Positions 1 to 64,000 of a DNA stretch of 64,000 nt are shown here, one piece after another. The notes under the pieces are model-generated. The model was given only the letters and a program-made list of their open reading frames with translations. It had not been told where the DNA came from and searched no databases. This stretch comes from Bacteroidota bacterium (lineage in GTDB: Bacteria > Bacteroidota > Bacteroidia > Bacteroidales > JACABE01). Made by a program: the position numbers and the translations under genes. Numbering within the stretch: the first letter of the stretch is position 1; every line of letters begins with the position of its first letter. The stretch is from contig JAPLDQ010000019.1 in assembly GCA_026391675.1 (NCBI GenBank), positions 87,780 to 151,779 of the forward strand, in the 5' to 3' direction.

Positions 1-834
1 GATATAATAATATGGAATAGAAAAATTATTATCTAACTGTAAGATTTCATTATATACATCAACGGCTTTTACATACTCTTCAAGCCCGATATATGTAGCT
101 GCCTTACTATAAAATGCTGATGGATTTTCATCATCGATAGCTATAGCAAATTCAAAGGCTTCAATCGCTTTTTCGTTTAATCCCTGGGTATTATAAGCTG
201 AACCTAAATTAATCCAGGCAGTATAACTATAAGGGTTTTCATTTAAATAGGCAGTAAAGAAACTTATACTTTCTTCAGTACGTTGAGCAAATTCAAAGCT
301 CATGGCCAATTCATACAAAACCATTTCATTTTCAGGCGATAATTCAAGCGCTTTTATTAAATATTCTATCGCTTTATCATAATTGCCGAGGTTTTCATAT
401 TCAAATGCAATATTGATATAAATCTCGTCCAATTCTTCAGTTTTCGCTATGGCTTTTTTATATTCTTCAATTGCCTTTTCATATAACTTTTGCTGACTGT
501 AAATAGCGCCTTTGGTGAAAAACACATCACTGTTATTGGGGTCAAGATTTTCCAGTTTTGCTAATAATTCCAAAGCCTTTTCCGTATTATCTGCATAAGC
601 ATATAATTGTGCTTTTTTAAGGAGTATTCCGACAGAATCAGGGTGTTGCATAATGGCATGCTGAATCAGTTGATTGGAATATGTTATGTTCTGATTATCA
701 ATATAATAATCAATTAACATTTCATATTCTTCAACATCAAAGAAGAAAGTTTGATTTAATTTAATTTTTTGTTCAAATTTATCAACTAAATCTCTAATTT
801 CATGCTCGTTATAGCTTTCGAAATTATCATCCAT
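1..834 (-). CDS. TPR-repeat protein, partial (start codon at 832-834; C-terminus runs off the left edge of the window)
   Basis: Hand translation of the minus strand from the ATG at 834 gives an open frame down to position 1 (MDDNFESYNEHEIRDLVDKFEQKIKLNQ...). It contains repeated TPR-like units (YEKAIEEYKKAIA, NYDKAIEYLIKALELSPEN, LNEKAIEAFEFAIAIDDEN). It is absent from the ORF track because no stop lies inside the window. Confidence 0.75.
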   Translation of the reverse strand, partial: MDDNFESYNEHEIRDLVDKFEQKIKLNQTFFFDVEEYEMLIDYYIDNQNITYSNQLIQHAIMQHPDSVGILLKKAQLYAYADNTEKALELLAKLENLDPNNSDVFFTKGAIYSQQKLYEKAIEEYKKAIAKTEELDEIYINIAFEYENLGNYDKAIEYLIKALELSPENEMVLYELAMSFEFAQRTEESISFFTAYLNENPYSYTAWINLGSAYNTQGLNEKAIEAFEFAIAIDDENPSAFYSKAATYIGLEEYVKAVDVYNEILQLDNNFSIPYYYI

Positions 835-926
835 CTATTAAAATCTTTTATAAGGCAAAATTAGTACTTTTAAAGGACATATTGTATAAGATAAAATATT
901 TTATCAACTTAAAAGAGTTAATAACA

Positions 927-1604
927 CTAATAATTCAGATTATAGGTAGTAGTATCAAAAGCTGTATAATAAATTGAATGTTCTGAAAGGGTTACTATAT
1001 TGTTTTTCTTAACATTCCATTTTACTGTCATATTCTGAGCACCATAAGTCCGGCATAGTATTGTATTTTCGTAAGACTGACCTGTAAAACTAATTTGGCT
1101 GTTATTACAGCAATTTAAGCCTGAAGGCTGAGGATTATAAAACCAGTAATTAATAAAATCGTTATTATTGAAAGGTATGGTGTTCTTAACAATCAGCTTA
1201 AAAAAGGCTTCAGGAAAGAGTGAAAAGTTTAACTGATGCGTACCGGGACTTAAAGTTTCAACAGAAATATCATTTGTCAGACTAAAATATTTAGATTTAT
1301 CCAATGTAATCCTATACCCGGCATCCTTATCTTTAGTTGCTTTCATATAGTAATAGCCATTTGCATCAGTAGTTGTATAAATTAACGAAACATAGTTTGG
1401 ATTATAGGTACTACCCTGAATCCGGCTTGCCCAAAAAGTTACTTCAACATTTGCCAATGGAATATGCTGATTAGCATCAATAATTATCCCCTGAATAATT
1501 ATCTCATTATCACTTGACTTTTTACAGGAAAAAAAAGACAGTAATGGGATAAAAACGAATAATAATAAAATTTTTTTTATTAGATGAAACTTTGCTTTAA
1601 TCAT
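927..1604 (-). CDS. Hypothetical lipoprotein with a carboxypeptidase-regulatory-like beta-sandwich N-domain
   Basis: ORF track, 225 aa. Signal peptide followed by a lipobox-like FFSC. 'IIQGIIIDANQHIPLANVEVTF' resembles CarboxypepD_reg-type domains. Confidence 0.55.
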   Translation of the reverse strand: MIKAKFHLIKKILLLFVFIPLLSFFSCKKSSDNEIIIQGIIIDANQHIPLANVEVTFWASRIQGSTYNPNYVSLIYTTTDANGYYYMKATKDKDAGYRITLDKSKYFSLTNDISVETLSPGTHQLNFSLFPEAFFKLIVKNTIPFNNNDFINYWFYNPQPSGLNCCNNSQISFTGQSYENTILCRTYGAQNMTVKWNVKKNNIVTLSEHSIYYTAFDTTTYNLNY

Positions 1605-1659
1605 AGCCTTACAAAGATAATGATTTGAATTCCAAAACTTAGAATTTTAATACATTAAA

Positions 1660-2769
1660 TTATTTAAAATGTAATATTTTTTGACTTATTACAGTATTAC
1701 CACTCTGAATAACAGCAAAGTAAATGCCATCAGGTAAATTTGCAGGTGTCCAGTTTATAATATAATCACCGGTATTTAAATTACCGTCTTTCAGTGTGGC
1801 AATTGTTTGCCCTTTTACATCTTTAATCTGAAATACAATATGTTGATTATGCTCAATAATTTTAAAATGAAAAGTAGTAGTATTTGCAAAAGGATTAGGG
1901 AAGTTTTGCTCAAATTCAGCAGCAACAGAAGTTTTAACTTCATTAATTCCTGATGGACTTCCTGCATTAACCCAGGCAGTATAAATTAATTCTGCCAATC
2001 TGTGTGATGCATTTTTAAATAGTAACGTAGTGTAGTTTTTAGTCTGATACCATAATGATTGTGTATAGGCACTTGAAGATGTTGAACCACCTCCTGCAAC
2101 TTTAGCAATGCTGTCAGCAATTAGAACAGAATCCTTATATTTATAATTGTTGTAAATATAATCAAATACATATTGATTAATATTTTGTATCACATTAAGA
2201 GTGGTATCACCGGTATAAACCAATTGTGTTATATTAGCAGTAATCATTGTAGATTCATAACGGGAATGTATACCTGAATTATTGGTTAATTGACCATCAT
2301 AATTTTTTGTAAGATGCAGCGGCATGTGTCCATCGCCGACATAATGACCCAAATCGGCTGCAATTAACACTGCTTTAGCAAAATCTGAACGCTGAAAACA
2401 CTTAACCAAAGTATCATAAGTTGTTACTGTAGCCCATGGCAAAATACCTTCATTAATTACATAAGCATTTCCATATATTGCATTTATTGAATCCCAGGTT
2501 TGAGGGATACGGTGCTGAGCATTAAAAACAGCATAACTATCAATATCAATAAAATGTTTAGGCGACTCATTGGGATCAGTGTTTTTACGATCATCGGCAT
2601 CGGAAGCATGATTTTGTAAACTAGTTCCCCATGATAAAAACTGTGCCATCTGATAGTTAAAGGACAAGCAGGCATTGAGATTTATTTTTTTATGACCTGT
2701 TGAGCCCCAACTGATAAGTAAAACAGAAATTAGTATTAGCGATAGTATTGATAGAATTCGTTTTTTCAT
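1660..2769 (-). CDS. Secreted S1/P1 nuclease / Zn-dependent phospholipase C superfamily protein with a T9SS C-terminal sorting domain
   Basis: After the signal peptide comes 'WGSTGHKKI' (S1/P1 'WG..GH' start) and 'GHYVGDGHMPLH' (metal-binding 'GD.H.PLH'). The C-terminus 'FPNPFANTTTFHFKI...GIYFAVIQSGNTVISQKILHFK' looks like a T9SS type A sorting domain. Confidence 0.6.
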   Translation of the reverse strand: MKKRILSILSLILISVLLISWGSTGHKKINLNACLSFNYQMAQFLSWGTSLQNHASDADDRKNTDPNESPKHFIDIDSYAVFNAQHRIPQTWDSINAIYGNAYVINEGILPWATVTTYDTLVKCFQRSDFAKAVLIAADLGHYVGDGHMPLHLTKNYDGQLTNNSGIHSRYESTMITANITQLVYTGDTTLNVIQNINQYVFDYIYNNYKYKDSVLIADSIAKVAGGGSTSSSAYTQSLWYQTKNYTTLLFKNASHRLAELIYTAWVNAGSPSGINEVKTSVAAEFEQNFPNPFANTTTFHFKIIEHNQHIVFQIKDVKGQTIATLKDGNLNTGDYIINWTPANLPDGIYFAVIQSGNTVISQKILHFK

Positions 2770-2924
2770 ATTATCCGATACGTTTAAAAGTACAAAATTA
2801 ATTTAAATTCAATAAAACTTATATTATTTTATGTTAAATGCAGATAGTTGATAGAAATAAACATATGAAATTTCTTCAAATTACAAACTTCTCATTATCT
2901 TTGCATGACTTCAAGCGTAAAAAA

Positions 2925-4163
2925 ATGAAATTCGAGAACTATCCATTTTCTAAACAAATATTAGCTAATTTAGTTGAAGCTGGTTTTATCAGACCAACAG
3001 ATATACAGTTTAAATCCATACAACCTATTTTAAAAGGTGAAGATGTATTGGCAATAGCACAAACCGGAACAGGAAAAACTGCTGCCTTTGCCATACCTGT
3101 AATTCAAATTTTACAGGATAGCAAAATCAATAAAGAAAAGAAAAATATTAAGTGTATAGTAATGGTTCCAACCCGTGAACTGGCTTTACAGATATCCACC
3201 GTATTCAATCAACTGGGACGAAATACAGGTATTAAAACTTTTTGCGTATTTGGAGGTATTGAACAGGATCAGCAGATTGCTCAATTACAAAGCGGACTTG
3301 ATATTCTGATTGCAACACCCGGCCGTATGTTTGATCTGGTAAGTCAGGGGTTTATACACCTTAATAATATTGAAATTCTTATCCTTGACGAAGCTGACCA
3401 TATGCTCGATTTAGGATTTATCAAAGATATCAGGGATTTAATCCGTTTTTTACCAAAAAAACGTCAAACCCTGTTTTTTTCGGCAACCATTGATGCAGAA
3501 ATTAAGAAACTGGCTTATTCATTGGTTGACAATCCGATACGTATTCAAATTTCGCCCAAGGATCCTGTTTCTAAAAATATTGACCATTCTGTTGCTAATA
3601 TTGAAATGGATGATAAGCGATTTTTTCTTGAAAGACTGATTAAAGAAAACCCTGAAAGTAAAATTTTAGTATTTGTACGTACCAAAGTCAGGGCTGAGCG
3701 GGTAAGCGATGCTATGTTACGTGTAAATATTGAAACAAAAACCCTGCATGGTGATAAAGATCAGAAAGACAGATTGTACGCATTGAAACAATTCAGAGAA
3801 GGAATTATAAAAGTGCTTATTGCTACTGATGTCAGCGCCCGTGGTATTGATATAGCTGATGTGGAATATGTGGTAAACTATGATTTGCCTGATAAAGAAG
3901 AAAACTATGTTCATCGCATCGGAAGAACCGGCAGAGGAAACAAAAGAGGCAGTGCCATTTCCTTTTGCAGTCCTGAAGAAAAGAATTTATTATCTGATAT
4001 CGAAGCCTATATTGGTAAAGAAATAAAAATTATAAAAATAGCATCATCAAGTTATCAGGATACGATTGACTTTTCAGGTGAAACACAAAGTGACTGGAAA
4101 ACCTTGTTAAAAGTTGCTGAAAAAAATGCCGAAACTTATCAAAAAAAGAAAAAGAAAAGATAA
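2925..4163 (+). CDS. DEAD-box ATP-dependent RNA helicase
   Basis: Motifs: Q-motif region 'FIRPTDIQ', motif I 'AQTGTGKT', 'PTRELA', 'LDEADHM' (DEAD), 'SAT', 'HRIGRTGR', and a Lys-rich tail. The ORF track opens at 2838, but the ATG at 2925 (MKFENYPF...) fits the usual helicase N-terminus better. Confidence 0.9.
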   Translation: MKFENYPFSKQILANLVEAGFIRPTDIQFKSIQPILKGEDVLAIAQTGTGKTAAFAIPVIQILQDSKINKEKKNIKCIVMVPTRELALQISTVFNQLGRNTGIKTFCVFGGIEQDQQIAQLQSGLDILIATPGRMFDLVSQGFIHLNNIEILILDEADHMLDLGFIKDIRDLIRFLPKKRQTLFFSATIDAEIKKLAYSLVDNPIRIQISPKDPVSKNIDHSVANIEMDDKRFFLERLIKENPESKILVFVRTKVRAERVSDAMLRVNIETKTLHGDKDQKDRLYALKQFREGIIKVLIATDVSARGIDIADVEYVVNYDLPDKEENYVHRIGRTGRGNKRGSAISFCSPEEKNLLSDIEAYIGKEIKIIKIASSSYQDTIDFSGETQSDWKTLLKVAEKNAETYQKKKKKR

Positions 4164-4205
4164 GTAAAACTAAAATTATTTAAAAACACTATTAATTTCT
4201 GCATC

Positions 4206-6509
4206 GTGGAAATAAACTCATTACATCAGGCTGAATTGGCAGCAAAATTTGTCAATCAAAGCGAACGCCATATTTTCTTAACCGGAAAAGCAGGTACAGG
4301 CAAAACAACATTTCTAAAGCAAATAATTCAACAAACCCATAAAAAAACCATTGTTGTTGCTCCTACCGGTATAGCAGCAATAAATGCAGGTGGCGTTACC
4401 ATTCATTCATTTTTTCAACTTCCATTTGGGAATTTTGTACCCAATAGTCTTGGAGCAGCTACTCCCCTGTATTTTAAAGTAAATGATCCTCAATCAGTTA
4501 TTAAGAATTTGCAAATGCGCGAAAACAAGCGTAAACTTATTCAGGAATTGGAACTTTTAATAATTGATGAGGTTAGTATGCTGCGTGCCGATTTACTGGA
4601 CGCCATGGATACTGTAATGAGATATGTCAGACGCAATCCTTATGTTCAGTTTGGAGGTGTACAGGTTTTATTTATAGGAGATTTGTTACAGTTACCGCCA
4701 GTTGTTAAAGAAAATGAATGGGAATTGCTTAAAAGATATTATACAAGCCTTAATTTCTTTGATGCCCGCGCTTTACAAAAAAATCCTCCATTATACATCG
4801 AGCTGGATAAAATTTACAGGCAGGATGATGCCGGATTTATAAATTTGCTTAACAATCTGCGTAATAATACGGTTACACAACAGGATGAAAGCTTGCTGAA
4901 TGAATATTACCAACCTCAATTCAGGGCAACTGCTGATGACAACTATATTTTACTTACAACACATAATTATAAAGCAGCAGAAATCAACGAAAATACACTA
5001 AAAAGGCTTAAAGGAGAAACACATCGTTTTGAAGCGATAATAATGAATGAATTCAGCGAACAAATGTTCCCTGTCGAAAAAGAATTAGTGCTAAAAAAAG
5101 GTGCTCAAATCATGTTTATTAAAAATGATAATTCAGGTGAACATCAATATTATAATGGGAAATTAGGAATTGTACATGAAATAAGTGATGATGGAATCTT
5201 TGTTAAACTTGCAGAAAGCGATAAAATAATTGCGGTAAACCGCTATGAATGGCAGAATGTCCGGTATGTTTTAAATGAACTCAGCAATGAAATTGAAGAA
5301 GAAACTATAGGAACTTTTACACAATTTCCTATCAAATTAGCTTGGGCTATTACCATTCACAAAAGCCAGGGTCTTACTTTTGAAAAAGCAATCATAGATA
5401 TAAGCGATGCTTTTGCGCCCGGACAGATTTATGTGGCACTTTCGCGTTTGCGCTCTTTAAAGGGTTTGGTACTTTCCTCAAAAATCAATTTCAGTTCATT
5501 ACATATTGATAAAACTATTGTAAATTACGCTAAAACGAAGGAACAACAAGGTAATTTAAAGGATATTATTAAAACCGAAGCATTAGCATATACACAGAAT
5601 TATATTACACAATGTTTCAATTACACAAATACAAAAAACAGTGTTAAATATCATGCTGACTCATATTTTAAGAAAGATGATGAAAAATCAGTTAAACACA
5701 AATATACAAAATTTGCAAGTAGTCTTGTTGAAAAAATTGAAGAATTACAACCGGTTTCAGAAAAGTTCCGCACACAGTTATCCAATATTTTCAGACAAAA
5801 TTCAGCAGATACAAATCAAAGTATCAGAAACAGGGTTGAAGCTGCAAAGGACTATTTTTTACCACTTTTAAACGATATTTCTGATTACATATTTGATCAT
5901 ATCGAAATTGCAGCTACGAACAAGCGTGTTAAAACCTATTTGAATGAACTTTTTGAACTTGAACTCATGGTTTTTGAACAAAGTAAAAGGACGATGAAAG
6001 CTTGTCTTTTTGCCGATGCATTAATGTATAACAAGATTATTTCAAAAGAAGATTTACAAAAAATTCCTGTAAACCATCATAGGTTAAGCAGAATAGAAGA
6101 AATTATCAACAAAACAGCAAATCCTTCTAAAAAAGAGAAAACAAAGACTGTAAGGGCAAAAAAAGAAAAGAAAGAAAAAAAGAAGAACAGTGAAAATTCA
6201 GAAATAAAAATTAAATCGAGAGAAATATCCTATCAATTATATTTAAAAGCAAATGATCTGGAAGAAATAGCACGTTTAAGAGCTATGGCAGTCAGCACAA
6301 TTGAAGGACATATATCTTATTATGTTACAACTGGTGATATTGATGTACTTCAGTTTATTTCTGATGAAAAGCTCAAGCATATTTTAGAGGTATCTGAAAA
6401 AACAGATTCAGAAAGTTTAACTGCAATTAAAGCATTACTGGGAGAAGAATATACTTATTCAGATATAAGATTTGCCATGGCACACAAGCTTTCCAAAAAT
6501 AAATCATAA
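4206..6509 (+). CDS. PIF1/RecD-like (AAA_30 type) DNA helicase with a C-terminal helix-turn-helix domain
   Basis: Walker A 'GKAGTGKTT', Walker B-like 'LLIIDEVSM', 'GDLLQLPPV', and 'AITIHKSQGLTF' (UvrD_C_2-like). The C-terminal 'ARLRAMAVSTIEGHISYYV' is HTH-like. GTG start. Confidence 0.8.
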   Translation: MEINSLHQAELAAKFVNQSERHIFLTGKAGTGKTTFLKQIIQQTHKKTIVVAPTGIAAINAGGVTIHSFFQLPFGNFVPNSLGAATPLYFKVNDPQSVIKNLQMRENKRKLIQELELLIIDEVSMLRADLLDAMDTVMRYVRRNPYVQFGGVQVLFIGDLLQLPPVVKENEWELLKRYYTSLNFFDARALQKNPPLYIELDKIYRQDDAGFINLLNNLRNNTVTQQDESLLNEYYQPQFRATADDNYILLTTHNYKAAEINENTLKRLKGETHRFEAIIMNEFSEQMFPVEKELVLKKGAQIMFIKNDNSGEHQYYNGKLGIVHEISDDGIFVKLAESDKIIAVNRYEWQNVRYVLNELSNEIEEETIGTFTQFPIKLAWAITIHKSQGLTFEKAIIDISDAFAPGQIYVALSRLRSLKGLVLSSKINFSSLHIDKTIVNYAKTKEQQGNLKDIIKTEALAYTQNYITQCFNYTNTKNSVKYHADSYFKKDDEKSVKHKYTKFASSLVEKIEELQPVSEKFRTQLSNIFRQNSADTNQSIRNRVEAAKDYFLPLLNDISDYIFDHIEIAATNKRVKTYLNELFELELMVFEQSKRTMKACLFADALMYNKIISKEDLQKIPVNHHRLSRIEEIINKTANPSKKEKTKTVRAKKEKKEKKKNSENSEIKIKSREISYQLYLKANDLEEIARLRAMAVSTIEGHISYYVTTGDIDVLQFISDEKLKHILEVSEKTDSESLTAIKALLGEEYTYSDIRFAMAHKLSKNKS

Positions 6510-6583
6510 TATTTGGTTTTAAAAGCAACCTTTTCTTAAAAATTTTGTCTTATATATTAATGTAGGGATTACACTTAGTTGTT

Positions 6584-6591
6584 TATTTTTG
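6584..6591 (+). promoter_or_regulatory. Candidate Bacteroidota -7 promoter box (TAnnTTTG) for the first 812-aa gene
   Basis: 'TATTTTTG' lies 18 nt upstream of the ATG at 6610 and matches the TAnnTTTG -7 consensus. Confidence 0.35.
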
Positions 6592-6609
6592 TTATTCTAA
6601 ATATTTGAA

Positions 6610-9048
6610 ATGAAATTTTTAAAATATACTCTTTTTATATTATTTTTATTATTGTCATCAATTGTTCAAAGCCAGCAATTATCAACCAAAGGTAAAGATT
6701 TCTGGATGGCATTTATGAATAATTACGGCAGTTTTTCAGGAGAATTATCGCTTTATATTTCATCAACCACTGCAACTTCCGGAAACGTAATAATTCCCGG
6801 ATTATCAATTAATTATCCATACACAGTATTGGCTAATTCTACCACAAAAGTTGTAGTTCCAATAACAGCTATGGTTAATTCTACTGGAGTGGTTGAAAAT
6901 AAAGGCATTCATATTACTGCTTTAGATACGGTTTCAGTATTCGCATTAAATTATAAACCGGCAACTTCCGATGCAAGCATTATTTATCCGACCAATACGC
7001 TGGACAGAGAATACCGTATTCTGACCATTCAGGGCTGGCCTTATCATATGGGAGAAGAATATCTTATAGTGGCTACCGAAAATAGTACAACCGTCGAAAT
7101 AACTCCTTTTGGAGGAGTACCCTATATTGTTAATCTTAATCAAGGACAAGTATATCAGATAATTAACACAACAACTGCTTTATCCGGAGCATTTATCAAG
7201 GAATACAATTGTCATAAAATTGCTGTTTTCGTTGGAAGTGTTTGTGATAATATAGGTGGATGTGCAGCCTGTGATCATTTATTTGAAGAAATGCTTCCTA
7301 TTAGCAGGTTTGGTCAGAATTTTATTACAACACCCTTATTAACCAAAGCTCAGGACTATTTTAAATTAGTTGCCCAATATAACGGCACTGCTGTTACCAT
7401 TAACAATGGATTACCGATTATACTGAATGCAGGTCAAACCTATCAGTTTAATTCAAGCACCCCTAATTTTGTACAGGCAACCATGCCAATTTTTATGCTT
7501 CAGTTTGCTCAGGGAAATGGCTGTGATGCAGTTGGTGACCCTTTTTCACTAGTTGTTCCGCCCATGGAACAATCCATTAATGATATTACTTTTAATGCTT
7601 TTACATCTACGATTATTACCAATTATTATGTTAATATAGTAACCAGAACTGCATTTACTTCAACTTTAACCTTAGACGGTTCTGCTGTTTCCAGTTTCGC
7701 TATAGTTCCTGGAAATCCTTTATATTCTTATGCCAGAGTTTCTATAACATCAGGTAACCATCGAATTATTTCACCCAATAAGTTCACTGCATCAGTTTAT
7801 GGTTTTGGGAACTATGAATCTTATGGTTATTCTGCCGGATTCAGTCTGAATAACCTACAATATACGTTTACCTCCAACCCAAATTACGTATGTCCCGGGA
7901 CTCCTATTGTATTTTTGGTTCAGTCCTATCCAAATATTGTAACTTATAAATGGCTGTTCGGAGATGGTACATTTGGCTACGGAATGAATGTTGCACATAC
8001 TTATACCGTTGGCGCTAACTATACAGTTGGACTGGTTTTAACAGATAATACAAGCTGCAACAGTGATACGATATGGAAAACGATAAATATTCTACCACCC
8101 TCTTTAGATACGATAAGTCCTTCAATTTGTATAGGAGATACTTTTACTGTTGGAACACATCATTATACAACTACAGGAATATACAATGACTCTTTAATTA
8201 AAAGCAATGGATGCGATAGTATTCTTACTACAAAACTTACAGTAAAACCCAAAAAATTCACCACTATAAACCAAACAATCTGTGAGGGAAATACATTTAT
8301 TGTCGGAACACATTCATACACCATTGCAGGAAATTATAAAGATACGCTCCAGACTTATTTAGGTTGTGATAGTATTATTACAACCCATTTAACTGTAAAA
8401 CCTATATCACAATTCACTCAAAGTCCAAAACGATGTCAGGGCGAAGCTTTTTCTGTTGGAATTAATAGTTATACATCCACAGGAAATTATACAGATACTC
8501 TTACGAACGCTTTAGGCTGCGATAGTATCATCAAAACCAATCTTACGGTTACTCCCTTTCCTTCTGTTGATTTAGGAAAAGACAGAGAAATTTGTGAAGG
8601 TGATATTACTGAACTCTTTGTTAATAATATATATACTTCATATTTATGGCAGGATGGCAGTACCAGCAACAGATTTACTGTATCACAACCCAGTAAATAC
8701 TGGGTAACTGTAAATAATGATAATTGCATCAAATCTGATACTATACAGATATATTTGTGTAAGGTGCCTATTAATATCTGGATGCCTAATGCATTTACAC
8801 CCAATGGTGACGGATTAAATGATTACTTTATAGTTGAAACTACAGGTGAATTTGCTGAATATCATTTAATAATTTACAACAGATGGGGAATGCTTATTTT
8901 TGAAACTTTTAATCCAAAAGTAGGCTGGGATGGCAAGTTCAATGGTGATGCCGTTGAAAGTGGAGTTTATACCTATAGTGTTACCTTTGTCGGGAAAGAC
9001 AGCAAACAAAAGTTACAGAAGAACGGAAAAGTGACAGTAATCAGATAA
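6610..9048 (+). CDS. Large secreted adhesin-like protein, paralog 1: IgGFc-binding-like N-domain, PKD domain, three Cys-bracketed modules, gliding-motility/CHU_C (T9SS type B) C-terminal domain
   Basis: Signal peptide. 'STKGKDFWMAFMNNY' is an IgGFc_binding-type start. 'WLFGDGTFGYGMNVAHTYTVGANYTVGLVLTD' is PKD-like. Three copies of C.G..F.VG.H.YT..G.Y.D.L....GCDSI..T.LTV.P. C-terminal 'PNAFTPNGDGLNDYF...GWDG' is the CHU_C signature. Confidence 0.85.
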   Translation: MKFLKYTLFILFLLLSSIVQSQQLSTKGKDFWMAFMNNYGSFSGELSLYISSTTATSGNVIIPGLSINYPYTVLANSTTKVVVPITAMVNSTGVVENKGIHITALDTVSVFALNYKPATSDASIIYPTNTLDREYRILTIQGWPYHMGEEYLIVATENSTTVEITPFGGVPYIVNLNQGQVYQIINTTTALSGAFIKEYNCHKIAVFVGSVCDNIGGCAACDHLFEEMLPISRFGQNFITTPLLTKAQDYFKLVAQYNGTAVTINNGLPIILNAGQTYQFNSSTPNFVQATMPIFMLQFAQGNGCDAVGDPFSLVVPPMEQSINDITFNAFTSTIITNYYVNIVTRTAFTSTLTLDGSAVSSFAIVPGNPLYSYARVSITSGNHRIISPNKFTASVYGFGNYESYGYSAGFSLNNLQYTFTSNPNYVCPGTPIVFLVQSYPNIVTYKWLFGDGTFGYGMNVAHTYTVGANYTVGLVLTDNTSCNSDTIWKTINILPPSLDTISPSICIGDTFTVGTHHYTTTGIYNDSLIKSNGCDSILTTKLTVKPKKFTTINQTICEGNTFIVGTHSYTIAGNYKDTLQTYLGCDSIITTHLTVKPISQFTQSPKRCQGEAFSVGINSYTSTGNYTDTLTNALGCDSIIKTNLTVTPFPSVDLGKDREICEGDITELFVNNIYTSYLWQDGSTSNRFTVSQPSKYWVTVNNDNCIKSDTIQIYLCKVPINIWMPNAFTPNGDGLNDYFIVETTGEFAEYHLIIYNRWGMLIFETFNPKVGWDGKFNGDAVESGVYTYSVTFVGKDSKQKLQKNGKVTVIR

Positions 9049-9299
9049 TGAATACAATATTTTTGTATCCAACAATTATTAATATTCGTTTATTCCGCAA
9101 TTATTTAGTAAACATCATAACCGTTGTTTTAATTATTTAAATATAAATTATAAACATCTTTATATCATATATTTATATAAAATACAACAAATCATATTTT
9201 TGATAAATATAATTTCAATTCAAAAAAAAGCATTAAAATACAACTTTTTCTATTTTTTTTTGTCTATTATATTAATATAATCTGACTAATAGTTTTTTA

Positions 9300-11738
9300 A
9301 TGACAATTAAGAAATATTTATATTTATTTATTACAATTTTAATTTCTGTAACTGCTCATAGCCAGCAATTATCAACAAAAGGAAAAGATTTCTGGATGGG
9401 GTTTATGAATAATTTAAACTATGTAGTTCCAAATATGGAATTATCAGTTTATATATCATCAACTACTGCTACATCCGGAACGGTGAGCATTCCCGGACTT
9501 TCATTTACACAGGCATTTACAGTACTTGCAAATTCAACAACAAAAGTTACACTTCCAAATAATGCAATGGTTCTAACCAGTGGAGTAGTTGAAAGTAAAG
9601 GTGTTCATATTACAGCAATAGATACTGTTACTGTTTATGCATTAAATTATAAACAAACATCATCAGATGCCAGTATAATTTATCCAACCAATACGCTTGA
9701 CAGGGAATACAGGGTTTTAAGTATACAGGGATGGACTTATCACATTGGCGAGGAATTTCTGATAGTTTCAACTGAAAACAATACTATTGTTGAAATAACG
9801 CCATACGGAGGAAGTTCGTTTTTAATATATCTCAATGCAGGACAAGTATACCAGTATATTTCAAATAATCAATTATCAGGAACATATATTAAAGTTTATA
9901 ACTGTCATAAAATTGCTGTTTTTGTCGGAAGTGTATGTGACTTTATCGGAGGATGTGCCTCATGTAATCACCTTTTTGAAGAATTGCTTCCTGTCAGCAG
10001 ATTAGGATGGAATTTCATCACTACACCATTAATGAACAAAAATAAAGACTATTTTAAAATAGTTGCTCATTATAATGGAACAGCTGTTACCATTAATAAT
10101 GGAACACCTATTATTTTAAATGCCGGCCAGACTTATCAGTTTTTTTCGAGTCAGGCAAACTATGTTCAGGCCTCAATGCCAGTTTTTATGCTTCAGTTTG
10201 CCCAGGGAAATCTATGTGATGGAGTTGGCGATCCATTTTCAGTAATTGTTCCTCCTATGGAACAATCTATTGATGATATTACATTTAATGCATTTACTTC
10301 AACATATATTACCTCTTATTTTGTAAACATTGTTACTAAAACTGCTTTTACATCAACTTTAACGCTGGACGGATTTCCTTTAACAACTTTTATTGCTGTT
10401 CCCGGAAATCCGATATATTCATATGCCAGAGTACCCATTACTTCAGGTAATCACCGTATTATTTCTCCAAATAAATTTACTGCTTCAGTTTATGGCTTTG
10501 GAAATTATGAATCTTATGGATATTCAGCCGGTTTTAGCTTGAACAACTTACAATATTCATTTACTGCCACAGATAATGTTTGCCCGGGAGTCCCTGTAAT
10601 ATTTTATGTTCAAAATTATCCAAATATTGTTAACATAAAATGGTTTTTTGGAGATGGTACAATTGCTAACGGCCAAAATGTTGCTCATACCTATACTATT
10701 GGGAACAATTATAATGTCGGACTTGAATTAACTGATAATACCGGTTGTACGAAAGATACAATCTGGAAAATTATACATATTTTACCTCCTTCCCGCGACA
10801 CAATTTATCCGTCAATTTGTATTGGAGATACTATTAATGTGGGCATACATCGTTATTACGCAACAGGTGTTTATCATGATACAATAGCTAAAAGTAACGG
10901 ATGTGATAGTATTATTACAACAAATTTAACAATAAACCCTCACAAACACACTTCAATTAACACAAGCATTTGTCAGGGTAAAGGAATTCAGGTTGGAACT
11001 CATATTTACACAAATGCAGGGAATTATACTGATACACTTTTTTCAGTTGCAGGTTGTGATAGCATAATTTCCACTCAAATATCAGTTAAACCGGTTTCAC
11101 AGTTTTCGCAAAGTAAAAAACTTTGCCAGGGTGAAGTATTTTCTATCGGAAATCACAACTATACTTCTTCCGGAATTTATGCAGATACGCTTACTAACTA
11201 TGTAGGTTGCGATAGTATTATCAAAACAAATTTAACATTTACACCTTATCCAATTGTAAATTTAGGAAAAGACCGGGAAATATGTGAAGATGAAATTATT
11301 GAACTAAGCATTAATAACATTTATACTTCCTATTTATGGCAGGATGGCAGTACCAACAACAAATTTACAGTAACACAAGCCGGAAAATACTGGGTTACAG
11401 TAAATAATGATAACTGCATTAAAACGGATACCTTGCAAATTTACCTTTGTAAAATGCCTATTGACATTTGGATACCTAATGCTTTTACACCAAACAGTGA
11501 TGGATTAAACGATTATTTTAAAGTTGAAACTGCTGGAGAATTTACTGAATATCATATGGTAATATACAACCGATGGGGAAATCTGATTTTTGAATCCAAC
11601 AATCCTAATGTTGGCTGGGATGGGAAATATAATGGCAATGAAATAGAAAGTGGTGTTTATACTTATAATGTTATATTTTCAGGGAAAGACTTCAAACAAC
11701 GGAGAGAATTAAATGGCAAAGTTACTTTAATAAGATAA
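9300..11738 (+). CDS. Large secreted adhesin-like protein, paralog 2 (same architecture and same length as 6610-9048)
   Basis: Colinear with the upstream gene over all 812 aa. Long identical blocks include 'SQQLSTKGKDFWM', 'NHRIISPNKFTASVYGFGNYESYGYSAGFSLNNLQY', 'YTSYLWQDGST', and 'PNAFTPN.DGLNDYF'. Confidence 0.85.
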   Translation: MTIKKYLYLFITILISVTAHSQQLSTKGKDFWMGFMNNLNYVVPNMELSVYISSTTATSGTVSIPGLSFTQAFTVLANSTTKVTLPNNAMVLTSGVVESKGVHITAIDTVTVYALNYKQTSSDASIIYPTNTLDREYRVLSIQGWTYHIGEEFLIVSTENNTIVEITPYGGSSFLIYLNAGQVYQYISNNQLSGTYIKVYNCHKIAVFVGSVCDFIGGCASCNHLFEELLPVSRLGWNFITTPLMNKNKDYFKIVAHYNGTAVTINNGTPIILNAGQTYQFFSSQANYVQASMPVFMLQFAQGNLCDGVGDPFSVIVPPMEQSIDDITFNAFTSTYITSYFVNIVTKTAFTSTLTLDGFPLTTFIAVPGNPIYSYARVPITSGNHRIISPNKFTASVYGFGNYESYGYSAGFSLNNLQYSFTATDNVCPGVPVIFYVQNYPNIVNIKWFFGDGTIANGQNVAHTYTIGNNYNVGLELTDNTGCTKDTIWKIIHILPPSRDTIYPSICIGDTINVGIHRYYATGVYHDTIAKSNGCDSIITTNLTINPHKHTSINTSICQGKGIQVGTHIYTNAGNYTDTLFSVAGCDSIISTQISVKPVSQFSQSKKLCQGEVFSIGNHNYTSSGIYADTLTNYVGCDSIIKTNLTFTPYPIVNLGKDREICEDEIIELSINNIYTSYLWQDGSTNNKFTVTQAGKYWVTVNNDNCIKTDTLQIYLCKMPIDIWIPNAFTPNSDGLNDYFKVETAGEFTEYHMVIYNRWGNLIFESNNPNVGWDGKYNGNEIESGVYTYNVIFSGKDFKQRRELNGKVTLIR

Positions 11739-11757
11739 TCTATCCGATACAATATTT

Positions 11758-13134
11758 CTACTTTACCAATTCTTTAAAGCGTTTTCCTCTTTCTTCAAAA
11801 TTCTTAAACAAATCATAACTTGCAGCTGCAGGTGAAAGCAAACAAATGTATCCTTTCCTGGTTTTTTCTTTTGCAATTTCAATAGCCTGTTCAAAACTCT
11901 CAGCTTTAAAACATTGATTATTAATTATCCCAAGCAATTTAATCTCTGCCAAAATGCGCTCACCTGCATTTCCGATAAATATTAAATTTCCAACCCCTGA
12001 AACTTTTAAGAATTGGGCAAGTTTTTTATAATCAATCCCTCTGTCGAAACCGCCAAGTATTAATGTATCAACATTTTTCAAAGCTTTAACGGCTGCAATA
12101 CAAGCCTCAGGAATGGTTGATATGGAATCATTGTAATACTGAATTCCCTTATATGTTCCGGCATATTCCATTCTGTGTTCCAGGCCTTTAAAACTTCCAA
12201 TTCCATCAATTATAAGTTCATCCTGAACTCCGGTTAATTTACAAACATTGATAGCAGCCATAATATTCAGCAAATTATGTTCGCCTTTAAGATATCTGGG
12301 TAGATTAGTATTATAATATGGGAAAATATGCCCGTCATCATTGAAATATATAATATCATCCTTCAGAAAACAACCATTACTGACTTCATTCAGCAATGAA
12401 AATTGTATCAGCTTTGAAGGAAATTCCAATTCACCTAAAATCGTATTAATTTCTTCATTATCAGCAATACAAATAAAATAGTCATCCGGATTTTGATATT
12501 TAGCAATATTGAATTTAGCCAGTTGATAATCCTTATAAGTCTGATAGTGATCGAGATGTTCCTGAAATAAATTCAATAAAACTGAATAATGGGGAGCTTT
12601 GGTGCAATTTTCCAATTGATGTGATGACATTTCGAATACAATAAACGTATTTTCATCAATAGCATCAGCCTGATCAAAAGGTGGAAAACCCATATTACCA
12701 ACCAATAAAACATTATCAGTATGCAATTTTAAAATATAATAAATTAAATTTGATGTTGTGCTTTTTCCTTTAGTTCCTGTTATTCCTATAATCTGAGATG
12801 AATATAAATGAAGAAACAAATCAGTTTGAGAACTAATATGAAGCTTTTTAAGATATAAATCATCCAGATTTTTCAATGAAATGCCAGGCGATTTAATAAT
12901 TAAATCAAAATCGCAAAGTGAATCCAAATAGGCTTCTCCTAAAATAAATTGCAGATTTTCATTCGGTTGAAAGGTATATTTTGCAGCTAATGCAGTATCT
13001 TTATCAGCAATATAAAATTCCTGTTTAGTAAAATGTTTTCTCAAAAACTTATAACTAGCCTGCCCTTCCTTACCAAAGCCAAGAATCAGCACTTTTTTAT
13101 TTAAAATTAAATCCTGTAATACTTTGATGTTCAT
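11758..13134 (-). CDS. murD: UDP-N-acetylmuramoyl-L-alanine--glutamate ligase (MurD family; possibly the MurD2 subtype)
   Basis: N-terminal Rossmann 'ILGFGKEGQASYKFL' and Mur ligase P-loop 'GITGTKGKSTTS'. The length (458 aa) is typical. It is not in a dcw-type context and lies 1 nt from the upstream gene. Confidence 0.8.
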   Translation of the reverse strand: MNIKVLQDLILNKKVLILGFGKEGQASYKFLRKHFTKQEFYIADKDTALAAKYTFQPNENLQFILGEAYLDSLCDFDLIIKSPGISLKNLDDLYLKKLHISSQTDLFLHLYSSQIIGITGTKGKSTTSNLIYYILKLHTDNVLLVGNMGFPPFDQADAIDENTFIVFEMSSHQLENCTKAPHYSVLLNLFQEHLDHYQTYKDYQLAKFNIAKYQNPDDYFICIADNEEINTILGELEFPSKLIQFSLLNEVSNGCFLKDDIIYFNDDGHIFPYYNTNLPRYLKGEHNLLNIMAAINVCKLTGVQDELIIDGIGSFKGLEHRMEYAGTYKGIQYYNDSISTIPEACIAAVKALKNVDTLILGGFDRGIDYKKLAQFLKVSGVGNLIFIGNAGERILAEIKLLGIINNQCFKAESFEQAIEIAKEKTRKGYICLLSPAAASYDLFKNFEERGKRFKELVK

Positions 13135-13135
13135 G

Positions 13136-14512
13136 CTAAATATAAAGTTTTAGAATATTTTCGAATTTTTCTTCAAGAAAATGCTCGTCATTAAAGAGAT
13201 GCAGGTATGAATTTAAATCCAGATGACTATAATAGTTGAATTTTGCAGTAGTTTTATAATACCTGAGTAACAAAGGTAAATCATCATCACTAAGTTTAAT
13301 GATAAGCATATTTACAGCCAGATTTACTTCATCAACTGTACCAACACATTCAAAGGGTTTTACTGCTTCAATGCCTGTTAACTGCTCAAAATAAAATTTC
13401 ATATTACCCTCATTCAACAAGTCTTTTTCAAAAATTGAAATTATGGTTTTTCTTTCAATAAATGGAGAAAGAATAATGAAGGCAAATAAACATTTCGGAC
13501 AATTTCCACACCAGATATCTGTTTTGCTTCCTGCGTTACAACTTTTAAATGATGAAAAATACTTACTATATTTGGCAAACAAGGAAGCAATCTGAAGTTC
13601 ACTCAACGGTCTTAAAAAACTAAAATAATTAAAACCGGACGAAATATACTTTTCTGTATAATTTCTGAAATCAGATTCAAATTCATAAGATTTTGAATAC
13701 TGATGATTTACAGTTGAATTTTCAACGGTCGACTCATTTGCACTTGATTCATTGGATAAAGCAATATGTCTTTTGCCGGTAAAAGCAGCTGATAAAAGCG
13801 TTACAAAAGCTAATAATGCAGAAAAAGGAGTATGACCATTCAAAAAGCCTTCATTATTTAGCTGAAGCAACTGAGGATGAATACTTCTGTTGATTTCAAT
13901 AATATTTTCACGTGGATAACCTCCTATCTCAGCAGTTTCTAAACTGGCTCCCCGTGGATTTAATATAAGCGCAAGGTTTTCTGAATTCAGTAGCTTCAAT
14001 AATTCGAGTGTTACAACAGAATCTTTTCCACCACCAACTGGTATTATAACAGCATTTTCTGTCAATATGTCAGTTTTTGACAACTTACTTCCTGTATCAG
14101 CTTTTATTTCAACAAAATCATTAATTGAAGCATTTATATTATTCAGGTAAAAAAATTCGCCAAGACCGTTATAATAAATCTTATTCCAGAAATTTATCTG
14201 TTCTTCAGTCAAGCTATGGGGCTTAATAAATAATGTTTTGGGACAAGCTGCTTTCCAGTAACTGATTAATTCTATCATACCGATATGAAAAACGATATTA
14301 TCAATTAATGCTGAGTTCAGATTATTCCAATTATAAAAACTTCTGGCAGGAAAACTTAATGTTGGCCTAAAATTATATTTATCAGCTAAATTAAAATGAA
14401 ATTCAGCAAAAAATCCTTCTTCAGTAATAGTATAAGAATAGGATTCATAAGAAAAAAACAGAAATTCTTCTCTTAGTTTCAGGTATTTATCAGCATTTGA
14501 CAGATTGTTCAT
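13136..14512 (-). CDS. PP-loop-like ATP-utilising protein coupled to murD; candidate MurL-type UDP-MurNAc-L-Ala-L-Glu epimerase
   Basis: 'IIPVGGGKDSVV' resembles the SGGxDS PP-loop. There is a Cys cluster 'SCNAGSKTDIWCGNCPKC'. The stop codon (13136-13138) is 1 nt from the murD start (13134), which implies one operon. Confidence 0.55.
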   Translation of the reverse strand: MNNLSNADKYLKLREEFLFFSYESYSYTITEEGFFAEFHFNLADKYNFRPTLSFPARSFYNWNNLNSALIDNIVFHIGMIELISYWKAACPKTLFIKPHSLTEEQINFWNKIYYNGLGEFFYLNNINASINDFVEIKADTGSKLSKTDILTENAVIIPVGGGKDSVVTLELLKLLNSENLALILNPRGASLETAEIGGYPRENIIEINRSIHPQLLQLNNEGFLNGHTPFSALLAFVTLLSAAFTGKRHIALSNESSANESTVENSTVNHQYSKSYEFESDFRNYTEKYISSGFNYFSFLRPLSELQIASLFAKYSKYFSSFKSCNAGSKTDIWCGNCPKCLFAFIILSPFIERKTIISIFEKDLLNEGNMKFYFEQLTGIEAVKPFECVGTVDEVNLAVNMLIIKLSDDDLPLLLRYYKTTAKFNYYSHLDLNSYLHLFNDEHFLEEKFENILKLYI

Positions 14513-14589
14513 AAATTGGTATAATATTTGTTGCTGAATATTCGTTTTATGGCATCAAAATTACTAAATTTGAACAAAGTAAAAATAAA

Positions 14590-15177
14590 ATGACAGATAT
14601 AAATAAGATATTAGAGATAAAACCTAATAAAGTAAAGCCATCGCAAGGTAAATTACTTATAGCTGAGCCATTTACGAGCGATTACTACTTCAAGCGTTCG
14701 GTAATTTTACTTGCTGAACATAATGAAGAAGGAAGCTATGGAATGGTATTTAATAAGCCTTTATACATTAATTTAAATGAACTTATCAAAGATTTCCCAA
14801 GTATAGATGCACCTTTATTCTTAGGTGGACCTGTTAAAACTGACAGTTTATTCTACATTCATAAATTTCCTGAAATAATAAATTCTATCAAAATTAATGA
14901 AGAATTATACTGGGGTGGAGATATTGATATAGTTAAAGATATGATTTCTTCACAACAGCTTAATAAAGATAATATCCGTTTTTTTGTTGGTTATGCAGGC
15001 TGGAGTCCAAAGCAACTGGACGAAGAACTAAGAGAAAATTACTGGGTTGTAAGCAGAGTTAAAACAGAACTACTGTTGAATGAACCACCTTCCAACATCT
15101 GGAATAAGGTTGTAGTTGATTTAGGCGATGATTATGCCCATTGGGTTAACTTTCCGGTTAATCCATCAATGAATTAA
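14590..15177 (+). CDS. YqgE/AlgH family protein (UPF0301)
   Basis: 'GKLLIAEPF..DYYFKRSVILLAEHNEEGSYGMVFNKP', 'LFLGGPV' and 'RFFVGYAGWSPKQLDEEL' are hallmarks of the AlgH/YqgE family. Confidence 0.8.
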   Translation: MTDINKILEIKPNKVKPSQGKLLIAEPFTSDYYFKRSVILLAEHNEEGSYGMVFNKPLYINLNELIKDFPSIDAPLFLGGPVKTDSLFYIHKFPEIINSIKINEELYWGGDIDIVKDMISSQQLNKDNIRFFVGYAGWSPKQLDEELRENYWVVSRVKTELLLNEPPSNIWNKVVVDLGDDYAHWVNFPVNPSMN

Positions 15178-15184
15178 ACAAAAA

Positions 15185-15338
15185 GGAGGCTGTCTCAAAA
15201 GTTTAATTTACTTGCATATCAACCTCTGTATAACTCTGTGACTTCTCATTAATTCTCTGTGTAATAAATATTTAATAATTTGCACAGAGTTACACAGAGA
15301 AAATTTAGAGGTTCACAAAGACTTTTGAGACAACCTCC
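15185..15338. repeat. ~154-bp palindromic REP/MITE-like element between convergent genes
   Basis: The outer arms GGAGGCTGTCTCAAAAGT (15185-15202) and ACTTTTGAGACAACCTCC (15321-15338) are complementary at 17 of 18 positions. Inner complementary blocks: AACCTCTGTATAACTCTGTG vs CACAGAGTTACACAGAG...AGGTT. Confidence 0.8.
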
Positions 15339-15371
15339 TTTTGTTTACTTTAAGTATATTTTTTAAACTTA

Positions 15372-16592
15372 TTATCTTTGAATGATTAACTTTTGTTTTT
15401 CAGTCCATTCATCTGATTTAATTTCAACGAAATAAATCCCGTTAGTCAGGTCACTACTATTTATTTTCTGATGGTTTTGATTCAGTAATAAGGTCTTAAC
15501 TAATCCTCCAGTAATATTATATATTTTCAAAATACAATTACTATGAGTGTTGTTGTCAATATTTATGGTAATGACGTCGTTGGCCGGATTAGGATAAATA
15601 GTAACAGCTTCAGTTGTTTTATTTTCGACTATGCCTACTCCCCCACCATTTATGGTTTTTAGGATTCTGCCTTTATTACCAACTGTAAAACCTGTAGTTG
15701 CATTGATAAAAAATATTCCATTCAGGTTATCATTCGTTCCGCTAATACCAGTAGCCTGAATAGTCCATGTTGATCCAGCATCGATAGTTTTTAAAACTTT
15801 TGTCCAACCAACAGCATAACCCGTATTGGCATCAACAAAATAAATAGAGAAAATATCATTTGATACACCACTTGTCAGTGCATTCCAGTTTGTACCACCA
15901 TTTATCGTTTTAATAATTTTTCCCATCTGACCAACTGCATAACCTGTATTCACATCCGTAAAATAAACAGCATTAAGATTATTATAAGTTCCGGTAATCC
16001 CGCTATTTTGTGCAACCCAGTTGGTTCCTCCATTAGTTGTCTTAAGTATAGTTCCTGAATCACCTACAACATAACCGGTAGTAGTATTGATAAAATACAC
16101 AGATTTTAGCAAGTTAGTTCTACCACTTGTTAGCGTTGTCCAGTTAGTTCCTGAATTTACAGTTTTTAAAATTGTTCCGCCACTCCCAACAACAAAAGCA
16201 TTAGTGGCACTAGGAAAACAGATTGATTTTAAATTACCAGTCACATTACTTGTAAGAAATGTCCAGGTAGTTCCACCATTGGTTGTTTTCAGAATGGTTC
16301 CTGATCCACCGACAATATAACCTGTATTAACATCAGTAAAACGAACTGAATTTAATATGGAATACGTATTACTGGTCTGCATTGTCCAGTTAGTTCCTCC
16401 ATTAGTTGTCTTCAGAATCATTCCACCACTCCCGGCGCCATCATCATCACCCACAACATAACCATTATTGGCATCAATGAAATAAGCTGAATAAAAATCA
16501 TTTATTTTACCACTTGTTTGTAATGTCCATTGAGCAAAACCTGTAAATGTAAAAGCGAATAAAACGCAAAGTAAAAGTATTTTTTTTCTCAT
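15372..16592 (-). CDS. Secreted Ycf48/BNR-like beta-propeller repeat protein with a T9SS C-terminal sorting domain
   Basis: About 7 repeats of 'G(T/K)ILKTTNGGTNWT'. The C-terminal 'TIYPNPANDVITI...GIYFVEIKS...KLIIQR' is typical of T9SS type A domains. Confidence 0.8.
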   Translation of the reverse strand: MRKKILLLCVLFAFTFTGFAQWTLQTSGKINDFYSAYFIDANNGYVVGDDDGAGSGGMILKTTNGGTNWTMQTSNTYSILNSVRFTDVNTGYIVGGSGTILKTTNGGTTWTFLTSNVTGNLKSICFPSATNAFVVGSGGTILKTVNSGTNWTTLTSGRTNLLKSVYFINTTTGYVVGDSGTILKTTNGGTNWVAQNSGITGTYNNLNAVYFTDVNTGYAVGQMGKIIKTINGGTNWNALTSGVSNDIFSIYFVDANTGYAVGWTKVLKTIDAGSTWTIQATGISGTNDNLNGIFFINATTGFTVGNKGRILKTINGGGVGIVENKTTEAVTIYPNPANDVITINIDNNTHSNCILKIYNITGGLVKTLLLNQNHQKINSSDLTNGIYFVEIKSDEWTEKQKLIIQR

Positions 16593-16776
16593 TATTAATT
16601 TGTCAGTGTTTAATGTGCTGACCCTGCACTTTTTGTTAATAAATTTTTTAATAGTAAAATCCTATTGACTTCAGCAATTGAAAATTATGATAATCAAAAG
16701 CTTGTGTGATTTTATTTTTAATCTGACCCATTATTACCAAGCATCATTTTCGATGAATTAAAATATATAAGTAATT

Positions 16777-17568
16777 TTACATATTATAATGAGATTCAAT
16801 AATTTTAAAGAACCAGGAATCAGGAAGCAGTCTTTTTATAAAAGCGCTTAATTTGTGTTCCAGACTTCCTGCAACATAGCGGAAACAAGGATTATTCTTT
16901 TCAATGATTTTAGCAATCAGCTTAGCACAATGTTTTGGATCTAATCCTTTGGTCTCATCCTTAACTATAGCTTTAACAACGGTATCAAAAACTTTTCTGC
17001 CTTCTTCATGAATCGGTGTTAGTATACGGTTGGCTGTAAAACTGGTTTTATAATCACCAGGATTAACGACAACAACTTTTATACCTGTGCCTATTAACTC
17101 GTAATGTAATGCTTCGCTGTAGCCGTTTATGGCAAACTTAGTGGTAGAATAAAATCCCTGATAAGGTATAGCAAAAACACCGGCAAGTGATGCAATGTTA
17201 ATTATTTTTCCCTCTTTTTGCTTTCTCATAACAGGAAGAACAGCATTAACCATATCAATATAACCAAAAATATTGGTGTCAAATAATCGTTTACGGTCTT
17301 CATTATCTGTTAGTTCCATTTCACCGGTTAAACCAAAACCGGCATTGTTTATCAGAACATCAATTTTCCCTGCTTGCTGCAAAACTTCATTAATCCCCGC
17401 TTGAATCGTTTCGGGTTTGCATACATCAACAATAATGGTCTTATATGCTAATGATTCGTTAGTAGCGTTTCTGACTGTTCCATAAACATTATAACCTTTT
17501 TCGGCTAAGGTTTCTGCAATTGCTTTCCCGAATCCACTGGATACGCCTGTTATTAATACAGTTTTCAT
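16777..17568 (-). CDS. Short-chain dehydrogenase/reductase (SDR) family oxidoreductase
   Basis: 'ITGVSSGFGKAIA' (TGxxxGxG), 'NNAG', and the catalytic 'YSTTKFA' (YxxxK). Confidence 0.85.
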   Translation of the reverse strand: MKTVLITGVSSGFGKAIAETLAEKGYNVYGTVRNATNESLAYKTIIVDVCKPETIQAGINEVLQQAGKIDVLINNAGFGLTGEMELTDNEDRKRLFDTNIFGYIDMVNAVLPVMRKQKEGKIINIASLAGVFAIPYQGFYSTTKFAINGYSEALHYELIGTGIKVVVVNPGDYKTSFTANRILTPIHEEGRKVFDTVVKAIVKDETKGLDPKHCAKLIAKIIEKNNPCFRYVAGSLEHKLSAFIKRLLPDSWFFKIIESHYNM

Positions 17569-17580
17569 AAAATTTAAATT

Positions 17581-17618
17581 TAAAAAGTCACGGGGTGACT
17601 CAAAGTTACCCCGTGACT
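17581..17618 (-). terminator. Intrinsic terminator downstream of gyrB
   Basis: On the minus strand, AGTCACGGGG...CCCCGTGACT forms a 10-bp GC-rich stem and is followed by TTTTT. It lies about 35 nt after the gyrB stop. Confidence 0.7.
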
Positions 17619-17652
17619 TTGAAACAACACGTTAGAAAGTTTTTTTTAATAA

Positions 17653-19668
<2,016 letters not shown>

Positions 19669-19910
19669 TTATAATTGATTTAAACAAGTTTGTAAGGTCT
19701 AAAAAACTGGAAGTTATTAACAATAGCTTTTTGATAAAATTTATCAAAACAGGAATATATTCAACTGAAATCATGATAGTTATTAATTATTTCAAAGTCT
19801 AACAGAAATAAGAAAGCTATCCGGAATATTATGTTTTTTATTTAATTGATTCAGGCCGATATTTCCAAAATTTATAATTCATAACTTATAACTCATAACT
19901 AAAATCTCCT

Positions 19911-19918
19911 TACTTTTG
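19911..19918 (+). promoter_or_regulatory. Candidate -7 promoter box (TAnnTTTG) for the ComB-like gene
   Basis: 'TACTTTTG' lies 19 nt upstream of the ATG at 19938. Confidence 0.35.
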
Positions 19919-19937
19919 CAAATCAAAAAAATCATAC

Positions 19938-20654
19938 ATGAACACTATCGAAGTTTGTTTTACACCCAAATTATACAGTGAAATCGTCACAAAAGAGAAT
20001 TTTATCGTAGTAATGGCAGACATCCTACGTGCCAGCACTTCTATCTGTGCTGCCTTTGAAAATGGCGTTGAAGCCATTATTCCTGTTGCAAGTCTGGAAG
20101 AAGCCAAAGCATACAAGGATAAAGGATTTCTGGTAGCTTCAGAAAGGGAAGGAATAGTAACAGGCTTTGCAGATTTTGGCAATTCCGCCTTTAATTTTAT
20201 GACTGAAGCCGTTAAAGGGAAAACCATTGCCTATAGCACAACCAATGGCACACAAGCTATAGAAATGGCAAGAAATGCAGAGGGATTGGTAATAGGAGCT
20301 TTCTCTAACATTAGCATATTGAGTCAATGGTTAATCAAACAAAATTGCAATGTAGTCATTCTTTGTGCCGGTTGGAAAAACAAATTTAATCTCGAAGATT
20401 CAATTTTTGCAGGTGCATTAATTGAAAAATTAAAGTACTCTCCTACTTTTACAATAGCATGTGATGCTGCAGAAGCCGCGCTGGATTTATGGCAAATTGC
20501 AAAACCAAATCCATTGGCTTACATTCAAAAAGCAGCCCACCATGAACGCTTAAGAAAACTTAATCTGGATGATGTACTTGAGTACAGTTTTCAGTTTGAT
20601 ACTGCGAATGTGGTTCCGGTATTAACCGATGGTGTATTGGTTAATAGTTATTAG
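19938..20654 (+). CDS. comB: 2-phosphosulfolactate phosphatase (ComB) family protein
   Basis: The length (238 aa) and N-terminal pattern 'VVMADILRASTSICAAFENGVEAIIPV' fit the ComB family (D-x-x-R-A-[ST]-[ST]). Confidence 0.65.
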   Translation: MNTIEVCFTPKLYSEIVTKENFIVVMADILRASTSICAAFENGVEAIIPVASLEEAKAYKDKGFLVASEREGIVTGFADFGNSAFNFMTEAVKGKTIAYSTTNGTQAIEMARNAEGLVIGAFSNISILSQWLIKQNCNVVILCAGWKNKFNLEDSIFAGALIEKLKYSPTFTIACDAAEAALDLWQIAKPNPLAYIQKAAHHERLRKLNLDDVLEYSFQFDTANVVPVLTDGVLVNSY

Positions 20655-20748
20655 TTATTGGTTATTGGTTATTGGTTATTAGTAATTAGTTTGTTTATTC
20701 ATAATTCATAATTCATAATTCATAATTTATAATTTATAACTCATAACT
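20647..20748. repeat. Short-period tandem arrays between convergent genes: (GTTATTR)x6, then (YATAAYT)x7
   Basis: Heptads were read directly. GTTATTA/GTTATTG run from 20647 to 20688 and start inside the last codons of the ComB-like gene. CATAATT/TATAACT/CATAACT run from 20700 to 20748 and end 6 nt before the stop of the 1515-aa gene. Confidence 0.9.
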
Positions 20749-20754
20749 ATCAAC

Positions 20755-23700
20755 CTACTCCTCCTTTTTTTCAGGTTCTTGCGGCGGAGGAATTTCGTCG
20801 CCGGTAGCACCAATAGCTTGCATTTTCTTTAGAAAATCAGTCTTTTTACGTTCAGTAGACAAATAATATGAATAAGCGGGCATGCCATTTTCAGCCTCCA
20901 AACGACGATTCTTAGGTTTCTCCAGGGTAATAAAATCATTAAAAGATTTAATGGAAGAATAAGCCTGCATTAAATTATTACTATAGGTAAAGAAATACCA
21001 TTCAGCATCGTCTAATTCAAGATACAAGGTAAATATATCCCCGCTTCTTTTTTTTATGATTTGAAGATTCCCTTTCACATATTTATTAATCTGATCTTTT
21101 CCGACATTGCCAATACCGATAGCTCCCATTGAAACAAAGGATTTGGTAATTGAATCGTATCTGAGTTTAACATCTGTCAGCATGAAAGTTTTATCCAGGG
21201 CATCAGGAACTTTCCTGAGCGACCCGTACATATTTAACTCATTGATTACTTTTTCAGCTCCTTTTTCTCCAAGAATTTCATAATAAGCATTTTTTACTTT
21301 TCCGGTATTACTATTTTCAATACTGCTCAGGCTGTTATTGGTATAAAGGCTTTTTCCCATCATCTTCATTGCATCATACTGGAAAAAGAAATTAACAGTC
21401 ATTACCAGATCAAAAGTAGCTTCATTACTTCTCATATTATTGGTAACCCTTCCAAAACTTGCCATCTGCATTCTGCCCAGATTGGTTCCCATATTTATAT
21501 TTCCATCTCCTGTTGTAACACAATTTGTAATATCCAGTACCAGCTTATTTCCAAGTGTATCAGGATTCAGTAATTTCTCTTTGGATGCAATGATATATTC
21601 ATTTTTTGGTTTATTATAGGTTAAAAATCCGGAAGCAGATACCACAGCTGTATCGCTGTAGAATCTTTTAGGTCCGGCAAAAGAAGTATAAATCTGTGCT
21701 GTATTTGCATATAATATGGCAGCAGCTAATTTTCTGCCATCAGTAGCTTTAGGATCAGCATCTATAGGGATAAAAATCTGTTTTGGATTAATTTCAGCAC
21801 TAAATTTTAACCAGGTTTTAGCTGATTCATCACATAACTGATTGATTCTGGTACCACCGCTGAATGTTAAAAATTCTCGGTTTGCTTTAAGCTGAACGCT
21901 ACCGGCGAAATCAAAAGCAGGGCTCAAAGCAAAATCAGATGAATCTGAAATTGTACCGTTTGCATAGGTACGAAGATTCGGGTCTACGCCCATTTTATCA
22001 AAAAACAGCTTAAATTTAATATCATTTTCATCAACATAATCATAATTAGCACTTGCAAAATAACTTTGTCTGCCTCTGACAGAAACTGTAGCATTATAAA
22101 AACTATGATATTTATTTGTTCTATTGGCAACAATTGTAGCATTGGTAAAAGATGACATTTCGGCCTGCCGTAATATCACAACCTTACCATCCGCCGGAGC
22201 AATAGCAGCATCAGCAACTTTAATAAGCTTTACATCTTCGGCAGTTAATATATAATCTTTCATATTAAATAAAGCCCTGGGAGATTTAAATCGCAGAGAA
22301 TCCTGAGAAGGATGCGTTGAAACAAAATCTGAACCTGGTAATTTAGCTGAAATGAGTTCTTTCAATGATAATTTATCGATATTTTCTTCAACTGTCTTTT
22401 TTGTATTCTTCAAAGCCAGTTCATCCTTATCCATAAACCATTCCAGAAAATCCATGTAACAGATATATTTGTTTACAGGAAAGTTAACCTTTGATGCATC
22501 AGAATTTGATTTGAATTCACCTTTACGTTTCTGAAAATCAATATGAGATTTATAATTCTCAGTATTAAAAGCTAAATCGGTTAAATCGTATGTTCTTAAA
22601 CGGAAATTCGCAGTATCTGCATCAAATAAATGCTGTTTGAAACTGTATAAATTTGATTCCATTTCAGCTTTTTCAAAAACCATTTTTCCTTTACCACTTA
22701 AACCTTTTGGTGTAAGCATTACCATTCCGTTAAGCTGAGATGCCCTGTTATACATTGCAAAAGCTGTATCAATCTGTGCAACTAACATTGAATCCCTGTA
22801 GGGAAACCAGCGTTGATTTACATTGGTAACAGTTAATTGCGGGTATTCTGTCAATGCAGTTTGTTCTTTTATATCAAAGTTTTGAGTAACAGCATGCATA
22901 GAATCCGGCAGAAAAATAAAATTATTTGATAATGATGTAGATGTCAGATAATCGAGCTTACCATTACCTCTTAAGCCCATATTACTCAAATCTATCTTAT
23001 TAAAATACCTGGCTTTGCCACCATAATTAGCCAAACCTGCAGGTGGTGTATTTCTCACAAATCCTAAGGAATAATCAGGTTGAACTCTCAAAGGCTCAAA
23101 TATTTCAGGGAATATACCTGCTGAAGTTAAACTGCCGTCAAACCTCAAACTATCAGTTTTAATCCTGTCAAGATTTTTAATAATAAAAGGTTGTAAGTGA
23201 TAGAAAAATTTATTCTTTTCATACGCTCCGTTCTGAATATATTGTTTATCGTAATAAACATAAGATTCATCCTTACTTTTAAATACAGGGTATTCGGGAT
23301 ATGGCTTTAATCCTGCTTTGTTGGTAGGATAATCTACTAATATTTCGCCCCTCAGATTTTGAATTACTGTTTTTAATCTTACCAAAGGACGTTCACCCTT
23401 TTCGTCAGGAACAAAAGATTCAACTTTTATACTCATGGAGTCGATAACAGGCATATTCAGTTTAAAATCATCATATTGAAATGAAGAATTTTTGGAAAAA
23501 TAATCAAAATTTCCGGCGTGAATTAAACCTGTAAATAAAAAATCCCTGTTTTTCTTTACAATTACTTCAGCATTAGTTGGAAAAATAAAAACCTGTTGCG
23601 AATCGCTCAGTAAAATAATCGGAACACCTTTAATTTTTAAATCAAAATTCAGTAAACTCAAAGAAGCGTTAACACCATTTTCAACCGTTGAACGAAACTG

Positions 23701-25302
23701 AATTGCATCATAATCAATCTTTTTATTTAAAGCTTTGATATATTCTCTTACTTTATCTTTAACAAAAACTGTCTCATCGGAAGGATTATAAATAAGAAAG
23801 CCCAAATTAGCAAGATTAATAAGCATGGCCTTAACCTGATCAGCATCAATTTTGATATATTTTGCAAGATCGCTCACAGTAAATGTATTAATACCATAGG
23901 CATCCATATATTGCTTAACTTTATATATGGGGTTAATTTCATCTATCCCCTGCAACTTCGCAAAACGTGCTTCAGAGTAATAATTAAACGATTCAAAGGT
24001 TGCCAGACTGGTTCTTCCGGGTGAGCGGACCATGCTGAAATCAATTTTTGCTTCATCCATTTTCCAATACATTGCTTCAATATACATATCCAGTTTATGA
24101 TATGTATTAAAAAAAGGACTTTTGGATACATCATTCATACCACGGATTAAGGTTAATTCCTTGAAGTCATTCAAATATTTCATTTCCAGATTTGGCTGAT
24201 AAATTGAATCTTCTTTCCAGTAAATAATTACAGATGCATTACTGGAAGAAACTTTATCGGTACGAATCACAAATAATTTAGAGGTTACATGTACAAATTC
24301 CTTATTATCTTTTTTGAAAATAAGTTTTGCATCATAATAGCTATCACCGGTACCAATAACCTTATTACCATTTATAGCAAAACCACCTTCATAATCAACA
24401 TTTGGAAAGAGATTTTTAATGCTTACGTTTTTTTCATAAGAGTTAAACCTTGGATAAGAAGCTTTATCTTCGGTAATATCAGCCATTATTTTCTCCTGAA
24501 GTGATCCGGTTAAAAAAGATTTAAAATAAGCAGGATAGAAAAACCTGACAGAATCTATAGTATATTTTGCAAATTTTAAATCAATCGAATATTTACCGAT
24601 ATAAGCATAGACATCATTGGGAGGAAAACCGGCTCTTTCCCAGGAAATTTTGCCGCCCTCTCCTATCCATTTATTATCAATTGGATAATAAACACCTTTT
24701 GTATTAAGAACTACAGAACTATCTTTACTTGCAAGACAGCATAAATCAAGTGAAGGAAATACTATTCTTAAACTTGAATCATTCACAAAATAATAATCAT
24801 CATTACTTGAATACCAACATACATTTCTTGAATTATAAATAAAATTTGATTTCAATAAATTTTCAGTTGTTTCCAAAAAACCGGCAAAATATCTTACCTT
24901 TTTTGCATCAAGTAAACTTATAACACCTTTAAACCAAGCAGTATAACTATTTTCCTTTTGCTTGCTATTTTTAAAAATGCTGATACAGCTATAGAAATTA
25001 TAAAAATTAGGATAAGCCCTTAATTTGGCTTTTAACATTAAATTAGATGCTGTAATGATCTGTGTTTTTTGTTCATCGGAAATATCTGTAGTATTCCAAT
25101 GCGCATCAAAGTCCATAAACATACTATCTATCTTAAGCTTAGTTTCTTTCTCAAGATTTTTATCATTATAAAAGAATGACTTAACTTCTTCCAGAAAGAG
25201 TTGCTGATCTTTTGGAAAATTACGGATTTGTTGAGAATATAAGGATTGAAATGGTATTAATAAACTTACAACCAAACACAAAAAGATATGTTTTTTAAAC
25301 AT
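20755..25302 (-). CDS. Very large (1515 aa) secreted protein of unknown function
   Basis: Long uninterrupted ORF with an N-terminal signal peptide (MFKKHIFLCLVVSLLIPFQSLYSQQ). I recognise no catalytic motifs. The C-terminus is acidic and Pro-rich (PPPQEPEKKEE). Confidence 0.8.
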   Translation of the reverse strand: MFKKHIFLCLVVSLLIPFQSLYSQQIRNFPKDQQLFLEEVKSFFYNDKNLEKETKLKIDSMFMDFDAHWNTTDISDEQKTQIITASNLMLKAKLRAYPNFYNFYSCISIFKNSKQKENSYTAWFKGVISLLDAKKVRYFAGFLETTENLLKSNFIYNSRNVCWYSSNDDYYFVNDSSLRIVFPSLDLCCLASKDSSVVLNTKGVYYPIDNKWIGEGGKISWERAGFPPNDVYAYIGKYSIDLKFAKYTIDSVRFFYPAYFKSFLTGSLQEKIMADITEDKASYPRFNSYEKNVSIKNLFPNVDYEGGFAINGNKVIGTGDSYYDAKLIFKKDNKEFVHVTSKLFVIRTDKVSSSNASVIIYWKEDSIYQPNLEMKYLNDFKELTLIRGMNDVSKSPFFNTYHKLDMYIEAMYWKMDEAKIDFSMVRSPGRTSLATFESFNYYSEARFAKLQGIDEINPIYKVKQYMDAYGINTFTVSDLAKYIKIDADQVKAMLINLANLGFLIYNPSDETVFVKDKVREYIKALNKKIDYDAIQFRSTVENGVNASLSLLNFDLKIKGVPIILLSDSQQVFIFPTNAEVIVKKNRDFLFTGLIHAGNFDYFSKNSSFQYDDFKLNMPVIDSMSIKVESFVPDEKGERPLVRLKTVIQNLRGEILVDYPTNKAGLKPYPEYPVFKSKDESYVYYDKQYIQNGAYEKNKFFYHLQPFIIKNLDRIKTDSLRFDGSLTSAGIFPEIFEPLRVQPDYSLGFVRNTPPAGLANYGGKARYFNKIDLSNMGLRGNGKLDYLTSTSLSNNFIFLPDSMHAVTQNFDIKEQTALTEYPQLTVTNVNQRWFPYRDSMLVAQIDTAFAMYNRASQLNGMVMLTPKGLSGKGKMVFEKAEMESNLYSFKQHLFDADTANFRLRTYDLTDLAFNTENYKSHIDFQKRKGEFKSNSDASKVNFPVNKYICYMDFLEWFMDKDELALKNTKKTVEENIDKLSLKELISAKLPGSDFVSTHPSQDSLRFKSPRALFNMKDYILTAEDVKLIKVADAAIAPADGKVVILRQAEMSSFTNATIVANRTNKYHSFYNATVSVRGRQSYFASANYDYVDENDIKFKLFFDKMGVDPNLRTYANGTISDSSDFALSPAFDFAGSVQLKANREFLTFSGGTRINQLCDESAKTWLKFSAEINPKQIFIPIDADPKATDGRKLAAAILYANTAQIYTSFAGPKRFYSDTAVVSASGFLTYNKPKNEYIIASKEKLLNPDTLGNKLVLDITNCVTTGDGNINMGTNLGRMQMASFGRVTNNMRSNEATFDLVMTVNFFFQYDAMKMMGKSLYTNNSLSSIENSNTGKVKNAYYEILGEKGAEKVINELNMYGSLRKVPDALDKTFMLTDVKLRYDSITKSFVSMGAIGIGNVGKDQINKYVKGNLQIIKKRSGDIFTLYLELDDAEWYFFTYSNNLMQAYSSIKSFNDFITLEKPKNRRLEAENGMPAYSYYLSTERKKTDFLKKMQAIGATGDEIPPPQEPEKKEE

Positions 25303-25317
25303 AAAATGAATAATATT

Positions 25318-26148
25318 TTATTTATAAAATCTTACCGCTGCCCAATTATTTTTCGATATAAAACGATCAAAACATAAATTGTATTTTGTACATTCGGATT
25401 TAATTACATCAATATCGTTTTCATAAAAACCGCTCATCATCAAAACGCCATTGGTATTTAATGCTGCTGCATAGGTATGAATGTCATTCAGTAAAATATT
25501 TCTGTTGATATTGGCTATAATTACATCAAAGTTCAAACCGTCAAGCTGTTGTGCATCACCTAATAAAACTTTAATATGAGGCTCATTATTTTTCAGGATA
25601 TTTTCAAGTGAATTATTATAAGCCCATTCATCATTGTCAATCGCCATTATGTTAACGGCTCCTAATTTTGCAGCTAAAATTGCCAGTACACTTGTACCAC
25701 AACCCATATCCAACGTGGTTTTCCCTTTAATATTCTCTGAAAGCAGCAATTCAATCATCATAGAAGTAGTTTCATGATGTGCTGTCCCAAAAGACATTTT
25801 TGGCTCAATGACCAAATCAAACTCTACATCATTATTTTCGGGATGAAACGGAGCTCTGATACCACATCTGCCGGCAATTATAACCGGCTCGTAATTGGAT
25901 TCCCATACTTCATTCCAGTTTTTATCTTCCATTTGCTGAAATATATATGAAAAGAGTGAAGGATTTTCTTTAATAATCTGAATATCTTTAATTTTATCTT
26001 CGTTAAAATCCTGTTTTTGAATATACGCAAGCATGCCTGTTTCTGTATCCACAAAACTTTCAAATCCTATTTCGCCCAGCTCAACCATAAGAATTTCCAT
26101 TAATGGATTCTCAGGATTTATTTTAACATCAAGTTCGATATAAACCAT
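25318..26148 (-). CDS. prmA: Ribosomal protein L11 methyltransferase
   Basis: 'FGTAHHETT' and the SAM motif 'LDMGCGTSVLAI'. The length (276 aa) is typical of PrmA. Confidence 0.85.
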   Translation of the reverse strand: MVYIELDVKINPENPLMEILMVELGEIGFESFVDTETGMLAYIQKQDFNEDKIKDIQIIKENPSLFSYIFQQMEDKNWNEVWESNYEPVIIAGRCGIRAPFHPENNDVEFDLVIEPKMSFGTAHHETTSMMIELLLSENIKGKTTLDMGCGTSVLAILAAKLGAVNIMAIDNDEWAYNNSLENILKNNEPHIKVLLGDAQQLDGLNFDVIIANINRNILLNDIHTYAAALNTNGVLMMSGFYENDIDVIKSECTKYNLCFDRFISKNNWAAVRFYK

Positions 26149-26157
26149 TTTAATATT

Positions 26158-26916
26158 TTAAAAAGAGTCAATAATTTTAAGAAAATCTTTAGCTTTTAAT
26201 GAAGCGCCACCAATAAGACCGCCATCTACATCTGGATTTGCAAACAGTTCTTTAGCATTTTCAGCATTACAACTACCACCATACAATATGCTTGTGTTTT
26301 TGGCAATTTCTTTACCATATTTTTCAGCTATAAGCGAACGGATATAAGCATGCATTTCCTGTGCCTGCATAGGTGTAGCGGTAACACCTGTTCCTATAGC
26401 CCAAACAGGCTCATAAGCTATAATAATCTTGGCAAAATCAAGTGGATCCAGATTAAAAACTGCATCTGTTAACTGTTGTTTAACCACATCAAATTGTTTA
26501 GCTGCTTCTCGCTCAGGCAAAATTTCACCACAGCAAAAAATGGGTAAAATATTATTTTTTAACAATAATTCTGCTTTTTGGGTAAGTTCCTTGTCTGTTT
26601 CATGAAAATATTTACGTCGTTCTGAGTGTCCGATGATACAATATTCAACGCCCATAGATTCCAGCATTTTAGCAGCAACTTCACCGGTATAAGCACCGGC
26701 ATCGTGACAACTGACATTCTGAGCACCAACAGCATAATCACTTTCCTGTGCATAATCTGTAGTCATTTCCAAAAAAGTAAAAGGAGGACAAAGCACTACA
26801 TTTACACTTTTTTGATTGGCTTCTTCCAGTCCATCCATAATTTCGTTGATCAATTCATCAGCTTCCTGAAAAGTATTGTTCATTTTCCAGTTTCCAGCTA
26901 CAATTTTTCTTCTCAT
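26158..26916 (-). CDS. tpiA: Triosephosphate isomerase
   Basis: 'AGNWKMN', 'IIGHSERR', 'IAYEPVWAIGTG', 'ILYGGS'. Confidence 0.95.
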   Translation of the reverse strand: MRRKIVAGNWKMNNTFQEADELINEIMDGLEEANQKSVNVVLCPPFTFLEMTTDYAQESDYAVGAQNVSCHDAGAYTGEVAAKMLESMGVEYCIIGHSERRKYFHETDKELTQKAELLLKNNILPIFCCGEILPEREAAKQFDVVKQQLTDAVFNLDPLDFAKIIIAYEPVWAIGTGVTATPMQAQEMHAYIRSLIAEKYGKEIAKNTSILYGGSCNAENAKELFANPDVDGGLIGGASLKAKDFLKIIDSF

Positions 26917-26929
26917 TTTTAAAAATTTA

Positions 26930-27047
26930 GTTATTTGGTTATTAGGTTATTGAGTTATTGGCTTTTGGCTTTTAGCATTTAGCTTTTAGCTTTTGGCTAT
27001 TAGCCTATATCTTATAACTTATAACTCATAACTCATAATTTATAATT
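26930..27047. repeat. Tripartite short-period array: (GTTATTN) units, (GCTTTTR)x5-6, then (TYATAAY)x5
   Basis: Read directly. GGTTATT-type units run 26930-26960. GGCTTTT/AGCTTTT/AGCATTT heptads run 26961-26997. TTATAAC/TCATAAC/TCATAAT units run 27012-27046. The array lies between the tpiA start and the permease stop. Confidence 0.9.
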
Positions 27048-27062
27048 CACAAAATCAGCGCC

Positions 27063-28142
27063 TTACTCCAGTCTTATTCTGGGGTCTAACAATCCATATA
27101 AAATATCTACAAAGATATTGATAATTACCAATATGACAGATATAAAAAGCAAAATACCCATTACCACAGGAAAGTCATATTTTTCCAATGCATCAACTAT
27201 AGCAACACCTACACCTTTCCAGTCAAATACATATTCAACAAAAACAGCACCAGCCATTAAAGATGCAAACCAACCTGAAACAGCAGTAATTACCGGATTC
27301 ATAGCATTTTTTAAAGCATGCCTTGTAATTACAGCATAGGTAGATAATCCTTTTGCTTTAGCAGTTCTAATATAATCCTGTGAGAGAACATCCAGCATTG
27401 AGCTCCGGGTTAACTCAACAATTACTGCAAGAGGTCTTATACCAAGAGTAAATGCAGGTAATATCAGGTTCTTTAAATCAAGATGTTCGCCATTGCCAAA
27501 ATCATCAACAGAATACATGCTGCCAAACATGCTTAATCCTGTATATTTAGCCAATACAAAAGCGAAAAGCCATGCAATAATTATAGCTGCAAAAAAAGAA
27601 GGTAATGACATCCCAAATGCTGACAATACTAATGATATCCTGTCGAAAAAACCATCCTTTTTAAGTGCGGCAAAAACCCCGACAGTGACTCCTATAACAA
27701 AAGCAAACAACATTGAAACACATGCTAATAATGCAGTTTTAGGAAATGCTTCTGCTATTATTTCAGTAACCATACGTTTACTTTGATAGGAACGGCGCAT
27801 ATAAGGCTTTTTCAGAACCAATGCATAATTTCCGAAAGGAATCAGCCTGACTACTGCAGTATATTTTGTAGTATCGAGATACCAGTAATTCTTATTATCA
27901 GATATATTATGAATGGAGATAATGGATAAATCATTCAGGTAATTGAAATATTGTGTTGTTAATGGTTTATCTCTGCCCAAATCCTTGTTGATGGCTTCAA
28001 CAGAAGCTATATCAGCCCGCTGTCCCAGCATCATTCGTGCAGGATCGCCCGGTAAGACATTAAACAACAGAAAAACAACTGTTATAACACCCAAAATAAC
28101 CAAAAATCCGTAAAACAGTCTTTTAAGAATAAATTGCAGCAT
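27063..28142 (-). CDS. ABC transporter permease (DppB/OppB-type binding-protein-dependent family)
   Basis: N-terminal 'ILKRLFYGFLVILGVITVVFLLFNVLPGDPA', an EAA-like loop 'DYIRTAKAKGLS...ITRHALKNA', and multiple TM segments. Confidence 0.85.
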   Translation of the reverse strand: MLQFILKRLFYGFLVILGVITVVFLLFNVLPGDPARMMLGQRADIASVEAINKDLGRDKPLTTQYFNYLNDLSIISIHNISDNKNYWYLDTTKYTAVVRLIPFGNYALVLKKPYMRRSYQSKRMVTEIIAEAFPKTALLACVSMLFAFVIGVTVGVFAALKKDGFFDRISLVLSAFGMSLPSFFAAIIIAWLFAFVLAKYTGLSMFGSMYSVDDFGNGEHLDLKNLILPAFTLGIRPLAVIVELTRSSMLDVLSQDYIRTAKAKGLSTYAVITRHALKNAMNPVITAVSGWFASLMAGAVFVEYVFDWKGVGVAIVDALEKYDFPVVMGILLFISVILVIINIFVDILYGLLDPRIRLE

Positions 28143-28218
28143 CTGCTTTTTGCTATGATTTTATATCAGTAAGCAAATTTAAACTTTTTTATAATTTGAT
28201 AAAAAAGTATTTACTAAC

Positions 28219-28266
28219 AAAAAAACAACCCTGAAAGGTATTTAAATCTTGTCAGGGTTGTTTTTC
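28219..28266 (-). terminator. Intrinsic terminator (A-tract / 9-bp stem / T-tract; could act in both directions)
   Basis: CAACCCTGA (28226-28234) pairs with TCAGGGTTG (28252-28260). The stem is flanked by an A-run on the left and a T-run on the right, just downstream of the 325-aa minus-strand gene. Confidence 0.65.
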
Positions 28267-28283
28267 AATTTTTGTCCGGTATT

Positions 28284-29261
28284 TTACTTTGCACAATCCA
28301 TTATTTCTTTAAAAACAGCTTTGCGGAAATAAGCTCCCGGCATTGTAAACTGGCCTCTGCCCGATTGGTAGTAATAAACACCATCTTTGGCATTTACCAG
28401 AAAGTGGGTAAATAATAATATATCATTTGCACCCTGTATTCCAAATGGTGAATTATATGCAATCAACACATCTTCTTCATTAAGTATTTTTGACTCAATT
28501 TCTTCACTGCTTACAACATAAACAGTAAATTTTTTATTTCTTTTAAAATCAGCAACATCAGCCGGTTCTTTTATAAATCTTTTATCAATATAAACATCTT
28601 TAGAGGCTATATTTTTGCAATTTTCTTCTGACTGATCTTTGGAAAGGTCACGTGTATCATATTTTTTCTTTTTATCTTTCTCAATTACACTTAGTTGATT
28701 GAGCAATATTTTGATACAAAGTTTTATTTCAGCTGTATTATATAAACGTTCAGGTTCAAATTCATAACCTGTATGATTTTCGATACGAAATTCATTAGCA
28801 AGTCTTTCTTTCAGATTTTTATCCTTTTCAAATTCAGGAGTATAAGTTGCAATAACCACATTATCCGGATTATTAGAACTTAATACTTTTTTATAATCCT
28901 CTAAACGGATTAATCCTATCATACTAAGTCTATGCGATGAATGCATTCTTTTAGGCTTGCCAAATTCTGATCCCTGATAATGCATTTCTTCATAATAATT
29001 GCCTAATACAAGATATTTCTCCCTTTGGTCCTTGGGAATATTCAAACATTCCTTTTGAGTTTTAAACTCAATTTTTTTATTTAATTTCCAGTTTTCGAGC
29101 AACCAGTCTCTAAGTGAATCACCTTGAAAATCAACAATTAAGATACGATTTTTCAATTCAGGCAAGTCATCCGGTTTGATGTCGCAGGGTTGGGCACTTA
29201 GTTTTGTAAATCCCATAAAAAGCATTACTGACATAGCAGTAGTAAAAATCAGTTTTTTCAT
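28284..29261 (-). CDS. Hypothetical secreted protein
   Basis: ORF track, 325 aa, with an N-terminal signal peptide (MKKLIFTTAMSVMLFMGFTKLSAQ). No recognisable motifs. Confidence 0.65.
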   Translation of the reverse strand: MKKLIFTTAMSVMLFMGFTKLSAQPCDIKPDDLPELKNRILIVDFQGDSLRDWLLENWKLNKKIEFKTQKECLNIPKDQREKYLVLGNYYEEMHYQGSEFGKPKRMHSSHRLSMIGLIRLEDYKKVLSSNNPDNVVIATYTPEFEKDKNLKERLANEFRIENHTGYEFEPERLYNTAEIKLCIKILLNQLSVIEKDKKKKYDTRDLSKDQSEENCKNIASKDVYIDKRFIKEPADVADFKRNKKFTVYVVSSEEIESKILNEEDVLIAYNSPFGIQGANDILLFTHFLVNAKDGVYYYQSGRGQFTMPGAYFRKAVFKEIMDCAK

Positions 29262-29378
29262 AAAATTGGTTTGGTTAATTTAAGGCAAAAATAGATTATG
29301 TTTTCTAATTAACAATAATTTTGTTTATTTAATCGAATTGTTTATTTTTGCACTTCGTCAATCATTAATATTAAACCT

Positions 29379-30236
29379 ATGAAAAGATTTTTATTTTTTA
29401 TTTCATTTTGTGCAATTATATCAGGAATTAATGCACAAGACACTATTATTGGCTATTCATTTCCGGCCAATGCTTTTACATCATGCTATCCTAATTCGGG
29501 ACTGGTTGTAAACCTTAACAATTCATTATTGTTTGAGAATTTTGCAATTCCATCCTTCGATTCCATTACTTTTACAAATGGTGTCAGCACTGGAGACTAT
29601 GCAGCCACAACCACCAAATGGGACAATGGAGACACTATTAAAGCATGGGTTATAAAATTTAAAGCAGCGAATTATACTAATTTTAAGATTTCATCCAAAC
29701 AACGCGGTGGAGGAACCAATGCTGGACCTAAAAACTTTCAGATTCAATGGAAAACAGAAACAGGAAACTGGACTGATGTAGCCAATGGACTTATTACCTG
29801 CGGAAACGACTGGACTACCGGAGTAGCTAACCAGTTAGCTGTACCGGTTAGCGGACAGGGAACAGGCTATGTTTATATCAGATGGCTAATGAAAGGAAAT
29901 ACTGATGTAAACGGAGGAACTGTCGGAGTTGCAGGCATTTCTAAGATTGATGATATTTTGCTTACAGCCACTTCAACAGTTGGTGTAAATGATAATACGG
30001 CAAAAAGCGATGTCAGCCTGTATCCTAACCCTTGCAATGGTAAATTTACAATAAATGCAGTAAAAGCAGTAAAAGAAATTAGTGTTTACAATATTATTGG
30101 AAAACAAATACTTACTGAAAATACTTTTTCATCTTATCTTTCAATTGATTTAACAAGCTTTGGTAAAGGAATTTATTTCGTTAAATTAAGATATAATGAT
30201 AACAGCTTTTATACAGAAAAAATACTGGTTAGATAA
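29379..30236 (+). CDS. Secreted protein with a T9SS C-terminal sorting domain
   Basis: Signal peptide. The C-terminal 'SLYPNPCNGKFTI...GIYFVKLRYNDNSFYTEKILVR' is a T9SS type A pattern. Confidence 0.75.
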   Translation: MKRFLFFISFCAIISGINAQDTIIGYSFPANAFTSCYPNSGLVVNLNNSLLFENFAIPSFDSITFTNGVSTGDYAATTTKWDNGDTIKAWVIKFKAANYTNFKISSKQRGGGTNAGPKNFQIQWKTETGNWTDVANGLITCGNDWTTGVANQLAVPVSGQGTGYVYIRWLMKGNTDVNGGTVGVAGISKIDDILLTATSTVGVNDNTAKSDVSLYPNPCNGKFTINAVKAVKEISVYNIIGKQILTENTFSSYLSIDLTSFGKGIYFVKLRYNDNSFYTEKILVR

Positions 30237-30270
30237 TTATTGTTGTTTGTTTTGTTTGTCTAATTGAGTT

Positions 30271-30303
30271 AAAAAGCCTTTCAGTAAATGGAAGGCTTTT
30301 TTT
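30271..30303. terminator. Bidirectional intrinsic terminator between convergent genes
   Basis: In AAAAAGCCTTTC-AGTAAAT-GGAAGGCTTTTTTT the stem is 7 bp including one G-U pair. An A-run sits upstream and a T-run downstream. Confidence 0.6.
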
Positions 30304-30319
30304 ATTTCTGATTATCATA

Positions 30320-32386
30320 TTAAAACTTCACACCTAAATCCAGTTCAATGAATCTGCCTGGTGCTAAACCACCTTTTTTATCAATATACTGAAGGTCAGT
30401 CAGATTTTGTATATCAACTGCAGCAACGAATCGTTTTAAAAATTGTCTCGATAAACGTAAATCAAGTGTTGTATGTTCCACCAGTTCTGTTGAATTCTGT
30501 TCATCAGCCCATTGTTTACTTATATAATTTAAAGTAAAGGTTGCATTAAGAATTTTGGATTTCAACAATGCACCGATAAAGAACTGATGTGGTGGTATTT
30601 CGGCAATATATTTGCCTTTCAGATTTACTCCGGTTTCATTTACTGCATTAAATTCAACAATTTCAGAATTATTATAGGTGTAATTGGCTTTCAACGTCAG
30701 GTAATTAGTGAGTTGATATTTTACTGAAGTTTCTAATCCATAAATATTAACTTTCCCGATGTTTTCGCGTCTTAACACAATTTTATCGATATCAATGAAT
30801 TCACCTGTAGCAACGAAATACTGAAAATCTGTTCCACGTGAATAATACACACTGCTTTCAAACAAAAGATTATTATTGGGCTTGTATGTATTCCCAATTT
30901 CCACACTGCTTACATATTCAGGTTTCAGATTGGGATTTGCCAGCTTAAAACCCTTGGTAATTTTGCGCGAGCTGCACATATCATCCAGCGTTGCCGGCAT
31001 AAATCCGCGTGAAAAACTTATAAAAACATCAGTTTTAGGGTTAATGAAATATTTTGCAGATAATTTTGGACTTAAACTAGTCCACTGGCTTGAAGGATAA
31101 TTTTCAACATAGGAAGTTGCAAAACCAGTGGTATAGGTTGGATTATCAATTGAAAAACTACCATCAAAAAATTGCGCAAAATCAAATCTTAAAGATGCTA
31201 TTATTTTAATATTCTTAACAGGTTGAAATTCATTCTCAGCAAAAGCGGCAATAAATCCGATTTTCCCCTGTCTGATGGCATGATCAGTAGATGTACGGTA
31301 GGTATCTTCTGCTTTCATATCGCCAGTTTTAAAATCCATACCTGCTGTAAGCTTATACAAGGGACTAAATCTTTTTGATGCATTCAGCCATAAACCCAAA
31401 TCATGAGATGACTGGTCGGTATCATATAATTTATAAACATCTCCTGTTTCATTTAACCTTTCGGTATGTTGCCAGAAATAGTCGTAATGATAAAATGTTT
31501 TTGCCTGAAAATCAATATTATTCTTAAATACAGTGGTAAAATCTGCCATTAGCACATTGGAATAATCATACAATAAACTGCCATCTGTTTCAAAAATTTT
31601 AATTCCATCACTCCTTTTATCATGATAGAAATTGTAGTTGACAGATATGCGTGTATTTTCATTAAACTGATAGGCTAATTTAAAATCTGTTGAAATTTCA
31701 TTCATTTTAAGTTTGGTATCGTTACTATCCCTGCTGGTTTCAGAGACAATAATATAACCGTCACCTTTACGGTAAAATGCATTGGCATACCAATACCAGC
31801 CTTTGTTATTCATTATCTGATTTCCTGAAAGGCTTATCCTACCTCCTGTTGTATTGTAAGTTGCATATAAAATACCTGCTGTTCCTGCAAATTTTTCCTT
31901 TGGTGTTCGGGAAACTATATTAATGATACCACTCATAGCATTGTTACCATATAAAGCTGAATTTGAACCTTTAATAACTTCAATTTTCTCAACAGTTTCC
32001 GGGTCTATAATATCCCAGTTTACACCACCCCCTGATGTCTTGTTTAAGGGAATACCATTGTATAAAACCAATACACGGTTGGTCCCGTCCATCCCCCTCA
32101 TGGTAACACTTGAATTCCTTGAAAATATACCTGAACTCCTGTTTACATAAACATTGGCGATGGATTGCAATAAATCATCAAAACTGGTACAGGGATAGTT
32201 ATCAATATCACTTTTAGCAATCACATCCACACTGGAGGCCATATTACTGATATTTTCGTTGTTACGTGAAGCATTAACAGTAATACCTTTAAGGAAAATA
32301 TTCTTAGAAACGGTATCCTGAGCATGCAGCGGAACAGAATAAACTAATATCAAAGCGAATATAATATGTAAAACTTTTACTTTCAT
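30320..32386 (-). CDS. TonB-dependent receptor
   Basis: Signal peptide, plug-domain motif 'VEKIEVIKGSNSALYGNNAMSGIINIV', a long beta-barrel region, and a terminal aromatic residue ('LDLGVKF'). Confidence 0.9.
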   Translation of the reverse strand: MKVKVLHIIFALILVYSVPLHAQDTVSKNIFLKGITVNASRNNENISNMASSVDVIAKSDIDNYPCTSFDDLLQSIANVYVNRSSGIFSRNSSVTMRGMDGTNRVLVLYNGIPLNKTSGGGVNWDIIDPETVEKIEVIKGSNSALYGNNAMSGIINIVSRTPKEKFAGTAGILYATYNTTGGRISLSGNQIMNNKGWYWYANAFYRKGDGYIIVSETSRDSNDTKLKMNEISTDFKLAYQFNENTRISVNYNFYHDKRSDGIKIFETDGSLLYDYSNVLMADFTTVFKNNIDFQAKTFYHYDYFWQHTERLNETGDVYKLYDTDQSSHDLGLWLNASKRFSPLYKLTAGMDFKTGDMKAEDTYRTSTDHAIRQGKIGFIAAFAENEFQPVKNIKIIASLRFDFAQFFDGSFSIDNPTYTTGFATSYVENYPSSQWTSLSPKLSAKYFINPKTDVFISFSRGFMPATLDDMCSSRKITKGFKLANPNLKPEYVSSVEIGNTYKPNNNLLFESSVYYSRGTDFQYFVATGEFIDIDKIVLRRENIGKVNIYGLETSVKYQLTNYLTLKANYTYNNSEIVEFNAVNETGVNLKGKYIAEIPPHQFFIGALLKSKILNATFTLNYISKQWADEQNSTELVEHTTLDLRLSRQFLKRFVAAVDIQNLTDLQYIDKKGGLAPGRFIELDLGVKF

Positions 32387-32393
32387 AATTTGA

Positions 32394-33281
32394 TTATTGC
32401 TGTAGTTTAACAGCTATTTGAACTGTGCCGCTTTCGAGTCCGTTAACATTTATAATTTTCATCAGCCCAAATTTCCCGGTTTGTGTCTGAAAGCCCCAAA
32501 TCTGATTGGCTGTCAATGCTTTTGCTTTTCTTCCACCATTACTAAAAATATTGGCAATTATTATACTATCATTCAACGCATTATCAAAAGATGAAAGCGG
32601 AATATTTATTACTGTGCGGCTAAAATAAGTGGTGTTTTTTACTGACCAGAATTCAGGTGCATTTGCACCACTAAATATGCCGGTAATATTAGCACCCGGT
32701 GAAGCAATACAGTTATATTCCTGATTGGTAACACTATAATAGTACAATAAATCAATTAATGCCTGATTGGTTGATGCATCATTCAGATTATAAACCAAGC
32801 CATTTGAGAATGAGGAAAAAGAACCAATTGAAGTATTGTTTTGCCCTCCCAGTGTTATGGATGGATAATAAATAACAGCTTTGTAAGCACTGCCATTTTT
32901 GTATAATTTCAGAACAATACTGTCGCACAGACCAGTTTTGTTATAAATGATTATTGAAATTTTCTGTATACTGTCGGTATTCTTATGAATAACAAAGTCC
33001 TTATCTATACTTGCTGCATTAAAGCCAAAATCAAGAAGACTCAATGAATTATTGGACTTGATAACGAGATTACAAAGGTTTTCACCTCCATTTGCCAGTG
33101 CTGAAATACCAATCGTTATTTGGGAACCTTCTGCAATAGCAGTATCATTAGCAATATATGAATTACCAATTTTTAAATGTAAGATTGGAGGTATTTTATT
33201 ATCGCTTTCGTCTTTTGAACAAGCAATAAAAAATAGAAAAGTAATAAAAGAAACAATGCTATAATTCCTCAATTTTGACAC
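32394..33281 (-). CDS. Hypothetical lipoprotein, probably co-transcribed with the TonB-dependent receptor
   Basis: ORF track, 295 aa, with a lipobox 'FFIACSK'. It sits 7 nt upstream of the receptor gene on the same strand. Confidence 0.65.
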   Translation of the reverse strand: MSKLRNYSIVSFITFLFFIACSKDESDNKIPPILHLKIGNSYIANDTAIAEGSQITIGISALANGGENLCNLVIKSNNSLSLLDFGFNAASIDKDFVIHKNTDSIQKISIIIYNKTGLCDSIVLKLYKNGSAYKAVIYYPSITLGGQNNTSIGSFSSFSNGLVYNLNDASTNQALIDLLYYYSVTNQEYNCIASPGANITGIFSGANAPEFWSVKNTTYFSRTVINIPLSSFDNALNDSIIIANIFSNGGRKAKALTANQIWGFQTQTGKFGLMKIINVNGLESGTVQIAVKLQQ

Positions 33282-33343
33282 TTTTACGAAAAGAATATAT
33301 TTACAATTCGATGATTAAAAAAATTATGAATTACGAAAAACCC

Positions 33344-33378
33344 AACTCATAACTCATAATTTAAAACTTATAACTCAA
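33344..33378. repeat. Short-period array (AACTCAT-type heptads x5) abutting a stop codon
   Basis: AACTCAT AACTCAT AATTTAA AACTTAT AACTCAA was read directly. It ends 5 nt before the stop (33384) of the 182-aa minus-strand gene. Confidence 0.8.
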
Positions 33379-33383
33379 CATAA

Positions 33384-33932
33384 TCAGCGTTTGTTTTTCA
33401 CCGCTTTTATCAATGAAACACCGCCTAAGCCACCAATAAAACCAAAAACAAAATGCATGGCTAAAGGATACAAAAATCCACCTAAAAAGCTTTCGTACAA
33501 ATATCCTGTTGAAATTGATATTAATAGCCGGGCAATCGGGATAATGGCATAAGCTATACCGGCAATTAAAGCCAGCAACCATATATTATTTTTAATTTTT
33601 GGTAAGGTATTGTAAAACAAATCAATCAGTATACCCGGTAATATGAAAACAACCGACATAAAAGGATCTTTAAAACCCAGCACAGGAATTAAAAGCATGG
33701 AAGCCACACCCAGCGAAGAAAGTGAAGATGCAAACCTGAAAGATGAAAAACTGCGGCCAATCAGTAATAACATCATGAATTCAATACCATGACGACCGGG
33801 TAAATGCAACGGAATTCTTAATCTTGCATGCAAAACAATTGCTAAACTTCCCAATAAAAAAAGCAAAATAAATTCAGCAATAGTCAGCGCAGAACTACGA
33901 TTTTGGACTGTTGTTGTTGATTTTATTCCCAT
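33384..33932 (-). CDS. Integral membrane protein (about 5 TM segments), unknown function
   Basis: ORF track, 182 aa, hydrophobic throughout, with Gly-rich TM helices (FVFGFIGGLGGVSLI). It sits 19 nt downstream of the TiaS-N-like gene. Confidence 0.7.
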   Translation of the reverse strand: MGIKSTTTVQNRSSALTIAEFILLFLLGSLAIVLHARLRIPLHLPGRHGIEFMMLLLIGRSFSSFRFASSLSSLGVASMLLIPVLGFKDPFMSVVFILPGILIDLFYNTLPKIKNNIWLLALIAGIAYAIIPIARLLISISTGYLYESFLGGFLYPLAMHFVFGFIGGLGGVSLIKAVKNKR

Positions 33933-33951
33933 AATTCAATGATTAAAAATG

Positions 33952-34692
33952 CTACTGTGTTAAAGCTTTTACGTCAATTTTTGTTAATGCTTTCCAATCG
34001 TAAGCTGTTGATTCTGATTTTTCTACAATTATTACGGCTTCATTGTTTTTTAAGATTGGCCTTAACCAGTCTTCAATAAAAACGGTATCAGAATCTGCAA
34101 CAAAGTTATAATTTTCTTTCGTAAGAATAGCATTAATTGTTGAAATATTTTTCAAGTCATTTACGGTAAAAACACCCTGTATTTCACGCATTTCTTTACC
34201 TGCAATCCATAAATATCTTCCATCGTTACCATCAAAATGCAAACCGACTGCGGCGAGAGAGCCGATAACACCGATTTTTTCACCGGTAAGTCCCTCCAAA
34301 TAAAGATTGTTTCTTTCGGCTAAAGCATGTGCATCAGCTTTAGTAAGCACTTCGATTTTTGCTTTATTCCCCCAATCAATAATTTCACTGTTTATATTTT
34401 CATATTTTGCAATACATAAGCCTGCATCTGAACCTTCTGCTGCCACTTCAAGCAAAAAATCCCTGCAAAGCTTTATTAAAGGTTCAAAATCGAAGATTTC
34501 TGCTTCAATACAAGCTGAGCTGTTATGAGAAGTATAAGGAATATTATCATGTACATACAATTGATGACGCGTAATTCCATTGATTTTACCGATTTCCTTC
34601 TCTGCTATCAATCTACCCAGCTGACGGGCCTGAAAACCGGTACCTCTGCTTTCCAGATTATCTGTATCATCAATGGCTATCAAAACTTTCAT
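33952..34692 (-). CDS. Protein resembling the N-terminal domain of archaeal tRNA(Ile2) agmatidine synthetase TiaS (DUF1743-like)
   Basis: 'KVLIAIDDTDNLESRGTG' compares with the TiaS N-terminus as I remember it ('...GIDDTDS..G.CTTY'). 'GVIGSLAAVG' compares with TiaS 'GLIGALAAVG'. The protein is only 246 aa and lacks the OB and Zn-ribbon parts of TiaS. Confidence 0.45.
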   Translation of the reverse strand: MKVLIAIDDTDNLESRGTGFQARQLGRLIAEKEIGKINGITRHQLYVHDNIPYTSHNSSACIEAEIFDFEPLIKLCRDFLLEVAAEGSDAGLCIAKYENINSEIIDWGNKAKIEVLTKADAHALAERNNLYLEGLTGEKIGVIGSLAAVGLHFDGNDGRYLWIAGKEMREIQGVFTVNDLKNISTINAILTKENYNFVADSDTVFIEDWLRPILKNNEAVIIVEKSESTAYDWKALTKIDVKALTQ

Positions 34693-34781
34693 TAATATAT
34701 TTTTGTAAAAATAAGAAAAAAATAAAGCCGATATTTAAACTTAATACCGGCTTTACCTGATAATATTTATTTATTAAAGGA

Positions 34782-35273
34782 TTATTCAGTTACGTCGCCG
34801 AATTTAATTTCTTCAGCTGTAGCTTCTCTTACACTTAATATATTTCCTTTAAAATAAAGTGTTTCGCCTGCCAGAGGATGGTTAAAATCAAGTTTCACAT
34901 CTTTATCAGTTACTTCAGTAACAATTGCTTCAGCGTGAATATCATTTTCTTCGTCTTCCATAGGAATTATAGCACCTTCATAAACCATTTCGTCATCAAA
35001 TTTACCATCAATAAAGAAATTTTCTTTAGGTAAATCAATTAATTTTTCATCATCATACTGACCGTAGGATTCATCAGGACTTAAGGTGAATTCAAAAGCA
35101 TCACCTGCTTTTAGCTTTAATATTTTTGCTTCGAATTTCTCAAAAAGATTTTCGTGACCGATTAATACATTTTCCGGATTTATTTCATCAATTTCTTCAA
35201 TAAGATCACCTTCTGCATTGTCGAATCTTAATGTATAAGTCAGAGAAACGACTTTATTTTTTTCAATAAACAT
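34782..35273 (-). CDS. slyD: FKBP-type peptidyl-prolyl cis-trans isomerase (SlyD-like)
   Basis: 'VVSLTYTLR', 'LIGHENL...FE..L..LKAGD.FEF.L.P...YG', 'FNHPLAGETLYF.G.I..VREAT.EE' together form the SlyD/FKBP plus IF-domain pattern. Confidence 0.8.
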   Translation of the reverse strand: MFIEKNKVVSLTYTLRFDNAEGDLIEEIDEINPENVLIGHENLFEKFEAKILKLKAGDAFEFTLSPDESYGQYDDEKLIDLPKENFFIDGKFDDEMVYEGAIIPMEDEENDIHAEAIVTEVTDKDVKLDFNHPLAGETLYFKGNILSVREATAEEIKFGDVTE

Positions 35274-35354
35274 GTTCTAAATTTTAATTATTATATGATG
35301 TCGCAAAATTAAAAATAAATTCAGAATTTCAAACTTTAATTATAAATTATAATA

Positions 35355-37712
35355 TTATTCTGCGATTTGTTGTTGCGGCGACACAGGTTCTTCGCTTATT
35401 GTACTGTCATTTTTATGAAAATAAGTATGACAACTGTAATTCTTATTTATTTTAATTTTAGGTTTTGGATATTTCTTTTTGTACTCAAGATATCTTGGGT
35501 CTTTCAACAATTTCTCCATAAAAAGACCATAAATAGGTAAAGCTGTTTTACAACCTTCACCTAATTCAGATGTACGAAAATGGACGCTTCTGTTATCGGC
35601 CCCTACCCAGGAAGCTGAAATCAAATCAGGTGTAACACCAATAAACCAGCCATCAGAATGATTGGAAGATGTTCCAGTTTTACCTCCAAAATCTGTTTTA
35701 TTGTCTGCAAATAAATCATATTCAAACAGTGCCTGTGTTGTACCTCCGGGTTCATGCAAACCACCCTGTAACATCTGATTCATTAAAAAAGCTGTTTCTT
35801 CACTTATCACCCTTTCCTTTTTAGGATTCATTTCATACAACACCCTGCCTTTTTTATCCGTAATTTTTGTAACGAGTATAGGTTCTATTTTATAGCCTTC
35901 ATTATTTAAAGGGCAATAAGCTGTAATCAATTCAAATAAGGATACATCGCTGGAACCCAGACAAACAGAAGGTACGTCGGCTAATTTGGTTTTTATACCC
36001 AACTTATAAGCATATTCAATTACTTTTTGCCAGCCTAATTTCTGTGTTAACTGGACAGCAATAGAATTTATTGATTTTGCAAAAGCATATTTCAATGTAA
36101 CACTGGAACCTGTAAAAACCCAGTCAGCATTGCTGGGTGACCATGATTTATTTTTACCATTTTCCACATAGTTATAGGTTACAGGGACATCGTTCAGTTG
36201 ATCACAGGGAGCATAACCGTTATCCATGGCAGCGGTATATACAAATGCTTTAAAAGTTGAACCCGGCTGACGTTTTGATTTCATTACATGGTCAAACTTA
36301 AAGCTGTTAAAATTAATGCCTCCGATATAGGTTTTTACATAACCATTATTCGGGTCCATTGTAATGAACCCGGCATGCAATAATGAATTATAATATTTTA
36401 TTGAATCAATAGTACTTAATAGCGTATCTCTGTCACCTTTATAGGTATAAACGCGCATTTTCCTCAGTTGATTCAGATATAAATCTATGCTATCCTTTTG
36501 AGTAGGAAATTTCTTAACCAGATCTTTATAATGCTGGGTTTTAACGACTAAATTTGAAACGAAATCATCTATTTCCTCACCATTTTCCTTACGCCAGGGG
36601 TTCTCTCCTTCCCAATGCTGGAAAAATCTTTTTTGCAATCGTTTCATATGCTCATCCATTGCTTCTTCAGCATATTGCTGCATACCCATATCAAGGCTGG
36701 TATATATTTTCAGTCCATCTTCGTATAAATTCAGATCTTTTTCCTTTAACCAGGCTTTTAAATAATTACTTACAGCTTCCCTGAAATAAGGTGCTTTTCC
36801 ATCATAATTATTTTCAACACTGTAATTGAGTAGGATTGGAATTTGTAATATAGAATCATGCTCATTCTGAGTAATCATCTTATATTTAAGCAATTGACCA
36901 AGTACAGTATTTCTTCTTTCCAACGCCCTGTCAGCATGAGAAATTGGACTATAGTAAGTTGGTGCCTTTAACATACCAACAAGCAAAGCTGATTGTTCAA
37001 TGTTTAACTGTGAAGGTTTAATATTAAAGAAAGTTCTGGCAGCTGTTTTAATACCGTATGCATTACTGCCAAAATCAACGGTATTAAAATACATAGTTAA
37101 TATGTCATCTTTACTGTAAAAAAGTTCAATTTTAAGTGAAGTAATCCATTCTTTGGCTTTATAAATAGCAGTTTTAACTCCCGGAATATGGCCAAACAAT
37201 CCTCTTGAATAATTATTTCTGGTCTTAAAAAGGTTTTTTACCAATTGTTGTGTAATAGTACTTCCTCCCCTTTTCTCCCCTTTGATCATGTACCAGAAAA
37301 TAGAAAAAGTAGCACGTAAATCAATGCCATGATGCTCATAGAACCTCACGTCTTCTGTATTGATAAGTGTTTTAATCATCAGTGGTGATACTTCGCTTAA
37401 TTTTATTGGTGTTCTGTTCTCATCAAAATATTTACCTATCATTTTACCATCTGCAGCATAAAGTTCAGAGGCTGTTTTCTGTTTTGGGTCATTAATCTGG
37501 CTCAGTTTGGGAGACTTGCCGAATAACCAAAGAAAATTCATATCCACTAAACCCAGAAACAATATAAACAGAATAAAAACATGAACTAACCTTATTAAAA
37601 TCTTTTTATATCTGGGCCATTTGGATGGTATATAAAATACCCATTTAATGATATTCCGGGCTTTTTGAAAAATTAATTTTAAGAAAGTAAGCAATTTGCT
37701 GATATACTTCAT
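35355..37712 (-). CDS. mrcA: Class A penicillin-binding protein (PBP1A; glycosyltransferase 51 plus transpeptidase)
   Basis: GT51 motifs 'EDVRFYEHHGID' and 'GGSTITQQLVKN'. Transpeptidase motifs 'GSTFK' (SxxK) and 'GKTGTS' (KTG). Confidence 0.9.
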   Translation of the reverse strand: MKYISKLLTFLKLIFQKARNIIKWVFYIPSKWPRYKKILIRLVHVFILFILFLGLVDMNFLWLFGKSPKLSQINDPKQKTASELYAADGKMIGKYFDENRTPIKLSEVSPLMIKTLINTEDVRFYEHHGIDLRATFSIFWYMIKGEKRGGSTITQQLVKNLFKTRNNYSRGLFGHIPGVKTAIYKAKEWITSLKIELFYSKDDILTMYFNTVDFGSNAYGIKTAARTFFNIKPSQLNIEQSALLVGMLKAPTYYSPISHADRALERRNTVLGQLLKYKMITQNEHDSILQIPILLNYSVENNYDGKAPYFREAVSNYLKAWLKEKDLNLYEDGLKIYTSLDMGMQQYAEEAMDEHMKRLQKRFFQHWEGENPWRKENGEEIDDFVSNLVVKTQHYKDLVKKFPTQKDSIDLYLNQLRKMRVYTYKGDRDTLLSTIDSIKYYNSLLHAGFITMDPNNGYVKTYIGGINFNSFKFDHVMKSKRQPGSTFKAFVYTAAMDNGYAPCDQLNDVPVTYNYVENGKNKSWSPSNADWVFTGSSVTLKYAFAKSINSIAVQLTQKLGWQKVIEYAYKLGIKTKLADVPSVCLGSSDVSLFELITAYCPLNNEGYKIEPILVTKITDKKGRVLYEMNPKKERVISEETAFLMNQMLQGGLHEPGGTTQALFEYDLFADNKTDFGGKTGTSSNHSDGWFIGVTPDLISASWVGADNRSVHFRTSELGEGCKTALPIYGLFMEKLLKDPRYLEYKKKYPKPKIKINKNYSCHTYFHKNDSTISEEPVSPQQQIAE

Positions 37713-37719
37713 ATATTTT

Positions 37720-38958
37720 TTACTTTTTTATTAAATTTAAGGCTGCTAAGCGTTGCAACAAAGTTGGATGAGAATAATGAAAGAAAACATATGCCGGATG
37801 TGGTCTTAAATTACTTAAATTATTTACTGATAACTTCTTTAATGCTGATTGCAATGCTTCCGGCTGGTAATTTTCCCCGGCAAAGCGGTCTGCCTCATAC
37901 TCATGCTTACGCGATAAAATATTTAATGCCAGACCTAAAATTAAAGATAGCGGAGTGTATAACATTCCGAAAACGATGATACTTATATGAAAACTTGGTA
38001 TGCTTACGCCCAATGCTGCTGATAATAGAGGATTTCCGATAAACCATGATAAAATAAAGAGCATCAATCCTGTCTGTATTAAAGATATTATCATGCCTGT
38101 GTAGGTATGTTTCTTTTTGTAATGCCCTACTTCGTGAGCCAGTATGGCAACAAGTTCTTCGATACTATGGTCTTTTATCAAAGTATCATATAAGACAATA
38201 CGTTTTTTCCCGCCTAAACCTGTAAAATAAGCATTGGCTTTATTTGAACGTTTTGAACCATCTATAACAAAAATATTATTCAGTTTAAACCCAACTTTTT
38301 CGGCAAAGGAGTGAATAGCATTTCTAAGTTCACCTTCCTCCAGTGGTGTTTGCTTATTAAACAGCGGAACAATAAGATTTGAATAAAACATAGTGAAGAA
38401 AATTGTCACTACTGAAAAAACAATCCAGGCAATCCACCAAAAATTTTTACCGGTAAATTTATAAATGAAAACAAACAATGCCAGCAATCCACCACCCAGA
38501 ATAATGGCCAGCAAATAGCCCTTAAGCTTATCAAGAATATAAGTCTTTGCAGTTGTTGTATTGAATCCGAATCGTTGTTCAATAACAAAAGTGTCGTAAA
38601 TATCAAAAGGAAGAGAAAGAATGTCAGCAAAAAAGGCAATGATACCAAAAAAGAACAAAGCCATTAGTATAGGATTAACAGTATATTGTCTTACAAAGTC
38701 ATCAACAAAGGCAAAGCCGCCCAAAAACAGCATTAATAACATTACAACAAAAGATAATGTTGATGTAATGAACGAAAACCGTTGATTTACCTTATGATAA
38801 TCCTGAGATTTTTTATATTTTTCAGCATCATAGATACCTTCCAGCTCTTTTGGCAGCTCATTGGTCCAGTAAGTAATGTTCAGATATGAGAGCAAACGTT
38901 CTAATATATATTCGAAAACGATGATTGCTATTATGATGATAAAAATTGTATTGGCCAT
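37720..38958 (-). CDS. M48 family (Ste24/HtpX-like) integral membrane zinc metalloprotease
   Basis: Multiple N-terminal TM segments, 'LAHEVGHYKKKH' (HExxH), and a downstream 'EYEADRFA'. Confidence 0.85.
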   Translation of the reverse strand: MANTIFIIIIAIIVFEYILERLLSYLNITYWTNELPKELEGIYDAEKYKKSQDYHKVNQRFSFITSTLSFVVMLLMLFLGGFAFVDDFVRQYTVNPILMALFFFGIIAFFADILSLPFDIYDTFVIEQRFGFNTTTAKTYILDKLKGYLLAIILGGGLLALFVFIYKFTGKNFWWIAWIVFSVVTIFFTMFYSNLIVPLFNKQTPLEEGELRNAIHSFAEKVGFKLNNIFVIDGSKRSNKANAYFTGLGGKKRIVLYDTLIKDHSIEELVAILAHEVGHYKKKHTYTGMIISLIQTGLMLFILSWFIGNPLLSAALGVSIPSFHISIIVFGMLYTPLSLILGLALNILSRKHEYEADRFAGENYQPEALQSALKKLSVNNLSNLRPHPAYVFFHYSHPTLLQRLAALNLIKK

Positions 38959-38978
38959 TTAGTTTGAAAGTTTGTAAA

Positions 38979-39096
38979 GTTATTGGTTATTGGTTATTGG
39001 TTATTGGTTATTGAATATTGGTTATTGGTTACTGGTTATTGGTTATTGGTTACTGATTATTCAGCATTCATAATTCATAATTCATAATTCATAATT
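38979..39096. repeat. Short-period arrays: (GTTATTG/GTTACTG)x~12, then (CATAATT)x4
   Basis: Read directly. The GTTATTG series begins 20 nt from the M48 start codon. The CATAATT series (39069-39096) ends 1 nt before the stop of the DUF218-like gene. Confidence 0.9.
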
Positions 39097-39097
39097 T

Positions 39098-39868
39098 CTA
39101 TGCGTATCCCATCATCTTATATACCAAAAAGCCTGTCCATTCATGCAATAGTTTGCTCCAGCATTCAAAGCTTTCAATATGTGGAATTAAAAGATGATTA
39201 AAATTGTAAATTCTGTCACCTGATATTTTAGAAGTTGGATATGCTGTTGCAAAAATACCAATTTTATTAAATATAGCTATTGATCTTCGCATATGTAAAG
39301 CAGAAGTTATCAGCAAACAGCTCCCCTTATTATAAGATAATGAATCTAATATTTTTTTGGTATTCAGTGCATTTTCGCGGGTATTATCAGATATGGAATC
39401 CACTAAAATATCAGATTCAGGAATATGAATGCTTAACAGATATTTTTTCAGAAAGCTAGCTTCATACTGATCGCGAAAGAACAAACTTCCAGGACCACCT
39501 GTAATTAATATTTTTTTAATTTTTGCCTGCTGGTATAATTCAATTGCCTGTAAAAACCTGTCAGCCTGTTCTCTGAATATCAACTTGTCTTTCTGATAAT
39601 CATAATCTGCAATTTTCCCTCCTAAAACAATACCAACATCGTATGTTTTCGCCATCACAATGCTGTCAGGGTAATTGCTTTCCCATTTCCTGATAAATTC
39701 ATCACAAATAAACATGTTCGAAAAAAAGTAAAAAACAATGAGGGTTATCAGTAATAATTTTCTGCCAAGTACTTTGTTTTTTCTTGTATATGAAATTATA
39801 ATTAAAATGAACACCCAGATAAGGGGGTTTAAGAAAAATGACAATATTTTTGAAATAAAGAAAAACAT
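39098..39868 (-). CDS. YdcF/ElyC (DUF218) family protein
   Basis: N-terminal TM segments followed by 'VGIVLGG...', 'ILITGGPG' and 'ITSALHMRRS', which fit the DUF218 pattern. Confidence 0.7.
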   Translation of the reverse strand: MFFFISKILSFFLNPLIWVFILIIISYTRKNKVLGRKLLLITLIVFYFFSNMFICDEFIRKWESNYPDSIVMAKTYDVGIVLGGKIADYDYQKDKLIFREQADRFLQAIELYQQAKIKKILITGGPGSLFFRDQYEASFLKKYLLSIHIPESDILVDSISDNTRENALNTKKILDSLSYNKGSCLLITSALHMRRSIAIFNKIGIFATAYPTSKISGDRIYNFNHLLIPHIESFECWSKLLHEWTGFLVYKMMGYA

Positions 39869-39869
39869 A

Positions 39870-41951
39870 TTAATAACCTCCGTTACGTTTTCTTAAAAAC
39901 CATTCAGAAGTTAACAAGGCAATAATAAGAATTAAAATCCAGTATAAATTAACCAAATCATTAAAGCGTTTCTGCGTATATTTTACAACTTTAATATCTT
40001 CTCTGTTATTCAACAAATCTGTCAACTTATCCAGTTCATTTGGATACAACATTTCGCCACCGTGTTTTTTAGCGATATTGTATAATAATTGATGATTAGC
40101 AACGGTATTCACAAATTCAATATCTTCTGCAACAACTGTAAAGGATCCGTTCTGAGTCAGGGTTTTGCTTTTTTGTTTTACAGTGGACTGATATTTATAA
40201 TCACCTACCGGAAAACTGCCTGCATTTAAATGATAGGCATTGGAAGTTTTACTAAACTGATAAGGGAATTTTTTTCCTTCTTTATTTGTAATAATCAGGT
40301 TTAAATCAGCGTCATTAACCAATTCATAGCTATCGTTATATAATTCAGCATCAAATTCTATAGCCTGATTTTCGTTAAAAACATGATTACCGATTACCCT
40401 GAACAAGCCTTTATCCACCTTAACAGACAGATATTGAACAGTTTTACAGATAATTTCATCAAATGCTTCAGTATTGTTTCTTTGGGCATAATTTGCCAGT
40501 TTCCATTTCCATAAGCCTTCGCCTGTAATTATTCCTGTTTTATTATTCAACGACTGATTAAATAAAATTAAAGGCTGATTACTGACTATATTACCAATTT
40601 TTTGCATTATAAAAGGCTCAGCAGAAGTAACTTGCTGATAGTTGCCAAAAGGAGAACTTAAAGGTGGAAAATTATTCAGCATTTTACGGCATTCATCACT
40701 TACAGTAAAATAAGAGAATTCATTTGAAACTGAAGGCAATGCATCATTGTAATTCTGATTTTTCACAACAATATTTAATCCGCTTTGTAAAGTATTGAAT
40801 TGTGTTATATTACTCTGAGCTCCTAAAATGTAAAGCAAAGGCAAATTTGTTTTTTGTATTGCATTGAAAATCCTGCTTGAATTTACTGTAATTGCAGGCA
40901 GCTGATGTAAAATTACCAGATTATAATCTGTAATTGTTTTATTAAAATCATTGGCCAATGAAACTTCAACTTCATAATTCTTATTGTTTTCGAGGCTTTG
41001 TTTAATTGCAGAAACATCAGGATGAGGATAAGCAGCTAAAATTAAAATTTTCTGGCGGGCATCCAGCACTTCTATAAAAATATCCTTACGGTTGTTACTC
41101 AGAGTCAACTCTCCGCTAACCGGTGTAATGCTGATGGTATAACGCTGTAAACCGCTTTCTTTAGCTTCAGTTACAACATTTACTGTTTCAATATACTCAT
41201 CACTACTGAAATTAATAGTTTTATTAAAAATCTCTTTTTCTCCGTGCTTTACAATTAATTTTGAAGATAAGCCCTTTGCTTTATTGGCATTCACGAGAAT
41301 TTCAAGCGGAAAAGTATTGCCTAAATAGGTAATGCGGTTAAAGTTCACTTTTTGTATCAGTAAATCCTTGTGAACACTCGTATCGCCTAATGCGATGGTA
41401 TAAAAAGGAACTTTGATTTTATCAGCAACATACAAAGGATTGCTGCCTTTATTGTAAATACCGTCACTGGCAAGTATTATTGCTCCTATATTACGATTGG
41501 TATATCTGGTAATCAGTTCATCAAATACATTGGAAATATCAGTTTGCTTTCCGTTAAAAGCAAAATTCAGTTCCTCATGCATTTTATCATCAAAACTAAA
41601 AGTCTTAACCTCATACTTTTTTTCGAGTGTTGATATTAAACTTTCAAGCTTTTTGCGGTATTCAGTTTTATAAAACAAAGAATCTTTAGCAACTGCGATG
41701 GATTGAGAATTATCCTGTACAACAACAATAACAGGTTTTTCGTTATTTTGTGTTACTATTTTGATTAAAGGAGAAAGCAATAAAAAAGCAAGTAAAAAAA
41801 CAGTAAGAAAACGAAGAACAGCCATTGACTTCTGAAGCAATGGCGAATACATACTGCTTTTGTTTTTATAGTATAAAATGCCTGCATATATTAATCCTGC
41901 AGCTACACAAAAAACTATCATCCAAATTGGATATTCAGTAGTAATATTCAA
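39870..41951 (-). CDS. Large membrane-anchored protein of unknown function (N-terminal 2 TM, C-terminal TM; BatA/vWA-neighbourhood-like)
   Basis: ORF track, 693 aa. TTG start at 41951 (alternative ATG at 41924). The C-terminal 'LTSEWFLRKRNGGY' anchor motif is seen in Bacteroidota Bat-like membrane proteins. The family assignment is uncertain. Confidence 0.7.
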   Translation of the reverse strand: MNITTEYPIWMIVFCVAAGLIYAGILYYKNKSSMYSPLLQKSMAVLRFLTVFLLAFLLLSPLIKIVTQNNEKPVIVVVQDNSQSIAVAKDSLFYKTEYRKKLESLISTLEKKYEVKTFSFDDKMHEELNFAFNGKQTDISNVFDELITRYTNRNIGAIILASDGIYNKGSNPLYVADKIKVPFYTIALGDTSVHKDLLIQKVNFNRITYLGNTFPLEILVNANKAKGLSSKLIVKHGEKEIFNKTINFSSDEYIETVNVVTEAKESGLQRYTISITPVSGELTLSNNRKDIFIEVLDARQKILILAAYPHPDVSAIKQSLENNKNYEVEVSLANDFNKTITDYNLVILHQLPAITVNSSRIFNAIQKTNLPLLYILGAQSNITQFNTLQSGLNIVVKNQNYNDALPSVSNEFSYFTVSDECRKMLNNFPPLSSPFGNYQQVTSAEPFIMQKIGNIVSNQPLILFNQSLNNKTGIITGEGLWKWKLANYAQRNNTEAFDEIICKTVQYLSVKVDKGLFRVIGNHVFNENQAIEFDAELYNDSYELVNDADLNLIITNKEGKKFPYQFSKTSNAYHLNAGSFPVGDYKYQSTVKQKSKTLTQNGSFTVVAEDIEFVNTVANHQLLYNIAKKHGGEMLYPNELDKLTDLLNNREDIKVVKYTQKRFNDLVNLYWILILIIALLTSEWFLRKRNGGY

Positions 41952-41960
41952 GTTTCGTAT

Positions 41961-42118
41961 TTGGTTAGTGGGTTAATAAGTTATTAGGTTATTAGGTTAT
42001 TAAGTTATTAGGTTAATAAGTTATTAGGTTAATAAGTTATTGAGTTATTGGTTATTGGTTATTGGTTATTAAGTAATTACAATATCCATTCATAACTCAT
42101 AATTCATAATTTATAACT
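41961..42118. repeat. Short-period arrays: (GTTATTAG/GTTAATAA 8-nt and GTTATTG 7-nt units), then (CATAAYT)x4
   Basis: Read directly. The CATAACT/CATAATT/TATAACT series (42091-42118) ends 3 nt before the fabG stop (42122). Confidence 0.9.
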
Positions 42119-42121
42119 CAA

Positions 42122-42868
42122 CTAAGTGTTCATTGCACCGCAAACATTAATAACCTGTCCGCTGATATAAGAAGAAAGATCAGAACCGAGGAATAAGCAT
42201 AAATTAGCTACATCTTCAGGTTTACCGGTACGTTTTAAAGGAATATCATTAACCCAGGTATCTTTAACTTCTTGTGGAAGCTGAGCTGTCATTTCTGTTT
42301 CAATAAAACCGGGAGCAACAGCATTGCAACGGATATTGCGTGAGCCTAATTCCTGTGCAATGGATTTTGTAAATCCAATAATTCCGGCTTTTGATGCTGA
42401 ATAATTTGACTGTCCAGGATTGCCTGATCTTCCGACAACAGAACTCATATTAATGATAGAGCCAAAGCGTTGTTTAAGCATCACTTTCTGTACTGCCTTG
42501 GTAAGATTGAATACTGATTTCAGGTTAACATTCATTACCAGATCCCAGTCATTTTCGCTCATTCTCATCAACAGTCCGTCACGGGTTATTCCGGCATTGT
42601 TTACTAAAATATCAATCCTGCCGAAATCTTCGGCTACATCATTTATCAATTTATCTGCAGCTTCGAATGAAGCAGCATTTGAAGCATATGCTTTTGCTTT
42701 AATACCCATTGCATTCAGTTCTTTTTCCAGATTCTGTGAATTTTCATCCAGTGCCAGATCAGAAAAAGCTACATTAGCACCATTTGAGGCAAAAGTTATT
42801 GCAATTGCTTTGCCAATACCACGTGAAGCACCTGTAATTAAAGCTGTTTTTCCTTCTAATAATTTCAT
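42122..42868 (-). CDS. fabG: 3-oxoacyl-[acyl-carrier-protein] reductase
   Basis: 'ALITGASRGIGKAIA', 'NNAGI', 'SSVVG..GNPGQSNYSASKAG', 'PGFIETEMT'. Confidence 0.9.
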   Translation of the reverse strand: MKLLEGKTALITGASRGIGKAIAITFASNGANVAFSDLALDENSQNLEKELNAMGIKAKAYASNAASFEAADKLINDVAEDFGRIDILVNNAGITRDGLLMRMSENDWDLVMNVNLKSVFNLTKAVQKVMLKQRFGSIINMSSVVGRSGNPGQSNYSASKAGIIGFTKSIAQELGSRNIRCNAVAPGFIETEMTAQLPQEVKDTWVNDIPLKRTGKPEDVANLCLFLGSDLSSYISGQVINVCGAMNT

Positions 42869-43048
42869 TTTTTGTCTTTATTAAATTTCGTGCAAAGATA
42901 GTGTTTTTTGGTGTAAAAACAATCAAAAATATCATGAAGCCTGAAGTCGGAAATCCGAAGACCGAAGTCTGGCTGCAGGGGTTAGAAGCTTGCCGGGAAT
43001 AATATTAAGATGAGGATTACATAATGTTTTTTAGAAGTGATTTTAATT

Positions 43049-43078
43049 CCTTACTTTTCCCTCTTGATGGAAAAGTAA
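43049..43078. repeat. Perfect 11-bp hairpin inside a repeat-rich intergenic zone
   Basis: CTTACTTTTCC-CTCTTGAT-GGAAAAGTAAG. It is part of a composite repeat that also occurs around 48.73-48.96 kb. Confidence 0.6.
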
Positions 43079-43360
43079 GCAAAAGATCAAGTCTGCAAAT
43101 CCTTTACTTCAAATCTACGCTTTTAAAATCCCTGCGCAATACAAGCCGTAGCGAAAATAATATTATTTCATTTATGTTTCCTTTAAACTTCGCTATCTTC
43201 TGTATTGCTTGCGCAAAGCCACCGCTATTTAAAAAGCTTGATTTGTAACGTAAAGTATTTGAGGACAGTCCAGCTTCGTAGAGATAACAGTACTTAAAGT
43301 ACTTAAACAACTATCTGTTTTAAAGATTAACAATCGACGGTATTATAAGCCATTTTAAGT

Positions 43361-43400
43361 AAATCACCAAATCGCGAAATCACTAAATCACTAATTTGAC
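43361..43400. repeat. Octamer tandem array (AAATCACN x5; reverse complement of the NGTGATTT units at 62472-62527)
   Basis: AAATCACC AAATCGCG AAATCACT AAATCACT AATTTGAC was read directly. Confidence 0.8.
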
Positions 43401-43470
43401 ATTTTTTCTGAATATTTCTATCCTCAACGTTTATGCTTGATTCTTTTGATTATCGTATCTTCTTTTGCAT

Positions 43471-43496
43471 AAAAAAAGCCACCCAAAAGGATAGCT
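43471..43496 (-). terminator. Intrinsic terminator downstream of the small lipoprotein ORF
   Basis: The minus-strand RNA reads AGCUAUCC-UUUU-GGGUGGCU followed by UUUUUUU. The stem is 8 bp including two G-U pairs. Confidence 0.5.
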
Positions 43497-43520
43497 TTTA
43501 AAAGGGATAATATATGGTTT

Positions 43521-43712
43521 TTATTTATTGATAGTAGTTTCGTAATTATATGTTTTGGTATCAACGCTATCATTTCTAATTGATTTAGAATTATCAGGCA
43601 TTTCAACAGAATTTATAAAACGGAAACCTGGTAAACTGACATTTAAATCTGAATTACATTTATTTAAACCTATTGCTCCTGAAAAAATTAAAATAAGTAC
43701 TGACGTTTTCAT
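43521..43712 (-). CDS. Small putative lipoprotein (63 aa)
   Basis: Signal peptide plus Cys (MKTSVLILIFSGAIGLNKC). A terminator-like hairpin sits about 25 nt downstream. It overlaps alternative-frame ORFs that look spurious. Confidence 0.45.
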   Translation of the reverse strand: MKTSVLILIFSGAIGLNKCNSDLNVSLPGFRFINSVEMPDNSKSIRNDSVDTKTYNYETTINK

Positions 43713-43953
43713 GTGTTATTATTTTTATATAATTTATCATTATGACGAGAAGATAAATGAAAAAGTTACAACTAAAACCTGATTTCATTTGTTAAAATTG
43801 TACTTTTGCCGTGCAGCAAAGGCTGCATAAAAAATTAAATATAATAATTACAACTTATAGATATGAAATGCCCAAGGTAAATATTGCAAATAAAGCAGAA
43901 TTGATTATTTGGGCATTCATTTGTACATATAAATTAAATCAAAAAATAAACAA

Positions 43954-45027
43954 ATGAAATTTAGTCAGGGAGATAAAGTAAAATTTTTAAACACAAGTGG
44001 TGGAGGAATAGTTACCAAGATTATAAGTACTACAATGGTAAGTGTTGCTATTGAAGAAGGGTTTGAAGTACCTACATTAGTTACTGAACTGATAAAGATT
44101 GATGAAAGTTCTGCGGGGGCCCGTTTATTTAATAAGGATTTTAACGTAAACCCTAAATTTACACAAGAAGAAAACGAAATTGAAGAAGATGATGGAAAAT
44201 CAGCCTTACAAAAATCATACGGGAACAGCAATCAGGCTGCAGGCGTTTATCTTGCATTTGTGCCTCACGACCAACGCTGGTTACTTACCGGTAATCTTGA
44301 TGTTTGTTTAATCAATCATACGGAATATTACACCTTGTTCAACTTTACACTTTTCAAAGATGATGGAAAATTCTATGGTATGGATTATGATGTGATGGAA
44401 GCTGAAAGTAAAAAAATTATCACCACTATCGAAAGAGAAGACCTGGAAGACTGGAGTTCGGGCAATGTACAAATATTGTTTCATGCCGAAACAAAAGACC
44501 GTTTACTTACGCCTTTAAATGCTGATTTTAAAATAAAACCCAGCCGTTTTTACAAAGAAGAAAACTATATTGTTTCTTCCTTTTTACGTGAAAAAGCTTT
44601 GTTGTTAACCCTTGGGAATTTAATTGAAATTCCAGTCAATCAATCTCGTTTTTATAAAGCTGCTGATAAATCAACACCTGAAATACAGCTAAAAAAATCA
44701 AGCCAGTTAAAATCAGAAACTATTCTAGACAGCCATCAGATTAATCCAACTACTGCTGAAATTGACCTCCATATCGGAGAACTCGTAGAAGATTATTACC
44801 TGCTGGATAATGCAGAAATGCTGAAGATACAGCTTGATTATTTCGTTAAATGTCTTGAATCGGCATTTGTAAATAAAACACAGAAATTGATTTTTATCCA
44901 TGGTGTTGGCAATGGTGTGCTTAAAAACGAAATGATTAAAATCCTTAAAACTTATGATAATCTGCATTACTTTGATGCTTCTATGGCAAAGTACGGTGCC
45001 GGTGCGACGGAGGTTTATATAAGGTAA
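43954..45027 (+). CDS. Smr (MutS2 C-terminal-like) domain protein with a DUF2027-like N-terminal region
   Basis: The C-terminal 'EIDLHIGEL...LIFIHGVGNGVLKNEMIKIL' matches the Smr domain pattern (DLHG.../hGkG.G.L). Confidence 0.75.
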   Translation: MKFSQGDKVKFLNTSGGGIVTKIISTTMVSVAIEEGFEVPTLVTELIKIDESSAGARLFNKDFNVNPKFTQEENEIEEDDGKSALQKSYGNSNQAAGVYLAFVPHDQRWLLTGNLDVCLINHTEYYTLFNFTLFKDDGKFYGMDYDVMEAESKKIITTIEREDLEDWSSGNVQILFHAETKDRLLTPLNADFKIKPSRFYKEENYIVSSFLREKALLLTLGNLIEIPVNQSRFYKAADKSTPEIQLKKSSQLKSETILDSHQINPTTAEIDLHIGELVEDYYLLDNAEMLKIQLDYFVKCLESAFVNKTQKLIFIHGVGNGVLKNEMIKILKTYDNLHYFDASMAKYGAGATEVYIR

Positions 45028-45069
45028 GTTATGAGTTATGAGTTATGAGTTATGAGTTATGAGTTATGA
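45028..45069. repeat. Perfect (GTTATGA)x6 tandem array starting immediately after the Smr stop codon
   Basis: Six identical heptads were read directly from 45028. The TAA stop occupies 45025-45027. Confidence 0.95.
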
Positions 45070-45086
45070 GTGGCACTGGATGTTTT

Positions 45087-45221
45087 GTCATTCCGAGTTT
45101 TAACATTTAGAAAAATGCTTGAAGGTACGATGACAAAAATATAAAATCATTGCTTTTTCAATCTCTGCGGTCCTTTGCGCCTTCTTTGCGGCTCTCAGCG
45201 GTAAAAAAGTTTAACCGCAGA
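45087..45221 (+). repeat. 135-bp repeat, copy 1 (upstream of rnpB)
   Basis: Identical by eye to 45741-45875. It contains two hairpins: TTTTGTCAT...ATGACAAAA and TCTGCGG...CCGCAGA. Confidence 0.9.
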
Positions 45222-45288
45222 AATATCTTAATACCATTTGCCAATTCTAAATGCAAATTCCGTCTTCTCACTTCCGGCTTTTTTTTCG

Positions 45289-45296
45289 TATCTTTG
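45289..45296 (+). promoter_or_regulatory. Candidate -7 promoter box (TAnnTTTG) for rnpB
   Basis: 'TATCTTTG' ends 5 nt before the predicted 5' end of the RNase P RNA P1 helix. That spacing fits a transcription start about 6-7 nt downstream of the box. Confidence 0.5.
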
Positions 45297-45300
45297 CCAA

Positions 45301-45670
45301 CGAAACAACAGTTCGTTCTATCGCTGTCCCGCCATAGGCGGGAGAGAGGAAAGTCCGGGCAACATAGAGCAAGCATACTTCCTAACGGGAAGGTCCCTTC
45401 TTTGAGGGGAACAGCAAGTGCCACAGAAAATAACCGTCCCGCCTTGTGCGGGATAAGGGTGAAAATGTGAGGTAAGAGCTCACGTTCTGCTTTGGCAACA
45501 AGGCAGAAGGGTAAACCTTATGCGTTGAAAGACCAAATATACCGGATGTTAAGGGCTGCTCGTCCGATGCCGGGGGGTAGGTCGTTAGAGGCTACCGGCG
45601 ACGATAGTCCCAGATAAATGATAGAAGTCCCTTTGGGAAACAGAACCCGGCTTACAGAACTGTTGTTTTA
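45301..45670 (+). ncRNA. rnpB: RNase P RNA, bacterial type A
   Basis: Universally conserved P4 strands are present: 'GAGGAAAGTCCGGGC' (5') and 'ACAGAACCCGGCTTA' (3'). The terminal P1 pairing is AAACAACAGTTC (45303-45314) with GAACTGTTGTTT (45657-45668). Internal 'GGTAAGAGCTCAC' and 'GGGTAAACC' elements are present. ORFs called here (45150-45470 +, 45158-45424 -) are artefacts. Confidence 0.92.
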
Positions 45671-45740
45671 TTTTTATTGAGCGATAAGTGACAAGTTATA
45701 AATTATTAGTTTTAAGTTATATTTGATGCTGAGTGTTTTT

Positions 45741-45875
45741 GTCATTCCGAGTTTTAACATTTAGAAAAATGCTTGAAGGTACGATGACAAAAATATAAAA
45801 TCATTGCTTTTTCAATCTCTGCGGTCCTTTGCGCCTTCTTTGCGGCTCTCAGCGGTAAAAAAGTTTAACCGCAGA
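45741..45875 (+). repeat. 135-bp repeat, copy 2 (downstream of rnpB)
   Basis: Identical by eye to 45087-45221, in the same orientation, offset by 654 nt. Confidence 0.9.
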
Positions 45876-45900
45876 GTCAAAAAATCAAGACTTCAAATAC

Positions 45901-46013
45901 TCCCGCACGTGCGGGAGTATTTGAGGTCGGTCTGGCTTTGCAGGGATAACCCTACCCTATTTATTTTTATCCTATGTTGTAGTTGATTTTGATTTTTATT
46001 TACTTTTGTGAGT
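45901..46013 (+). repeat. ~112-bp repeat, copy 1 (left flank of the two-gene cassette)
   Basis: TCCCGCACGTGCGGGAGTATTTGAGGTC...GGATAACCCTACCCTATTTATTT...TTACTTTTGTGAGT recurs at 48850-48961 with about 3 substitutions and a 1-nt indel. It begins with the palindrome CCCGCACGTGCGGG. Confidence 0.85.
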
Positions 46014-46066
46014 GAAGGATTGGGTTAAAACTAAATCGGCAGCTATAATTTAAGTTATATAAACTA

Positions 46067-46624
46067 ATGAGAATTTTAATTTTTACAATCATAACATTAT
46101 TAATTTGTGCTAATAATTGTAATTCGCAGAATAATTCTCCTAACGGGTCTATTGAGCAAAATGCTTTAAATTATTTTGTTGAGAAAATAAATGGCACTCC
46201 AATATATTATGATGGTTTCAGGAAATTTGATATTGACTCAGGTTTGATATACATAATACCCCATACTGCTACATCAAAAAATGTAGGTCTTTCGTTAAAT
46301 TCGTTCAAATATTCAAGGAAATCAAACTTTTTAGTTTTACATGATTCTACTGACTATTTAAAAGTCATTAATTGTGACACTCAAACATACCGTCTAAATA
46401 TAAATCATCTAAGAGTTAAAGATTATTCTAATCTTAACCTGGAAGAAATCAGAAAGCCTAATGACATTTCTATTGTTTTGACTAGCAGATACTATTATAA
46501 TAATTATTATTACATTCGAATTTTTATTTATGTTAAATTAGACTGGAAATCATATGAGGCAATTATTAAATTAGATTCCAATGGAATTCCTATCGACATT
46601 ATTTTTGAATATGGAGACATTTAA
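46067..46624 (+). CDS. Hypothetical secreted protein or lipoprotein (185 aa)
   Basis: ORF track. Signal peptide with Cys (LLICANNCNSQ). AT-rich with Asn/Tyr/Ile-rich composition. No motifs recognised. Confidence 0.55.
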   Translation: MRILIFTIITLLICANNCNSQNNSPNGSIEQNALNYFVEKINGTPIYYDGFRKFDIDSGLIYIIPHTATSKNVGLSLNSFKYSRKSNFLVLHDSTDYLKVINCDTQTYRLNINHLRVKDYSNLNLEEIRKPNDISIVLTSRYYYNNYYYIRIFIYVKLDWKSYEAIIKLDSNGIPIDIIFEYGDI

Positions 46625-46688
46625 ACTGCACATTTAAAATATTGCAAGAGTTTAAAAACAAAATGAATTAAACATCAAAATATAAAAT

Positions 46689-48602
46689 ATGAATAAGCAT
46701 TTATTAATTTTATTACTTTCAGTATTTACATTAAATCTTCCGCTCAATGCCCGTGAAATACATGTTGCTGTGAATGGAAACGATAAAAATGACGGTAGTG
46801 TTTTAAATCCTTTCAGAACAATAAATCATGCAGCTCAACTGGCAATGCCAGGTGATATAATAACAGTACATGGCGGAGTATACCGCGAACAGATTATACC
46901 TCCCCGAGGAGGAATCTCTGAGAATGAAAGGATAACTTACAGAGCAGCCAAAGGTGAAAAGGTAGAAATTAAAGGTTCTGAAATCATTAAAGGCTGGCAA
47001 AAGCTGGACAACGATTGCTGGGTAGTTAAAATTCCAAACAGCTTTTTTGGGAATTTCAATCCATATAAAGATATAATCAGAGGGGATTGGTTCTGGCCAA
47101 CACCCAAAGAACGTATATACCATACCGGAGCTGTTTATCTGAATGGCGACTGGCTGATGGAAGCTCAGAAAAAAGAAGAAGTTACAGCTAAAACAGATGA
47201 AAAGAATCCGCTATGGTGGACAGAAACAGATTCTGCAACGACAACAATATGGGCTCAGTTCAGGAATACAGATCCCAATCAGCAAACCGTTGAAATTAAC
47301 GTTCGCCAGACTGTTTTCTATCCCGATAAGCCATTTATCAATTTTATCAGCATTTCAGGATTTATCCTGCAGCATGCAGCTACCAACTGGGCACCACCCA
47401 CAGCAGAACAGAAGGGACTTATAGGTACAAACTGGAGCCGTGGATGGATAATTGAAAACAATATAGTTCAATACTCTAAATGTGTGGGTATAGCTTTGGG
47501 TAAACATGGTGATGCTTATGACAATAAGGATTCTGAGTCGGCATTGGGTTATGTCGGGACTATTAACAGGGCACTGGCATTTGGCTGGAACAAAGGAACC
47601 GTTGGCGGTCATATTGTCAGAAACAATACTGTTGCCTATTGTGAACAAGCAGGTATTGTGGGCAGTATGGGATGTGCATTCAGCATCATCAGCGGGAATA
47701 CGATACATGATATTCATGTAAGACGCCTGTTTACAGGTGCAGAGATGGCAGGTATAAAATTTCATGGAGCCGTAGATGTACAAATTAACAACAACCATAT
47801 CTATAATGTAAATATGGGAATTTGGCTCGATTGGATGGCACAGGGAGCACAGCTTAACAATAATCTGATGCACGATAACTTGCTTGATATATTTCTTGAA
47901 GTGGATCATGGTCCGATGCTGATTAGCAATAACATTTTGCTTTCACCAATAAGTCTGCTTATGAACTCCAGTGGGGCTGCATTTGCGCATAATCTATTTG
48001 GTGGAAGGACTGATGTAATTTCCTATGATTCGCGGCTTACACCTTTACACCTGCCCCACTCAACATTTATAAAAGCAATGCACGACAATCCCTCGGGAGA
48101 TGTTCGCTTCTATAATAATATCTTTGCAGATAAAGGCGATGTGAGCCAATACAGCAAGGCACTATTGCCGGTATTGTTTGATGGGAATCTATTTACAAAG
48201 GGGAGCAAACGTCCGCAAGCTGATTCAATGGAAAACAAATTCGGCGAACTGAGTGAAAGCGGAAAAGAGAAATTTAAAAATGCCAGTCAGGAAACTGCTG
48301 TTGAACGGAATTCAGTTATTAAACAGGATTTTGATACGGATATTAAACTTATTATTGACAGTGTTGCTGTATATCTGGAAATAAATTTTTATAAGGATTG
48401 GGTGTTACAGCAACAAAGAAAAATTGTAAATTCCACTATAATGGGTAAAGCAGTAATTCCTGACCTGCCTTTCGAAAATGCCGATGGAACACAGATAAAA
48501 ATTATTACTGATTATTTTGGTAAGTTGCGTTATATGAACTATCCTTCGCCAGGTCCTTTTGAAATAATTAAAAGTGGAAGGCAGAAAATTAAGGTTTGGT
48601 AA
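46689..48602 (+). CDS. Secreted right-handed parallel beta-helix repeat protein (DUF1565 / pectate-lyase-fold)
   Basis: Signal peptide followed by 'IHVAVNGNDKNDGSVLNPFRTINHAAQLAMPGDIITVHGGVYRE', a typical DUF1565 N-terminus. There are multiple 'N.I....GI' beta-helix coil repeats. Confidence 0.8.
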   Translation: MNKHLLILLLSVFTLNLPLNAREIHVAVNGNDKNDGSVLNPFRTINHAAQLAMPGDIITVHGGVYREQIIPPRGGISENERITYRAAKGEKVEIKGSEIIKGWQKLDNDCWVVKIPNSFFGNFNPYKDIIRGDWFWPTPKERIYHTGAVYLNGDWLMEAQKKEEVTAKTDEKNPLWWTETDSATTTIWAQFRNTDPNQQTVEINVRQTVFYPDKPFINFISISGFILQHAATNWAPPTAEQKGLIGTNWSRGWIIENNIVQYSKCVGIALGKHGDAYDNKDSESALGYVGTINRALAFGWNKGTVGGHIVRNNTVAYCEQAGIVGSMGCAFSIISGNTIHDIHVRRLFTGAEMAGIKFHGAVDVQINNNHIYNVNMGIWLDWMAQGAQLNNNLMHDNLLDIFLEVDHGPMLISNNILLSPISLLMNSSGAAFAHNLFGGRTDVISYDSRLTPLHLPHSTFIKAMHDNPSGDVRFYNNIFADKGDVSQYSKALLPVLFDGNLFTKGSKRPQADSMENKFGELSESGKEKFKNASQETAVERNSVIKQDFDTDIKLIIDSVAVYLEINFYKDWVLQQQRKIVNSTIMGKAVIPDLPFENADGTQIKIITDYFGKLRYMNYPSPGPFEIIKSGRQKIKVW

Positions 48603-48849
48603 AATAGTTTTATGCTGAAGCCTTTTGATAAATAAATATCAAATGAAGTAAGGATAAGACAAATTGATTTAACCTGGAAATAGCTGACAGATTTTTATTA
48701 AATCCTGTATTAAGTTAACATTTATTTTTCTTTTACTTTTACTTTTACTTTTTACAAAAGAAACAAAAATTCTAGACTCCAAATCCTTTACTTCAAATCT
48801 ATTCATTTAAAAATTCCTGCGCAAGGACACTGCTTTTTATAAATCTTGA

Positions 48850-48961
48850 TCCCGCACGTGCGGGAGTATTTGAGGTCAGTCCGGCTTCGCAGGGATAACC
48901 CTACCCTATTTATTTTATCCTATGTTGTAGTTGATTTTGATTTTTATTTACTTTTGTGAGT
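48850..48961 (+). repeat. ~112-bp repeat, copy 2 (right flank of the two-gene cassette)
   Basis: See 45901-46013. Same orientation. It is preceded (48782-48830) by 'AAATCCTTTACTTCAAATCT...CCTGCGCAA', which also occurs at 43098-43150. Confidence 0.85.
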
Positions 48962-49040
48962 AAAGAGAAGATAATAGCTATTTCGATAACAGGAAATAAA
49001 ATGAATATCATTCAACACTCAAAACTTTAATCTCAACGCC

Positions 49041-49742
49041 ATGAAAAAACAACAGAAAACAGCATTAATTTCAATAATCATTATTTCGACTATACTGATT
49101 TCCAACCTGTGTTTTGCCCGTGCCGGTGGTGGTGGTGGAACAGGAAGTGGTGGCGGTGGCATACTTATGGTAATACTTGCTTTTATTCTTGCTCCTTTTT
49201 TTTTGGTTTATTCAGCTATACTTACAGTTATGCTTGAAAGAAAAAGAAATAAAGTAGAAAATCTGACCGTAGAATTAAACAAAAGAGATAAAATATGGAA
49301 TTTCAGATCAATGATGGCAAGAGTTGAAGAAGTATTCTTTAAAGTGCAGAAAGCATGGAGTGAAAGGGATCAGGAGTTGGCCAGAGACTGCATGAGCGAC
49401 AGAATTTATCAAAAACATAAAATGCAGACCGATGAAATGATTGCAAAAGGGACAAAAAATGTATTGGAGCGTATCAACTTGAAAGAGGTAATGATATTCA
49501 GTGTTTCAGACTATAAGGATGATTCACTGGATACTTTTTCGGCCCGTATTGAAGGGTCAATGATTGATTATCATAAGGAAGAACTAACTGGCATTATCAT
49601 CTCAGGTGATATAGCTCAACCTGATTCCTTTACTGAAATCTGGACTTTTATCAGGATTGGCAATAAATGGGTATTGGACGAAATAGACCAAAAAGTCACT
49701 ATGGGTGACATCAGACATGGTAAGATATTTACTGAAAAATAA
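49041..49742 (+). CDS. Tim44-like domain membrane protein
   Basis: N-terminal TM, a Gly-run (GGGGGTGSGGGG), a second TM, then 'FFKVQKAWSERDQELARDCMSDRIY...FTEIWTFIRIGNKWVLDEI', which fits the Tim44-like domain pattern (...Aw...D...l......WtF.R....W.L..I). Confidence 0.7.
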   Translation: MKKQQKTALISIIIISTILISNLCFARAGGGGGTGSGGGGILMVILAFILAPFFLVYSAILTVMLERKRNKVENLTVELNKRDKIWNFRSMMARVEEVFFKVQKAWSERDQELARDCMSDRIYQKHKMQTDEMIAKGTKNVLERINLKEVMIFSVSDYKDDSLDTFSARIEGSMIDYHKEELTGIIISGDIAQPDSFTEIWTFIRIGNKWVLDEIDQKVTMGDIRHGKIFTEK

Positions 49743-49819
49743 GTTTTATTTCTAAAAGTAAATAATTGAAAACTGAGGAAAATTCAAATCAATTTAATAG
49801 CAACAAAAATCAATAACCT

Positions 49820-50584
49820 ATGAAAACAAAAATCATTCTTTTAGCAGCAGTAATTATGATAACAACATTTGGCTGTATTAAAAAAACAAGAACTGACAAG
49901 CCGTTAGCTAAGAAAAACAATGCCCTTATCATTGGGAACCCGCTTGATTGTGGGATTGAAAATTTACTTATTTTTCCTGTCGGCTCCAATTACAAAGCTG
50001 TTGTTTATGAATCATCGGAAAACGAAGCTGATATTAAGTTTGCTAAATCTTCAGGTAAATTATCTTTTAGCCTTAATACTTCCAGTAGTTTATACGACAG
50101 AGCTGCAGAAAAAGAATATCTGAATACAGATGAAGATAAGTTTGATATTCGTAACATTCTGTTTTATGACCTCAGCACCGGTAAGACCTATCCCCTGGTG
50201 ACAGACACCCTACATATTCTTTCCTTCGCCATACACAGGGAATTTGGGAAAGCATTGATTTTTTACCGTGTTGTAAAAAATGACAACAACAGTGATTCCA
50301 TCTATAATTCCAAAGATCCTGTTATGCTCTTTATTTCAGATATCTATGGAAAAAATCTGACACAGATTACGCCTGCTGATGAGCAATTTTCTGAATATAC
50401 CTATTACAAACAAACAAAAACTATATTGATTAAATCGATAATTGACAGCGATAAGGATAAATGTTTCACTAATATTGATGAAACAAATTTCAGGGAAATG
50501 AAGATTCTTGAGCCTAAAATGGGGCGTGAAATATTTGCAAAATCTCTGAAAGATTCTTTACGGACACAGTTGAAGGCAAATTAA
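49820..50584 (+). CDS. Hypothetical lipoprotein (254 aa)
   Basis: ORF track. Lipobox 'TTFGCIKK'. No motifs recognised. Confidence 0.65.
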   Translation: MKTKIILLAAVIMITTFGCIKKTRTDKPLAKKNNALIIGNPLDCGIENLLIFPVGSNYKAVVYESSENEADIKFAKSSGKLSFSLNTSSSLYDRAAEKEYLNTDEDKFDIRNILFYDLSTGKTYPLVTDTLHILSFAIHREFGKALIFYRVVKNDNNSDSIYNSKDPVMLFISDIYGKNLTQITPADEQFSEYTYYKQTKTILIKSIIDSDKDKCFTNIDETNFREMKILEPKMGREIFAKSLKDSLRTQLKAN

Positions 50585-50618
50585 ATTTTATATATAAAAA
50601 ACTTCAAAACAAATCAAT

Positions 50619-52220
50619 ATGAAATACAAATTCTCAGTTTTAATCGCATTCTTATGGCTGGCAGCATTCACAGTTTCAGCCGGAAACATTGAGCGTTTTA
50701 CACCGGCAGTCAGCTCAATAAAGGTTTACCTTAATGCAGCCCAGATTACACATACACAGCAACTCACGATTAAGAAAGGTGATAATAAATTTCTTTTCTG
50801 TAGCCTTGCGTCATGTATAGAACCCCGAAATTTAATCCTTGAAAAGCTGGGTAGTGCAAAGCTATTTAAACTTTCATTGATTGCCATAAATGACAGCATT
50901 GATATCTTTAGCCTTGAGCCTGAAATAGTTCAATTATTGGGAGCAAAAAAGGATACATTAATGGTTTTAGAAAGAAGAATACAGAAATTAAGGGCTGAAA
51001 TTGAAGGGCTGGAGATTCAAAAAAGAGCTATCATTAAAAATGGTAATCCTGTTGCTATTGAGATGAACAATCAAATTCTGAGCGTTAATCCAAACCTGCT
51101 GATGGATACATATGCTTCCATATCAACAACCTTAATTGATAAGAAAAAGGAGTTGAAAGATGTTATGCGGGACAAAAGGTATTGCCTTTTGACAGTATTT
51201 GGTATAAACAAGACCTTTTCCTATTCATCACAAATCAATATTATTTTTGCCATTATAAGTAATGATGGAGATGAATATACTACTGAGCTCAGCCTCTCCT
51301 ATCTTACTACCGAAGCGGCATGGAATCCTTTTTATGAAGTAGTAGCTTTAGATAATGCATCTTTAAAGCTTAATTATAATGCGAAAGTACTTAACAACAG
51401 TGGTTTAAACTGGAACAATACAGCAATTACACTTTCCACAGCAGATCCTTTTAATTATTACCGTGCTCCTTTTCTAAGTCCGGTTTATGTTGGTAAATAC
51501 AGAACAACAATAAATAATCAGAATGATAGAAACAATACTCCCATTAATGGATACAGGGATATTAAAGTACCTGACAGGGAAATCAACTTTAAGGTTGCCG
51601 GTTTATACAAGCTTTTAACTAATCCTGAGCCTTATCAGATAAATATCTGTGAATATGAACTGCATCCGGTCCTGGCTTACAGGACTGTTCCTAAAAAAGA
51701 CGCCAATGTTTATATGGTAGCCCGGATAGCAGATTGGGAAAAACTGGACCTGATAGATGGTGAAGCCAGCATTTTCAGCAATGGTCAATATCTTGGAAAG
51801 ACAATAATCTCAGCAAGTGAAACCGAGGATTCGCTGGAAATACCATTAGGCATAGTGAAAAATATTATTGTAAATTATAAGCTTTTAGGTGAATACTCAA
51901 GTAAGAAAATTTTAGGAGGAGACATTGTTTCCACTTATAGTTATGAGATGAAAATAAAGAATAATGATAATACAAAAATCTCACTGGAAATCCTTGACCA
52001 GATACCAGTTTCAGAAGAATCAGCCATTAAAACAGAAATCAATGAAATAACTGATGGTGCCGACAGGGATTTACAAACAGGATTGATTGTCTGGCGTAAA
52101 GAAATCAAAGCTACGTCAGAATGCAGTTTTACATTTAAATATTCTGTTTCCTATCCCAGACGTGGTGGTTATGGTATTCCAAAAGGGAATTACAGATACA
52201 GGAATGCGAGGTTTTTGTAA
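50619..52220 (+). CDS. DUF4140/DUF4139 (MuiA 'mucoidy inhibitor'-like, TIGR02231-type) protein
   Basis: Signal peptide. 'VSSIKVYLNAAQITHTQQLTIKKGDNKFLFCSLASCIEPRNLIL' fits the DUF4140 N-domain. There is a central coiled coil, and the C-terminal beta-rich region fits DUF4139. Confidence 0.65.
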   Translation: MKYKFSVLIAFLWLAAFTVSAGNIERFTPAVSSIKVYLNAAQITHTQQLTIKKGDNKFLFCSLASCIEPRNLILEKLGSAKLFKLSLIAINDSIDIFSLEPEIVQLLGAKKDTLMVLERRIQKLRAEIEGLEIQKRAIIKNGNPVAIEMNNQILSVNPNLLMDTYASISTTLIDKKKELKDVMRDKRYCLLTVFGINKTFSYSSQINIIFAIISNDGDEYTTELSLSYLTTEAAWNPFYEVVALDNASLKLNYNAKVLNNSGLNWNNTAITLSTADPFNYYRAPFLSPVYVGKYRTTINNQNDRNNTPINGYRDIKVPDREINFKVAGLYKLLTNPEPYQINICEYELHPVLAYRTVPKKDANVYMVARIADWEKLDLIDGEASIFSNGQYLGKTIISASETEDSLEIPLGIVKNIIVNYKLLGEYSSKKILGGDIVSTYSYEMKIKNNDNTKISLEILDQIPVSEESAIKTEINEITDGADRDLQTGLIVWRKEIKATSECSFTFKYSVSYPRRGGYGIPKGNYRYRNARFL

Positions 52221-52308
52221 AACAAAAGAATGATATTAAATTACGGTAATATTTAATATAAATCAGACAGCAGTTAAGGAATTATGATAATTGATTTAAA
52301 ACATACTT

Positions 52309-52575
52309 ATGAATGAAAATCTAAATATTAAAATAAGAAGTATGTTCATTTTTTTTGTTGGGTTTTTCCCATTTTACGTATCTGTATTTAGTGACTTTTA
52401 TAATAAATTTGAATTAGGGGTAATATTTATCTGCTTGGGTTCTATAATGCTTTCTCTTGTTTTAGGAATACTTTATTACTTTTTAAGTAAAAAAATGGCA
52501 AATACATTCAGAAACTTAATTTTAATAATTTTTATTTTAATGATAATATATGCCAATTTATGGGCTGTAAATTAA
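52309..52575 (+). CDS. Small hydrophobic protein (88 aa, about 3 TM)
   Basis: ORF track. Three hydrophobic segments. AT-rich. No homolog recognised. Confidence 0.4.
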   Translation: MNENLNIKIRSMFIFFVGFFPFYVSVFSDFYNKFELGVIFICLGSIMLSLVLGILYYFLSKKMANTFRNLILIIFILMIIYANLWAVN

Positions 52576-52637
52576 ATTCAAATTTTTGACTTCCTAAACT
52601 TTACGGATCTACTGGAAGCAGCTCTAATTTTTCAACA

Positions 52638-53507
52638 TTAAGATTTATAGCAATCCAAAACCACAAAAGGCACCTCCATTTGTAAACCGCCATTAGTTTC
52701 AGCTATTTCATTCAGCTTATTCTCACATATTGACATTATTTCATCCGCATTATCAGTGGATTCCATTATTTTCATCCAATGATTTTTAAATGCAGTTTTA
52801 ATAAAATGATGTTGCAGAAATGCAGTTCCGTCCAGAAACTTCATCACATAATTTTCTTCATAAATATGACGGATGCTGAAGCCGGCATGCTCAATCATTT
52901 CAATCTGTTGCTTTATGCTTTTCCTTTTTTGACTGATATGCTGAATGATAGCTTCAATCACTGAATAATAGCCTTCTTCGAGTAAAAGTTCTGTCAGGCA
53001 TTCGTAAAAGAGCGAAAATGTTCCCGGCAGGTTGGCTGTAATGACTAATTGCGCATTTTTTCCTGCGGTCCTGTATGCTTCTTTTAAAACAAGATCAGCA
53101 TTTTCTGTATTATTGATGCCATTATTTGAAACAATAAGATGGAAGATTTCATCATCGAAGGGCATTTCTTCGGCTTTACAATCGAAACAGCGAATGTTTT
53201 TCAACTGCATAGCTGCTGCTTTTGCTTTTAAACGGGAAATGGCAGCTTCTGAAGGATCTATACCATAACAAGTGGATGATAAACCCAGACGCTGAGAAAT
53301 TTCCAGCAGGGGGAATCCTGCACCACAGCCTATATCGAGTACATTTATATTCTTTTTATATTGTAACACATCCAGTAACTTCAGGCCGAAGGGTGCTGAC
53401 CACAATGATAATTCATCAGTTAATCCAGACATTATTTGTGTATTTTCAGCGATGCTTTCGCTGTTGAATACATTTATATCATTTAGATTTGGCTCTTGTG
53501 TTTGCAC
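52638..53507 (-). CDS. Class I SAM-dependent methyltransferase
   Basis: SAM motif I 'VLDIGCGAGFPLLE' and post-I 'YGIDPSE'. GTG start at 53507. A perfect TAGTTTTG -7 box lies on the minus strand at 53531-53524. Confidence 0.8.
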   Translation of the reverse strand: MQTQEPNLNDINVFNSESIAENTQIMSGLTDELSLWSAPFGLKLLDVLQYKKNINVLDIGCGAGFPLLEISQRLGLSSTCYGIDPSEAAISRLKAKAAAMQLKNIRCFDCKAEEMPFDDEIFHLIVSNNGINNTENADLVLKEAYRTAGKNAQLVITANLPGTFSLFYECLTELLLEEGYYSVIEAIIQHISQKRKSIKQQIEMIEHAGFSIRHIYEENYVMKFLDGTAFLQHHFIKTAFKNHWMKIMESTDNADEIMSICENKLNEIAETNGGLQMEVPFVVLDCYKS

Positions 53508-53867
53508 GTTAACATTTTTTTTACAAAACTACATAATCTATTGTTATCAAATAAACATTTGCTGTTCAATGACGCATTTTTTTTGTTAAATGACGAAAAT
53601 AAGGTATTGAACAATGATTAAATTCCGGTAAAATCAAAATTAGCTTAGTAGTTTGTGCCACAATTGAAGTGAGACTGTGAGAAATGTTTTCAGAAATTTA
53701 GTATTTATAACTGCTTTACTTGATAAGTTTTAATTCCAGCATCTTGGACAACCAATATTTTTATTAAAATGCACTTAAAGGTCTTAAAAAACTAATAGAT
53801 TGATATCGCTTTCATTTTACTATTATATAAATTAAATTTTATTAAAATCATTTCTAATTTATAAATA

Positions 53868-54116
53868 GTGCTGGTGCATTAACTTTTTATTTATATTTAT
53901 AACACGTTGATAACAAAATATATATAAGTATTCTTTGATTTTTTGAATTGAATTGACTTTTAGTTTAGCATTAAATTAAAGTGCAAGATTATGAATTCAG
54001 TAAGTATTTTTTGTTCAGCTATTAGTTTAAATAGAACTACTTACAAAAATACAAGTCAATTAAAATTTCAGAGAACAATAGGATATATTTAACTATTAAT
54101 TTTAACGCACCAGCAG
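53868..54116. other. Nested inverted repeats defining a ~250-nt potential long hairpin or structured RNA within an ORF-free AT-rich leader
   Basis: Outer arm TGCTGGTGCATTAA (53869-53882) pairs with TTAACGCACCAGCA (54102-54115) at 13 of 14 positions. Middle arm AATTGACTT (53951-53959) pairs with AAGTCAATT (54053-54061), 9 of 9. Inner arm GTAAGTA (54000-54006) pairs with TACTTAC (54038-54044), 7 of 7. Confidence 0.45.
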
Positions 54117-54495
54117 TAATTTATAAAAACAAATAACTTAAAAAATAATTATGAAATTAATCCTTCTAATTTTATTTTATTAATTTTGGATTGATAAAAT
54201 TATTATTAATTCTTATTTGATATAATGGATCTAACAAATAAACTAATAAATATTATTTATTTCTATTAGATTTTGAAATAAGTATTTAAAAAAAATAGAA
54301 ATTTAACAATAATAAAGACATTACTATTAATTAATTACAGTTACTCTAAGGGAAATAATCTATATTAAAGTTTTTATTTATTATTTTTTTGTATATTATT
54401 AAGTTAATTAAATTAAGATTTAATATCTAAAATTGTAATTTTATTAATTTTAATCTACAAAATGTATTAATATTAAAAAAATCTAATTTTATAAC

Positions 54496-54503
54496 TATTT
54501 TTG
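54496..54503 (+). promoter_or_regulatory. Candidate -7 promoter box (TAnnTTTG) for the ATPase/HNH-like operon
   Basis: 'TATTTTTG' ends 13 nt upstream of the ATG at 54517. Confidence 0.4.
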
Positions 54504-54516
54504 TAAAAAACATGAT

Positions 54517-55905
54517 ATGAAAATTCATAAAATAAGTCTAAATAATTATAATCAATTTAATAATTTAGAAATTGATTTAACTTATCCTAAAGGACATAAA
54601 AAAGAGGGAAAACCTTTGGATAAAATTTGTTTTATTGGACAAAGTGGTACAGGAAAAACAAGTCTATTAAGATTAATAAAGTACTTTATTACTAATAAAA
54701 GAGGAATAGGGACAGGGGTTTCATTAGATCCAATTGAAAAAGATAAAGTTAAAATGATAATGAGTTTTGATAAATTTTTATATGAAAAATTTGTTGAACC
54801 AAAATCTTTTCTAATTCATAATATAACAGACAAAAGCGATGATTCTTGGTTTTCTGAATGGCAAATAGCATTATCAAATCATTTCTCAACATATAAACCG
54901 ATATTAATTAATTTCCCAACTGAAAGATTAGTAAATAAGAATGAAGAGGTTATAAATGATGAAATTATCAAAAATTCTGACGAAAAGAAGAATAAAAGAA
55001 TTAAATATTTAGAAGACTTAAAACCTGGAGAAATAGTTGATTTTGCATTTGAAGATAGCTCAAAGGCATGGGATTTAGTTCTAAGTGATATAAAAAAACA
55101 TCAATCAATAGATTTAGAATGGAGAAGTAAAATTTCAGAAATTATTTTAAAAACAAACTCAGAACCGTCTGATTTTGAAAAGATAAATAGAGAATTTCAA
55201 AATTGGCTAACTAAAAACCCCAATCCACTAGATTTACTAGCAAAAGAAATAAATAAAATTCTTATAGAGTTTGGTATAAAAATCAAAACTGATATTGATA
55301 AAGAATCAATATTCCACATAGGAAGTATTCTATTGCAGACTTTAGATGGAAAAACAATAGATAGGGATTTTTGGAGTACAGGAACAAAGCAAATAATTGA
55401 CACAGCAATCCCATTAATTGAAATAAAACCTAAAAATGCAATAATTCTTATTGATGAACCAGAACGTTCATTATATCCAAATCTTCAACAAAGAATAATT
55501 GATTTTTATACAAATCTTGGAAATAATTGCCAATTCTTTTTTGCAACTCATTCACCAATTATAGCTTCAGCATTTGATCCTTGGGAAATAATTGAATTAA
55601 AATTTGATGAAAGTAAAACAAATGTTATTCAAGAAAAGAATTATCTAAATGAGCGTCATATCGATAATTATACTGTTTTTCCCAAATATTTAAAATGGGA
55701 TGGTATTTTAATGAAACTTTTTGATTTAACTGATGAAGGGAATAATAAATATAGACAAGAAGAATTACAGAAAGTTGCATCTTTAAAAAATGAATTAAAT
55801 GAATTAAAAAATAAAAGAAAAAATAAAGGTGCTGCTTTTGAGAAAAAATTAAATGAATTTATTAAACTGAAAAACAAAGTTGGATGGGATGAAAAAACTG
55901 AATAA
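54517..55905 (+). CDS. ptuA: ABC/AAA_21-type P-loop ATPase, PtuA-like (Septu-type defence ATPase candidate)
   Basis: N-terminal 'IHKISLNNYNQFNNLEIDL' (SMC/RecF-like head start). Walker A 'GQSGTGKTS'. Walker B plus D-loop 'ILIDEPERSLYP'. 'FFFATHSPIIAS' is the ATHSP signature of AAA_21/OLD-like ATPases. C-terminal coiled coil. It overlaps the next gene by 17 nt. Confidence 0.65.
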   Translation: MKIHKISLNNYNQFNNLEIDLTYPKGHKKEGKPLDKICFIGQSGTGKTSLLRLIKYFITNKRGIGTGVSLDPIEKDKVKMIMSFDKFLYEKFVEPKSFLIHNITDKSDDSWFSEWQIALSNHFSTYKPILINFPTERLVNKNEEVINDEIIKNSDEKKNKRIKYLEDLKPGEIVDFAFEDSSKAWDLVLSDIKKHQSIDLEWRSKISEIILKTNSEPSDFEKINREFQNWLTKNPNPLDLLAKEINKILIEFGIKIKTDIDKESIFHIGSILLQTLDGKTIDRDFWSTGTKQIIDTAIPLIEIKPKNAIILIDEPERSLYPNLQQRIIDFYTNLGNNCQFFFATHSPIIASAFDPWEIIELKFDESKTNVIQEKNYLNERHIDNYTVFPKYLKWDGILMKLFDLTDEGNNKYRQEELQKVASLKNELNELKNKRKNKGAAFEKKLNEFIKLKNKVGWDEKTE

Positions 55906-56527
55906 ATCGTTACAATTATCCACAAAATTTAGTTATTGGTATTCAAAAAATAAAACTAAAGATTACAAATCTACCAATGATCCTTTTTATTATGACGTTT
56001 TATATGAGTTATTAATAATTCAAGAGGGTTTATGTGCTTATACTGAAATCAGAATGATTGATGAAAAATCATTAGAAACATTAAAATCAGGATTTAATGA
56101 CGGTAAGTATTCTATTGATTTTAGACCTCAAACACCTGCACAAATTGAACATTTTTCAAAATTAAAGAAGAAATCAAATGGATGGGATTGGAATAATTTA
56201 TTTGCAGTTTATATTGATATAAATCACAAAAAAAACTATTTAGAGGATAGGTATGGAGTTTCATCTATTTTAAAACCCGATAATCCAAGTTATGATCCTT
56301 TAAAATATTTAATGTACGATTCTTCTAATCATATATTTTTCCCAAATTCAAAATTAAAAAAACCATTACAAGATAAAGTTTCAAAAATGATAATAGTTTT
56401 AGGAATAAATAATGATTTTATTAAAATGCAGAGAAGAGAATATATTAATTCAATAAAAGAGAAAGAATATTTTTTGGAAAAGAAATTGGTTATCAATCAG
56501 TTTATTACTGCTTACAATATGATTTAA
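55889..56527 (+). CDS. ptuB: TIGR02646/PtuB-like HNH-family protein with degenerate zinc ligands
   Basis: The HNH core pattern is 'GLCAYTE' (canonical C-A-Y-C-E), 'QIEHFSKL' (I-E-H-F), 'WDWNNLFAV' and 'INHKKN'. The tail 'ILKPDNP...LKYLMYDSSNHIFFPNS...VLGINNDFIKMQRREYI' matches the family's C-terminal '...LNLN..L...R'. The ATG at 55889 is preferred over the TTG at 55880. Confidence 0.6.
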   Translation: MKKLNKSLQLSTKFSYWYSKNKTKDYKSTNDPFYYDVLYELLIIQEGLCAYTEIRMIDEKSLETLKSGFNDGKYSIDFRPQTPAQIEHFSKLKKKSNGWDWNNLFAVYIDINHKKNYLEDRYGVSSILKPDNPSYDPLKYLMYDSSNHIFFPNSKLKKPLQDKVSKMIIVLGINNDFIKMQRREYINSIKEKEYFLEKKLVINQFITAYNMI

Positions 56528-56568
56528 AATATTTTTTACGTATTTATTAATATACTCCCAAATAATAC

Positions 56569-56760
56569 CTAATCATCTCTTTCAGGTCTTTCATCAACAG
56601 GTCTTCCATGAATTGGCCAATCATTTTGGCTTTTCTTTATTTCATTATCACGTCGAGCTTGGTCTTCCCTTTGCCTTCTTTCTTGTTCCTGTCGTTGTCT
56701 TTCTTGTTCAGCTCTTCTTCTTTGTTCTTCTTCAATTCTTTTTTGATCTTCATTACTCAT
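56569..56760 (-). CDS. 63-aa highly charged Glu/Arg/Gln-rich (ER/K single-helix-like) peptide
   Basis: 'RIEEEQRRRAEQERQRQEQERRQREDQARRD'. It lies 12 nt downstream of the 3-TM gene on the same strand. The low-complexity composition means a chance ORF cannot be excluded. Confidence 0.45.
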   Translation of the reverse strand: MSNEDQKRIEEEQRRRAEQERQRQEQERRQREDQARRDNEIKKSQNDWPIHGRPVDERPERDD

Positions 56761-56772
56761 AACTTAAAATAT

Positions 56773-57240
56773 TTAAAGTGAAATAATCATAAAAACAACT
56801 AATATAATAATTGCAAAAATTAATAACAATAAACTTAATCCATTTAAAATATGAGTAAGTTTATTATAAATACATTTTTTACATTCGATTTCGATTTGAT
56901 CTTCTTTTAATTCTTTACCTTTTTCTTTTTTAATAATATTTTTTATTAATTGTACCTCAAATTTATTCGCATAATATGATGTAACCTGTGAAAGTAAATT
57001 TGACACTATTGATAAAGTAAATAATATCCATGAAATTTTTAACATTAAAAAATTCACATTAGGTTTACTTAACAAAATATCTTTTACAAAGCCCATTGAT
57101 AGGGCTAAACCACCACTAGATATCGAAATAATTAATATATCAAATCGATTAAGTGAATATTTAAGATTATCTTTTGTTGCATCTAAATGGGCTTCTAAAT
57201 TAACAATATATTGACTATTTTTATTTGATATTTCTTTCAT
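56773..57240 (-). CDS. Small 3-TM membrane protein (SLATT/DUF4231-like topology; possible membrane effector)
   Basis: N-terminal soluble helix, TM1 'FDILIISISSGGLALSMGFV', TM2 'ISWILFTLSIVSNLLSQVTSY', a charged helix, and a C-terminal TM 'GLSLLLLIFAIIILVVFMIISL'. The similarity to SLATT is topological only. Confidence 0.6.
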   Translation of the reverse strand: MKEISNKNSQYIVNLEAHLDATKDNLKYSLNRFDILIISISSGGLALSMGFVKDILLSKPNVNFLMLKISWILFTLSIVSNLLSQVTSYYANKFEVQLIKNIIKKEKGKELKEDQIEIECKKCIYNKLTHILNGLSLLLLIFAIIILVVFMIISL

Positions 57241-57409
57241 ATTTACAAAATCTATTATAAATTTTCAAATCAATAACAAAAATAATACTTATTTATAGCA
57301 ATAATTAAAATGTTGATAACTTATATTATTAATTTTTTGCTATAAACAAGAATTATTGATATTTAGATAAGTTTTTTAAGAATGTTTTGAATTGTTAAAG
57401 TAAAAAAAT

Positions 57410-57886
57410 ATGCATTTTCATACTATTTTTTTATACTTTTGTCTAGTGAAAAGGATAACATCTTATATCAGTTGCATTGTCATCATTATTTTATTCCTGG
57501 CTTCTTCCACAGGAATCAGCTTTGTTATTCACCACTGCTCCAATGATCATTCCGAAGAAATACGTTTTTTTGCCATTGATTACCAGTGCGCTCACGAAAA
57601 AATTACCGATGACTGTGCAAAAGATAACTATGGCCAGCATCATTGTGATAAACACAGCAACCATCACTGCTGTAAAAACACCAGAGGCTATTTTAGAATT
57701 GCTGATGAATATACTGTTTCTAAAAGTGACATAAAAATCAATATTCCGGTTTTTGTTAATACTGCTGTAGTTGTTTCTCCTGCTTCAATTCATTCTGATT
57801 TCTTTACCTATAATAATATTTGCAGTCAGCACCCCTCCTCTTCAGGAGTGAGTATTTATTGCATGAATTCCCAGTTTCTTATCTGA
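57410..57886 (+). CDS. His/Cys-rich membrane-anchored protein upstream of the metal efflux genes (HYC_CC_PP-like putative metal-binding protein)
   Basis: N-terminal TM, then 'VIHHCSNDHSEE', 'CAHEKITDDCAKDNYGQHHCDKHSNHHCCKN'. Its position directly upstream of czcA is typical for such proteins in Bacteroidota. Confidence 0.6.
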   Translation: MHFHTIFLYFCLVKRITSYISCIVIIILFLASSTGISFVIHHCSNDHSEEIRFFAIDYQCAHEKITDDCAKDNYGQHHCDKHSNHHCCKNTRGYFRIADEYTVSKSDIKINIPVFVNTAVVVSPASIHSDFFTYNNICSQHPSSSGVSIYCMNSQFLI

Positions 57887-57905
57887 TTTTATACTGTTTT
57901 TGCCA

Positions 57906-58061
57906 CTAAGGCACTAAGACACAAAGGAAATTAAATAAAAATCTTTTTGTCTTAAATGTATTATTTAGCTAATGCTTTTATTAATAATAAGACTTAGTGC
58001 CTTTGTGGCAAGACCAAATTTGTGTCTTTTTGGCAAAAAACTTAGTGTCTTAGTGCCTTAG
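57906..58061. repeat. Palindromic REP-like element in the czc leader
   Basis: CTAAGGCACTAAGACAC (57906-57922) and GTGTCTTAGTGCCTTAG (58045-58061) are perfect 17-bp inverted repeats. The interior carries related 'CTTAGTGCCTTTGTGGCA' and 'TTTGTGTCTTTTTGGCA' units. Confidence 0.85.
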
Positions 58062-58079
58062 TTGCTAATAATAAAAATC

Positions 58080-61000
58080 ATGATAGAACATATTATAAAA
58101 TTTTCAATCAAAAATAAATTCGTTATCGGATTATTCATTGTGGCTTTAATCGGATGGGGAAGCTATTCGCTGATCCGTCTGCCCATTGATGCCATACCCG
58201 ATATTACCAATAACCAGGTACAGGTAATTGCACTGGCTCCTTCGCTGGCGGTGCAGGAAGTAGAAAGTTTCATTACTGCTCCAATAGAGGTGTCTGTTGC
58301 CAATATACCCAATATTGTGGAGCTGCGTTCTATTTCGCGACTTGGTTTATCGGTAGTTACCATTGTTTTTAAAGATAATGTTGACCTATACTGGGCGCGG
58401 CAACAGTTAAACGAACGTTTAAAGGAAGCCGAAGAAGCCATCCCTCCCGGACTGGCCAAGATTGAGCTTGCCCCTGTTTCGTCAGGATTGGGTGAGATAT
58501 TCCAATACCGCCTGGCAGTAGCAAAAGGTTATGAAGACAAGTATAATCCAATGGAACTGCGTACCATACAGGACTGGATTGTACGCCGCGAAATGCTGGG
58601 AACTCCGGGCATTGCTGATATCAACAGCTATGGTGGTTTTGTCAAGCAATATGAGATAGCCGTAAATCCTGAAAGACTCAGAGGGATGAACCTTAGTCTT
58701 ACAGATATCTTTACCGCACTCGAAAAGAACAATGAGAATACAGGCAGTGCCTATATTGATAAAAAACCCAATGCCTATTTTATACGCGGTATCGGTTTGG
58801 TAAAAACACTGGCTGATATCGAAAAGATAGTGGTTAAAAACAATACATCGGGGATTCCTATATTAATCCGTGATATTGCCAAAGTGGAATATGGCAGTGC
58901 TACCCGTTACGGCGCTTTTGTGGTTGACACATCAGAAGCTGTGGGCGGTGTGGTTATGATGCTGAAAGGAGCCAATGCCCATGAAGTGATAGAAGATGTT
59001 CAGGAACGCATTAAAGCCATACAAAAATCATTACCAAAAGCTGTAAGAATTGAACCTTATTTAAACCGTTCCGACCTTGTTGGACGTGCCATTGGTACGG
59101 TTTCAAAAAACCTTATTGAAGGGGCTTTAATAGTAATTTTTATTCTTGTTCTTCTGCTGGGAAATATGAGGGCCGGTCTCATTGTGGCTTCTGTGATTCC
59201 GCTTTCCATGCTCTTTGCTATTTCACTGATGAATCTGTTCGGAGTATCGGGTAATCTGATGAGCCTGGGTGCCATTGATTTCGGATTAATTGTAGACGGT
59301 GCTGTTATCATCGTCGAAAGCGTGGTGCACAGGATATCGAAAAGCAAGACACATCACTTAGGTATTGAACGGCTTTCGCAACAGCAAATGGATGAGAATG
59401 TATTTGAATCAGCCAAACGCATGATGAGTTCAGCTACTTTCGGACAAATCATCATCCTTATCGTTTATCTTCCTATTATTGCGCTGGTAGGCATTGAAGG
59501 AAAGATGTTCCGCCCGATGGCCCAGGTAGTGGCTTTTGCACTGCTGGGTGCTGCTATACTTTCCCTGACTTATGTTCCTATGGCTTCCGCACTATTTCTG
59601 AGTAAAAAGACTGTATCTAAAGCAAATTTATCGGACAAACTGATGGAATTGATTACTAAAGCTTTTAATCCTGCAATTGCTTATGCATTAAAACATAAGA
59701 TGCAGGTTTCATTGGCAGCTATAGTATTATTTATTCTGAGTCTTTTGCTGTTCACACAATTAGGAGGCGAATTTATTCCTCAGCTCGAAGAAGGAGATCT
59801 GGCAGCAGGTGTTATGACACTACAGGGCGGGTCATTGTCAAATACAGTTGATCAGGTAAAAAAAGCAAATAAGATATTACTTGACAATTTCCCTGAAGTT
59901 AAACATGCAGTCTGTAAAATAGGTGCAGGAGAAATCCCTACTGACCCCACTCCTATGGAAACCGGTGATTATATTATTACACTCAAGGATAAAAGTGAAT
60001 GGACTTCTGCTAAAAGCCGTGAAGAACTGGTAGCAAAAATGGAAGATAAACTGGTAACACTGGCAGGGGTTAAATTTGAATTCCAGCAACCTATACAAAT
60101 GCGATTTAACGAATTGATGACAGGGTCAAAACAGGATGTAGCCATTAAAATATTTGGCGATAATCTTGGGACACTGGCTGATAAAGCAGCAGAAGTAGAA
60201 AAAATCATTCAGAAAGTTGAAGGAGTAGAAGATATTAATGTGGAGAAACTCACAGGACTGGCTCAGGTTCAGATTAATTTCAACCGCGACAGGCTTGCAC
60301 AATACGGACTTTCTGTGGATGATGGCAGTAAAATATTACGTTCTGCTTTTGCAGGGAGTCAGGCAGGTGTGGTTTATGATGAAGAAAAACGATTTGCACT
60401 GGTAGTGCGTCTGGATAAAGATTACCGCCAGAGTATAAAAGATGTAAAAAGCCTAACCCTTGCCCTGCCCAATGGCGGACAAATTCCTTTTGAACAGGTG
60501 GCGGATATCAGCATACAATCCGGACCGGCTCAGGTTTCAAGAGAAGATACCAAACGAAGGATAACCATTGGATTTAATGTCCGAATGCGGGATGTGGCAA
60601 GTGTTATTGAAGATGTTAAAACCAAAATTGATCAGCAGATTATATTACCCAGTGGATATTATGTATCCTATGGCGGACAGTTCAAAAATCTGGAAGCTGC
60701 CAGAAACAGACTGGCCATTGCTGTTCCTGTGGCTTTATTATTGATTTTTGTATTACTATATTTTACTTTTCATTCCGTTAAACAATCCCTGTTAATTTAT
60801 ACTGCAGTTCCCATGTCAGCCATAGGCGGTATTATCGCACTCTGGCTTAGAGGAATGAATTTTTCCATATCAGCCGGTGTTGGTTTTATTGCTTTGTTTG
60901 GTGTGGCGGTACTCAATGGCATCGTATTGATTGCCGAATTTAACCGGCTGGAAAAAGAAGGTATCACAGATATCAACGAACGCGTGCTTAAAGGATTGAA

Positions 61001-62468
61001 AACCCGTCTGCGTCCTGTAATCATGACGGCTGCCGTTGCTTCGCTCGGATTTTTACCCATGGCATTATCAACTTCAGCCGGTGCCGAAGTACAGAAACCT
61101 TTGGCAACTGTTGTAATTGGTGGGCTTATCACAGCAACATTACTTACATTGCTTATACTTCCTGTTTTCTATATTATTTTCTCCAACTATAAATTCAGCA
61201 TTTCATTTAAAAGCAAAACATCCAAAGTAATTAGCATAGTTATATTAGTATTTATGACAACTTGCTGTTTTATGAATGTAAAGGCACAGGAAATAAAGTA
61301 TATCAATTTGCATGATGCGATACAAATGGCGCTGGACAGGAATTTAAATCTCCGTTCTTCCGCTTATGCCGTTGACGAACAAAAAGCGATGAAAGCTGCT
61401 AGCTGGGATATCAGCAAAACCAATATTGAACTGCAATACGGGCAATTTAATTCTTATGAAAAAGACAATGGGTTAACAGTATCCCAGTCCTTTGCATTTC
61501 CAACGGTATATATGATGCAAAGCAAACTGGCCAATGCCAGGGTAAAAAGCAGTGAATGGCAGTTGAAAAGTGCACAACTTGAAATTACCACTCAGCTTAA
61601 GCAACTTTACTGGCAATTGGCTTATCTGTTCTCAAAACAAAAATTACTGATCTATCAGGACAGTCTTTTTTCAAGTTTCCAACGGGCAGCTGAATTAAGG
61701 GCTAATTCGGGTGAAACCATTAAACTTGAAATGATTACGGCACGTTCGCAAAGTATGGAAGTTAAGAACCAGCGTTATCAGGTAAATGCTGATATAGGCA
61801 TTTATTTACGTAAACTGAGGACATTACTGAATACTGATATTTTAGTTTATCCGGCTGATATCATACTTAAACGGATTAATTACACAGTAGTTCCCTTAAC
61901 TTCTGAAATAGCCAATAATCCATCTCTGGCTTATATGCAGCAACAGATAGAGGTTTCGCAAAAAGAAAAACAAGTCGAAGTAAACCGCAGCTTACCCGAT
62001 CTAAGTATTGGCTATTTCAGCCAAACCATAAGGGGTACGCAGGAGGTAAATGGCCTTCCCCGTAGCTTCGGTGCCGGTGACCGTTTTACCGGCGTACAAT
62101 TGGGTATCTCCATTCCGCTTTGGTTTATGCCTTATAAAGCAAAAATAAAGTCGGCTCAGATTCAGGAGAATATGGCCAGGACAGATGCTGAAAATTACAA
62201 GAATACACTATCAAATAATTATCTTTCCTTATTGGATGAATATGCAAAATATCTCGGGAGTATTAATTATTACGAACAGCAGGCAGTTCCTGAAGCTGAG
62301 TTAATCATTGAACAAGCCAGCCAGAGTTATAAAGCCGGTGCAATGGATTACCTGGAATATATACTGAGTCTGAACCGTGCGCTGATTATTAAACAAAATC
62401 AACTGGATGCCATTAACAACTATAATCAAACCGTTATCAACATTGAGTTTGTTTGCGGGAAGTTGTAA
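58080..62468 (+). CDS. czcA: CusA/CzcA-family heavy-metal efflux RND pump fused in frame to a TolC/CzcC-like outer-membrane factor
   Basis: 'MIEHIIKFSIKNKF' is a typical CzcA start (the ATG at 58080 is preferred to the TTG at 58062). The RND region has 12 TM segments and runs to about aa 1040. 'KSKTSKVISIVILVFMTTCCFMNVKAQE' is signal-peptide-like, beginning near 61210. 'LHDAIQMALDRNLNLRSS...' opens a TolC-type region with two-repeat helical content running to the stop at 62468. Confidence 0.85.
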   Translation: MIEHIIKFSIKNKFVIGLFIVALIGWGSYSLIRLPIDAIPDITNNQVQVIALAPSLAVQEVESFITAPIEVSVANIPNIVELRSISRLGLSVVTIVFKDNVDLYWARQQLNERLKEAEEAIPPGLAKIELAPVSSGLGEIFQYRLAVAKGYEDKYNPMELRTIQDWIVRREMLGTPGIADINSYGGFVKQYEIAVNPERLRGMNLSLTDIFTALEKNNENTGSAYIDKKPNAYFIRGIGLVKTLADIEKIVVKNNTSGIPILIRDIAKVEYGSATRYGAFVVDTSEAVGGVVMMLKGANAHEVIEDVQERIKAIQKSLPKAVRIEPYLNRSDLVGRAIGTVSKNLIEGALIVIFILVLLLGNMRAGLIVASVIPLSMLFAISLMNLFGVSGNLMSLGAIDFGLIVDGAVIIVESVVHRISKSKTHHLGIERLSQQQMDENVFESAKRMMSSATFGQIIILIVYLPIIALVGIEGKMFRPMAQVVAFALLGAAILSLTYVPMASALFLSKKTVSKANLSDKLMELITKAFNPAIAYALKHKMQVSLAAIVLFILSLLLFTQLGGEFIPQLEEGDLAAGVMTLQGGSLSNTVDQVKKANKILLDNFPEVKHAVCKIGAGEIPTDPTPMETGDYIITLKDKSEWTSAKSREELVAKMEDKLVTLAGVKFEFQQPIQMRFNELMTGSKQDVAIKIFGDNLGTLADKAAEVEKIIQKVEGVEDINVEKLTGLAQVQINFNRDRLAQYGLSVDDGSKILRSAFAGSQAGVVYDEEKRFALVVRLDKDYRQSIKDVKSLTLALPNGGQIPFEQVADISIQSGPAQVSREDTKRRITIGFNVRMRDVASVIEDVKTKIDQQIILPSGYYVSYGGQFKNLEAARNRLAIAVPVALLLIFVLLYFTFHSVKQSLLIYTAVPMSAIGGIIALWLRGMNFSISAGVGFIALFGVAVLNGIVLIAEFNRLEKEGITDINERVLKGLKTRLRPVIMTAAVASLGFLPMALSTSAGAEVQKPLATVVIGGLITATLLTLLILPVFYIIFSNYKFSISFKSKTSKVISIVILVFMTTCCFMNVKAQEIKYINLHDAIQMALDRNLNLRSSAYAVDEQKAMKAASWDISKTNIELQYGQFNSYEKDNGLTVSQSFAFPTVYMMQSKLANARVKSSEWQLKSAQLEITTQLKQLYWQLAYLFSKQKLLIYQDSLFSSFQRAAELRANSGETIKLEMITARSQSMEVKNQRYQVNADIGIYLRKLRTLLNTDILVYPADIILKRINYTVVPLTSEIANNPSLAYMQQQIEVSQKEKQVEVNRSLPDLSIGYFSQTIRGTQEVNGLPRSFGAGDRFTGVQLGISIPLWFMPYKAKIKSAQIQENMARTDAENYKNTLSNNYLSLLDEYAKYLGSINYYEQQAVPEAELIIEQASQSYKAGAMDYLEYILSLNRALIIKQNQLDAINNYNQTVINIEFVCGKL

Positions 62469-62471
62469 TGT

Positions 62472-62527
62472 GCTGATACGGTAATGCGGTGATATGCTAA
62501 TTTGGTGATTTTGTGATTTTGTGATTT
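62472..62527. repeat. Degenerate octamer tandem array (GSTRATNN x7, ending in GTGATTTT GTGATTTT GTGATTT)
   Basis: GCTGATAC GGTAATGC GGTGATAT GCTAATTT GGTGATTT TGTGATTT TGTGATTT was read directly. It begins 3 nt after the czcA-fusion stop. Confidence 0.8.
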
Positions 62528-62564
62528 AAAATTGAATTAGAAAAAAAACAATAAAATTAAAGAT

Positions 62565-63749
62565 ATGTCAAAGAAAAATATAATAATTATAATGATGTTT
62601 TTAAGCTTCATTTTAATAATAGGAGCATGCAAAAACGGGGCTAAGAACAATAAAGAAGCTGAAAACAAAGAAGTTATTCCTGAAAATATTGTCGAGATGC
62701 GGGATGATCAGATTAAACTGGCGGATATTCAATTAAGTTCAATCGAATTACGTTCATTAAGCGGTACCATTAAGGTGAATGGGCTGGTAGCTGTTCCGCC
62801 TCAGAATTTCGCTACCATTTCTGCACCTATGGGTGGATTTGTCAGAAGTTGCAGTCTGATTCCTGGTAATACGGTTAAAAAAGGACAGGTAGTTGCAATC
62901 ATTGAAAATCAGGAATTTATTGATATCCAGCAAAATTATCTGGAAGCTAAAAACAAGCTAGAGTTTGCTGAAAATGACTATAAAAGGCATAATGACCTGT
63001 ATAAAAACAATGTGTATTCACAGCAAAATGTACAGCAGGTGACAACAGATTATAAAAATCTTAAGGCTCAGGTAAAATCGCTTACACAAAAACTTGCCCT
63101 TATCGGTATTAATGCTGCTAGTCTGAACGAGGATAATATCAGCCGCGAGGTAAAGCTGTATTCACCCTTTGATGGTTTTATAAAAACGGTGAATGTAAAT
63201 ATCGGCAAATATGTAACGCCTTCGGATGCCATGTTTGAAATTGTAAACACCAGCCATCTGTTTCTTGAGCTAACACTGTTTGAAAAGGATGCCGATAAAG
63301 TTGAAATTGCACAGAAAATAAAATTTATGATCAATAACGAAACAGAGCAGCATGATGCTGTTATCACACAGACTGGTAAGGCCATTAATCCCGACAAAAC
63401 ATTTAAAGTATATGCCAATGTAACGGATGAATGTATGAATATCATACCGGGTATGTATGTAAATGCCATTATAGAAGCTACATCCAATAAAGTAAGTGCT
63501 TTACCATCAGAAGCCATTGTTAGTTTTGATGATAAGGATTATATCTTTGTTTTTGAAAAAAATAAAACAGAAGATGGCAGGGCATTCAGCGAATACCGTA
63601 TGGTTGAAGTTCAAAAAGGGGTCAGTGAAAACGGCTATACAGCCATCATTTTACCAAAAGGAATGGATATGAATACGACTAAAGTTGTAATCAAAGGAGC
63701 TTATAATCTGCTTTCGGCTAAGAAAAACGCCGGTGATATGGCTTGTTAA
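62565..63749 (+). CDS. czcB: Efflux RND periplasmic adaptor (membrane fusion protein, CzcB/CusB-like)
   Basis: Lipobox 'IIGACKN'. It has the biotinyl-lipoyl-like, hairpin and beta-barrel pattern ('V.AP.GG.V......GN.VKKGQVVA.IE', 'L.SPFDG.I...NV..G.YV'). Confidence 0.8.
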   Translation: MSKKNIIIIMMFLSFILIIGACKNGAKNNKEAENKEVIPENIVEMRDDQIKLADIQLSSIELRSLSGTIKVNGLVAVPPQNFATISAPMGGFVRSCSLIPGNTVKKGQVVAIIENQEFIDIQQNYLEAKNKLEFAENDYKRHNDLYKNNVYSQQNVQQVTTDYKNLKAQVKSLTQKLALIGINAASLNEDNISREVKLYSPFDGFIKTVNVNIGKYVTPSDAMFEIVNTSHLFLELTLFEKDADKVEIAQKIKFMINNETEQHDAVITQTGKAINPDKTFKVYANVTDECMNIIPGMYVNAIIEATSNKVSALPSEAIVSFDDKDYIFVFEKNKTEDGRAFSEYRMVEVQKGVSENGYTAIILPKGMDMNTTKVVIKGAYNLLSAKKNAGDMAC

Positions 63750-63860
63750 GCTGACTTATGTATTTTCTTTTCCAATAGAGAAAAGCGATTGTTCCAGGTT
63801 TACCAAAACTATTTGCAACTGCCATTGTTATCTTATATATTAAATTTTAAGCAAAAAAAA

Positions 63861-64000
63861 TTGAGCTTAACCGAAGAAAAATTATACAGACAAGCCTATT
63901 GGCTGAGTCTGTTCACTATATTTTACAATATACTTGAAGGGCTGATTTCAATGATATTGGGTTATAAAGACGAAACGCTTACACTGTTTGGTTTTGGTGC
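63861..64000 (+). CDS. Cation diffusion facilitator-type transporter, N-terminal fragment (runs off the right edge)
   Basis: Hand translation from the TTG at 63861 gives LSLTEEKLYRQAYWLSLFTIFYNILEGLISMILGYKDETLTLFGFG... This resembles the first TM of CDF-like cation transporters. An in-frame stop at 63840-63842 bounds the ORF upstream. Confidence 0.45.
   Translation, partial: MSLTEEKLYRQAYWLSLFTIFYNILEGLISMILGYKDETLTLFGFG

Follow-up and report, generated by a model that had tools for sequence, protein, structure and literature searches.

Why do tandem arrays of the same 7-nt units recur at gene ends along one stretch of Bacteroidota DNA, and why do they keep a fixed orientation there? We addressed this question in the whole stretch of 64,000 nt, hereafter the window, and in 240 further loci from Bacteroidota and Cyanobacteria, where genes were crude ORF calls. 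Of the long simple-sequence repeats (SSRs) in bacteria, those with a heptamer unit are the commonest. In cyanobacteria they have been known since 1990, when Mazel and colleagues reportedly described the heptanucleotide STRR sequences.

Heptanucleotide arrays lie at gene boundaries in the window

A sequence-only reading had placed arrays at eight sites, and TRF detected period-7 repeats at each of them. Where its limits differ slightly from the positions given below, they were 19874-19900, 20697-20746, 33344-33377 and 45684-45721. Across the window, eleven arrays of period 7 (locally 8 nt) were found, with 3.9-11.9 copies and an array density of 13 nt per kb. The family pattern RGTTATKRGTTATK, allowing at most one mismatch, matched 31 times as compared to 0.98 ± 0.96 in shuffled sequences. 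All 14 runs of at least two family units were intergenic, though non-coding DNA amounts to 6,794 nt (10.8%), and 8 of the 14 began -9 to +23 nt from the 3' end of a gene in the same sense. Prokaryotic heptanucleotide SSRs are defined by at least three head-to-tail copies and a non-coding placement, 7 not being divisible by three. Tandem copies, dispersion above chance, non-coding placement and whole-unit differences between relatives were all found here, and the arrays belong to this long-known class. As the sequence-only reading had held, they are neither CRISPRs nor coding repeats nor classical GC-rich terminators. No CRISPR match above threshold was obtained in the window; the units are contiguous 7-mers rather than 21-48-nt repeats with unique spacers, and the neighbors, as judged for the proteins by Pfam, are housekeeping genes (TIM, fabG, PBP1, ABC permease, RNase P RNA). 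RNase P RNA was also the only known RNA family matched in the window.

Read in gene sense, arrays of the ARTTATG type follow the stop codons of six genes, as had been claimed, starting -1 to +15 nt from them. Perfect copies had been said to begin at the very next base after the Smr gene, on the plus strand; the copies (AGTTATG x6.4; 45027..45071) are indeed perfect, but the array overlaps the final base of the stop codon (-1). The others lie on the minus strand. AATTATG x4.4, with 100% matches (39066..39096), starts 1-2 nt past the DUF218 stop (39098); about 4 units of ARTTATG (42090..42120) start 3 nt past the fabG stop (42122); and about 7 units of the ARTTATG type (20697..20748) start 6 nt past the stop of a 1515-aa gene (20755..25302, minus strand). 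About 5 units of ARTTATR (33344..33378) lie ~10 nt past the stop of a 182-aa gene, and about 6 (27006..27049) 15 nt past the stop of the ABC permease gene (27063).

At four sites a second array, on the plus strand, accompanies the first. Three of these partners read as G-free, CAATAAC-type arrays in gene sense and lie 10-20 nt from a start codon: RGTTATT(R) in 7/8-nt units (26925..26959), ~13 nt ahead of the TIM start (26916); 11.9 units of GTTATTG (38979..39061), (CAAUAAC)n in gene sense, 20 nt ahead of the M48 peptidase start (38958); and about 14 units of RGTTATTR with a mixed 7/8-nt period (41958..42079), ~10 nt ahead of the TTG start of a 693-aa gene. At the TIM site a third heptamer, GCTTTTR (6.3 units, 26961..27004, strand not assigned), separates the two arrays. 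The fourth partner, 8.1 units of the GTTATTG type (20635..20691), is convergent with array 20697..20748 and overlaps the 3' end of gene 19938..20654. Arrays had been described at 20647-20748 as lying between genes, and they are present, but the stop codon of gene 19938..20654 falls inside the GTTATTG array: its first variant units are the codons for the terminal VNSY and the TAG stop of this 2-phosphosulfolactate phosphatase gene.

A strict coupling to stop codons did not survive inspection of the remaining sites. About 4 units of ARTTATR on the minus strand (19871..19903; CATAACT-type on the plus strand), previously listed among the gene-end arrays, lie in a divergent spacer directly upstream of TACTTTTG (19911-19918), which is the -7 box belonging to gene 19938..20654; since this position is upstream of the promoter, the array may escape transcription. 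The array at 45684..45722 (plus strand) is degenerate as described (ARTTATR, 70% matches), but what it follows, by 14 nt, is the 3' end of the RNase P RNA gene (45305-45670) and not a protein gene. Arrays also occur at an RNA gene, at start codons (the partners) and upstream of a promoter; they are coupled to the boundaries of ORFs or genes at large, stop codons being only one kind.

The polarity of the arrays holds across genomes

The orientation rule was found to extend beyond the window. In 119 genome loci with (AGTTATG)n, a same-sense stop codon lay at most 25 nt from the 5' end of the array in 44 cases, as against 6 in the mirror configuration. The nearer ORF was on the 5' side of the G-strand in 74 versus 13 cases and, in a second comparison, 44 versus 16; for arbitrary heptamers the figures were 92 versus 38. 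Cyanobacteria showed the same polarity (24 versus 3 and 18 versus 0). An inverted partner occurred downstream of 41 of 101 arrays and upstream of none, and G-free stretches of at least 30 nt downstream in 60 cases versus 5 upstream. In the comparison loci, the block heading out from an ORF is C-free and the one after it G-free. For many unrelated heptamers, whether from Bacteroidota, Cyanobacteria or other phyla, complementary pairs kept the order C-free array, then G-free array, without exception. Divergent spacers were nearly array-free (1 of 79), and the arrangement was identical in all 24 convergent contexts. Complementary partners were not enriched in these (11/24, 46%) over co-directional contexts (23/54, 43%). 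The outer ends of pairs lay a median of ~5 nt from the stop and ~20 nt from the start codon.

Among independent heptamer arrays, 245 of 258 were outside ORFs and 13 inside. Their units are highly diverse across loci and genomes (AGTGCTG, GTGGTAA, ATTGGGC, GGGAATC and others); AGTTATG itself forms arrays in the genomes of Nostoc, Calothrix and Rivularia and of the cultivable bacteria Chryseobacterium oleae DSM 25575 and Flavobacterium notoginsengisoli. Outside the window's genome, a near-perfect complementary partner accompanies 41% of arrays, with unique GC-rich inner stems in some (L082, L028, L192), and partnerless single arrays are common (Smr in the window; L015 and L086). Other heptamers are already known from the literature to behave in this way, polarity included (PMC4692102, PMC4679880, PMC2670836).

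Gene-sense RNA of the paired arrays folds weakly

From the imperfect complementarity of the two arms a long, periodically mismatched hairpin had been predicted. Five of 7 positions do pair, but the extra G-U pairs invoked arise solely in antisense RNA, the gene-sense transcript having G.A and A.C mismatches instead. Folding both transcript senses, as proposed, gave unequal results, the antisense RNA folding better, through G-U pairs only, and the gene-sense RNA weakly. Gene-sense spacer RNAs of the paired sites (145-176 nt) had MFE values of -8.1 to -19.4 kcal/mol (z -0.8 to -2.4), and at the lower end, between DUF218 and M48, the predicted hairpin is marginal (-8.1 kcal/mol, z -0.8). The orthologous spacers of relatives are unstructured (MFE 0 to -6; z ~0 for DUF218 to M48), and we rejected a conserved sense-strand hairpin. 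RNAs of the G-free strand had an MFE of 0.0 in all cases.

Three of the four paired sites are operon-internal, upstream of housekeeping genes (TIM, M48, PBP) that lack a promoter motif of their own. A -7 box was sought and not seen ahead of the 693-aa, M48, TIM and 295-aa genes; it is present at fabG, the permease, a 163-aa gene and rnpB. Promoters hidden in the loops between arrays were rejected as well, TTTG...TAnnTTTG being absent there and recognizable at other genes. The operon-internal positions argue against the termination function suggested earlier. No terminator-like site coincides with the arrays, the classical ones standing at other gene ends, with one possible exception at 33344-33378, where the array supplies the 5' side of a 17-bp AU/GU stem and the 3' side extends into a T-run. 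Because the predicted sense-RNA hairpins are weak and three of four pairs lie inside operons, the window arrays are unlikely to be efficient terminators.

Between cistrons or at the 3' ends of genes, the inverted pair could still fold into an RNA stem-loop with a function: termination or attenuation without a U-tract, protection from 3' exonucleases, cleavage by RNase III, or translational coupling by bringing the stop close to the following start. We regard this as rather unlikely, although it would fit partners that occur only downstream and are often perfectly complementary with unique inner stems, outer ends that adjoin stop and start codons, the near absence of arrays from divergent spacers, the hairpin at 33344-33378 and the separation of array sites from classical terminators in the window. 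Moreover, the convergent spacer orthologous to arrays 20635..20748 holds a classical bidirectional terminator in each of two relatives (L247 and L248), and transcript stability or translational coupling has been suggested for STRR hairpins between hupS and hupL (PMC2670836). The weak sense-strand folding, the unstructured spacers of relatives and the operon-internal pairs speak against it, as do partners no more frequent in convergent than in co-directional contexts and the common partnerless arrays. At that same convergent spacer, furthermore, L246, the closest relative, lacks a terminator, and its ~3 units make no array of any length.

It also seems possible, if somewhat less so, that the order of C-free and G-free blocks is an unrecognized, general punctuation element at ORF boundaries of polycistronic mRNAs. 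In one form, G-free heptads would be landing pads for ribosomes independent of Shine-Dalgarno (SD) sequences, and C-free heptads inert or self-folding trailers. In the window an SD-like motif precedes 1 of 43 genes, and leaders are A-rich and G-poor. The CAA-rich TMV omega leader is a CA/A-rich, unstructured translational enhancer that acts in E. coli; by analogy of mechanism only, with no homology implied, a G-free, A/C-rich, structure-free leader might aid SD-independent initiation, and the enhancer role of (CAAUAAC)n is hypothetical. In the other form, the element would be a U-tract-free hairpin terminator or insulator, and its polarity would stem from the G-free arm forming a weaker RNA:DNA hybrid. 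The same order might also be the work of a directional mutational process, anchored at ORFs, that makes heptamer palindromes.

Quite improbably, in our view, each repeat is a binding site for a protein that recognizes single-stranded nucleic acid and covers ~7 nt, ribosomal protein S1 or one with a cold-shock domain for example, and the trailer or leader RNA would be coated by it. Cold-shock proteins bind heptanucleotides, and period 7 far exceeds its neighbors (662 arrays versus 42 of period 6 and 57 of period 8, in 1.78 Mb of array-bearing loci). A GTTA/TAAC core is common to AGTTATG, GTTATTG, GGAGTTA and TAACTGA units, and S1, Csp and CsrA have been proposed as candidate binders of TAACTGA repeats (PMC4679880). 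Such sites, however, sit poorly with units so diverse between loci and genomes, with copy numbers unconserved in relatives and with the shift to an 8-nt period that TRF detected within part of a single array (41972-42079); no candidate protein was found.

The arrays appear to be recent, lineage-specific expansions

Comparison of copy number at orthologous spacers, as had been proposed, proved informative. Relatives of 70-90% identity carry proto-arrays of 2-4 units where the window has 4-14, and some relatives have none. The convergent spacer of L246 (90% identical) is 30 nt long, as against 100 nt in the window. The spacer between permease and TIM measures 17 nt and is array-free in L248 and L249, versus 146 nt here. 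L125 has 2 units at the position of the fabG array 42090..42120, and similar heptads occur in L246 and L248 at the position matching 19871..19903. In the spacer between fabG and the 693-aa gene, L120 and L121 (90.8% identical) differ by exactly one 7-nt unit. Given the few or absent units in relatives and this one-heptad difference, the arrays look like slippage-driven, lineage-specific, recent expansions inside short spacers. Between L121 and L122, two assemblies of 99.98% identity, we saw no heptad polymorphism, only homopolymer differences.

Targeted insertion, which had been offered as an origin, is less likely in view of the short orthologous proto-arrays. We consider it very improbable that the arrays are mobile or target-inserted modules of a REP/REPIN- or MITE-like kind that home just past stop codons. 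Modules do stand where relatives have none, between permease and TIM and at the Smr 3' end; the Smr array lies at a synteny breakpoint, adjoining a 140-nt perfect direct repeat, and the pair junctions at two sites have GTAATTA...ATTCATAA in common. Against mobility, proto-arrays occupy the same spacers in relatives, which differ by single-unit indels; unit sequences vary between sites and genomes, and neither conserved termini nor target-site duplications nor a unique core recur across sites. Contingency loci, in which heptad number would switch neighboring genes by phase variation, can hardly be at issue: SSRs are the classical substrate and copy number does change between relatives, but the neighbors are housekeeping genes, the arrays lie between stop and start codons, outside promoter spacing and coding 5' ends, L121 and L122 show no heptad polymorphism, and Rehm et al. 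likewise concluded against phase variation for GGGAATC repeats (PMC4692102).

Discussion

Our preferred explanation, which we hold with about even confidence, is that these are slippage-grown heptanucleotide SSR arrays of the STRR/LSSR class whose polarity is set by an orientation filter at the level of the mRNA. Short AT-rich sequences in short transcribed spacers of this uncultured Bacteroidota genome would act as seeds, and replication slippage would add or drop whole units. The filter would leave a C-free block (ARTTATG/GTTATTG, reading outward from the ORF) next to the upstream ORF and a G-free block (CAATAAC/CATAAYT) next to the following one. The G-free strand cannot contain AUG, GUG or UUG, has a predicted folding energy of zero, offers UAA in all three frames and is A-rich, much like the ordinary leaders of an SD-independent host; for these reasons G-free may be the sole orientation tolerated, possibly favored, directly ahead of a start codon. 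Directly behind stop codons the G-free orientation would be avoided, leaving the complementary C-free one. Applied on both sides of a spacer, this rule would give rise to inverted pairs. That slippage drives the growth and that selection at the level of translation sets the polarity are both inferred; a length-dependent function of the window arrays is probably not to be expected.

Several observations weigh against the filter. C-free arrays at convergent gene ends, with no start codon nearby (24 contexts), are explained only indirectly, and the background composition after stop codons is barely skewed. The possibly untranscribed array at 19871..19903 is a further difficulty. The near-perfect partners and GC-rich inner stems found elsewhere suggest selection for a hairpin, or palindrome copying, outside the filter model. 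In addition, Xanthomonas uses SD sequences. The same polarity has been reported there for GGGAATC repeats (PMC4692102). Two other causes of the polarity were rejected. Local base composition can hardly seed it, ordinary flanks being weakly skewed (G.19 and C.18 after stops; C.19 and G.16 before starts). Avoidance of Rho by C-free trailers fails as a general cause because the polarity holds in Cyanobacteria, which are not known to have Rho.

Among known systems, the cyanobacterial STRRs are alike in their tandem 7-nt units and many dispersed intergenic copies. STRR1-3 of heterocystous cyanobacteria have the units CCCCAGT, TTGGTCA and CAACAGT; the window arrays, with ARTTATG and GTTATTG units in a Bacteroidota MAG, are not STRRs in the strict sense. 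At hupS/hupL, inverted STRR arrays can form hairpins between co-transcribed genes (PMC2670836), whereas pairing between the arms in the window reaches only 5 of 7 positions and the sense RNA has next to no structure. A further group is the G-rich heptamers GGGAATC of Xanthomonas and GGGGAYT of Nostoc PCC 7120 (Rehm et al. 2015; PMC4692102). These lie closer to the ORF on the 5' side of the repeat, whichever the orientation of that ORF: on the coding strand 0-50 nt from the stop codon or overlapping it, and on the non-coding strand when upstream. They form convergent inverted pairs, are under-represented in divergent spacers and occupy conserved sites with variable lengths in relatives, beside housekeeping genes. 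The same ORF-polar placement was found in the window and in our loci. Because the window units are AT-rich and contain single Gs only, with no G-tracts, the quadruplex explanations open to the G-rich repeats are not transferable.

TAACTGA direct repeats are known from Beggiatoaceae, Cyanobacteria and a few Bacteroidetes (MacGregor 2015; PMC4679880), a phyletic spread like that seen here, and "larger assemblages of heptamer repeats" were noted in Gramella, Aequorivita and Elizabethkingia (PMC4679880). These TAAC-core heptamers stand in forward orientation a few nt before start codons, with stops in three frames, unstructured RNA and no SD, as do the arrays 10-20 nt before the SD-less starts of the TIM, M48 and 693-aa genes. 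TAACTGA itself is not the window unit, since rotated units read TAACTCA, TAATTCA or TAACCAA, the first and last being 1-2 bases off. In addition, the arrays of chief interest here lie after stop codons in the opposite orientation, which was seen once for TAACTGA, in Flexibacter (PMC4679880). REP, BIME and REPIN elements share the intergenic position at gene 3' ends, the co-directional and convergent spacers and the fixed arrangement of inverted pairs. REPs, however, are imperfect palindromes of 20-40 nt with a conserved tag, mobilized by RAYTs; the window arms are variable tandem heptads with no conserved unit beyond these, and their loops differ between sites.

The window adds an AT-rich Bacteroidota family to the heptamer repeats and provides a clean evolutionary series, from spacers of 17-30 nt in relatives to arrays of 100-170 nt. 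Together with the 240 loci, it sharpens the published positional rule into a simple proposition, namely that the C-free strand runs outward from the ORF in every case and that any inverted partner lies downstream. Should selection at the level of translation underlie the polarity, the polarity would be relevant to the marking of cistron boundaries in SD-independent bacteria. In practice, short-read assemblies break at the arrays, and the prediction of terminators and ORF ends can be misled by them; the Logan short-read contig breaks within both arrays, with L124 stopping inside array 39066..39096.

Some smaller sites were also seen. A related case with another unit, C-poor 8-mers GTGATTTT (62465..62527, plus strand), directly follows the stop codon of a 1468-aa gene; as a second enriched word this family was not significant (12 versus 8.4 expected). 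A small site lies at 35338-35358. Finally, two units, AGTTATG AGTAATG (56751..56764, minus strand), are located 8 nt past the stop codon of gene 56773..57240, and the ATG of the second unit is the opening of a small downstream ORF.

Heptad arrays adjoin gene ends

Period-7 arrays were detected with TRF at all eight sites of the window where the sequence-only reading had placed them. Read directly on the plus strand, they consist of two unit types, GTTATTG and CATAAYT; reverse-complemented, CATAAYT reads ARTTATG. A degenerate two-unit pattern matched 31 times in the window; dinucleotide-shuffled sequences gave 0.98 ± 0.96 matches. Family units occur in 14 runs of at least two, every one of them in non-coding DNA, which makes up 10.8% of the window, and eight of these runs begin between −9 and +23 nt from the 3' end of a gene in the same sense. 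In the gene sense, the ARTTATG arrays start −1 nt from the stop codon of the Smr gene, +1/2 nt from that of DUF218, +3 nt from fabG, +6 nt from the 1515-aa gene, about +10 nt from the 182-aa gene and +15 nt from the ABC permease gene. According to Pfam, the neighbors are ordinary housekeeping genes.

The strict coupling to stop codons that had been proposed holds for these six genes but not throughout. A degenerate array (45684-45722) comes after the RNase P RNA gene (45305-45670); thus, the coupling is to gene ends and not to stop codons as such. Moreover, the array at 19871-19903 sits between divergent genes, immediately upstream of a Bacteroidetes-type −7 box, TACTTTTG (19911-19918). The GTTATTG arrays described on the far side of some spacers are present, but they are tied to start codons: in the gene sense they read (CAAUAAC)n and end 10-20 nt before the starts of the TIM, M48 peptidase and 693-aa genes. 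Another GTTATTG array contains the stop codon of gene 19938..20654, the last four residues of which, VNSY, belong to a variable tail past the conserved domain. Further small heptad sites are found at 35338-35358 and 56751-56764. A third heptamer, GCTTTTR (26961-27004, 6.3 units), occupies the loop position between both blocks of the permease-TIM spacer.

Whole-unit expansion in the lineage

A 100%-identical protein, P0001, on a contig of 243 kb assigns the window to an uncultured Bacteroidota MAG. The gene order Smr, fabG, 693-aa, DUF218, M48, PBP is kept in relatives (69-78% identity for the 693-aa protein). The fabG-693 and DUF218-M48 spacers, 170 and 139 nt long in the window with expanded arrays, measure 51-75 nt in the related loci L120, L121 and L125, and 87-170 nt in L123. 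In L120, L121 and L125, 2-5 heptad-like units come after the stop codon and TAAC-type units before the start codon. The convergent spacer after gene 19938 is 100 nt long in the window versus 30 nt in locus L246 (90% identical), which has about 3+2 units there. The more distant loci L247 (3720-3843) and L248 (8741-8887) have textbook bidirectional intrinsic terminators at this position; the window and L246, its closest relative, have heptads in their place. The permease-TIM spacer is 146 nt in the window versus 17 nt, without arrays, in L248 and L249, and the perfect array at the Smr 3' end (AGTTATG, 6.4 copies) is missing in relatives. Copy number at orthologous sites, which the sequence-only reading had suggested comparing, indeed differs by whole units: the fabG-693 spacers of L120 and L121 (90.8% identical) differ by exactly one 7-nt unit. 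Together with the shorter spacers of the relatives, this indicates that the arrays expanded recently and in this lineage alone, growing from short seeds one or more whole units at a time. Such growth is the signature of slippage, and we identify the arrays with high confidence as slippage-driven heptamer SSRs. A Logan short-read contig of the source organism (L124, 2,941 nt) stops inside arrays on both sides of the 693-aa and DUF218 genes, so the arrays also act as breakpoints for short-read assembly.

On either side of the RNase P RNA gene lie the two copies of a direct repeat of about 140 nt, 100% identical to each other (45081-45221 and 45736-45875) and with internal inverted repeats, TTTTGTCAT...ATGACAAAA and CTCTGCGGT...ACCGCAGAG. 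A heptad array stands in front of both copies, in one case a perfect AGTTATG x6 and in the other a degenerate one. This is either a recent duplication followed by fast array turnover or a small repeated element. Synteny with L120, L121 and L123 is lost precisely at the stop codon of Smr (45027): the window continues with the perfect array and then rnpB, the relatives with a convergent gene (radical-SAM or other). A further spacer separates Smr from a conserved 82-aa signal-peptide-like ORF; its window equivalent (42869-43953) gave no match to Rfam. It is about 99% identical between L120 (8475-8738) and L121 (8469-8732), relatives otherwise 90.8% identical, which suggests a constrained non-coding element.

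A compositional polarity in other genomes

The same heptads, which the sequence-only reading had proposed to look for in related Bacteroidota genomes, are present in other genomes. An exact scan for (AGTTATG)x4, with one genome per species, returned at least 119 loci; those among the matches listed are mostly from Bacteroidota (Flavobacterium, Chryseobacterium, Aequorivita, Chitinophagales, Saprospiraceae and others) and filamentous Cyanobacteria (Nostoc, Calothrix and Rivularia). Each array was oriented as AGTTATG and compared with ORFs of 100 aa or more that we called ourselves. Among the matches listed, the 5'-side neighbor within 25 nt was the stop of a same-sense ORF in 44 cases and the start of an antisense ORF in 20, just 9 arrays had an ORF within 25 nt on the 3' side, and the nearer ORF lay on the 5' side in 74 cases against 13 (p = 1.6e-11). 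A reverse-complementary partner (the equivalent of at least 14 perfect bases, within 300 nt) was found downstream in 41 of 101 of the matches listed and upstream in none; G-free stretches of at least 30 nt were downstream in 60 and upstream in 5 of 102. The contexts among the matches listed were convergent (24), co-directional (54) and divergent (1), and convergent contexts had partners no more often than co-directional ones. The result was replicated with (GTTATTG)x4 in metagenome contigs (5' versus 3' side closer, 44 versus 16; partners, 10 downstream versus 0 upstream; G-free stretches, 28 versus 5).

The polarity extends to unrelated units. In 1.78 Mb of array-bearing loci, TRF found 662 period-7 arrays, whereas periods 6 and 8 accounted for 42 and 57. 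Of the period-7 arrays, 258 with any unit sequence were separated from the seeds by more than 400 nt, and only 13 of these fell within ORFs; where GC skew was strong, the G-strand had its 5' end closer to an ORF in 92 cases versus 38 (p = 2e-6). Thus, the rule concerns composition and does not depend on the particular sequence: the block that leads away from an ORF is C-free, and the one that adjoins the next ORF is G-free. Since this order is its own reverse complement, arrays look coupled to whichever ORF is 5'. In Nostoc (locus L001), inverted arrays of different heptamers are nested, and loci L082, L028 and L192, from other genomes, carry long near-perfect palindromes with heptad arrays as the lower stem and a unique GC-rich upper stem.

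RNA structure and a proposed basis of the polarity

The explanation of the polarity that we prefer, with middling confidence, is an orientation filter at the level of the mRNA. The G-free strand of every unit tested has an MFE of 0.0, and (AGUUAUG)8 folds on itself (−16.1 kcal/mol). A G-free tract excludes AUG, GUG and UUG, and the units here have UAA in all three frames. An SD-like motif precedes only 1 of 43 window genes, and typical leaders are rich in A and contain about 7% G; (CAAUAAC)n therefore looks like an exaggerated ordinary leader. Beside a start codon, only the G-free orientation would be tolerated, and possibly favored. Elsewhere, directly behind a stop codon, naked G-free RNA would be disfavored, leaving the C-free orientation, and slippage could then enlarge whichever orientation is tolerated. 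Such a filter accounts well for the start side, but only indirectly for the stop side at convergent gene ends. It leaves unexplained the frequent perfect palindromes elsewhere, which need hairpin selection or template switching.

A functional hairpin is the main rival, although we regard it as rather unlikely. The sole terminator-like case is the array at 33344-33378, which forms a 17-bp AU/GU stem with a T-run behind it. No classical terminator coincides with any array in the window, as the sequence-only reading had held, although other gene ends carry good ones. The long, periodically mismatched hairpin envisaged in that reading is marginal in the gene sense, in which the arms face each other with G.A and A.C mismatches and folding of the spacers is weak (DUF218-M48, −8.1 kcal/mol, z −0.8; fabG-693, −19.4 kcal/mol, z −2.4). 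Of the two transcript senses, both proposed for folding, it is the antisense strand that folds better (−40.8 kcal/mol, z about −5 to −8), through G-U pairs only. Orthologous spacers in relatives are unstructured (MFE 0.0 over 82 nt in L121). Moreover, the Bacteroidetes −7 box TAnnTTTG was found upstream of fabG, the permease gene, the 163-aa gene, gene 19938 and rnpB, but not upstream of the 693-aa, M48, TIM and 295-aa genes, so that three of the four spacers with both blocks are inter-cistronic within operons. Efficient termination there would silence housekeeping genes, which argues against the suggested terminator function. The sequence-only observation is confirmed, and its interpretation as a whole is partly supported.

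Local base composition is rejected as the cause of the polarity, the skew being too weak to account for it. Rho avoidance is rejected because Cyanobacteria, which are not known to possess Rho, follow the same rule.

Relation to described heptamer repeats

The most abundant long SSRs in prokaryotes are heptamers (Mrazek et al. 2007, as summarized in PMC4679880 and PMC4692102), and the present arrays are an AT-rich addition to those already described. Cyanobacterial 7-nt STRRs can form hairpins between hupS and hupL, with a suggested role in transcript stability or translational coupling (PMC2670836). Rehm et al. could not assign a function to GGGAATC and GGGGAYT repeats, which lie nearer the 5' ORF in either ORF orientation, on the coding strand just behind or overlapping the stop codon; they form convergent inverted pairs, are rare in divergent spacers, and are conserved in site and variable in length (PMC4692102). 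Their polarity is that of the arrays here. TAACTGA repeats lie just upstream of SD-less start codons and share the distribution of our arrays, Cyanobacteria plus Bacteroidetes; other heptamer assemblages occur in Flavobacteriia (MacGregor, PMC4679880). A preprint describes heptamers near start codons in Nostoc 7120 (10.1101/2022.06.06.494920). Added here are an evolutionary series in close relatives, a cross-phylum quantification with an order of complementary pairs that is free of exceptions among the matches listed, and evidence for unstructured sense RNA and operon-internal sites in this genome. The importance would rise if the polarity were a general system for cistron-boundary marking or termination.

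Other repeats in the window

A second small family consists of C-poor 8-mers (GTGATTTT / GTGATTTA), at 62465-62527, directly behind the stop codon of the 1468-aa gene, and, on the minus strand, at 43360-43394 and 27044-27058; two occurrences directly follow stop codons. The word is not significantly enriched in the window (12 versus 8.4 expected). Inverted arrays of another 8-mer (CACTAAGG / CTTAGTGC; 57904-57927 and 58041-58062), plus more inverted copies, fill the spacer from the stop codon of gene 57410..57886 to the start of the 1468-aa gene. Their architecture is like that of the heptad pairs, with a different unit that has both G and C. Finally, a small minus-strand ORF (56528-56772), the apparent start of which is the ATG of the last heptad (AGTAATG), holds K/E-rich coding repeats of 18/21 nt (TRF, 56675-56752).

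Follow-up and report, generated by a model that had tools for sequence, protein, structure and literature searches.

The AT-rich stretch at positions 53508-57409 of the window, by which we mean the whole 64,000-nucleotide piece of Bacteroidota DNA analyzed here, is in our judgment quite likely a horizontally acquired islet that carries a Septu system and an unrelated membrane-peptide cassette, arranged tail to tail and accompanied by AT-rich filler. A first-pass annotation had called the segment AT-rich with codon usage dominated by AAA, AAT and ATT, and both descriptions proved accurate. The GC content is 22.6% compared with 33.7% for the remaining window, the minimum among all 3.9-kb windows (mean 0.330, S.D. 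0.027), and AAA, AAT and ATT account for 10.8, 7.3 and 5.8% of the island codons against 5.4, 4.7 and 4.9% of those in the flanking genes; TTA is likewise prominent (7.0%). The GC3 values of the four island genes (0.127, 0.174, 0.141 and 0.115) all lie 2.4-3.8 S.D. under those of the 40 other genes in the neighborhood (0.271 ± 0.041).

This last result argues against the view that the segment is native, fast-evolving DNA, which we consider very unlikely. The host genome is itself AT-rich (33% GC, with intergenic DNA at 24 ± 6%), and searches for a tRNA or an integrase or transposase ORF within the segment, for flanking direct repeats around it and for an empty site in related loci all returned nothing, in agreement with the earlier remark that no integrase, transposase or tRNA is visible there. 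Native origin is, however, difficult to reconcile with the closest homologues of each gene pair, which occupy unrelated contexts, or with a related genome (L021, czcA 86% identical) that has a 47%-identical membrane-peptide pair at another position and no Septu. Because empty site, integrase, tRNA and repeats are all missing, acquisition is argued only from composition and context, and on these grounds the AT-rich stretch is probably a small imported defense islet.

The plus-strand genes at 54517-56527 are predicted to form a stand-alone type I Septu. The ptuA gene (54517-55905) encodes an ABC-type (AAA_15/AAA_21) ATPase of 462 residues, and ptuB (55889-56527) an HNH nuclease of 212 residues that starts either at ATG 55889, giving a 17-nt overlap with ptuA, or at TTG 55880. 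Profile matches and this overlap bear out the ATPase/HNH-like pair of the first-pass annotation, although not the suggestion that the pair is a new system, because PtuA matches the PADLOC PtuA model PDLC00274 at 4.4e-65 (covering 1-368 of 438), placing it in an already known type. Pfam matches to AAA_15 (3.1e-22) and AAA_21 (1.1e-16) are both above cut-off, and 1588 homologues were found at E ≤ 1e-10. PtuB matches the PADLOC models HNH_I-A (1.6e-18) and PtuB (1.1e-13) and 15 more PtuB models, as well as the NCBIfam PtuB model over residues 4-196 (8.5e-15, under the equivalog cut-off); its bit scores against the NCBI curated cut-offs are 55 versus 150 and 28 versus 52. The catalytic motifs of both proteins are intact. 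PtuA has a Walker A motif GQSGTGKTS and a Walker B motif IILIDE314, aligned to Glu-396 of Ec78 PtuA, and the PtuB motifs CAYTE, IEH88F, WxN103L and DxN112xxK are common to its 68%-identical partner in locus L015. The PtuA of that locus (76% identical) is the closest relative with complete downstream DNA, and it is followed by the same overlapping PtuB with nothing else in common. In L012, where PtuA is 73% identical, the membrane gene is absent, although the DNA available 3' of its ptuA is short.

Type I Septu (PtuA/PtuB) was reportedly described by Doron et al. in 2018. The window genes resemble it in their overlapping order, with an ABC-type ATPase of ~460 residues preceding an HNH nuclease of ~210, in their strong PADLOC PtuA and PtuB matches, in their intact Walker A, Walker B and H-N-N motifs and in having no reverse transcriptase. 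They differ from the Septu systems studied so far in belonging to an uncultured Bacteroidota bacterium and in being very distant in sequence, such that alignment to PtuA chains in the PDB is confined to the Walker B region (E ~1e-4). TIGR02646-type HNH proteins typically carry four zinc-finger cysteines, of which PtuB keeps only one; a sequence search of the PDB gave no match for PtuB, and a single-sequence AF2 model was too poor to use (pLDDT 35). A Septu structure is available as PDB 8EE7, as cited in PMC12819146. Type I-A retrons (Ec78/Eco7 and Ec83), which use PtuAB as effector, are also similar, in that PtuB has its top PADLOC match in the retron I-A HNH model, and among named NCBIfam matches those to retron Ec78 PtuA and PtuB rank first. 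In contrast to these retrons, an upstream search detected neither a reverse transcriptase ORF nor an ncRNA, the scores fall far under the equivalog cut-offs, and PtuA has 462 residues rather than the 550 of retron PtuA, which carries N- and C-terminal extensions. PtuA also matches AriA of PARIS (AriA/AriB; 6.6e-22) and GajA of Gabija (3.6e-12) because of a common ABC/OLD-type ATPase core, but the PtuA models score far higher and the partner is an HNH rather than a TOPRIM protein.

To the left of ptuA, the earlier description of a 1-kb stretch with no ORF (53508-54516) is correct, the longest ORF being 33 residues. Given that 90% of same-composition shuffles likewise lack an ORF of at least 60 residues, this absence is uninformative. 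The GC content of 18.7% lies inside the intergenic background (24.2 ± 5.8%), and the stretch is unusual in length only (1009 nt against an intergenic median of 140). The proposal that it acts as a structured leader was not supported, with fold z-scores of +1.33, -1.96 and -0.18 and no Rfam match, and it is not conserved in relatives, whose ptuA genes are preceded by intergenic gaps of 68 and 238 nt. The leftmost part (53508-53598, minus strand) is the native upstream region (promoter/5') of the methyltransferase gene and lies outside the imported DNA; positions 53517-53598 share 85% identity over 82 nt with DNA directly upstream of the methyltransferase gene of L041, itself 81% identical to that of the window. 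The methyltransferase was also considered as a DNA-modification partner and rejected, as profile matches identify it as a small-molecule class I SAM enzyme (UbiE/ArsM-like). In the remaining spacer (53599-54495, GC 15-23%) neither a gene nor an RNA family was detected, and neither repeats nor significant structure; apart from a chance 44-nt match it resembles none of the fetched loci, and the imported DNA starts, on its left, somewhere within it. At its right, TATTTTTG at 54496-54503 (plus strand) stops 13 nt before the ptuA ATG and fits the pattern TAnnTTTG, the consensus -7 element of Bacteroidetes sigma-ABfr promoters, making it a candidate Bacteroidota-type -7 element driving ptuAB. The 1-kb leader is, on our reading, a non-functional spacer save for the methyltransferase upstream region on the left and this short candidate promoter on the right.

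The minus-strand cassette consists of a gene for a 155-residue membrane protein (56773-57240), followed by a translationally coupled gene for a highly charged cytoplasmic peptide of 63 residues (56569-56760). The first-pass annotation had assigned a three-TM protein and a 63-residue peptide to this strand, and both stand. An AF2 model of the membrane protein (33 sequences, pLDDT 88) has three long helices (6-56, 65-106 and 115-154), the sequence contains three hydrophobic segments, and the pair is kept together elsewhere. Invariant residues are Tyr-28, Asp-34, Leu-36, Ile-37, Ser-41, Asn-81, Leu-82, Ser-84, Gln-85, Asn-133 and Phe-150, of which the polar Ser-41, Asn-81, Ser-84, Gln-85 and Asn-133 are located within membrane helices or at their ends. 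Lys+Arg counts of 7.6 (N terminus), 1.0 (loop), 8.8 (hairpin) and 0.7 (C terminus) predict a topology with the N terminus in and the C terminus out. At E ≤ 1e-3 the family is very large, comprising 3315 clusters at 50% identity, and searches of Pfam, PADLOC, NCBIfam, PHROG and the PDB gave no match to the membrane protein. The peptide, rich in Glu, Arg and Gln (12, 14 and 9 residues), ends in G-R-P-V-D-E-R-P-E-R-D-D. Related peptides are 49-72 residues long and conserved only in the C-terminal motif G-x-[PG]-x-[DG]-x-R-P-x-[KR]-D-D; of 49 unique peptides, 48 carry the glycine at -6 and every one carries R-P. No family match to the peptide was found in Pfam, NCBIfam, PADLOC or PHROG, so that the PADLOC check suggested for the four proteins succeeded for PtuA and PtuB and left the membrane protein and peptide unmatched. 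A single apparent natural membrane-peptide fusion, P0197, sits awkwardly with a cytoplasmic peptide given the predicted C-terminus-out topology.

A second copy of the promoter pattern, TATTTTTG at 57277-57284 (minus strand), sits 37 nt upstream of the membrane-gene ATG (57240) and is a candidate -7 element for the membrane-peptide operon. The 13.6%-GC gap between this gene and the HYC_CC_PP/czc operon also contains a long imperfect palindrome (inverted repeat I1, 57281-57357) with 29-nt arms and a 19-nt spacer. Its folding energy of -21 kcal/mol compares with -9.5 ± 2.5 for shuffled sequences (z = -4.57), and none of 200 shuffles folded as well. No similarity to it was found in the other fetched loci, and it may serve as an operator or mark a junction.

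We read the segment, from gene content and nucleotide homology, as two independent two-gene cassettes. The first-pass annotation had proposed that all four genes might act together as one new defense system under a structured 1-kb leader RNA, a proposal to which we now give hardly any credence. The genes are adjacent with a common extreme AT bias, and the two operons converge tail to tail with only 41 nt between them. Nonetheless, PtuA/PtuB occur in none of 66 other loci holding the membrane gene, and the membrane gene occurs in none of four PtuA loci. DNA homology ends at the borders of each pair: for L015 it begins exactly at the ATG of ptuA and finishes exactly at the stop codon of ptuB, and for L016 it is restricted to the membrane and peptide genes. 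The leader lacks significant structure, an Rfam match and conservation, and Septu is known to act as a two-gene system (PMC12819146). The original notion of a defense island is therefore retained for the foreign composition, the Septu genes and the defense genes that adjoin the pair elsewhere, but not for a single functional unit.

The neighborhood of the membrane-peptide pair was compared across loci, almost all from Bacteroidota. A motif-bearing small ORF lies directly 3' of the membrane gene in 50 of 55 evaluable loci (gap -4 to +14 nt). Type IIG/ISP restriction enzymes repeatedly adjoin the pair, often within one operon, and a type IIG enzyme is directly upstream in L031, L032, L035, L059 and L007 (gaps -17 to +63 nt) and downstream in L063. 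These enzymes fall into at least three divergent lineages, only 22-24% identical between lineages, and no two loci have the same flanks; island co-residence alone hardly explains such recurrence. DruH/DruE of Druantia III adjoin the pair in L020 and L054, and PDC-S71 does so in L036.

Considering these contexts, we tentatively regard the pair as a defense-associated suicide or toxin-antitoxin-like module. A somewhat unlikely alternative is that it is not immune at all, being an accessory membrane/stress module or a selfish toxin-antitoxin addiction cassette that gathers in variable regions. The size of the family, the lack of a PADLOC model and an IS1595 transposase near the pair in seven loci would suit such a role, as would the many loci with housekeeping-looking metabolic or envelope neighbors (adenylate kinase, NDK, AIR carboxylase, beta-lactamase-fold proteins and peptidase C25). 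It accounts poorly for the same-strand, often overlapping type IIG neighbors from three lineages in different flanks, and for the four further kinds of defense that immediately adjoin the pair (Septu, type ISP, Druantia III and PDC-S71). The PrrC protein sits with the EcoprrI restriction enzyme, and PrrC and RloC are suicide modules embedded in restriction loci. On this precedent, the pair might be a non-autonomous guard or back-up effector that senses inactivation of a neighboring enzyme or nuclease by phage anti-restriction proteins and kills via the membrane. Like PrrC and RloC, it is found inside or next to restriction-enzyme operons, with which it travels as a block, and it adjoins Septu, Druantia and PDC-S71; unlike these anticodon nucleases, it is a membrane protein plus peptide. 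With about three-quarters of the loci having no recognizable defense gene immediately adjoining, and with the pair convergent to rather than co-transcribed with Septu in the window, we consider a guard role distinctly improbable.

The suicide or toxin-antitoxin-like reading finds partial parallels in other families. The membrane protein resembles the SLATT, 2TM and PycTM effectors of CBASS, Pycsar and RT-based systems in being small, helical and encoded beside defense genes, and a few family members faintly match 2TM, PycTM, RTasSLATT and SLATT_5 models. No more than 6 of 124 members give such matches, however, and with E ≥ 7e-4 these are marginal. The pair also has no cyclase or signal-producing enzyme nearby, and its membrane protein has three helices instead of two and an obligatory partner in the small peptide. 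Two short coupled genes for a multi-helix membrane protein and a soluble partner also recall small bicistronic toxin-antitoxin and holin/antiholin modules, but the pair matches none of these families in sequence or fold and is almost absent from phages (one of 2.9 million viral contigs and none of 50,697 phage genomes).

As PMC12819146 and PMC13096335 describe Septu and retron-Ec78 PtuAB, PtuA oligomers would keep PtuB restrained until phage infection turned the complex into an active nuclease, which would cut phage DNA or host tRNA-Tyr and so halt the infection. In the second cassette, the C-terminal motif of the peptide would dock on the cytoplasmic face of the membrane protein and hold it shut. 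If the peptide were lost or titrated away, either during infection or upon disabling of the neighboring nuclease system, the membrane protein would be free to oligomerize and depolarize the membrane. The membrane-peptide pair is a candidate for a new, unnamed and widely conserved defense-associated module.

The segment at 53508-57409 has a GC content of 22.6%, compared with 33.7% in the remainder of the window, and is the minimum of all 3.9-kb windows (mean 0.330, s.d. 0.027). Third-position GC is also low in all four of its genes (0.127, 0.174, 0.141 and 0.115, against 0.271 ± 0.041 for 40 other genes), so the AT bias is more than an intergenic effect. The AT-richness and the preference for AAA, AAT and ATT codons described in the first-pass annotation are thus borne out, with TTA enriched as well. 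Two operons make up the coding part of the segment, namely a ptuA-ptuB pair on the plus strand and, convergent with it, a minus-strand pair encoding a membrane protein and a short peptide.

The AT-rich leader between the methyltransferase gene and ptuA (53508-54516) had been described as lacking any ORF of at least 60 aa and as structured. The longest ORF is indeed only 33 aa, but this is expected from composition, as 90% of same-composition shuffles likewise lack an ORF of at least 60 aa. The GC content of 18.7% lies within the intergenic background (24.2 ± 5.8%), and only the length of the gap, 1009 nt where the median is 140, is unusual. The proposed structure was not recovered: RNA-folding z-scores of +1.33, -1.96 and -0.18 are not significant, and Rfam gave no match in the segment at E ≤ 1. 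No repeats were found in the leader, sigma-70-like promoter matches were not in excess (54 against 43.6 ± 7 in shuffles), no pseudogene trace emerged when every retrieved locus was compared by blastx and blastn, and the single match in the plasmid collection was a chance, AT-rich one. The first ~90 nt are native, because they are 85% identical to the DNA upstream of an 81%-identical methyltransferase gene in another genome (L041), and the left edge of the island falls within about 53.6-54.5 kb. The gaps upstream of related ptuA genes measure 68 and 238 nt, and the 1-kb leader is therefore no part of the Septu system. Pattern matching placed a Bacteroidota-type element (TAnnTTTG) just 5' of each operon, and these are candidate -7 elements of both. 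A terminator between the convergent operons was unsupported by folding (z = -1.5 and -1.1). A contig from a separate assembly of this organism (Logan SRR20698640, L001) ends 508 nt upstream of ptuA, within the AT-rich spacer, a break that fits low coverage or difficult assembly of DNA of 15-18% GC.

PtuA (54517-55905, plus strand, 462 aa) matched the PADLOC model PDLC00274 with an E value of 4.4e-65 (218.7 bits, positions 1-368 of 438), with weaker PADLOC matches to the related ATPases AriA, AbiLi and GajA. Pfam AAA_15 scored 80.2 bits against a cut-off of 32.1, and AAA_21 was also above its cut-off. The ATPase motifs are intact (Walker A GQSGTGKTS, Walker B IILIDE314 and H-loop ATHSP), and Glu-314 aligns with Glu-396 of retron-Ec78 PtuA, the E396Q mutant of which is inactive (PMC12819146). 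PtuB (55889-56527, plus strand, 212 aa) matched the PADLOC retron HNH_I-A model at 1.6e-18 and PDLC00324, the best of 16 PtuB models, at 1.1e-13, together with an NCBIfam PtuB match (8.5e-15) that lies under the equivalog cut-off. Its motifs CAYTE, IEH88F, WxN103L and DxN112xxK are shared with a 68%-identical protein encoded beside the closest PtuA relative (L015), and from the general HNH pattern His-88, Asn-103 and Asn-112 would be the catalytic His/Asn/Asn. The two genes are co-oriented and overlap by 17 nt, with the ptuB ATG at 55889, and are arranged alike in L015. No PtuB sequence match was present in the PDB, and a single-sequence AF2 model (pLDDT 34.9) was too low in confidence to compare with the solved PtuB fold (8EE7).

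As retron type I-A (Ec78/Eco7) systems also carry PtuA and PtuB, we looked for the remaining retron components. No reverse transcriptase was found among the ORFs of 53.5-57.4 kb and no ncRNA by Rfam (E ≤ 1), the 1 kb upstream of ptuA contains no ORF longer than 33 aa, and the retron equivalogs fell far short of their cut-offs (NF041760 for PtuA, 45.8 bits against 500; NF041761 for PtuB, 55.2 against 150). The Ec78 PtuA chains in the PDB are 550 aa long, and Ec78 PtuA carries N- and C-terminal extensions (PMC12819146); the 462 aa of the window PtuA are consistent with the absence of both. Because PtuA and PtuB match their families, neither RT nor ncRNA is found and PtuA is this short, we assign the pair by sequence to stand-alone type I Septu, distant but ordinary, rather than to a retron. 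Such systems combine an ABC ATPase, PtuA, with a ββα-Me HNH nuclease, PtuB, in a complex that is tightly controlled before infection (PMC12819146), and Septu is reported to block phage T6 via cleavage of the variable loop of tRNA-Tyr (PMC13096335). The window PtuAB may well act in the published manner.

The four genes and the leader had been thought to work together, but the homology evidence divides them by pair. PtuA and PtuB were absent from all 66 other membrane-gene loci, and the membrane protein from all four PtuA loci. At the DNA level, the 77% similarity to L015 begins precisely at the ptuA ATG and ends with the ptuB stop, and similarity to another locus, L016 (74%), covers the membrane and peptide genes only. 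By these comparisons the Septu pair and the membrane–peptide pair are independent, and the single-unit proposal is abandoned. As regards the expected new or variant defence system, the ATPase/HNH pair is a known Septu; the membrane–peptide pair, unnamed and without a family match, is a candidate. The PADLOC check recommended at first pass matched PtuA and PtuB but neither the membrane protein nor the peptide.

The 155-aa membrane protein (56773-57240, minus strand), entered at NCBI as NTZ33_06700 on a 243-kb contig of a Bacteroidota MAG, has 49 close homologues. Searched against 1.84 billion proteins clustered at 50% identity, a profile built from 33 of them retrieved 3315 representatives with E ≤ 1e-3, and 662 with E ≤ 1e-10. 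When the window proteins were scanned with four libraries, neither the membrane protein nor the peptide matched a Pfam, NCBIfam, PADLOC or PHROG family. We rescanned the 33 close homologues with Pfam and PADLOC, and 124 wider family members with PADLOC only. The SLATT, 2TM and PycTM effectors gave no significant profile match, and marginal ones in at most 6 of the 124 members: Pfam matched none of the 33 homologues, with a single SLATT_5 match (E = 0.055) among ten others, and the PADLOC matches were to PycTM (1 of 33, 0.0017), 2TM (5 of 124, best E 0.0011) and RTasSLATT (1 of 124, E = 7.5e-4). No enzyme of nucleotide signalling (CD-NTase, cyclase, SMODS or TIR) was found in the window, nor among the most frequent Pfam and PADLOC families of 126 neighbouring proteins. 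AF2 with an alignment gave three long helices (residues 6-56, 65-106 and 115-154; pLDDT 88), for which Foldseek against the PDB returned generic helical bundles only (E > 1); a profile search against PDB sequences likewise found nothing beyond transmembrane helices matched by chance. Invariant residues are Tyr-28, Asp-34, Leu-36, Ile-37, Ser-41, Asn-81, Leu-82, Ser-84, Gln-85, Asn-133 and Phe-150. Because Lys and Arg are distributed unevenly (7.6 at the N terminus, 1.0 in the loop, 8.8 in the hairpin and 0.7 at the C terminus), the N terminus is predicted to be inside and the C terminus outside, with the three-helix face cytoplasmic.

In all contexts first examined, a gene for 49-68 aa lies 3-12 nt 3' of the membrane gene, as does the 63-aa peptide gene of the window (56569-56760, minus strand). 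It was present at 50 of the 55 loci with sufficient downstream sequence, at gaps of -4 to +14 nt, a bicistronic, tightly coupled and co-conserved arrangement of the kind expected of two-gene toxin–antitoxin and abortive-infection modules. The peptide body is of low complexity, rich in Glu, Arg, Lys and Gln or, in the F. johnsoniae group, in Gly, Asn and Ser. The C terminus is fixed as [KY]-G-x-[PG]-[TS]-[DG]-x-R-P-x-[KR]-D-D, with the Gly present in 48 and the R-P in all 49 of the 49 unique peptides. In one database protein of 208 aa (P0197) the two appear to be fused naturally (…NLNS-MSDKDK…GDRPKRDK). With the C terminus outside, its peptide part would lie outside the cell, and the fusion may either reflect a stop-codon error or be informative on topology.

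Among named genomes, the loci of the pair are almost all from Bacteroidota (Bacteroidales, Flavobacterium, Prolixibacteraceae and Saprospiraceae), including the cultured Flavobacterium johnsoniae CI04 and F. denitrificans DSM 15936. We found no published description of the pair in the literature. An origin in a phage lysis cassette was rejected because tblastn with the membrane protein gave no match in 72,556 plasmids or 50,697 phages and only one among 2.9 million viral contigs.

The neighbours of the pair differ between loci and include several defence systems and mobile elements. Most prominent are type IIG/type ISP restriction-modification enzymes, encoded directly upstream on the same strand at L031, L032, L035, L059 and L007 (gaps of -17, +8, +3, +63 and +27 nt, respectively) and directly downstream at L063, with type IIG enzymes nearby at L052 and L030. 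The flanks of these restriction-enzyme loci are all different, and the adjoining enzymes represent three or more lineages with a mutual identity of only 22-24%; the membrane proteins beside them are 40-65% identical. Elsewhere the Druantia III genes DruH/DruE follow the pair (L020 and L054), PDC-S71 precedes it (L036), HepT/MNT and Gp49/HTH modules lie near it (L007), and in the window itself Septu is convergent with it, 41 nt apart. We consider the association with type IIG enzymes strong and that with defence overall suggestive; other loci have neighbours of housekeeping appearance. With Septu present and the pair recurrently beside defence genes, the earlier label of defence island is a fair one.

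Two further features of these loci were observed. Eight genes around the membrane gene are common to L052 and L053, and a 1125-aa type IIG enzyme follows in one only, possibly a presence/absence polymorphism of the restriction gene beside the module; a motif search found the peptide in neither locus. An IS1595-family transposase (zinc ribbon and DDE) adjoins the pair or lies a few genes away at seven Flavobacterium-type loci, of the F. johnsoniae type (L028, L037, L050, L062, L064, L070 and L073), and at most of these the peptide body is rich in Gly/Asn/Ser or Lys/Ser rather than Glu/Arg.

How the pair might function can be outlined from these features. The membrane protein may be a membrane-acting effector restrained by the peptide, which would bind the cytoplasmic, Lys-rich face through its invariant tail, with tight translational coupling keeping the two at matching levels. 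Upon infection, or upon failure of the neighbouring nuclease system, the effector would be released, and the conserved polar residues in its membrane helices would then form an oligomeric pore or lesion. That the pair has an immune role of this kind we regard as possible, at somewhat below an even chance, and this includes a guard variant, by analogy with PrrC and EcoprrI, that would by itself be quite improbable. A non-immune accessory or addiction module, with which the housekeeping neighbours would sit comfortably and the type IIG association less so, is unlikely without being negligible. A wider proposal, which we advance only tentatively, is that the three-helix, peptide-restrained effector constitutes a new, Bacteroidota-wide immune module beside type IIG (several lineages), Septu, Druantia III and PDC-S71 systems, held in check by the invariant peptide tail G-x-P-x-D-x-R-P-x-[KR]-D-D and acting either in autonomous abortive infection or as a guard triggered by disablement of the adjacent system.

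The island was probably acquired horizontally, judging from its composition and the scattered contexts of both cassettes. No tRNA, flanking direct repeats or recombinase ORF mark the segment as an integrative element, in agreement with the first-pass annotation, which had seen no integrase, transposase or tRNA. Comparison of the methyltransferase–czc junction, suggested there as a means of defining the boundaries, did not do so: no empty site was found among the relatives compared, single-protein scans of genome and metagenome collections with the methyltransferase gave no match, and its closest relatives (81%, 67% and 66% identical) are not beside czc and lie in non-syntenic contexts. A related MAG (L021, 9944-17446) encodes CzcA and CzcB proteins of 86% and 80% identity without sharing the flanks. 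Its own copy of the pair, only 47% identical, lies downstream of czcB, as opposed to upstream of czcA in the window, and homologues of Septu, the methyltransferase and the HYC protein are all missing there. Insertions may recur in the vicinity of czc, or it may be czc that moves.

On the czc side, a long imperfect palindrome (57281-57357; 29-nt arms, 19-nt spacer) lies in the gap of 13.6% GC that separates the membrane gene from the HYC_CC_PP/czc operon. It folds far better than its shuffles (z = -4.57, 0 of 200 as good), overlaps the candidate promoter of the pair, and may be either a scar of the junction or an operator serving the divergent czc promoter. A Cys/His-rich protein of the HYC_CC_PP family (57410-57886) precedes czcA (58062-62468, 1468 aa), in which Pfam matches on the identical contig show an RND pump domain (ACR_tran) fused to an outer-membrane-factor (OEP) domain, a fusion also present in L021 at 86% identity. 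On the opposite side of the methyltransferase gene is a second AT-rich patch (52221-52637, 23% GC) with a very hydrophobic 88-aa ORF (52309-52575; 22% GC, GC3 0.21) that has no family match. Farther left, another long ORF-free gap is explained by a bacterial class A RNase P RNA (45305-45670, 272 bits), and an ORF-poor gap of ~1.1 kb (42869-43953, 29% GC, no ORF of at least 120 aa) gave nothing at the Rfam gathering threshold.

The Septu part of the locus is merely one more distant Bacteroidota member of a known family. Interest centres on the unnamed membrane–peptide pair with its recurrent operon link to type IIG enzymes, and the value of the locus lies in this second cassette, which combines a very large unannotated family, a strictly conserved small-peptide partner and a repeated, often overlapping operon with type IIG genes. 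Phage defence is under-studied in Bacteroidota, a phylum of importance in the gut and the environment. Should the pair have an immune or guard role, it would represent a new type of membrane-acting effector under the control of a peptide tail and would help to show how restriction systems are backed up in this phylum.

Follow-up and report, generated by a model that had tools for sequence, protein, structure and literature searches.

Insertion sequences (IS) such as IS10 and IS50 make 9-bp duplications, and are among those described as limiting the translation of their transposase, in these two cases by occlusion. Insertions of IS and MITEs upstream of genes frequently change expression. A system of another kind, retron Eco7, uses PtuAB, but in an architecture that differs from that of the locus described here (PMC12673091, PMC12819146). 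In the 64,000-nt stretch of Bacteroidota DNA that we analysed (the window), nested inverted repeats lie in the leader of a ptuA gene. With a probability of roughly 0.93, window positions 53866-54118 are a MITE (miniature inverted-repeat transposable element), a non-autonomous 253-bp internal-deletion derivative of a 1322-bp IS of the IS4 family.

The PtuA gene (54517-55905) matches the PADLOC PtuA model at 4e-65, and the PtuB gene (55880-56527) matches HNH_I-A at 1.6e-18 and the PtuB models at 1e-13. By these matches the two genes are a genuine Septu pair, as the first-pass annotation had named them. The PtuB-like HNH protein scores best on the PADLOC model for the HNH of retron type I-A, though the island is without a reverse transcriptase (RT). 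Both genes fall within an AT-rich block (approximately 53650-57400) of 13-28% GC, compared with 35-45% in the flanks, which also holds an unannotated gene for a 155-aa predicted membrane protein (56773-57240, minus strand). Its neighbours are a methyltransferase gene (52638-53507, minus strand) and a CzcA-type efflux gene (58062-62468), and the block looks like a horizontally acquired islet between the methyltransferase gene and the czcA-type efflux operon. A gap of 398 nt separates the MITE from ptuA, whose leader, at 1009 nt, is unusually long compared with those of its homologues. RNase P RNA class A (45305-45670, 272 bits) is the only match at Rfam gathering level in the window, and a tRNA/tmRNA search found none.

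The first-pass annotation had described three concentric complementary pairs in an ORF-free, very AT-rich setting. All three are in the sequence, the start it gave being one base off, and the setting is as described: GC content in the leader is 13-23%, and six-frame translation of its 917 nt meets stops in all six frames. The outer pair, TGCTGGTGCATTAA (53869-53882) and TTAACGCACCAGCA (54102-54115), is complementary at 13 of 14 positions, with a mismatch that reads A.C on the plus strand and G.U on the minus strand. The outer repeat is in fact 17 nt long, running as TAGTGCTGGTGCATTAA from 53866 to 53882 and as TTAACGCACCAGCAGTA from 54102 to 54118. In the middle pair AATTGACTT (53951-53959) is complementary to AAGTCAATT (54053-54061), and in the innermost GTAAGTA (54001-54007) is complementary to TACTTAC (54039-54045).

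Repeats of the outer type, defined as inverted 14-mers that contain six or more G/C and no more than one mismatch, were absent from all of 1000 dinucleotide shuffles of 53600-54516 (0/1000). AT-only 14-mer inverted repeats are common in these shuffles (mean 3.8 per shuffle), a perfect 9-mer pair occurs in 44% of them and a 7-mer pair in 96%. The two inner pairs, taken singly, are within chance, and the outer pair alone is beyond it. The long hairpin that had been proposed was checked on both strands and is more stable than shuffled sequence on each: the RNA fold of 53860-54125 has a free energy of -59 kcal/mol on the plus strand (z -4.67, 0/200 shuffles) and a z of -3.72 on the minus strand. 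In the minimum-free-energy structure 53930-53948 pairs with 54059-54077, contiguous with the middle 9-mer pair, and the second tier of the hairpin is made up of the left subterminal repeat at 53930-53948 together with 53951-53959. The middle pair overlaps a subterminal inverted repeat that is kept in the parent IS, while the innermost 7-mer pair is found in the window copy only.

The element and its flanks can be set out as follows.

53857-53865, no strand: left target-site duplication, 9 bp, ATTTATAAA; identical to 54119-54127 and abutting the element.
53866-54118, plus strand (the sense of the former transposase gene): very probable MITE, 253 bp, with homology to both IS ends.
53866-53882, plus strand: left terminal inverted repeat TAGTGCTGGTGCATTAA; matches the family consensus TAGTRCTGGTGCGTTAA at complete left ends.
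53930-53948, plus strand: left subterminal inverted repeat ATTCTTTGATTTTTTGAAT; homologous to GTTCTTTGATTTTTTGATT at IS positions 65-83.
53962-53992, plus strand: IS 5' UTR hairpin ending on the former transposase start codon; predicted in 17 of the 17 copies that keep the ATG.
53992-54093, plus strand: decayed 5' end of the transposase gene (ATGAATTCA..., 33 codons, MNSVSIF...); ATGAATTCAG is conserved with the transposase start (MNSGKY...).
54026-54038, no strand: approximate internal deletion junction, where the end homologies stop and start; about 1060 bp of the IS are absent.
54059-54077, plus strand: right subterminal inverted repeat AATTAAAATTTCAGAGAAC; aligns to AATCAAAATGTCAATGAAC of the IS and pairs with 53930-53948.
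54102-54118, plus strand: right terminal inverted repeat TTAACGCACCAGCAGTA; matches the family right end TTAACGCACCAGCACTA.
54119-54127, no strand: right target-site duplication, 9 bp, ATTTATAAA; identical to 53857-53865.

Window positions 53866 to about 54028 align with IS positions 1 to about 165, and positions 54034-54121 align with IS positions 1225-1312, at 81% identity to the IS copy L085. Left-end homology ends at around 54025-54028 and right-end homology begins at around 54034. The missing 1060 bp or so are essentially the entire transposase gene, and what the MITE has retained is the first ~165 nt of the IS (terminal repeat, 5' UTR and decayed transposase start) and its last ~90 nt. 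Identity between the window copy and the IS copies found here is about 70-76%, and the ORF remnant is frameshifted. The termini of the window element read TAG...GTA and those of the family TAG...CTA; diverged as it is, and with GTA rather than CTA as its right triplet, this copy may no longer be mobile. The 64-kb window contains no second copy of the element and, by tblastn with the transposase, no transposase.

That the feature might be the relic of a MITE had been the fallback of the first-pass annotation, and it is this suggestion that has held. Terminal repeats matching those of the IS, a duplication identical at 9 of 9 bp, small size without a transposase, homology to both ends of full-length IS copies and dispersed copies at unrelated loci are all observed directly. 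The outer arms are the ends of a dispersed repeat, which by the first-pass annotation's own measure speaks against a structured RNA.

The parent IS is 1322 bp long, and 12 copies at or near full length (1310-1324 bp) were obtained from metagenomes, their hosts being Bacteroidota, mostly Flavobacteriia-like contigs. A 125-nt 5' UTR precedes its single gene, which encodes a 389-aa transposase with DUF4372 and DDE_Tnp_1 domains; intact, uninterrupted transposases of 389-391 aa are present in seven copies. The example at L077:821-1990 reaches 239.6 bits against NF033592 'IS4 family transposase' (NCBIfam transpos_IS4_1; cutoff 115) and matches PF01609 (DDE_Tnp_1) at 2.1e-24 and PF14294 (DUF4372) at 3.2e-31. 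Judged by a transposase that passes this curated model, the parent element belongs to the IS4 family.

Its 17-bp terminal inverted repeats (TAGTRCTGGTGCGTTAA) agree at 17/17 positions in the full-length copy L077. Within them lies a subterminal pair, GTTCTTTGATTTTTTGATT at positions 65-83 being 84% complementary to AATCAAAATGTCAATGAAC, which lies ~55-70 nt from the right end. Full-length copies have this pair as well as the terminal repeats; the pair was seen in L077:696-2017 and also in L083:576-1896. The left subterminal block is near-invariant across distinct left ends, with L060 lacking 8 nt of it. This block holds tandem TTTGA motifs, which, from their sequence, may be extra binding sites for the transposase or a host factor.

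A hairpin in the 5' UTR of the parent IS covers the transposase start codon, with a 3' arm that runs onto the AUG. The equivalent of window positions 53962-53992 was compared in L009 and L060-L090, where every one of the 17 copies with the ATG retains the hairpin, and compensatory substitutions are found in L084, L085, L090 and the window copy. By analogy with other IS, it probably acts as a translational brake that limits transposase synthesis. In L064 (1793-1795), and likewise in L063 and L065, an in-frame TGA stands where other copies have GGA (Gly), splitting the transposase into a 47-aa ORF and a second ORF of roughly 306-329 aa; these are one IS copy seen in three samples. A nonsense mutation may explain the TGA; recoding of the codon is a less likely explanation.

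A scan of 185,579 genomes, one per species, for the two-arm pattern at the observed spacing found one other locus only, in Mariniflexile sp. HMF6888 (L009). The element there measures 245 bp, is flanked by genes for a lipoprotein and an SDR (short-chain dehydrogenase), lies a long way from any PtuAB, and aligns with the window element from end to end at a mean column identity of 80%. The two share the ends, TTCTTTGATTTTTTGA exactly 47 nt past the left arm, the hairpin and ATGAATTCAG. The Mariniflexile ORF that begins at that ATG, MNSGKYIFSQLLDFVNKYELEK*, encodes 22 aa and is better preserved than the remnant in the window. Its sole Pfam match is to DUF4372 (profile positions 1-20, E 0.0065), and, padded with X for the protein search, it proved 91-95% identical to three short DUF4372 ORFs (P0121-P0123). 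At the corresponding loci L063, L064 and L065 a short DUF4372 ORF is followed by an in-frame DDE_Tnp_1 ORF, and in L064 the same repeats enclose a 1323-bp element.

A relaxed metagenome scan for the left repeat plus the UTR motif returned 26 loci, many of which sit where a contig ends, as repeats are expected to. Eleven of the 26, together with L064, are the copies at or near full length, and one further locus (L066) is a 271-bp MITE. This brings the MITE-sized copies to three (window, L009 and L066), with somewhat different right-hand breakpoints. Both L009 and L066 occupy unrelated intergenic sites with different flanks and duplications and no PtuAB nearby, and these two less decayed MITEs fold as stronger long hairpins than the window copy (z -7.9 and -7.6). 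Perfect 9-bp duplications in the same register as that of the window copy flank L066, L077, L079, L083 and L090. Nine of 15 complete copies are without a clean duplication, perhaps because metagenome assembly produced chimeras or because copies recombined with one another. Partial forms were also seen: L075 is an IS derivative with left repeat and UTR only, and L060/L061:2884-3174 (Lutibacter sp.) has a degenerate left repeat TTAATACTGGTGCGTTAAT and a 57-aa DUF4372 ORF, with no recognisable right repeat.

Our first metagenome and viral scans, made with the 'A' form of the left arm (GCTGGTGCATTAAC...), found nothing because the IS copies carry a 'G' at that position. When viral contigs were scanned with one arm only, 50 loci came up, each a chance match 20-23 nt long, and the UTR motif is absent from viral contigs. 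Six IMG/VR contigs (L012, L022, L026, L027, L035 and L049) have in common a 22/23-nt match to window 53862-53884 that does not extend; it probably has nothing to do with the MITE and is a conserved word of coding sequence. Blastn of two MITEs against the PLSDB plasmids returned either two spurious Borreliella matches or none.

The only public sample with these proteins is SRR20698640, and its Logan assembly, for which we take k to be 31, breaks inside the element. The end of contig L002 falls at window position 53895, exactly 30 nt past the left boundary at 53866, as happens where a k=31 graph branches at the boundary of a repeat. The other contig, L001, starts at 54009, and its first 31-mer reaches 54039, at about the deletion junction. 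The break suggests that the sample holds other copies sharing the left ~170 nt of the element. L001 also differs from the window at 54046-54047 (AA to GT), a hint of further copies or variants in the sample.

The first-pass annotation had instead put forward a structured RNA that accompanies the PtuAB genes. Such a non-coding RNA, a dedicated accessory of PtuAB (Septu) that sequesters or regulates it as msDNA does in retron Eco7, would suit a fold more stable than shuffles on both strands, a position 398 nt upstream of ptuA in the orientation of the former transposase gene, a PtuB that in PADLOC scores highest on the HNH of retron type I-A, and the existence of retron-PtuAB systems (PMC12673091, PMC12819146). 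However, the closest PtuA homologues (72-76% identity) have short, dissimilar upstream spacers, of 68 nt in L007 and 238 nt in L004, L005 and L006, with the contig edge at 367 nt in L008. Conservation in homologous leaders was among the checks that had been proposed for this RNA, and blastn of the window leader against the upstream regions of these five loci detected no similarity. The other copies of the element are at unrelated loci, and none of the 33 element-family loci (148 kb) gave a match to PtuA or PtuB by tblastn. An Rfam search over 53450-54600 yielded no match at E values up to 1, and every structural tier can be accounted for by ancestry from the IS ends. We regard this RNA as very unlikely. 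A relic retron msr-msd that has lost its RT, with the outer arms as a1/a2 and the inner stem as the msd hairpin, is more improbable still, although outer inverted repeats around a long inner stem fit its general shape and the retron I-A match of the PtuB-like HNH would agree with it. The 917-nt leader, with its stops in all frames, holds neither an RT ORF nor a remnant of one, an RT would not fit into the 398 nt before ptuA, and a scan of the flanking ORFs from 50619 to 57886, of which PtuA, PtuB and the methyltransferase are the nearest, found no RVT domain. In sequence the supposed a1 and a2 are the same as IS4-family terminal repeats, a 9-bp duplication accompanies them, and IS UTR and transposase start fill the space between. 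Retron ncRNA identity was rejected as refuted by the homology to IS; an adjacent RT and an Rfam match were also looked for and not found. Chance pairing in low-complexity AT-rich DNA can be given practically no weight: the frequency of AT-only 14-mers in shuffles and the ordinariness of the 9-mer and 7-mer pairs are in keeping with it, but the outer pair is not reproduced in any shuffle, and homology of the whole element to sequences in other genomes already refutes it. An integron attC site, for which the R''/R' consensus is RYYYAAC/GTTRRRY, was also considered and dropped, because this consensus does not match the arms and the element is longer than such a site would be; a scan for an intrinsic terminator found none.

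An element that is a MITE by origin might still have been exapted, altering ptuAB expression by supplying or blocking a promoter or by acting as an insulator or processing site. It was inserted upstream of ptuA with the direction of IS transcription toward that gene, in a leader unusually long compared with those of homologues, and these features would be in line with such a role. Against it, a Bacteroidota-type -7 motif (TATTTTTG), read by eye ~12-19 nt before the ptuA ATG, suggests that ptuA has its own proximal promoter, and the yield of a sigma-70-type scan was not above that of shuffles (19 found, compared with 13.7 +/- 3.7). Exaptation of this general kind seems unlikely, and the chances are at least as slim that the MITE was co-opted in the ptuAB leader to tune expression through read-through from a residual IS promoter, or through its hairpin as an RNase III or termination signal. 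If this were true, a transposon relic would be regulating a defence island with a potentially toxic ATPase-nuclease pair in Bacteroidota.

The MITE reading also offers a route to the concentric arms. Deletion of the middle of the IS brings the two repeat tiers within 250 nt of each other, so that any single strand can form a long hairpin of nested arms. Mobilised in trans by the transposase of a full-length IS copy, the MITE would then have landed in the AT-rich spacer at the target ATTTATAAA, 398 nt upstream of ptuA. Its siting beside PtuAB would be incidental, and decay after insertion would have left the ~70-76% identity to the IS and the frameshifted ORF remnant.

The finding is otherwise an ordinary one, a decayed IS4-family MITE in the AT-rich spacer of a defence island. 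With it a false lead is disposed of, in that this Septu system is without an attached RT-less "retron-like" RNA. It also documents an apparently unnamed Bacteroidota family, comprising an IS4-family IS of the DUF4372 type and its MITE derivatives, marked by two tiers of inverted repeats and a covariation-supported hairpin over the transposase start codon. A record of this family is of use for annotating repeats and accounts for breaks in the assemblies of these genomes, and it presents the AT-rich spacers of defence islands as landing pads for such elements.

Set beside the described systems, the locus most resembles the IS-derived MITEs of bacteria, non-autonomous elements that arise by internal deletion and are mobilised in trans. 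At 253 bp and without a transposase, it has the terminal repeats of an autonomous IS, a 9-bp duplication of the parent's length, an interior made of two IS ends, copies at unrelated intergenic sites in different genomes and a long hairpin. It is unlike them in that only three MITE-sized copies were found here, with one in the 64-kb window, and in the decay of this copy. Retron Eco7 (Ec78) likewise has a PtuA/PtuB pair downstream of nested inverted repeats, whereas this locus has no RT, its element shows IS-end homology, and the element is not conserved with PtuAB. The parent IS is like the IS4 family in passing NF033592, in its DDE_Tnp_1 domain, 1.3-kb length, short terminal repeats and 9-bp duplication, and unlike it in its N-terminal DUF4372 and in an extra subterminal repeat ~65 nt from each end. 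Its hairpin over the start codon recalls the translational occlusion of IS10 and IS50, although its termini are TAG...CTA whereas the ends of those two elements begin CT...

Follow-up and report, generated by a model that had tools for sequence, protein, structure and literature searches.

Two overlapping genes, designated ptuA and ptuB, lie in a low-GC island of the window, by which is meant the entire 64,000-nt stretch of DNA that was analyzed (Table 1). A preliminary description of this DNA had reported the co-oriented plus-strand pair and its 17-nt overlap at these positions, and it also placed the start of the second gene correctly, at the ATG at 55889, but the 213 residues it gave for the product are 212 residues plus the stop codon. 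The ptuB reading frame opens with a TTG at 55880, and the start was set at the ATG because the homologues (21/21) all begin at that methionine. At 25% GC, with a stop-codon frequency of ∼0.088 per codon, a stop-free run has a probability of ∼3e-19 over 462 codons and of ∼3e-9 over 212 codons, and hence neither gene is a chance ORF. Both products are matched over their full lengths by homologues (100% coverage).

Table 1. Features of the ptuAB locus (positions are those of the window).
Feature	Position	Strand	Description	GenBank entry
ptuA	54517..55905	+	462-aa ABC-type (AAA_15/AAA_21) ATPase	MCX6231213.1 'ATP-binding protein'
ptuB	55889..56527	+	212-aa HNH (beta-beta-alpha-Me) nuclease	MCX6231214.1 'hypothetical protein'
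ptuA end/ptuB start overlap	55889..55905	+	17 nt, read from sequence	
Low-GC island with cassette	53508..57409	.	13-25% GC, except one 63-aa ORF at 37% GC	
Candidate promoter	54496..54503	+	TATTTTTG, TAnnTTTG match, 14 nt upstream of ptuA ATG	
Candidate operon terminator	56615..56641	+	hairpin + T-run, 88 nt past ptuB stop codon	

The product of ptuA is a PtuA ATPase, with PDLC00274 as its best PADLOC model (E = 4.4e-65) and with 17 more PtuA models among the best 25 matches listed. It scores above the Pfam cut-offs for both AAA_15 (E = 3e-22, 80 bits, cut-off 32) and AAA_21 (E = 1e-16, 62 bits, cut-off 27), in line with its earlier placement in the AAA_15/21 clade. All of the motifs quoted for it in the preliminary description were located, these being Walker A (GQSGTGKTS, G41-S49, including K47), Walker B (ILIDEPERSLYP, residues 309-320, including D313-E314) and ATHSP (residues 343-347), in which H345 is the H-loop, and K47, D313, E314, and H345 are unchanged across 48 homologues. 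In the profile alignment to Ec78 PtuA, D313/E314 correspond to D395/E396, and Walker A/B mutants of Septu EcB88 lose immunity (PMC13096335). The signature-like motif (W286-S-T-G-T290) has Thr at the signature position, where Ec78 has the Gln required for toxicity, and it is therefore uncertain whether the enzyme turns over ATP. The AlphaFold2 (AF2) model of PtuA (pLDDT 83) has as its top PDB matches retron PtuA, EcSeptu PtuA (8ee4/8eea/8sux) and AriA, the highest target-normalised TM scores coming from 8ee4/8eea, while the PtuA profile matches the retron PtuA core among PDB sequences at E = 4e-11. The 'C-terminal coiled coil' noticed previously corresponds to a C-terminal extension of three predicted helices (394-401, 410-432, and 439-455).

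The product of ptuB contains every motif of the TIGR02646/PtuB pattern that had been recognized in it, namely CAYTE (49-53), IEHF (86-89), WNNL (101-104), NHKK (112-115) and LGINNDF..MQR (171-182). Its predicted catalytic residues are E87-H88...N103...N112, and K115 is conserved as well. Among diverged relatives, H88, N103, and N112 are unchanged in all of the 111 cluster representatives (position 87 being [E/D]), 96 of which also keep the H-15-N-9-N spacing. In Ec78 PtuB the residue aligned to H88 is H57, which is catalytic and whose mutation (H57A) abolishes defence (PMC12819146, PMC12673091). In PADLOC, retron model HNH_I-A comes first (E = 1.5e-18), followed by PtuB1 (E = 1.1e-13) and 16 other PtuB models, which together with the PtuA match and the folds of both proteins bears out the Septu (PtuA/PtuB) identity first proposed for the pair. 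NCBIfam gives only two matches, to PtuB NF041761 (E = 8e-15, residues 1-193; 55.2 bits against a curated cut-off of 150) and to TIGR02646 (E = 1.4e-6; 28.4 against 52.15 bits), and PtuA likewise reaches 45.8 bits with NF041760, which has a curated cut-off of 500. NF041760 and NF041761 are equivalogs of retron Ec78, so scores below their cut-offs are expected for a standalone system, and the 'hypothetical protein' label of PtuB in GenBank arises because the protein is homologous yet lies outside the curated NCBIfam boundaries. A Pfam search of PtuB gave zero matches.

Profiles are required to connect PtuB with solved structures, as a single-sequence phmmer search of the PDB found nothing, whereas all solved PtuB chains are recovered with PtuB profiles (E = 2e-6 to 4e-4), and the retron chains are matched by the PtuB profile at E = 1e-5 to 3e-6. 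For both proteins the best sequence-level PDB matches are retron chains, and the alignment of the PtuB profile to E. coli Septu PtuB (8ee7) covers the C-terminal domain only. The AF2 model (pLDDT 85) gave a top 10 of Foldseek PDB matches that are all PtuB, EcSeptu 8eea_G being the first, with colicin-type HNH domains coming after; identities to the solved PtuB chains are 15-22% and TM scores 0.41-0.59. The C-terminal domain (CTD, 158-211) is predicted by AF2 to consist of helices 158-171, 176-196, and 206-211, and a three-helix CTD has been described for PtuB (PMC12673091).

PtuB has one cysteine in total (C49), as do 10 of the 111 subfamily representatives, and the cysteines retained by many of the subfamily at positions 44 and 57 are missing from it. 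With a single cysteine, the zinc finger needed by the PtuB of Retron-Eco7 cannot form. Between CAY[T/S]E and [E/D]HF there is an insert (residues ∼54-86 in PtuB) that is found throughout the subfamily, where it is 27-37 residues long, and for which the model gives a helix and a beta-hairpin; a near-invariant Gly-Lys lies inside it. PtuB is a member of a divergent, zinc-finger-less subclade that has been overlooked by standard annotation and comprises ∼100 clusters at 50% identity, mainly from uncultured Bacteroidota and other candidate lineages.

The two-gene layout is conserved and lacks a reverse transcriptase (RT). Ten other related loci were compared, one of which, L014, is cut short after ptuA; in the nine where both genes can be read (9/9), ptuA is immediately 5′ of ptuB, and an RT was found in none of the ten (0/10). 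The overlap is also 17 nt in L001, L004, and L016 and is 14 nt in L010-L013 and L017, while in L006 the genes are separated by a 5-nt gap; at the present locus, the overlap probably allows translation of ptuA and ptuB to be coupled. The identities of PtuA and PtuB fall off in parallel across the related loci, and the neighbours of ptuAB are unrelated from one locus to another. The genes adjoining ptuAB include a ParDE toxin-antitoxin (TA) pair at L001 and, at L013, recombinase- and FtsK-like genes.

The low-GC island is situated between a resident class I methyltransferase gene and a czc metal-efflux operon. GC3 is 0.127 in ptuA and 0.174 in ptuB compared with 0.29-0.36 in resident genes, which indicates that foreign DNA was inserted among housekeeping genes; since the cassette stands alone among them, a defence-island context lends no support to its identification. 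Convincing direct or inverted repeats were not found at the island boundaries, where there were only short AT-rich chance matches, and a tRNA gene search of the window found none. Upstream of ptuA is an AT-rich, non-coding leader of ∼1 kb, in which the ORFs do not exceed 45 aa. When 17 related loci were compared, their upstream regions shared nothing with it beyond trivial AT-rich matches, and its RNA is unstructured (folding z = -1.2). A motif search of the leader returned two matches to TAnnTTTG, which we take to be the Bacteroidota -7 promoter consensus, one of them being the candidate promoter, and the number of sigma-70-like sites, 45, shows no enrichment over shuffles (36.6 ± 6.8). The candidate terminator is the sole terminator-like site in 53400-57500, for which the mean in shuffles is 0.4, making this weak evidence.

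Two small minus-strand ORFs were considered as third components and rejected, as they have no family match in Pfam, NCBIfam, PADLOC or PHROGs and are not beside ptuAB elsewhere; their exact sequences are missing from the protein collection. The upstream methyltransferase matches PADLOC mad2 (1e-18) and PtuA weakly matches MAD3. A link to MADS was rejected because the mad2 match spans a generic SAM-binding domain only, the methyltransferase gene is on the opposite strand with resident GC content, and the best NCBIfam matches of its product are arsenite/UbiE-type methyltransferases.

With a PtuA and a PtuB homologue, each with intact catalytic motifs and the corresponding fold, in an RT-less two-gene layout of foreign composition, the locus is in our judgement very likely an anti-phage system of the standalone (type I) Septu kind that was acquired horizontally. 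How it would operate, including the complex of PtuA with PtuB, ATP-dependent inhibition, trigger, substrate, and anti-phage outcome, we infer from characterised homologues. PtuA would be an ABC/Rad50-like ATPase that oligomerises and whose C-terminal helical extension binds the three-helix CTD of the HNH nuclease PtuB. In the uninfected cell, the nucleotide-bound PtuA scaffold would hold PtuB inactive; infection, sensed by way of a phage protein and/or a drop in ATP, would release or activate PtuB, which would then cut nucleic acid and thereby halt phage replication. This scheme draws on EcSeptu, which is a 6:2 complex in which the nuclease is inhibited by ATP and nicks plasmid DNA (summarised in PMC12640716), the inflammasome-like oligomer and the inhibition by ATP both being described for EcSeptu alone (cited from PMC12640716 and PMC12819146), and on Septu EcB88, which cuts tRNA-Tyr in its variable loop and requires Walker A/B of PtuA together with H/N residues of PtuB (PMC13096335). 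The activities of characterised PtuAB systems include DNA nicking and action on ssDNA and tRNA-Tyr, and, because these systems differ among themselves, the substrate and trigger of the present PtuAB cannot be inferred from them.

That the genes might instead be an effector module orphaned from a type I-A retron ('type II Septu'), with the RT and ncRNA lost or located elsewhere, is suggested by the retron model HNH_I-A being the top PADLOC match of PtuB, by the retron Ec78 PtuA and PtuB equivalogs being the best NCBIfam matches, by the retron chains that lead the sequence-level PDB matches, and by the 1-kb non-coding stretch upstream of ptuA. However, retron and standalone systems are reported to be intermixed in the PtuB phylogeny (PMC12819146), and hence the best HMM label of PtuB says little. 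An RT-like ORF was not found in the window by the ORF list and a crude RT-motif scan, a retron RNA was not found by Rfam in either E-value or gathering mode, and the upstream stretch has the lack of ORFs, structure, and conservation described above. Moreover, PtuA is without the N-terminal extension (NTE) by which retron PtuA contacts the RT and ncRNA, with Walker A at residue 41 versus ∼92 in Ec78 (PMC12819146), and PtuB is without the zinc finger that Retron-Eco7 needs (PMC12673091). The lack of an RT at the ten related loci and of the NTE in PtuA points to standalone (type I) Septu rather than a retron effector, and a retron origin is very improbable. The preliminary description had rightly held that the partner domain decides whether such an ATPase belongs to Septu, PARIS, AbiL or a retron system, and here that partner is the HNH nuclease PtuB. 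Another ATPase and nuclease defence pair from within the ABC-ATPase superfamily, for example PARIS, AbiL (AbiLi/AbiLii) or one that is Gabija/OLD-like, could explain why PtuA also matches models for AriA (6.6e-22), AbiLi (7.9e-20, over profile positions 50-277 of 326 only), GajA (3.6e-12) and ATPase-Toprim_I-B in PADLOC, and why AriA chains are among its structural matches, but it is extremely improbable: these model matches fall short of that to the best PtuA model by at least 40 orders of magnitude, PtuB matches PtuB and HNH_I-A models alone in PADLOC, in which AriB (at E ≤ 1), AbiLii, and Toprim were not found, and its fold matches exclusively PtuB ahead of the colicin-type HNH domains. In the comparison of PtuA/PtuB with AriA/AriB and AbiLi/AbiLii that had been proposed, PtuA/PtuB accordingly prevail.

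The biochemistry could also be genuinely that of PtuAB with the main role being selfish, that is, addiction or competition between elements in a toxin-antitoxin-like or anti-plasmid manner, rather than phage defence. The foreign composition of the cassette and its movement among unrelated sites would fit such a role, as would the TA pair in L001, the recombinase- and FtsK-like genes in L013, and the toxicity of retron-linked PtuAB when unrestrained (PMC12819146, PMC12673091). We nevertheless regard it as distinctly improbable, because phage protection is conferred by every Septu system tested (PMC13096335, PMC12640716), PtuAB in its standalone form is reported to be under tight control before infection (PMC12819146), and tblastn searches of 72,556 plasmids and 50,697 phage records with PtuB gave no match. 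That the locus is decaying, or is a remnant without function, is highly improbable. Such a view could draw on the isolation of the insertion, its extreme AT bias, the unusual length of the leader, and the loss from PtuB of the cysteines (44 and 57) common in its subfamily, but both ORFs are full length relative to all homologues, the catalytic and nucleotide-binding residues are all intact, the overlap is kept, and the single cysteine is shared with other representatives of the subfamily.

As a standalone Septu system the locus is ordinary and is already recognized by existing defence-finder models, its sole unusual point being a nuclease from the divergent, zinc-finger-less subclade. Its value is chiefly one of annotation, in that a functional-looking defence nuclease is publicly a 'hypothetical protein' and its ATPase a generic 'ATP-binding protein', and uncultured Bacteroidota, for which the Septu literature examined contains no characterised system, gain an example of Septu. 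The locus opens no new mechanistic question. An entire PtuB subclade dispenses with the zinc finger that Retron-Eco7 PtuB cannot do without, which helps to define the minimal PtuB nuclease. In a more novel reading, which we think unlikely, the insert took the place of the retron-type zinc finger in this subclade, and, if it is a substrate-recognition element, these enzymes could target another nucleic acid, or respond to another trigger, than the DNA-nicking and tRNA-Tyr-cleaving Septu systems characterised to date.

Among known systems, PARIS (AriA/AriB) and AbiL have a related ABC-type ATPase scaffold and the general logic of an ATPase that restrains a nuclease, but the present partner is HNH PtuB rather than a Toprim/DUF4435 protein, and PtuA models outscore AriA and AbiLi by far. 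The type I-A retrons (PtuAB of Retron-Eco7/Ec78 and Eco4/Ec83; PDB 9kjx, 9l7p, 9nnb, 9n69, 9e8z, 9vh1) contain a homologous PtuA core and PtuB, with shared catalytic residues (D313/E314 and H88, equivalent to D395/E396 and H57 in Ec78), PtuB three-helix CTD and PtuA C-terminal helices. They differ in having the RT and ncRNA and a PtuA that is ∼90 residues longer (542-552 vs. 462 aa) and includes the NTE (about 52 residues; residues 2-65 in Ec78), such that profile position 38 of PtuA aligns to residue 90 of Ec78 and position 2 to residue 62 of Ec83. Retron PtuB also lacks the insert of ∼30 residues, and of the zinc finger ligands C43/C46/C78/C90 that are essential for defence in Eco7 (PMC12673091) the first is kept here (C49) while the others are replaced by T52, Y108, and I111. 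The standalone E. coli PtuAB (PDB 8EE4/8EE7/8EEA/8SUX; Li et al. 2024, cited through PMC12640716 and PMC12819146) and Septu EcB88 (PMC13096335) show sequence identities of just ∼15-16% to the present proteins and differ in the subfamily-wide PtuB insert and in the host, here an uncultured Bacteroidota. They are likewise RT-less with the order ptuA-ptuB, and PtuB is in each case an HNH nuclease with a helical CTD, with an H-to-N spacing of 15 here and 16 in Septu EcB88 (H75/N91). PtuA is near in length to that of EcSeptu (462 vs. 465 aa in 8ee4), neither has an N-terminal extension, and the signature-motif position is non-Gln in both, being Thr here and Leu in EcSeptu.

The two-gene pair noted in the preliminary description is confirmed: both reading frames lie exactly where it had placed them, with the 17-nt overlap that it reported, and every motif it quoted is present, namely GQSGTGKTS (residues 41-49), ILIDEPERSLYP (309-320) and ATHSP (343-347) in gene 1 and CAYTE (49-53), IEHF (86-89), WNNL (101-104), NHKK (112-115) and LGINNDF..MQR (171-182) in gene 2. 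The frame of gene 2 opens at a TTG (55880), and its start was placed at the ATG already proposed because all homologues (21/21) begin at that Met; the length of 213 aa had included the stop codon and is corrected here. At 25% GC, the chance of stop-free runs of 462 and 212 codons is ~3e-19 and ~3e-9, respectively, and full-length homologues exist for both proteins.

Features of the ptuAB region and its surroundings (window coordinates)
Feature	Position	Strand	Details
Bacterial RNase P RNA class A	45305-45670	+	272 bits
Class I SAM methyltransferase	52638-53507	-	adjoins low-GC island
Low-GC island	~53.5-57.4 kb		carries ptuAB; flanked by class I SAM methyltransferase and czc-type metal-efflux operon
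Non-coding leader	53508-54516		upstream of ptuA; 1,009 bp, 18.7% GC
TAnnTTTG box	54496-54503		candidate expression signal only
Gene 1, ptuA	54517-55905	+	ORF, 462 aa
Gene 2, ptuB	55889-56527	+	ORF, 212 aa, start ATG 55889
Small ORF	56569-56760	-	63 aa, Glu/Arg/Gln-rich; 37% GC, inside low-GC island
Terminator-like hairpin	56615-56641		candidate expression signal only
Small ORF	56773-57240	-	155 aa, three hydrophobic segments; 20.7% GC, inside low-GC island
Metal-efflux operon	57410-63749		His/Cys-rich HYC_CC_PP family protein, then CzcA-OEP fusion, then RND adaptor subunit

Gene 1 is PtuA, as had been proposed. It is matched by PADLOC PDLC00274 (E=4.4e-65, residues 1-368) and many more PtuA models, far ahead of AriA (6.6e-22), AbiLi (7.9e-20) and GajA (3.6e-12), and its expected place in the AAA_15/AAA_21 clade is borne out by Pfam (80 and 62 bits, both over cut-off). 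In an alignment of 48 homologues with identities down to 40%, the invariant residues are G41, G44, G46 and K47 of Walker A, the signature-like motif W286-S-T-G289, D313, E314 and E316 of Walker B and the H-loop T344-H345-S-P347. The profile of this alignment covers the entire ATPase core of PtuA from Ec78 (the Eco7 retron; E=4e-11), also matches E. coli Septu PtuA (8ee4, E=2e-5) and matches AriA in the Walker B region only. At residue level, D313/E314 align with Ec78 D395/E396 and W286-S-T-G-T290 with Ec78 L357-S-D-G-Q361, and mutating those Ec78 residues kills retron-linked PtuAB (PMC12819146, PMC12673091). T290 stands at the position of Ec78 Q361, which is occupied by Leu in standalone E. 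coli Septu PtuA (PMC12819146). The AlphaFold model (pLDDT 83, pTM 0.79) matches retron PtuA, E. coli Septu PtuA (8ee4, 8eea, 8sux) and AriA, with the three Septu structures ranking first by target-normalised TM score and fitting with the smallest rmsd.

Gene 2 is PtuB, and the HNH assignment made earlier holds: PADLOC returns HNH_I-A (1.5e-18) and seventeen PtuB models (best 1.1e-13, residues 1-204), with neither AriB nor AbiLii among the matches. Pfam gives no match, and the only two NCBIfam matches, PtuB NF041761 (E=8e-15, residues 1-193) and TIGR02646 (E=1.4e-6), both score under their curated cut-offs, hence the label "hypothetical protein" of MCX6231214.1 in GenBank. Invariant in a 22-sequence alignment are C49-A-Y-T-E53, E87-H88-F89, W99, N103, N112, K115 and I-L-K-P-D (127-131). 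Family profiles match all solved PtuB chains (E=2e-6 to 4e-4), including one unbroken alignment with retron I-A PtuB 9n69_F over residues 28-193, and H88 aligns with H57 of Ec78/Eco7 PtuB, where H57A abolishes both defence and toxicity (PMC12819146, PMC12673091). The ten best PDB matches of the AlphaFold model (pLDDT 85, pTM 0.79) are PtuB chains, led by E. coli Septu 8eea_G (E=6e-6), beyond which the list falls away to colicin and pyocin HNH domains with E above 0.7. Three predicted C-terminal helices (158-171, 176-196, 206-211) resemble the three-helix CTD through which characterised PtuB binds PtuA (PMC12673091, PMC12819146).

PtuAB pairs also serve as effectors of type I-A retrons, together with a reverse transcriptase (RT) and an ncRNA, and this link was checked explicitly because the best single PADLOC label of gene 2 is a retron model. 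The window contains no RT-like ORF, no tRNA gene and no Rfam retron RNA, its sole RNA match being the chromosomal RNase P RNA, and the gap upstream of ptuA holds no ORF of >45 aa. Ten other distinct ptuAB loci were fetched (L001-L017; L014 and L015 are one locus, whose contig stops just past ptuA). No RT is encoded at any of the ten, and in all nine readable loci the ATPase gene immediately precedes the PtuB-like gene, overlapping it by 17 or 14 nt or separated from it by 5 nt. Their neighbours are unrelated (MurC/RuvX with ParDE; histidine kinase with methylmalonyl-CoA mutase; TatC with NFACT; DUF6261/ThiF; a type I R-M methylase fragment; recombinase- and FtsK-like genes). Relative to the window proteins, PtuA and PtuB lose identity in parallel from locus to locus (64/67, 62/58, 49/43, 44/40, 35/43 and 24/35%), and on these comparisons ptuA and ptuB evolve and move as one unit.

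The proteins themselves bear on the same question. Elements acquired by retron PtuA and missing in the standalone form are msDNA-binding loops, a helical flap and an N-terminal extension of residues 2-65 (PMC12819146); the window PtuA, by alignment, is without the extension, since its profile position 38 corresponds to Ec78 residue 90 and it has 462 aa as opposed to 542-552 aa. Retron-Eco7 PtuB requires a zinc finger formed by C43, C46, C78 and C90 (PMC12673091), which correspond to C49, T52, Y108 and I111 in the window PtuB, so that these ligands are mostly replaced. A retron I-A effector was rejected on these grounds, and because RT and ncRNA absence, related loci and features of both proteins all agree, the evidence indicates a standalone Septu system of type I.

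This Septu pair has 25% (ptuA) and 23% (ptuB) GC, with GC3 of 12.7% and 17.4% as against 29-36% in resident genes. No insertion scars were detected at the island. The ptuA leader shows no RNA structure (z=-1.2), no conservation was found with the leaders (68-490 bp) of related cassettes, and it may be an AT-rich leftover of the insertion event. The two small ORFs match nothing in Pfam, NCBIfam, PADLOC or PHROG, their exact sequences are absent from a 15-billion-protein collection and none of the other loci has either of them next to ptuAB; both may have come as cargo with this insertion, or may not be genes. The adjoining methyltransferase matches PADLOC MADS mad2 (E=1e-18) through its generic SAM-binding domain only, its best NCBIfam matches are arsenite/UbiE-type methyltransferases, and a link with defence is unlikely. 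PBP1, an M48 peptidase, an SDR and a glycoside hydrolase are encoded farther upstream, together with the RNase P RNA, which confirms the chromosomal context and explains a local rise in GC. Given these neighbours and the czc operon, ptuAB is a solitary chromosomal insertion outside any multi-system defence island.

Elsewhere in the window, the efflux operon encodes an unusual 1,468-aa fusion of a full CzcA/AcrB-type RND pump (11-1040) to a C-terminal OEP/TolC-like outer-membrane-factor domain (1283-1463), one protein (43954-45027, +) combines DUF2027 with a C-terminal Smr (MutS2-type nuclease) domain, and two equal-length ORF pairs look like tandem paralogues (6610-9048/9300-11738, +, 812 aa each; 11758-13134/13136-14512, -, 458 aa each).

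The window matches a contig of 243 kb from a Bacteroidota MAG. In a species-representative genome set, just five ptuAB loci were found, all in MAGs (four Bacteroidota, one Saccharibacteria), and a tblastn search of phage and plasmid collections with PtuB gave no match. Two related cassettes, L001 and L016, share downstream genes (AIRS, SufBD), but when L001 8852-9383 is compared with L016 2540-2584, a ParD/ParE toxin-antitoxin pair lies between ptuB and AIRS in L001 only, which suggests a recurrent integration hot spot. In a Candidatus Saccharibacteria (CPR) MAG, ptuAB of this subclade (L013, 4602-6675; 35% and 43% identity) is surrounded by recombinase-like, FtsK-like and small Cys-rich ORFs, and looks like a mobile-element context and cross-phylum transfer.

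E. coli Septu, according to published summaries, forms a 6:2 complex whose nuclease is inhibited by ATP binding and which nicks DNA when activated (PMC12640716, PMC12819146). K47, D313, H88 and N103 of the window proteins are counterparts of functional PtuA/PtuB residues in characterised Septu. By homology, PtuA would oligomerise, and its C-terminal helices and the PtuB CTD would form a helical bundle holding PtuB, the elements of which appear in both predicted monomers. At rest the PtuAB complex would be nucleotide-bound and autoinhibited; a phage cue would then activate it, and the HNH domain would cleave DNA or a tRNA, arresting phage replication.

Among 1.84 billion cluster representatives, an exhaustive HMMER search recovered 272 PtuB relatives with E<=1e-3, of which 99 reach E<=1e-30. 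In a subclade set of 111 full-length sequences (110 representatives and the window PtuB), H88, N103 and N112 are invariant in 111/111, either Glu or Asp occupies position 87 throughout, and the H-15-N-9-N spacing is kept in 96; the [E/D]-H...N...N pattern is similar to D-H...N...N in the HNH domain of Cas9. Conservation this strict argues for an active nuclease. Across the subclade, Cys occurs at position 44 in 76/111 and at 57 in 50/111, and one N-terminal column holds His in 74/111; Cys 44 and Cys 57, perhaps with C49 and this His, may form an alternative metal site in the wider subclade. Positions 44 and 57 are both Ile in the window's own clade, and the window PtuB has one Cys in total. 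The subclade differs from characterised systems, which have C-A-Y-C-E, in its C-A-Y-[T/S]-E motif (110/111) and in an insert of 27-37 residues between this motif and [E/D]-H-F (108/111), modelled as a helix and a beta-hairpin (pLDDT ~80-88). That the insert confers another substrate or trigger specificity is improbable. Both genes are caught by existing PADLOC models, and these PtuB features are variation within a family already known as very diverse.
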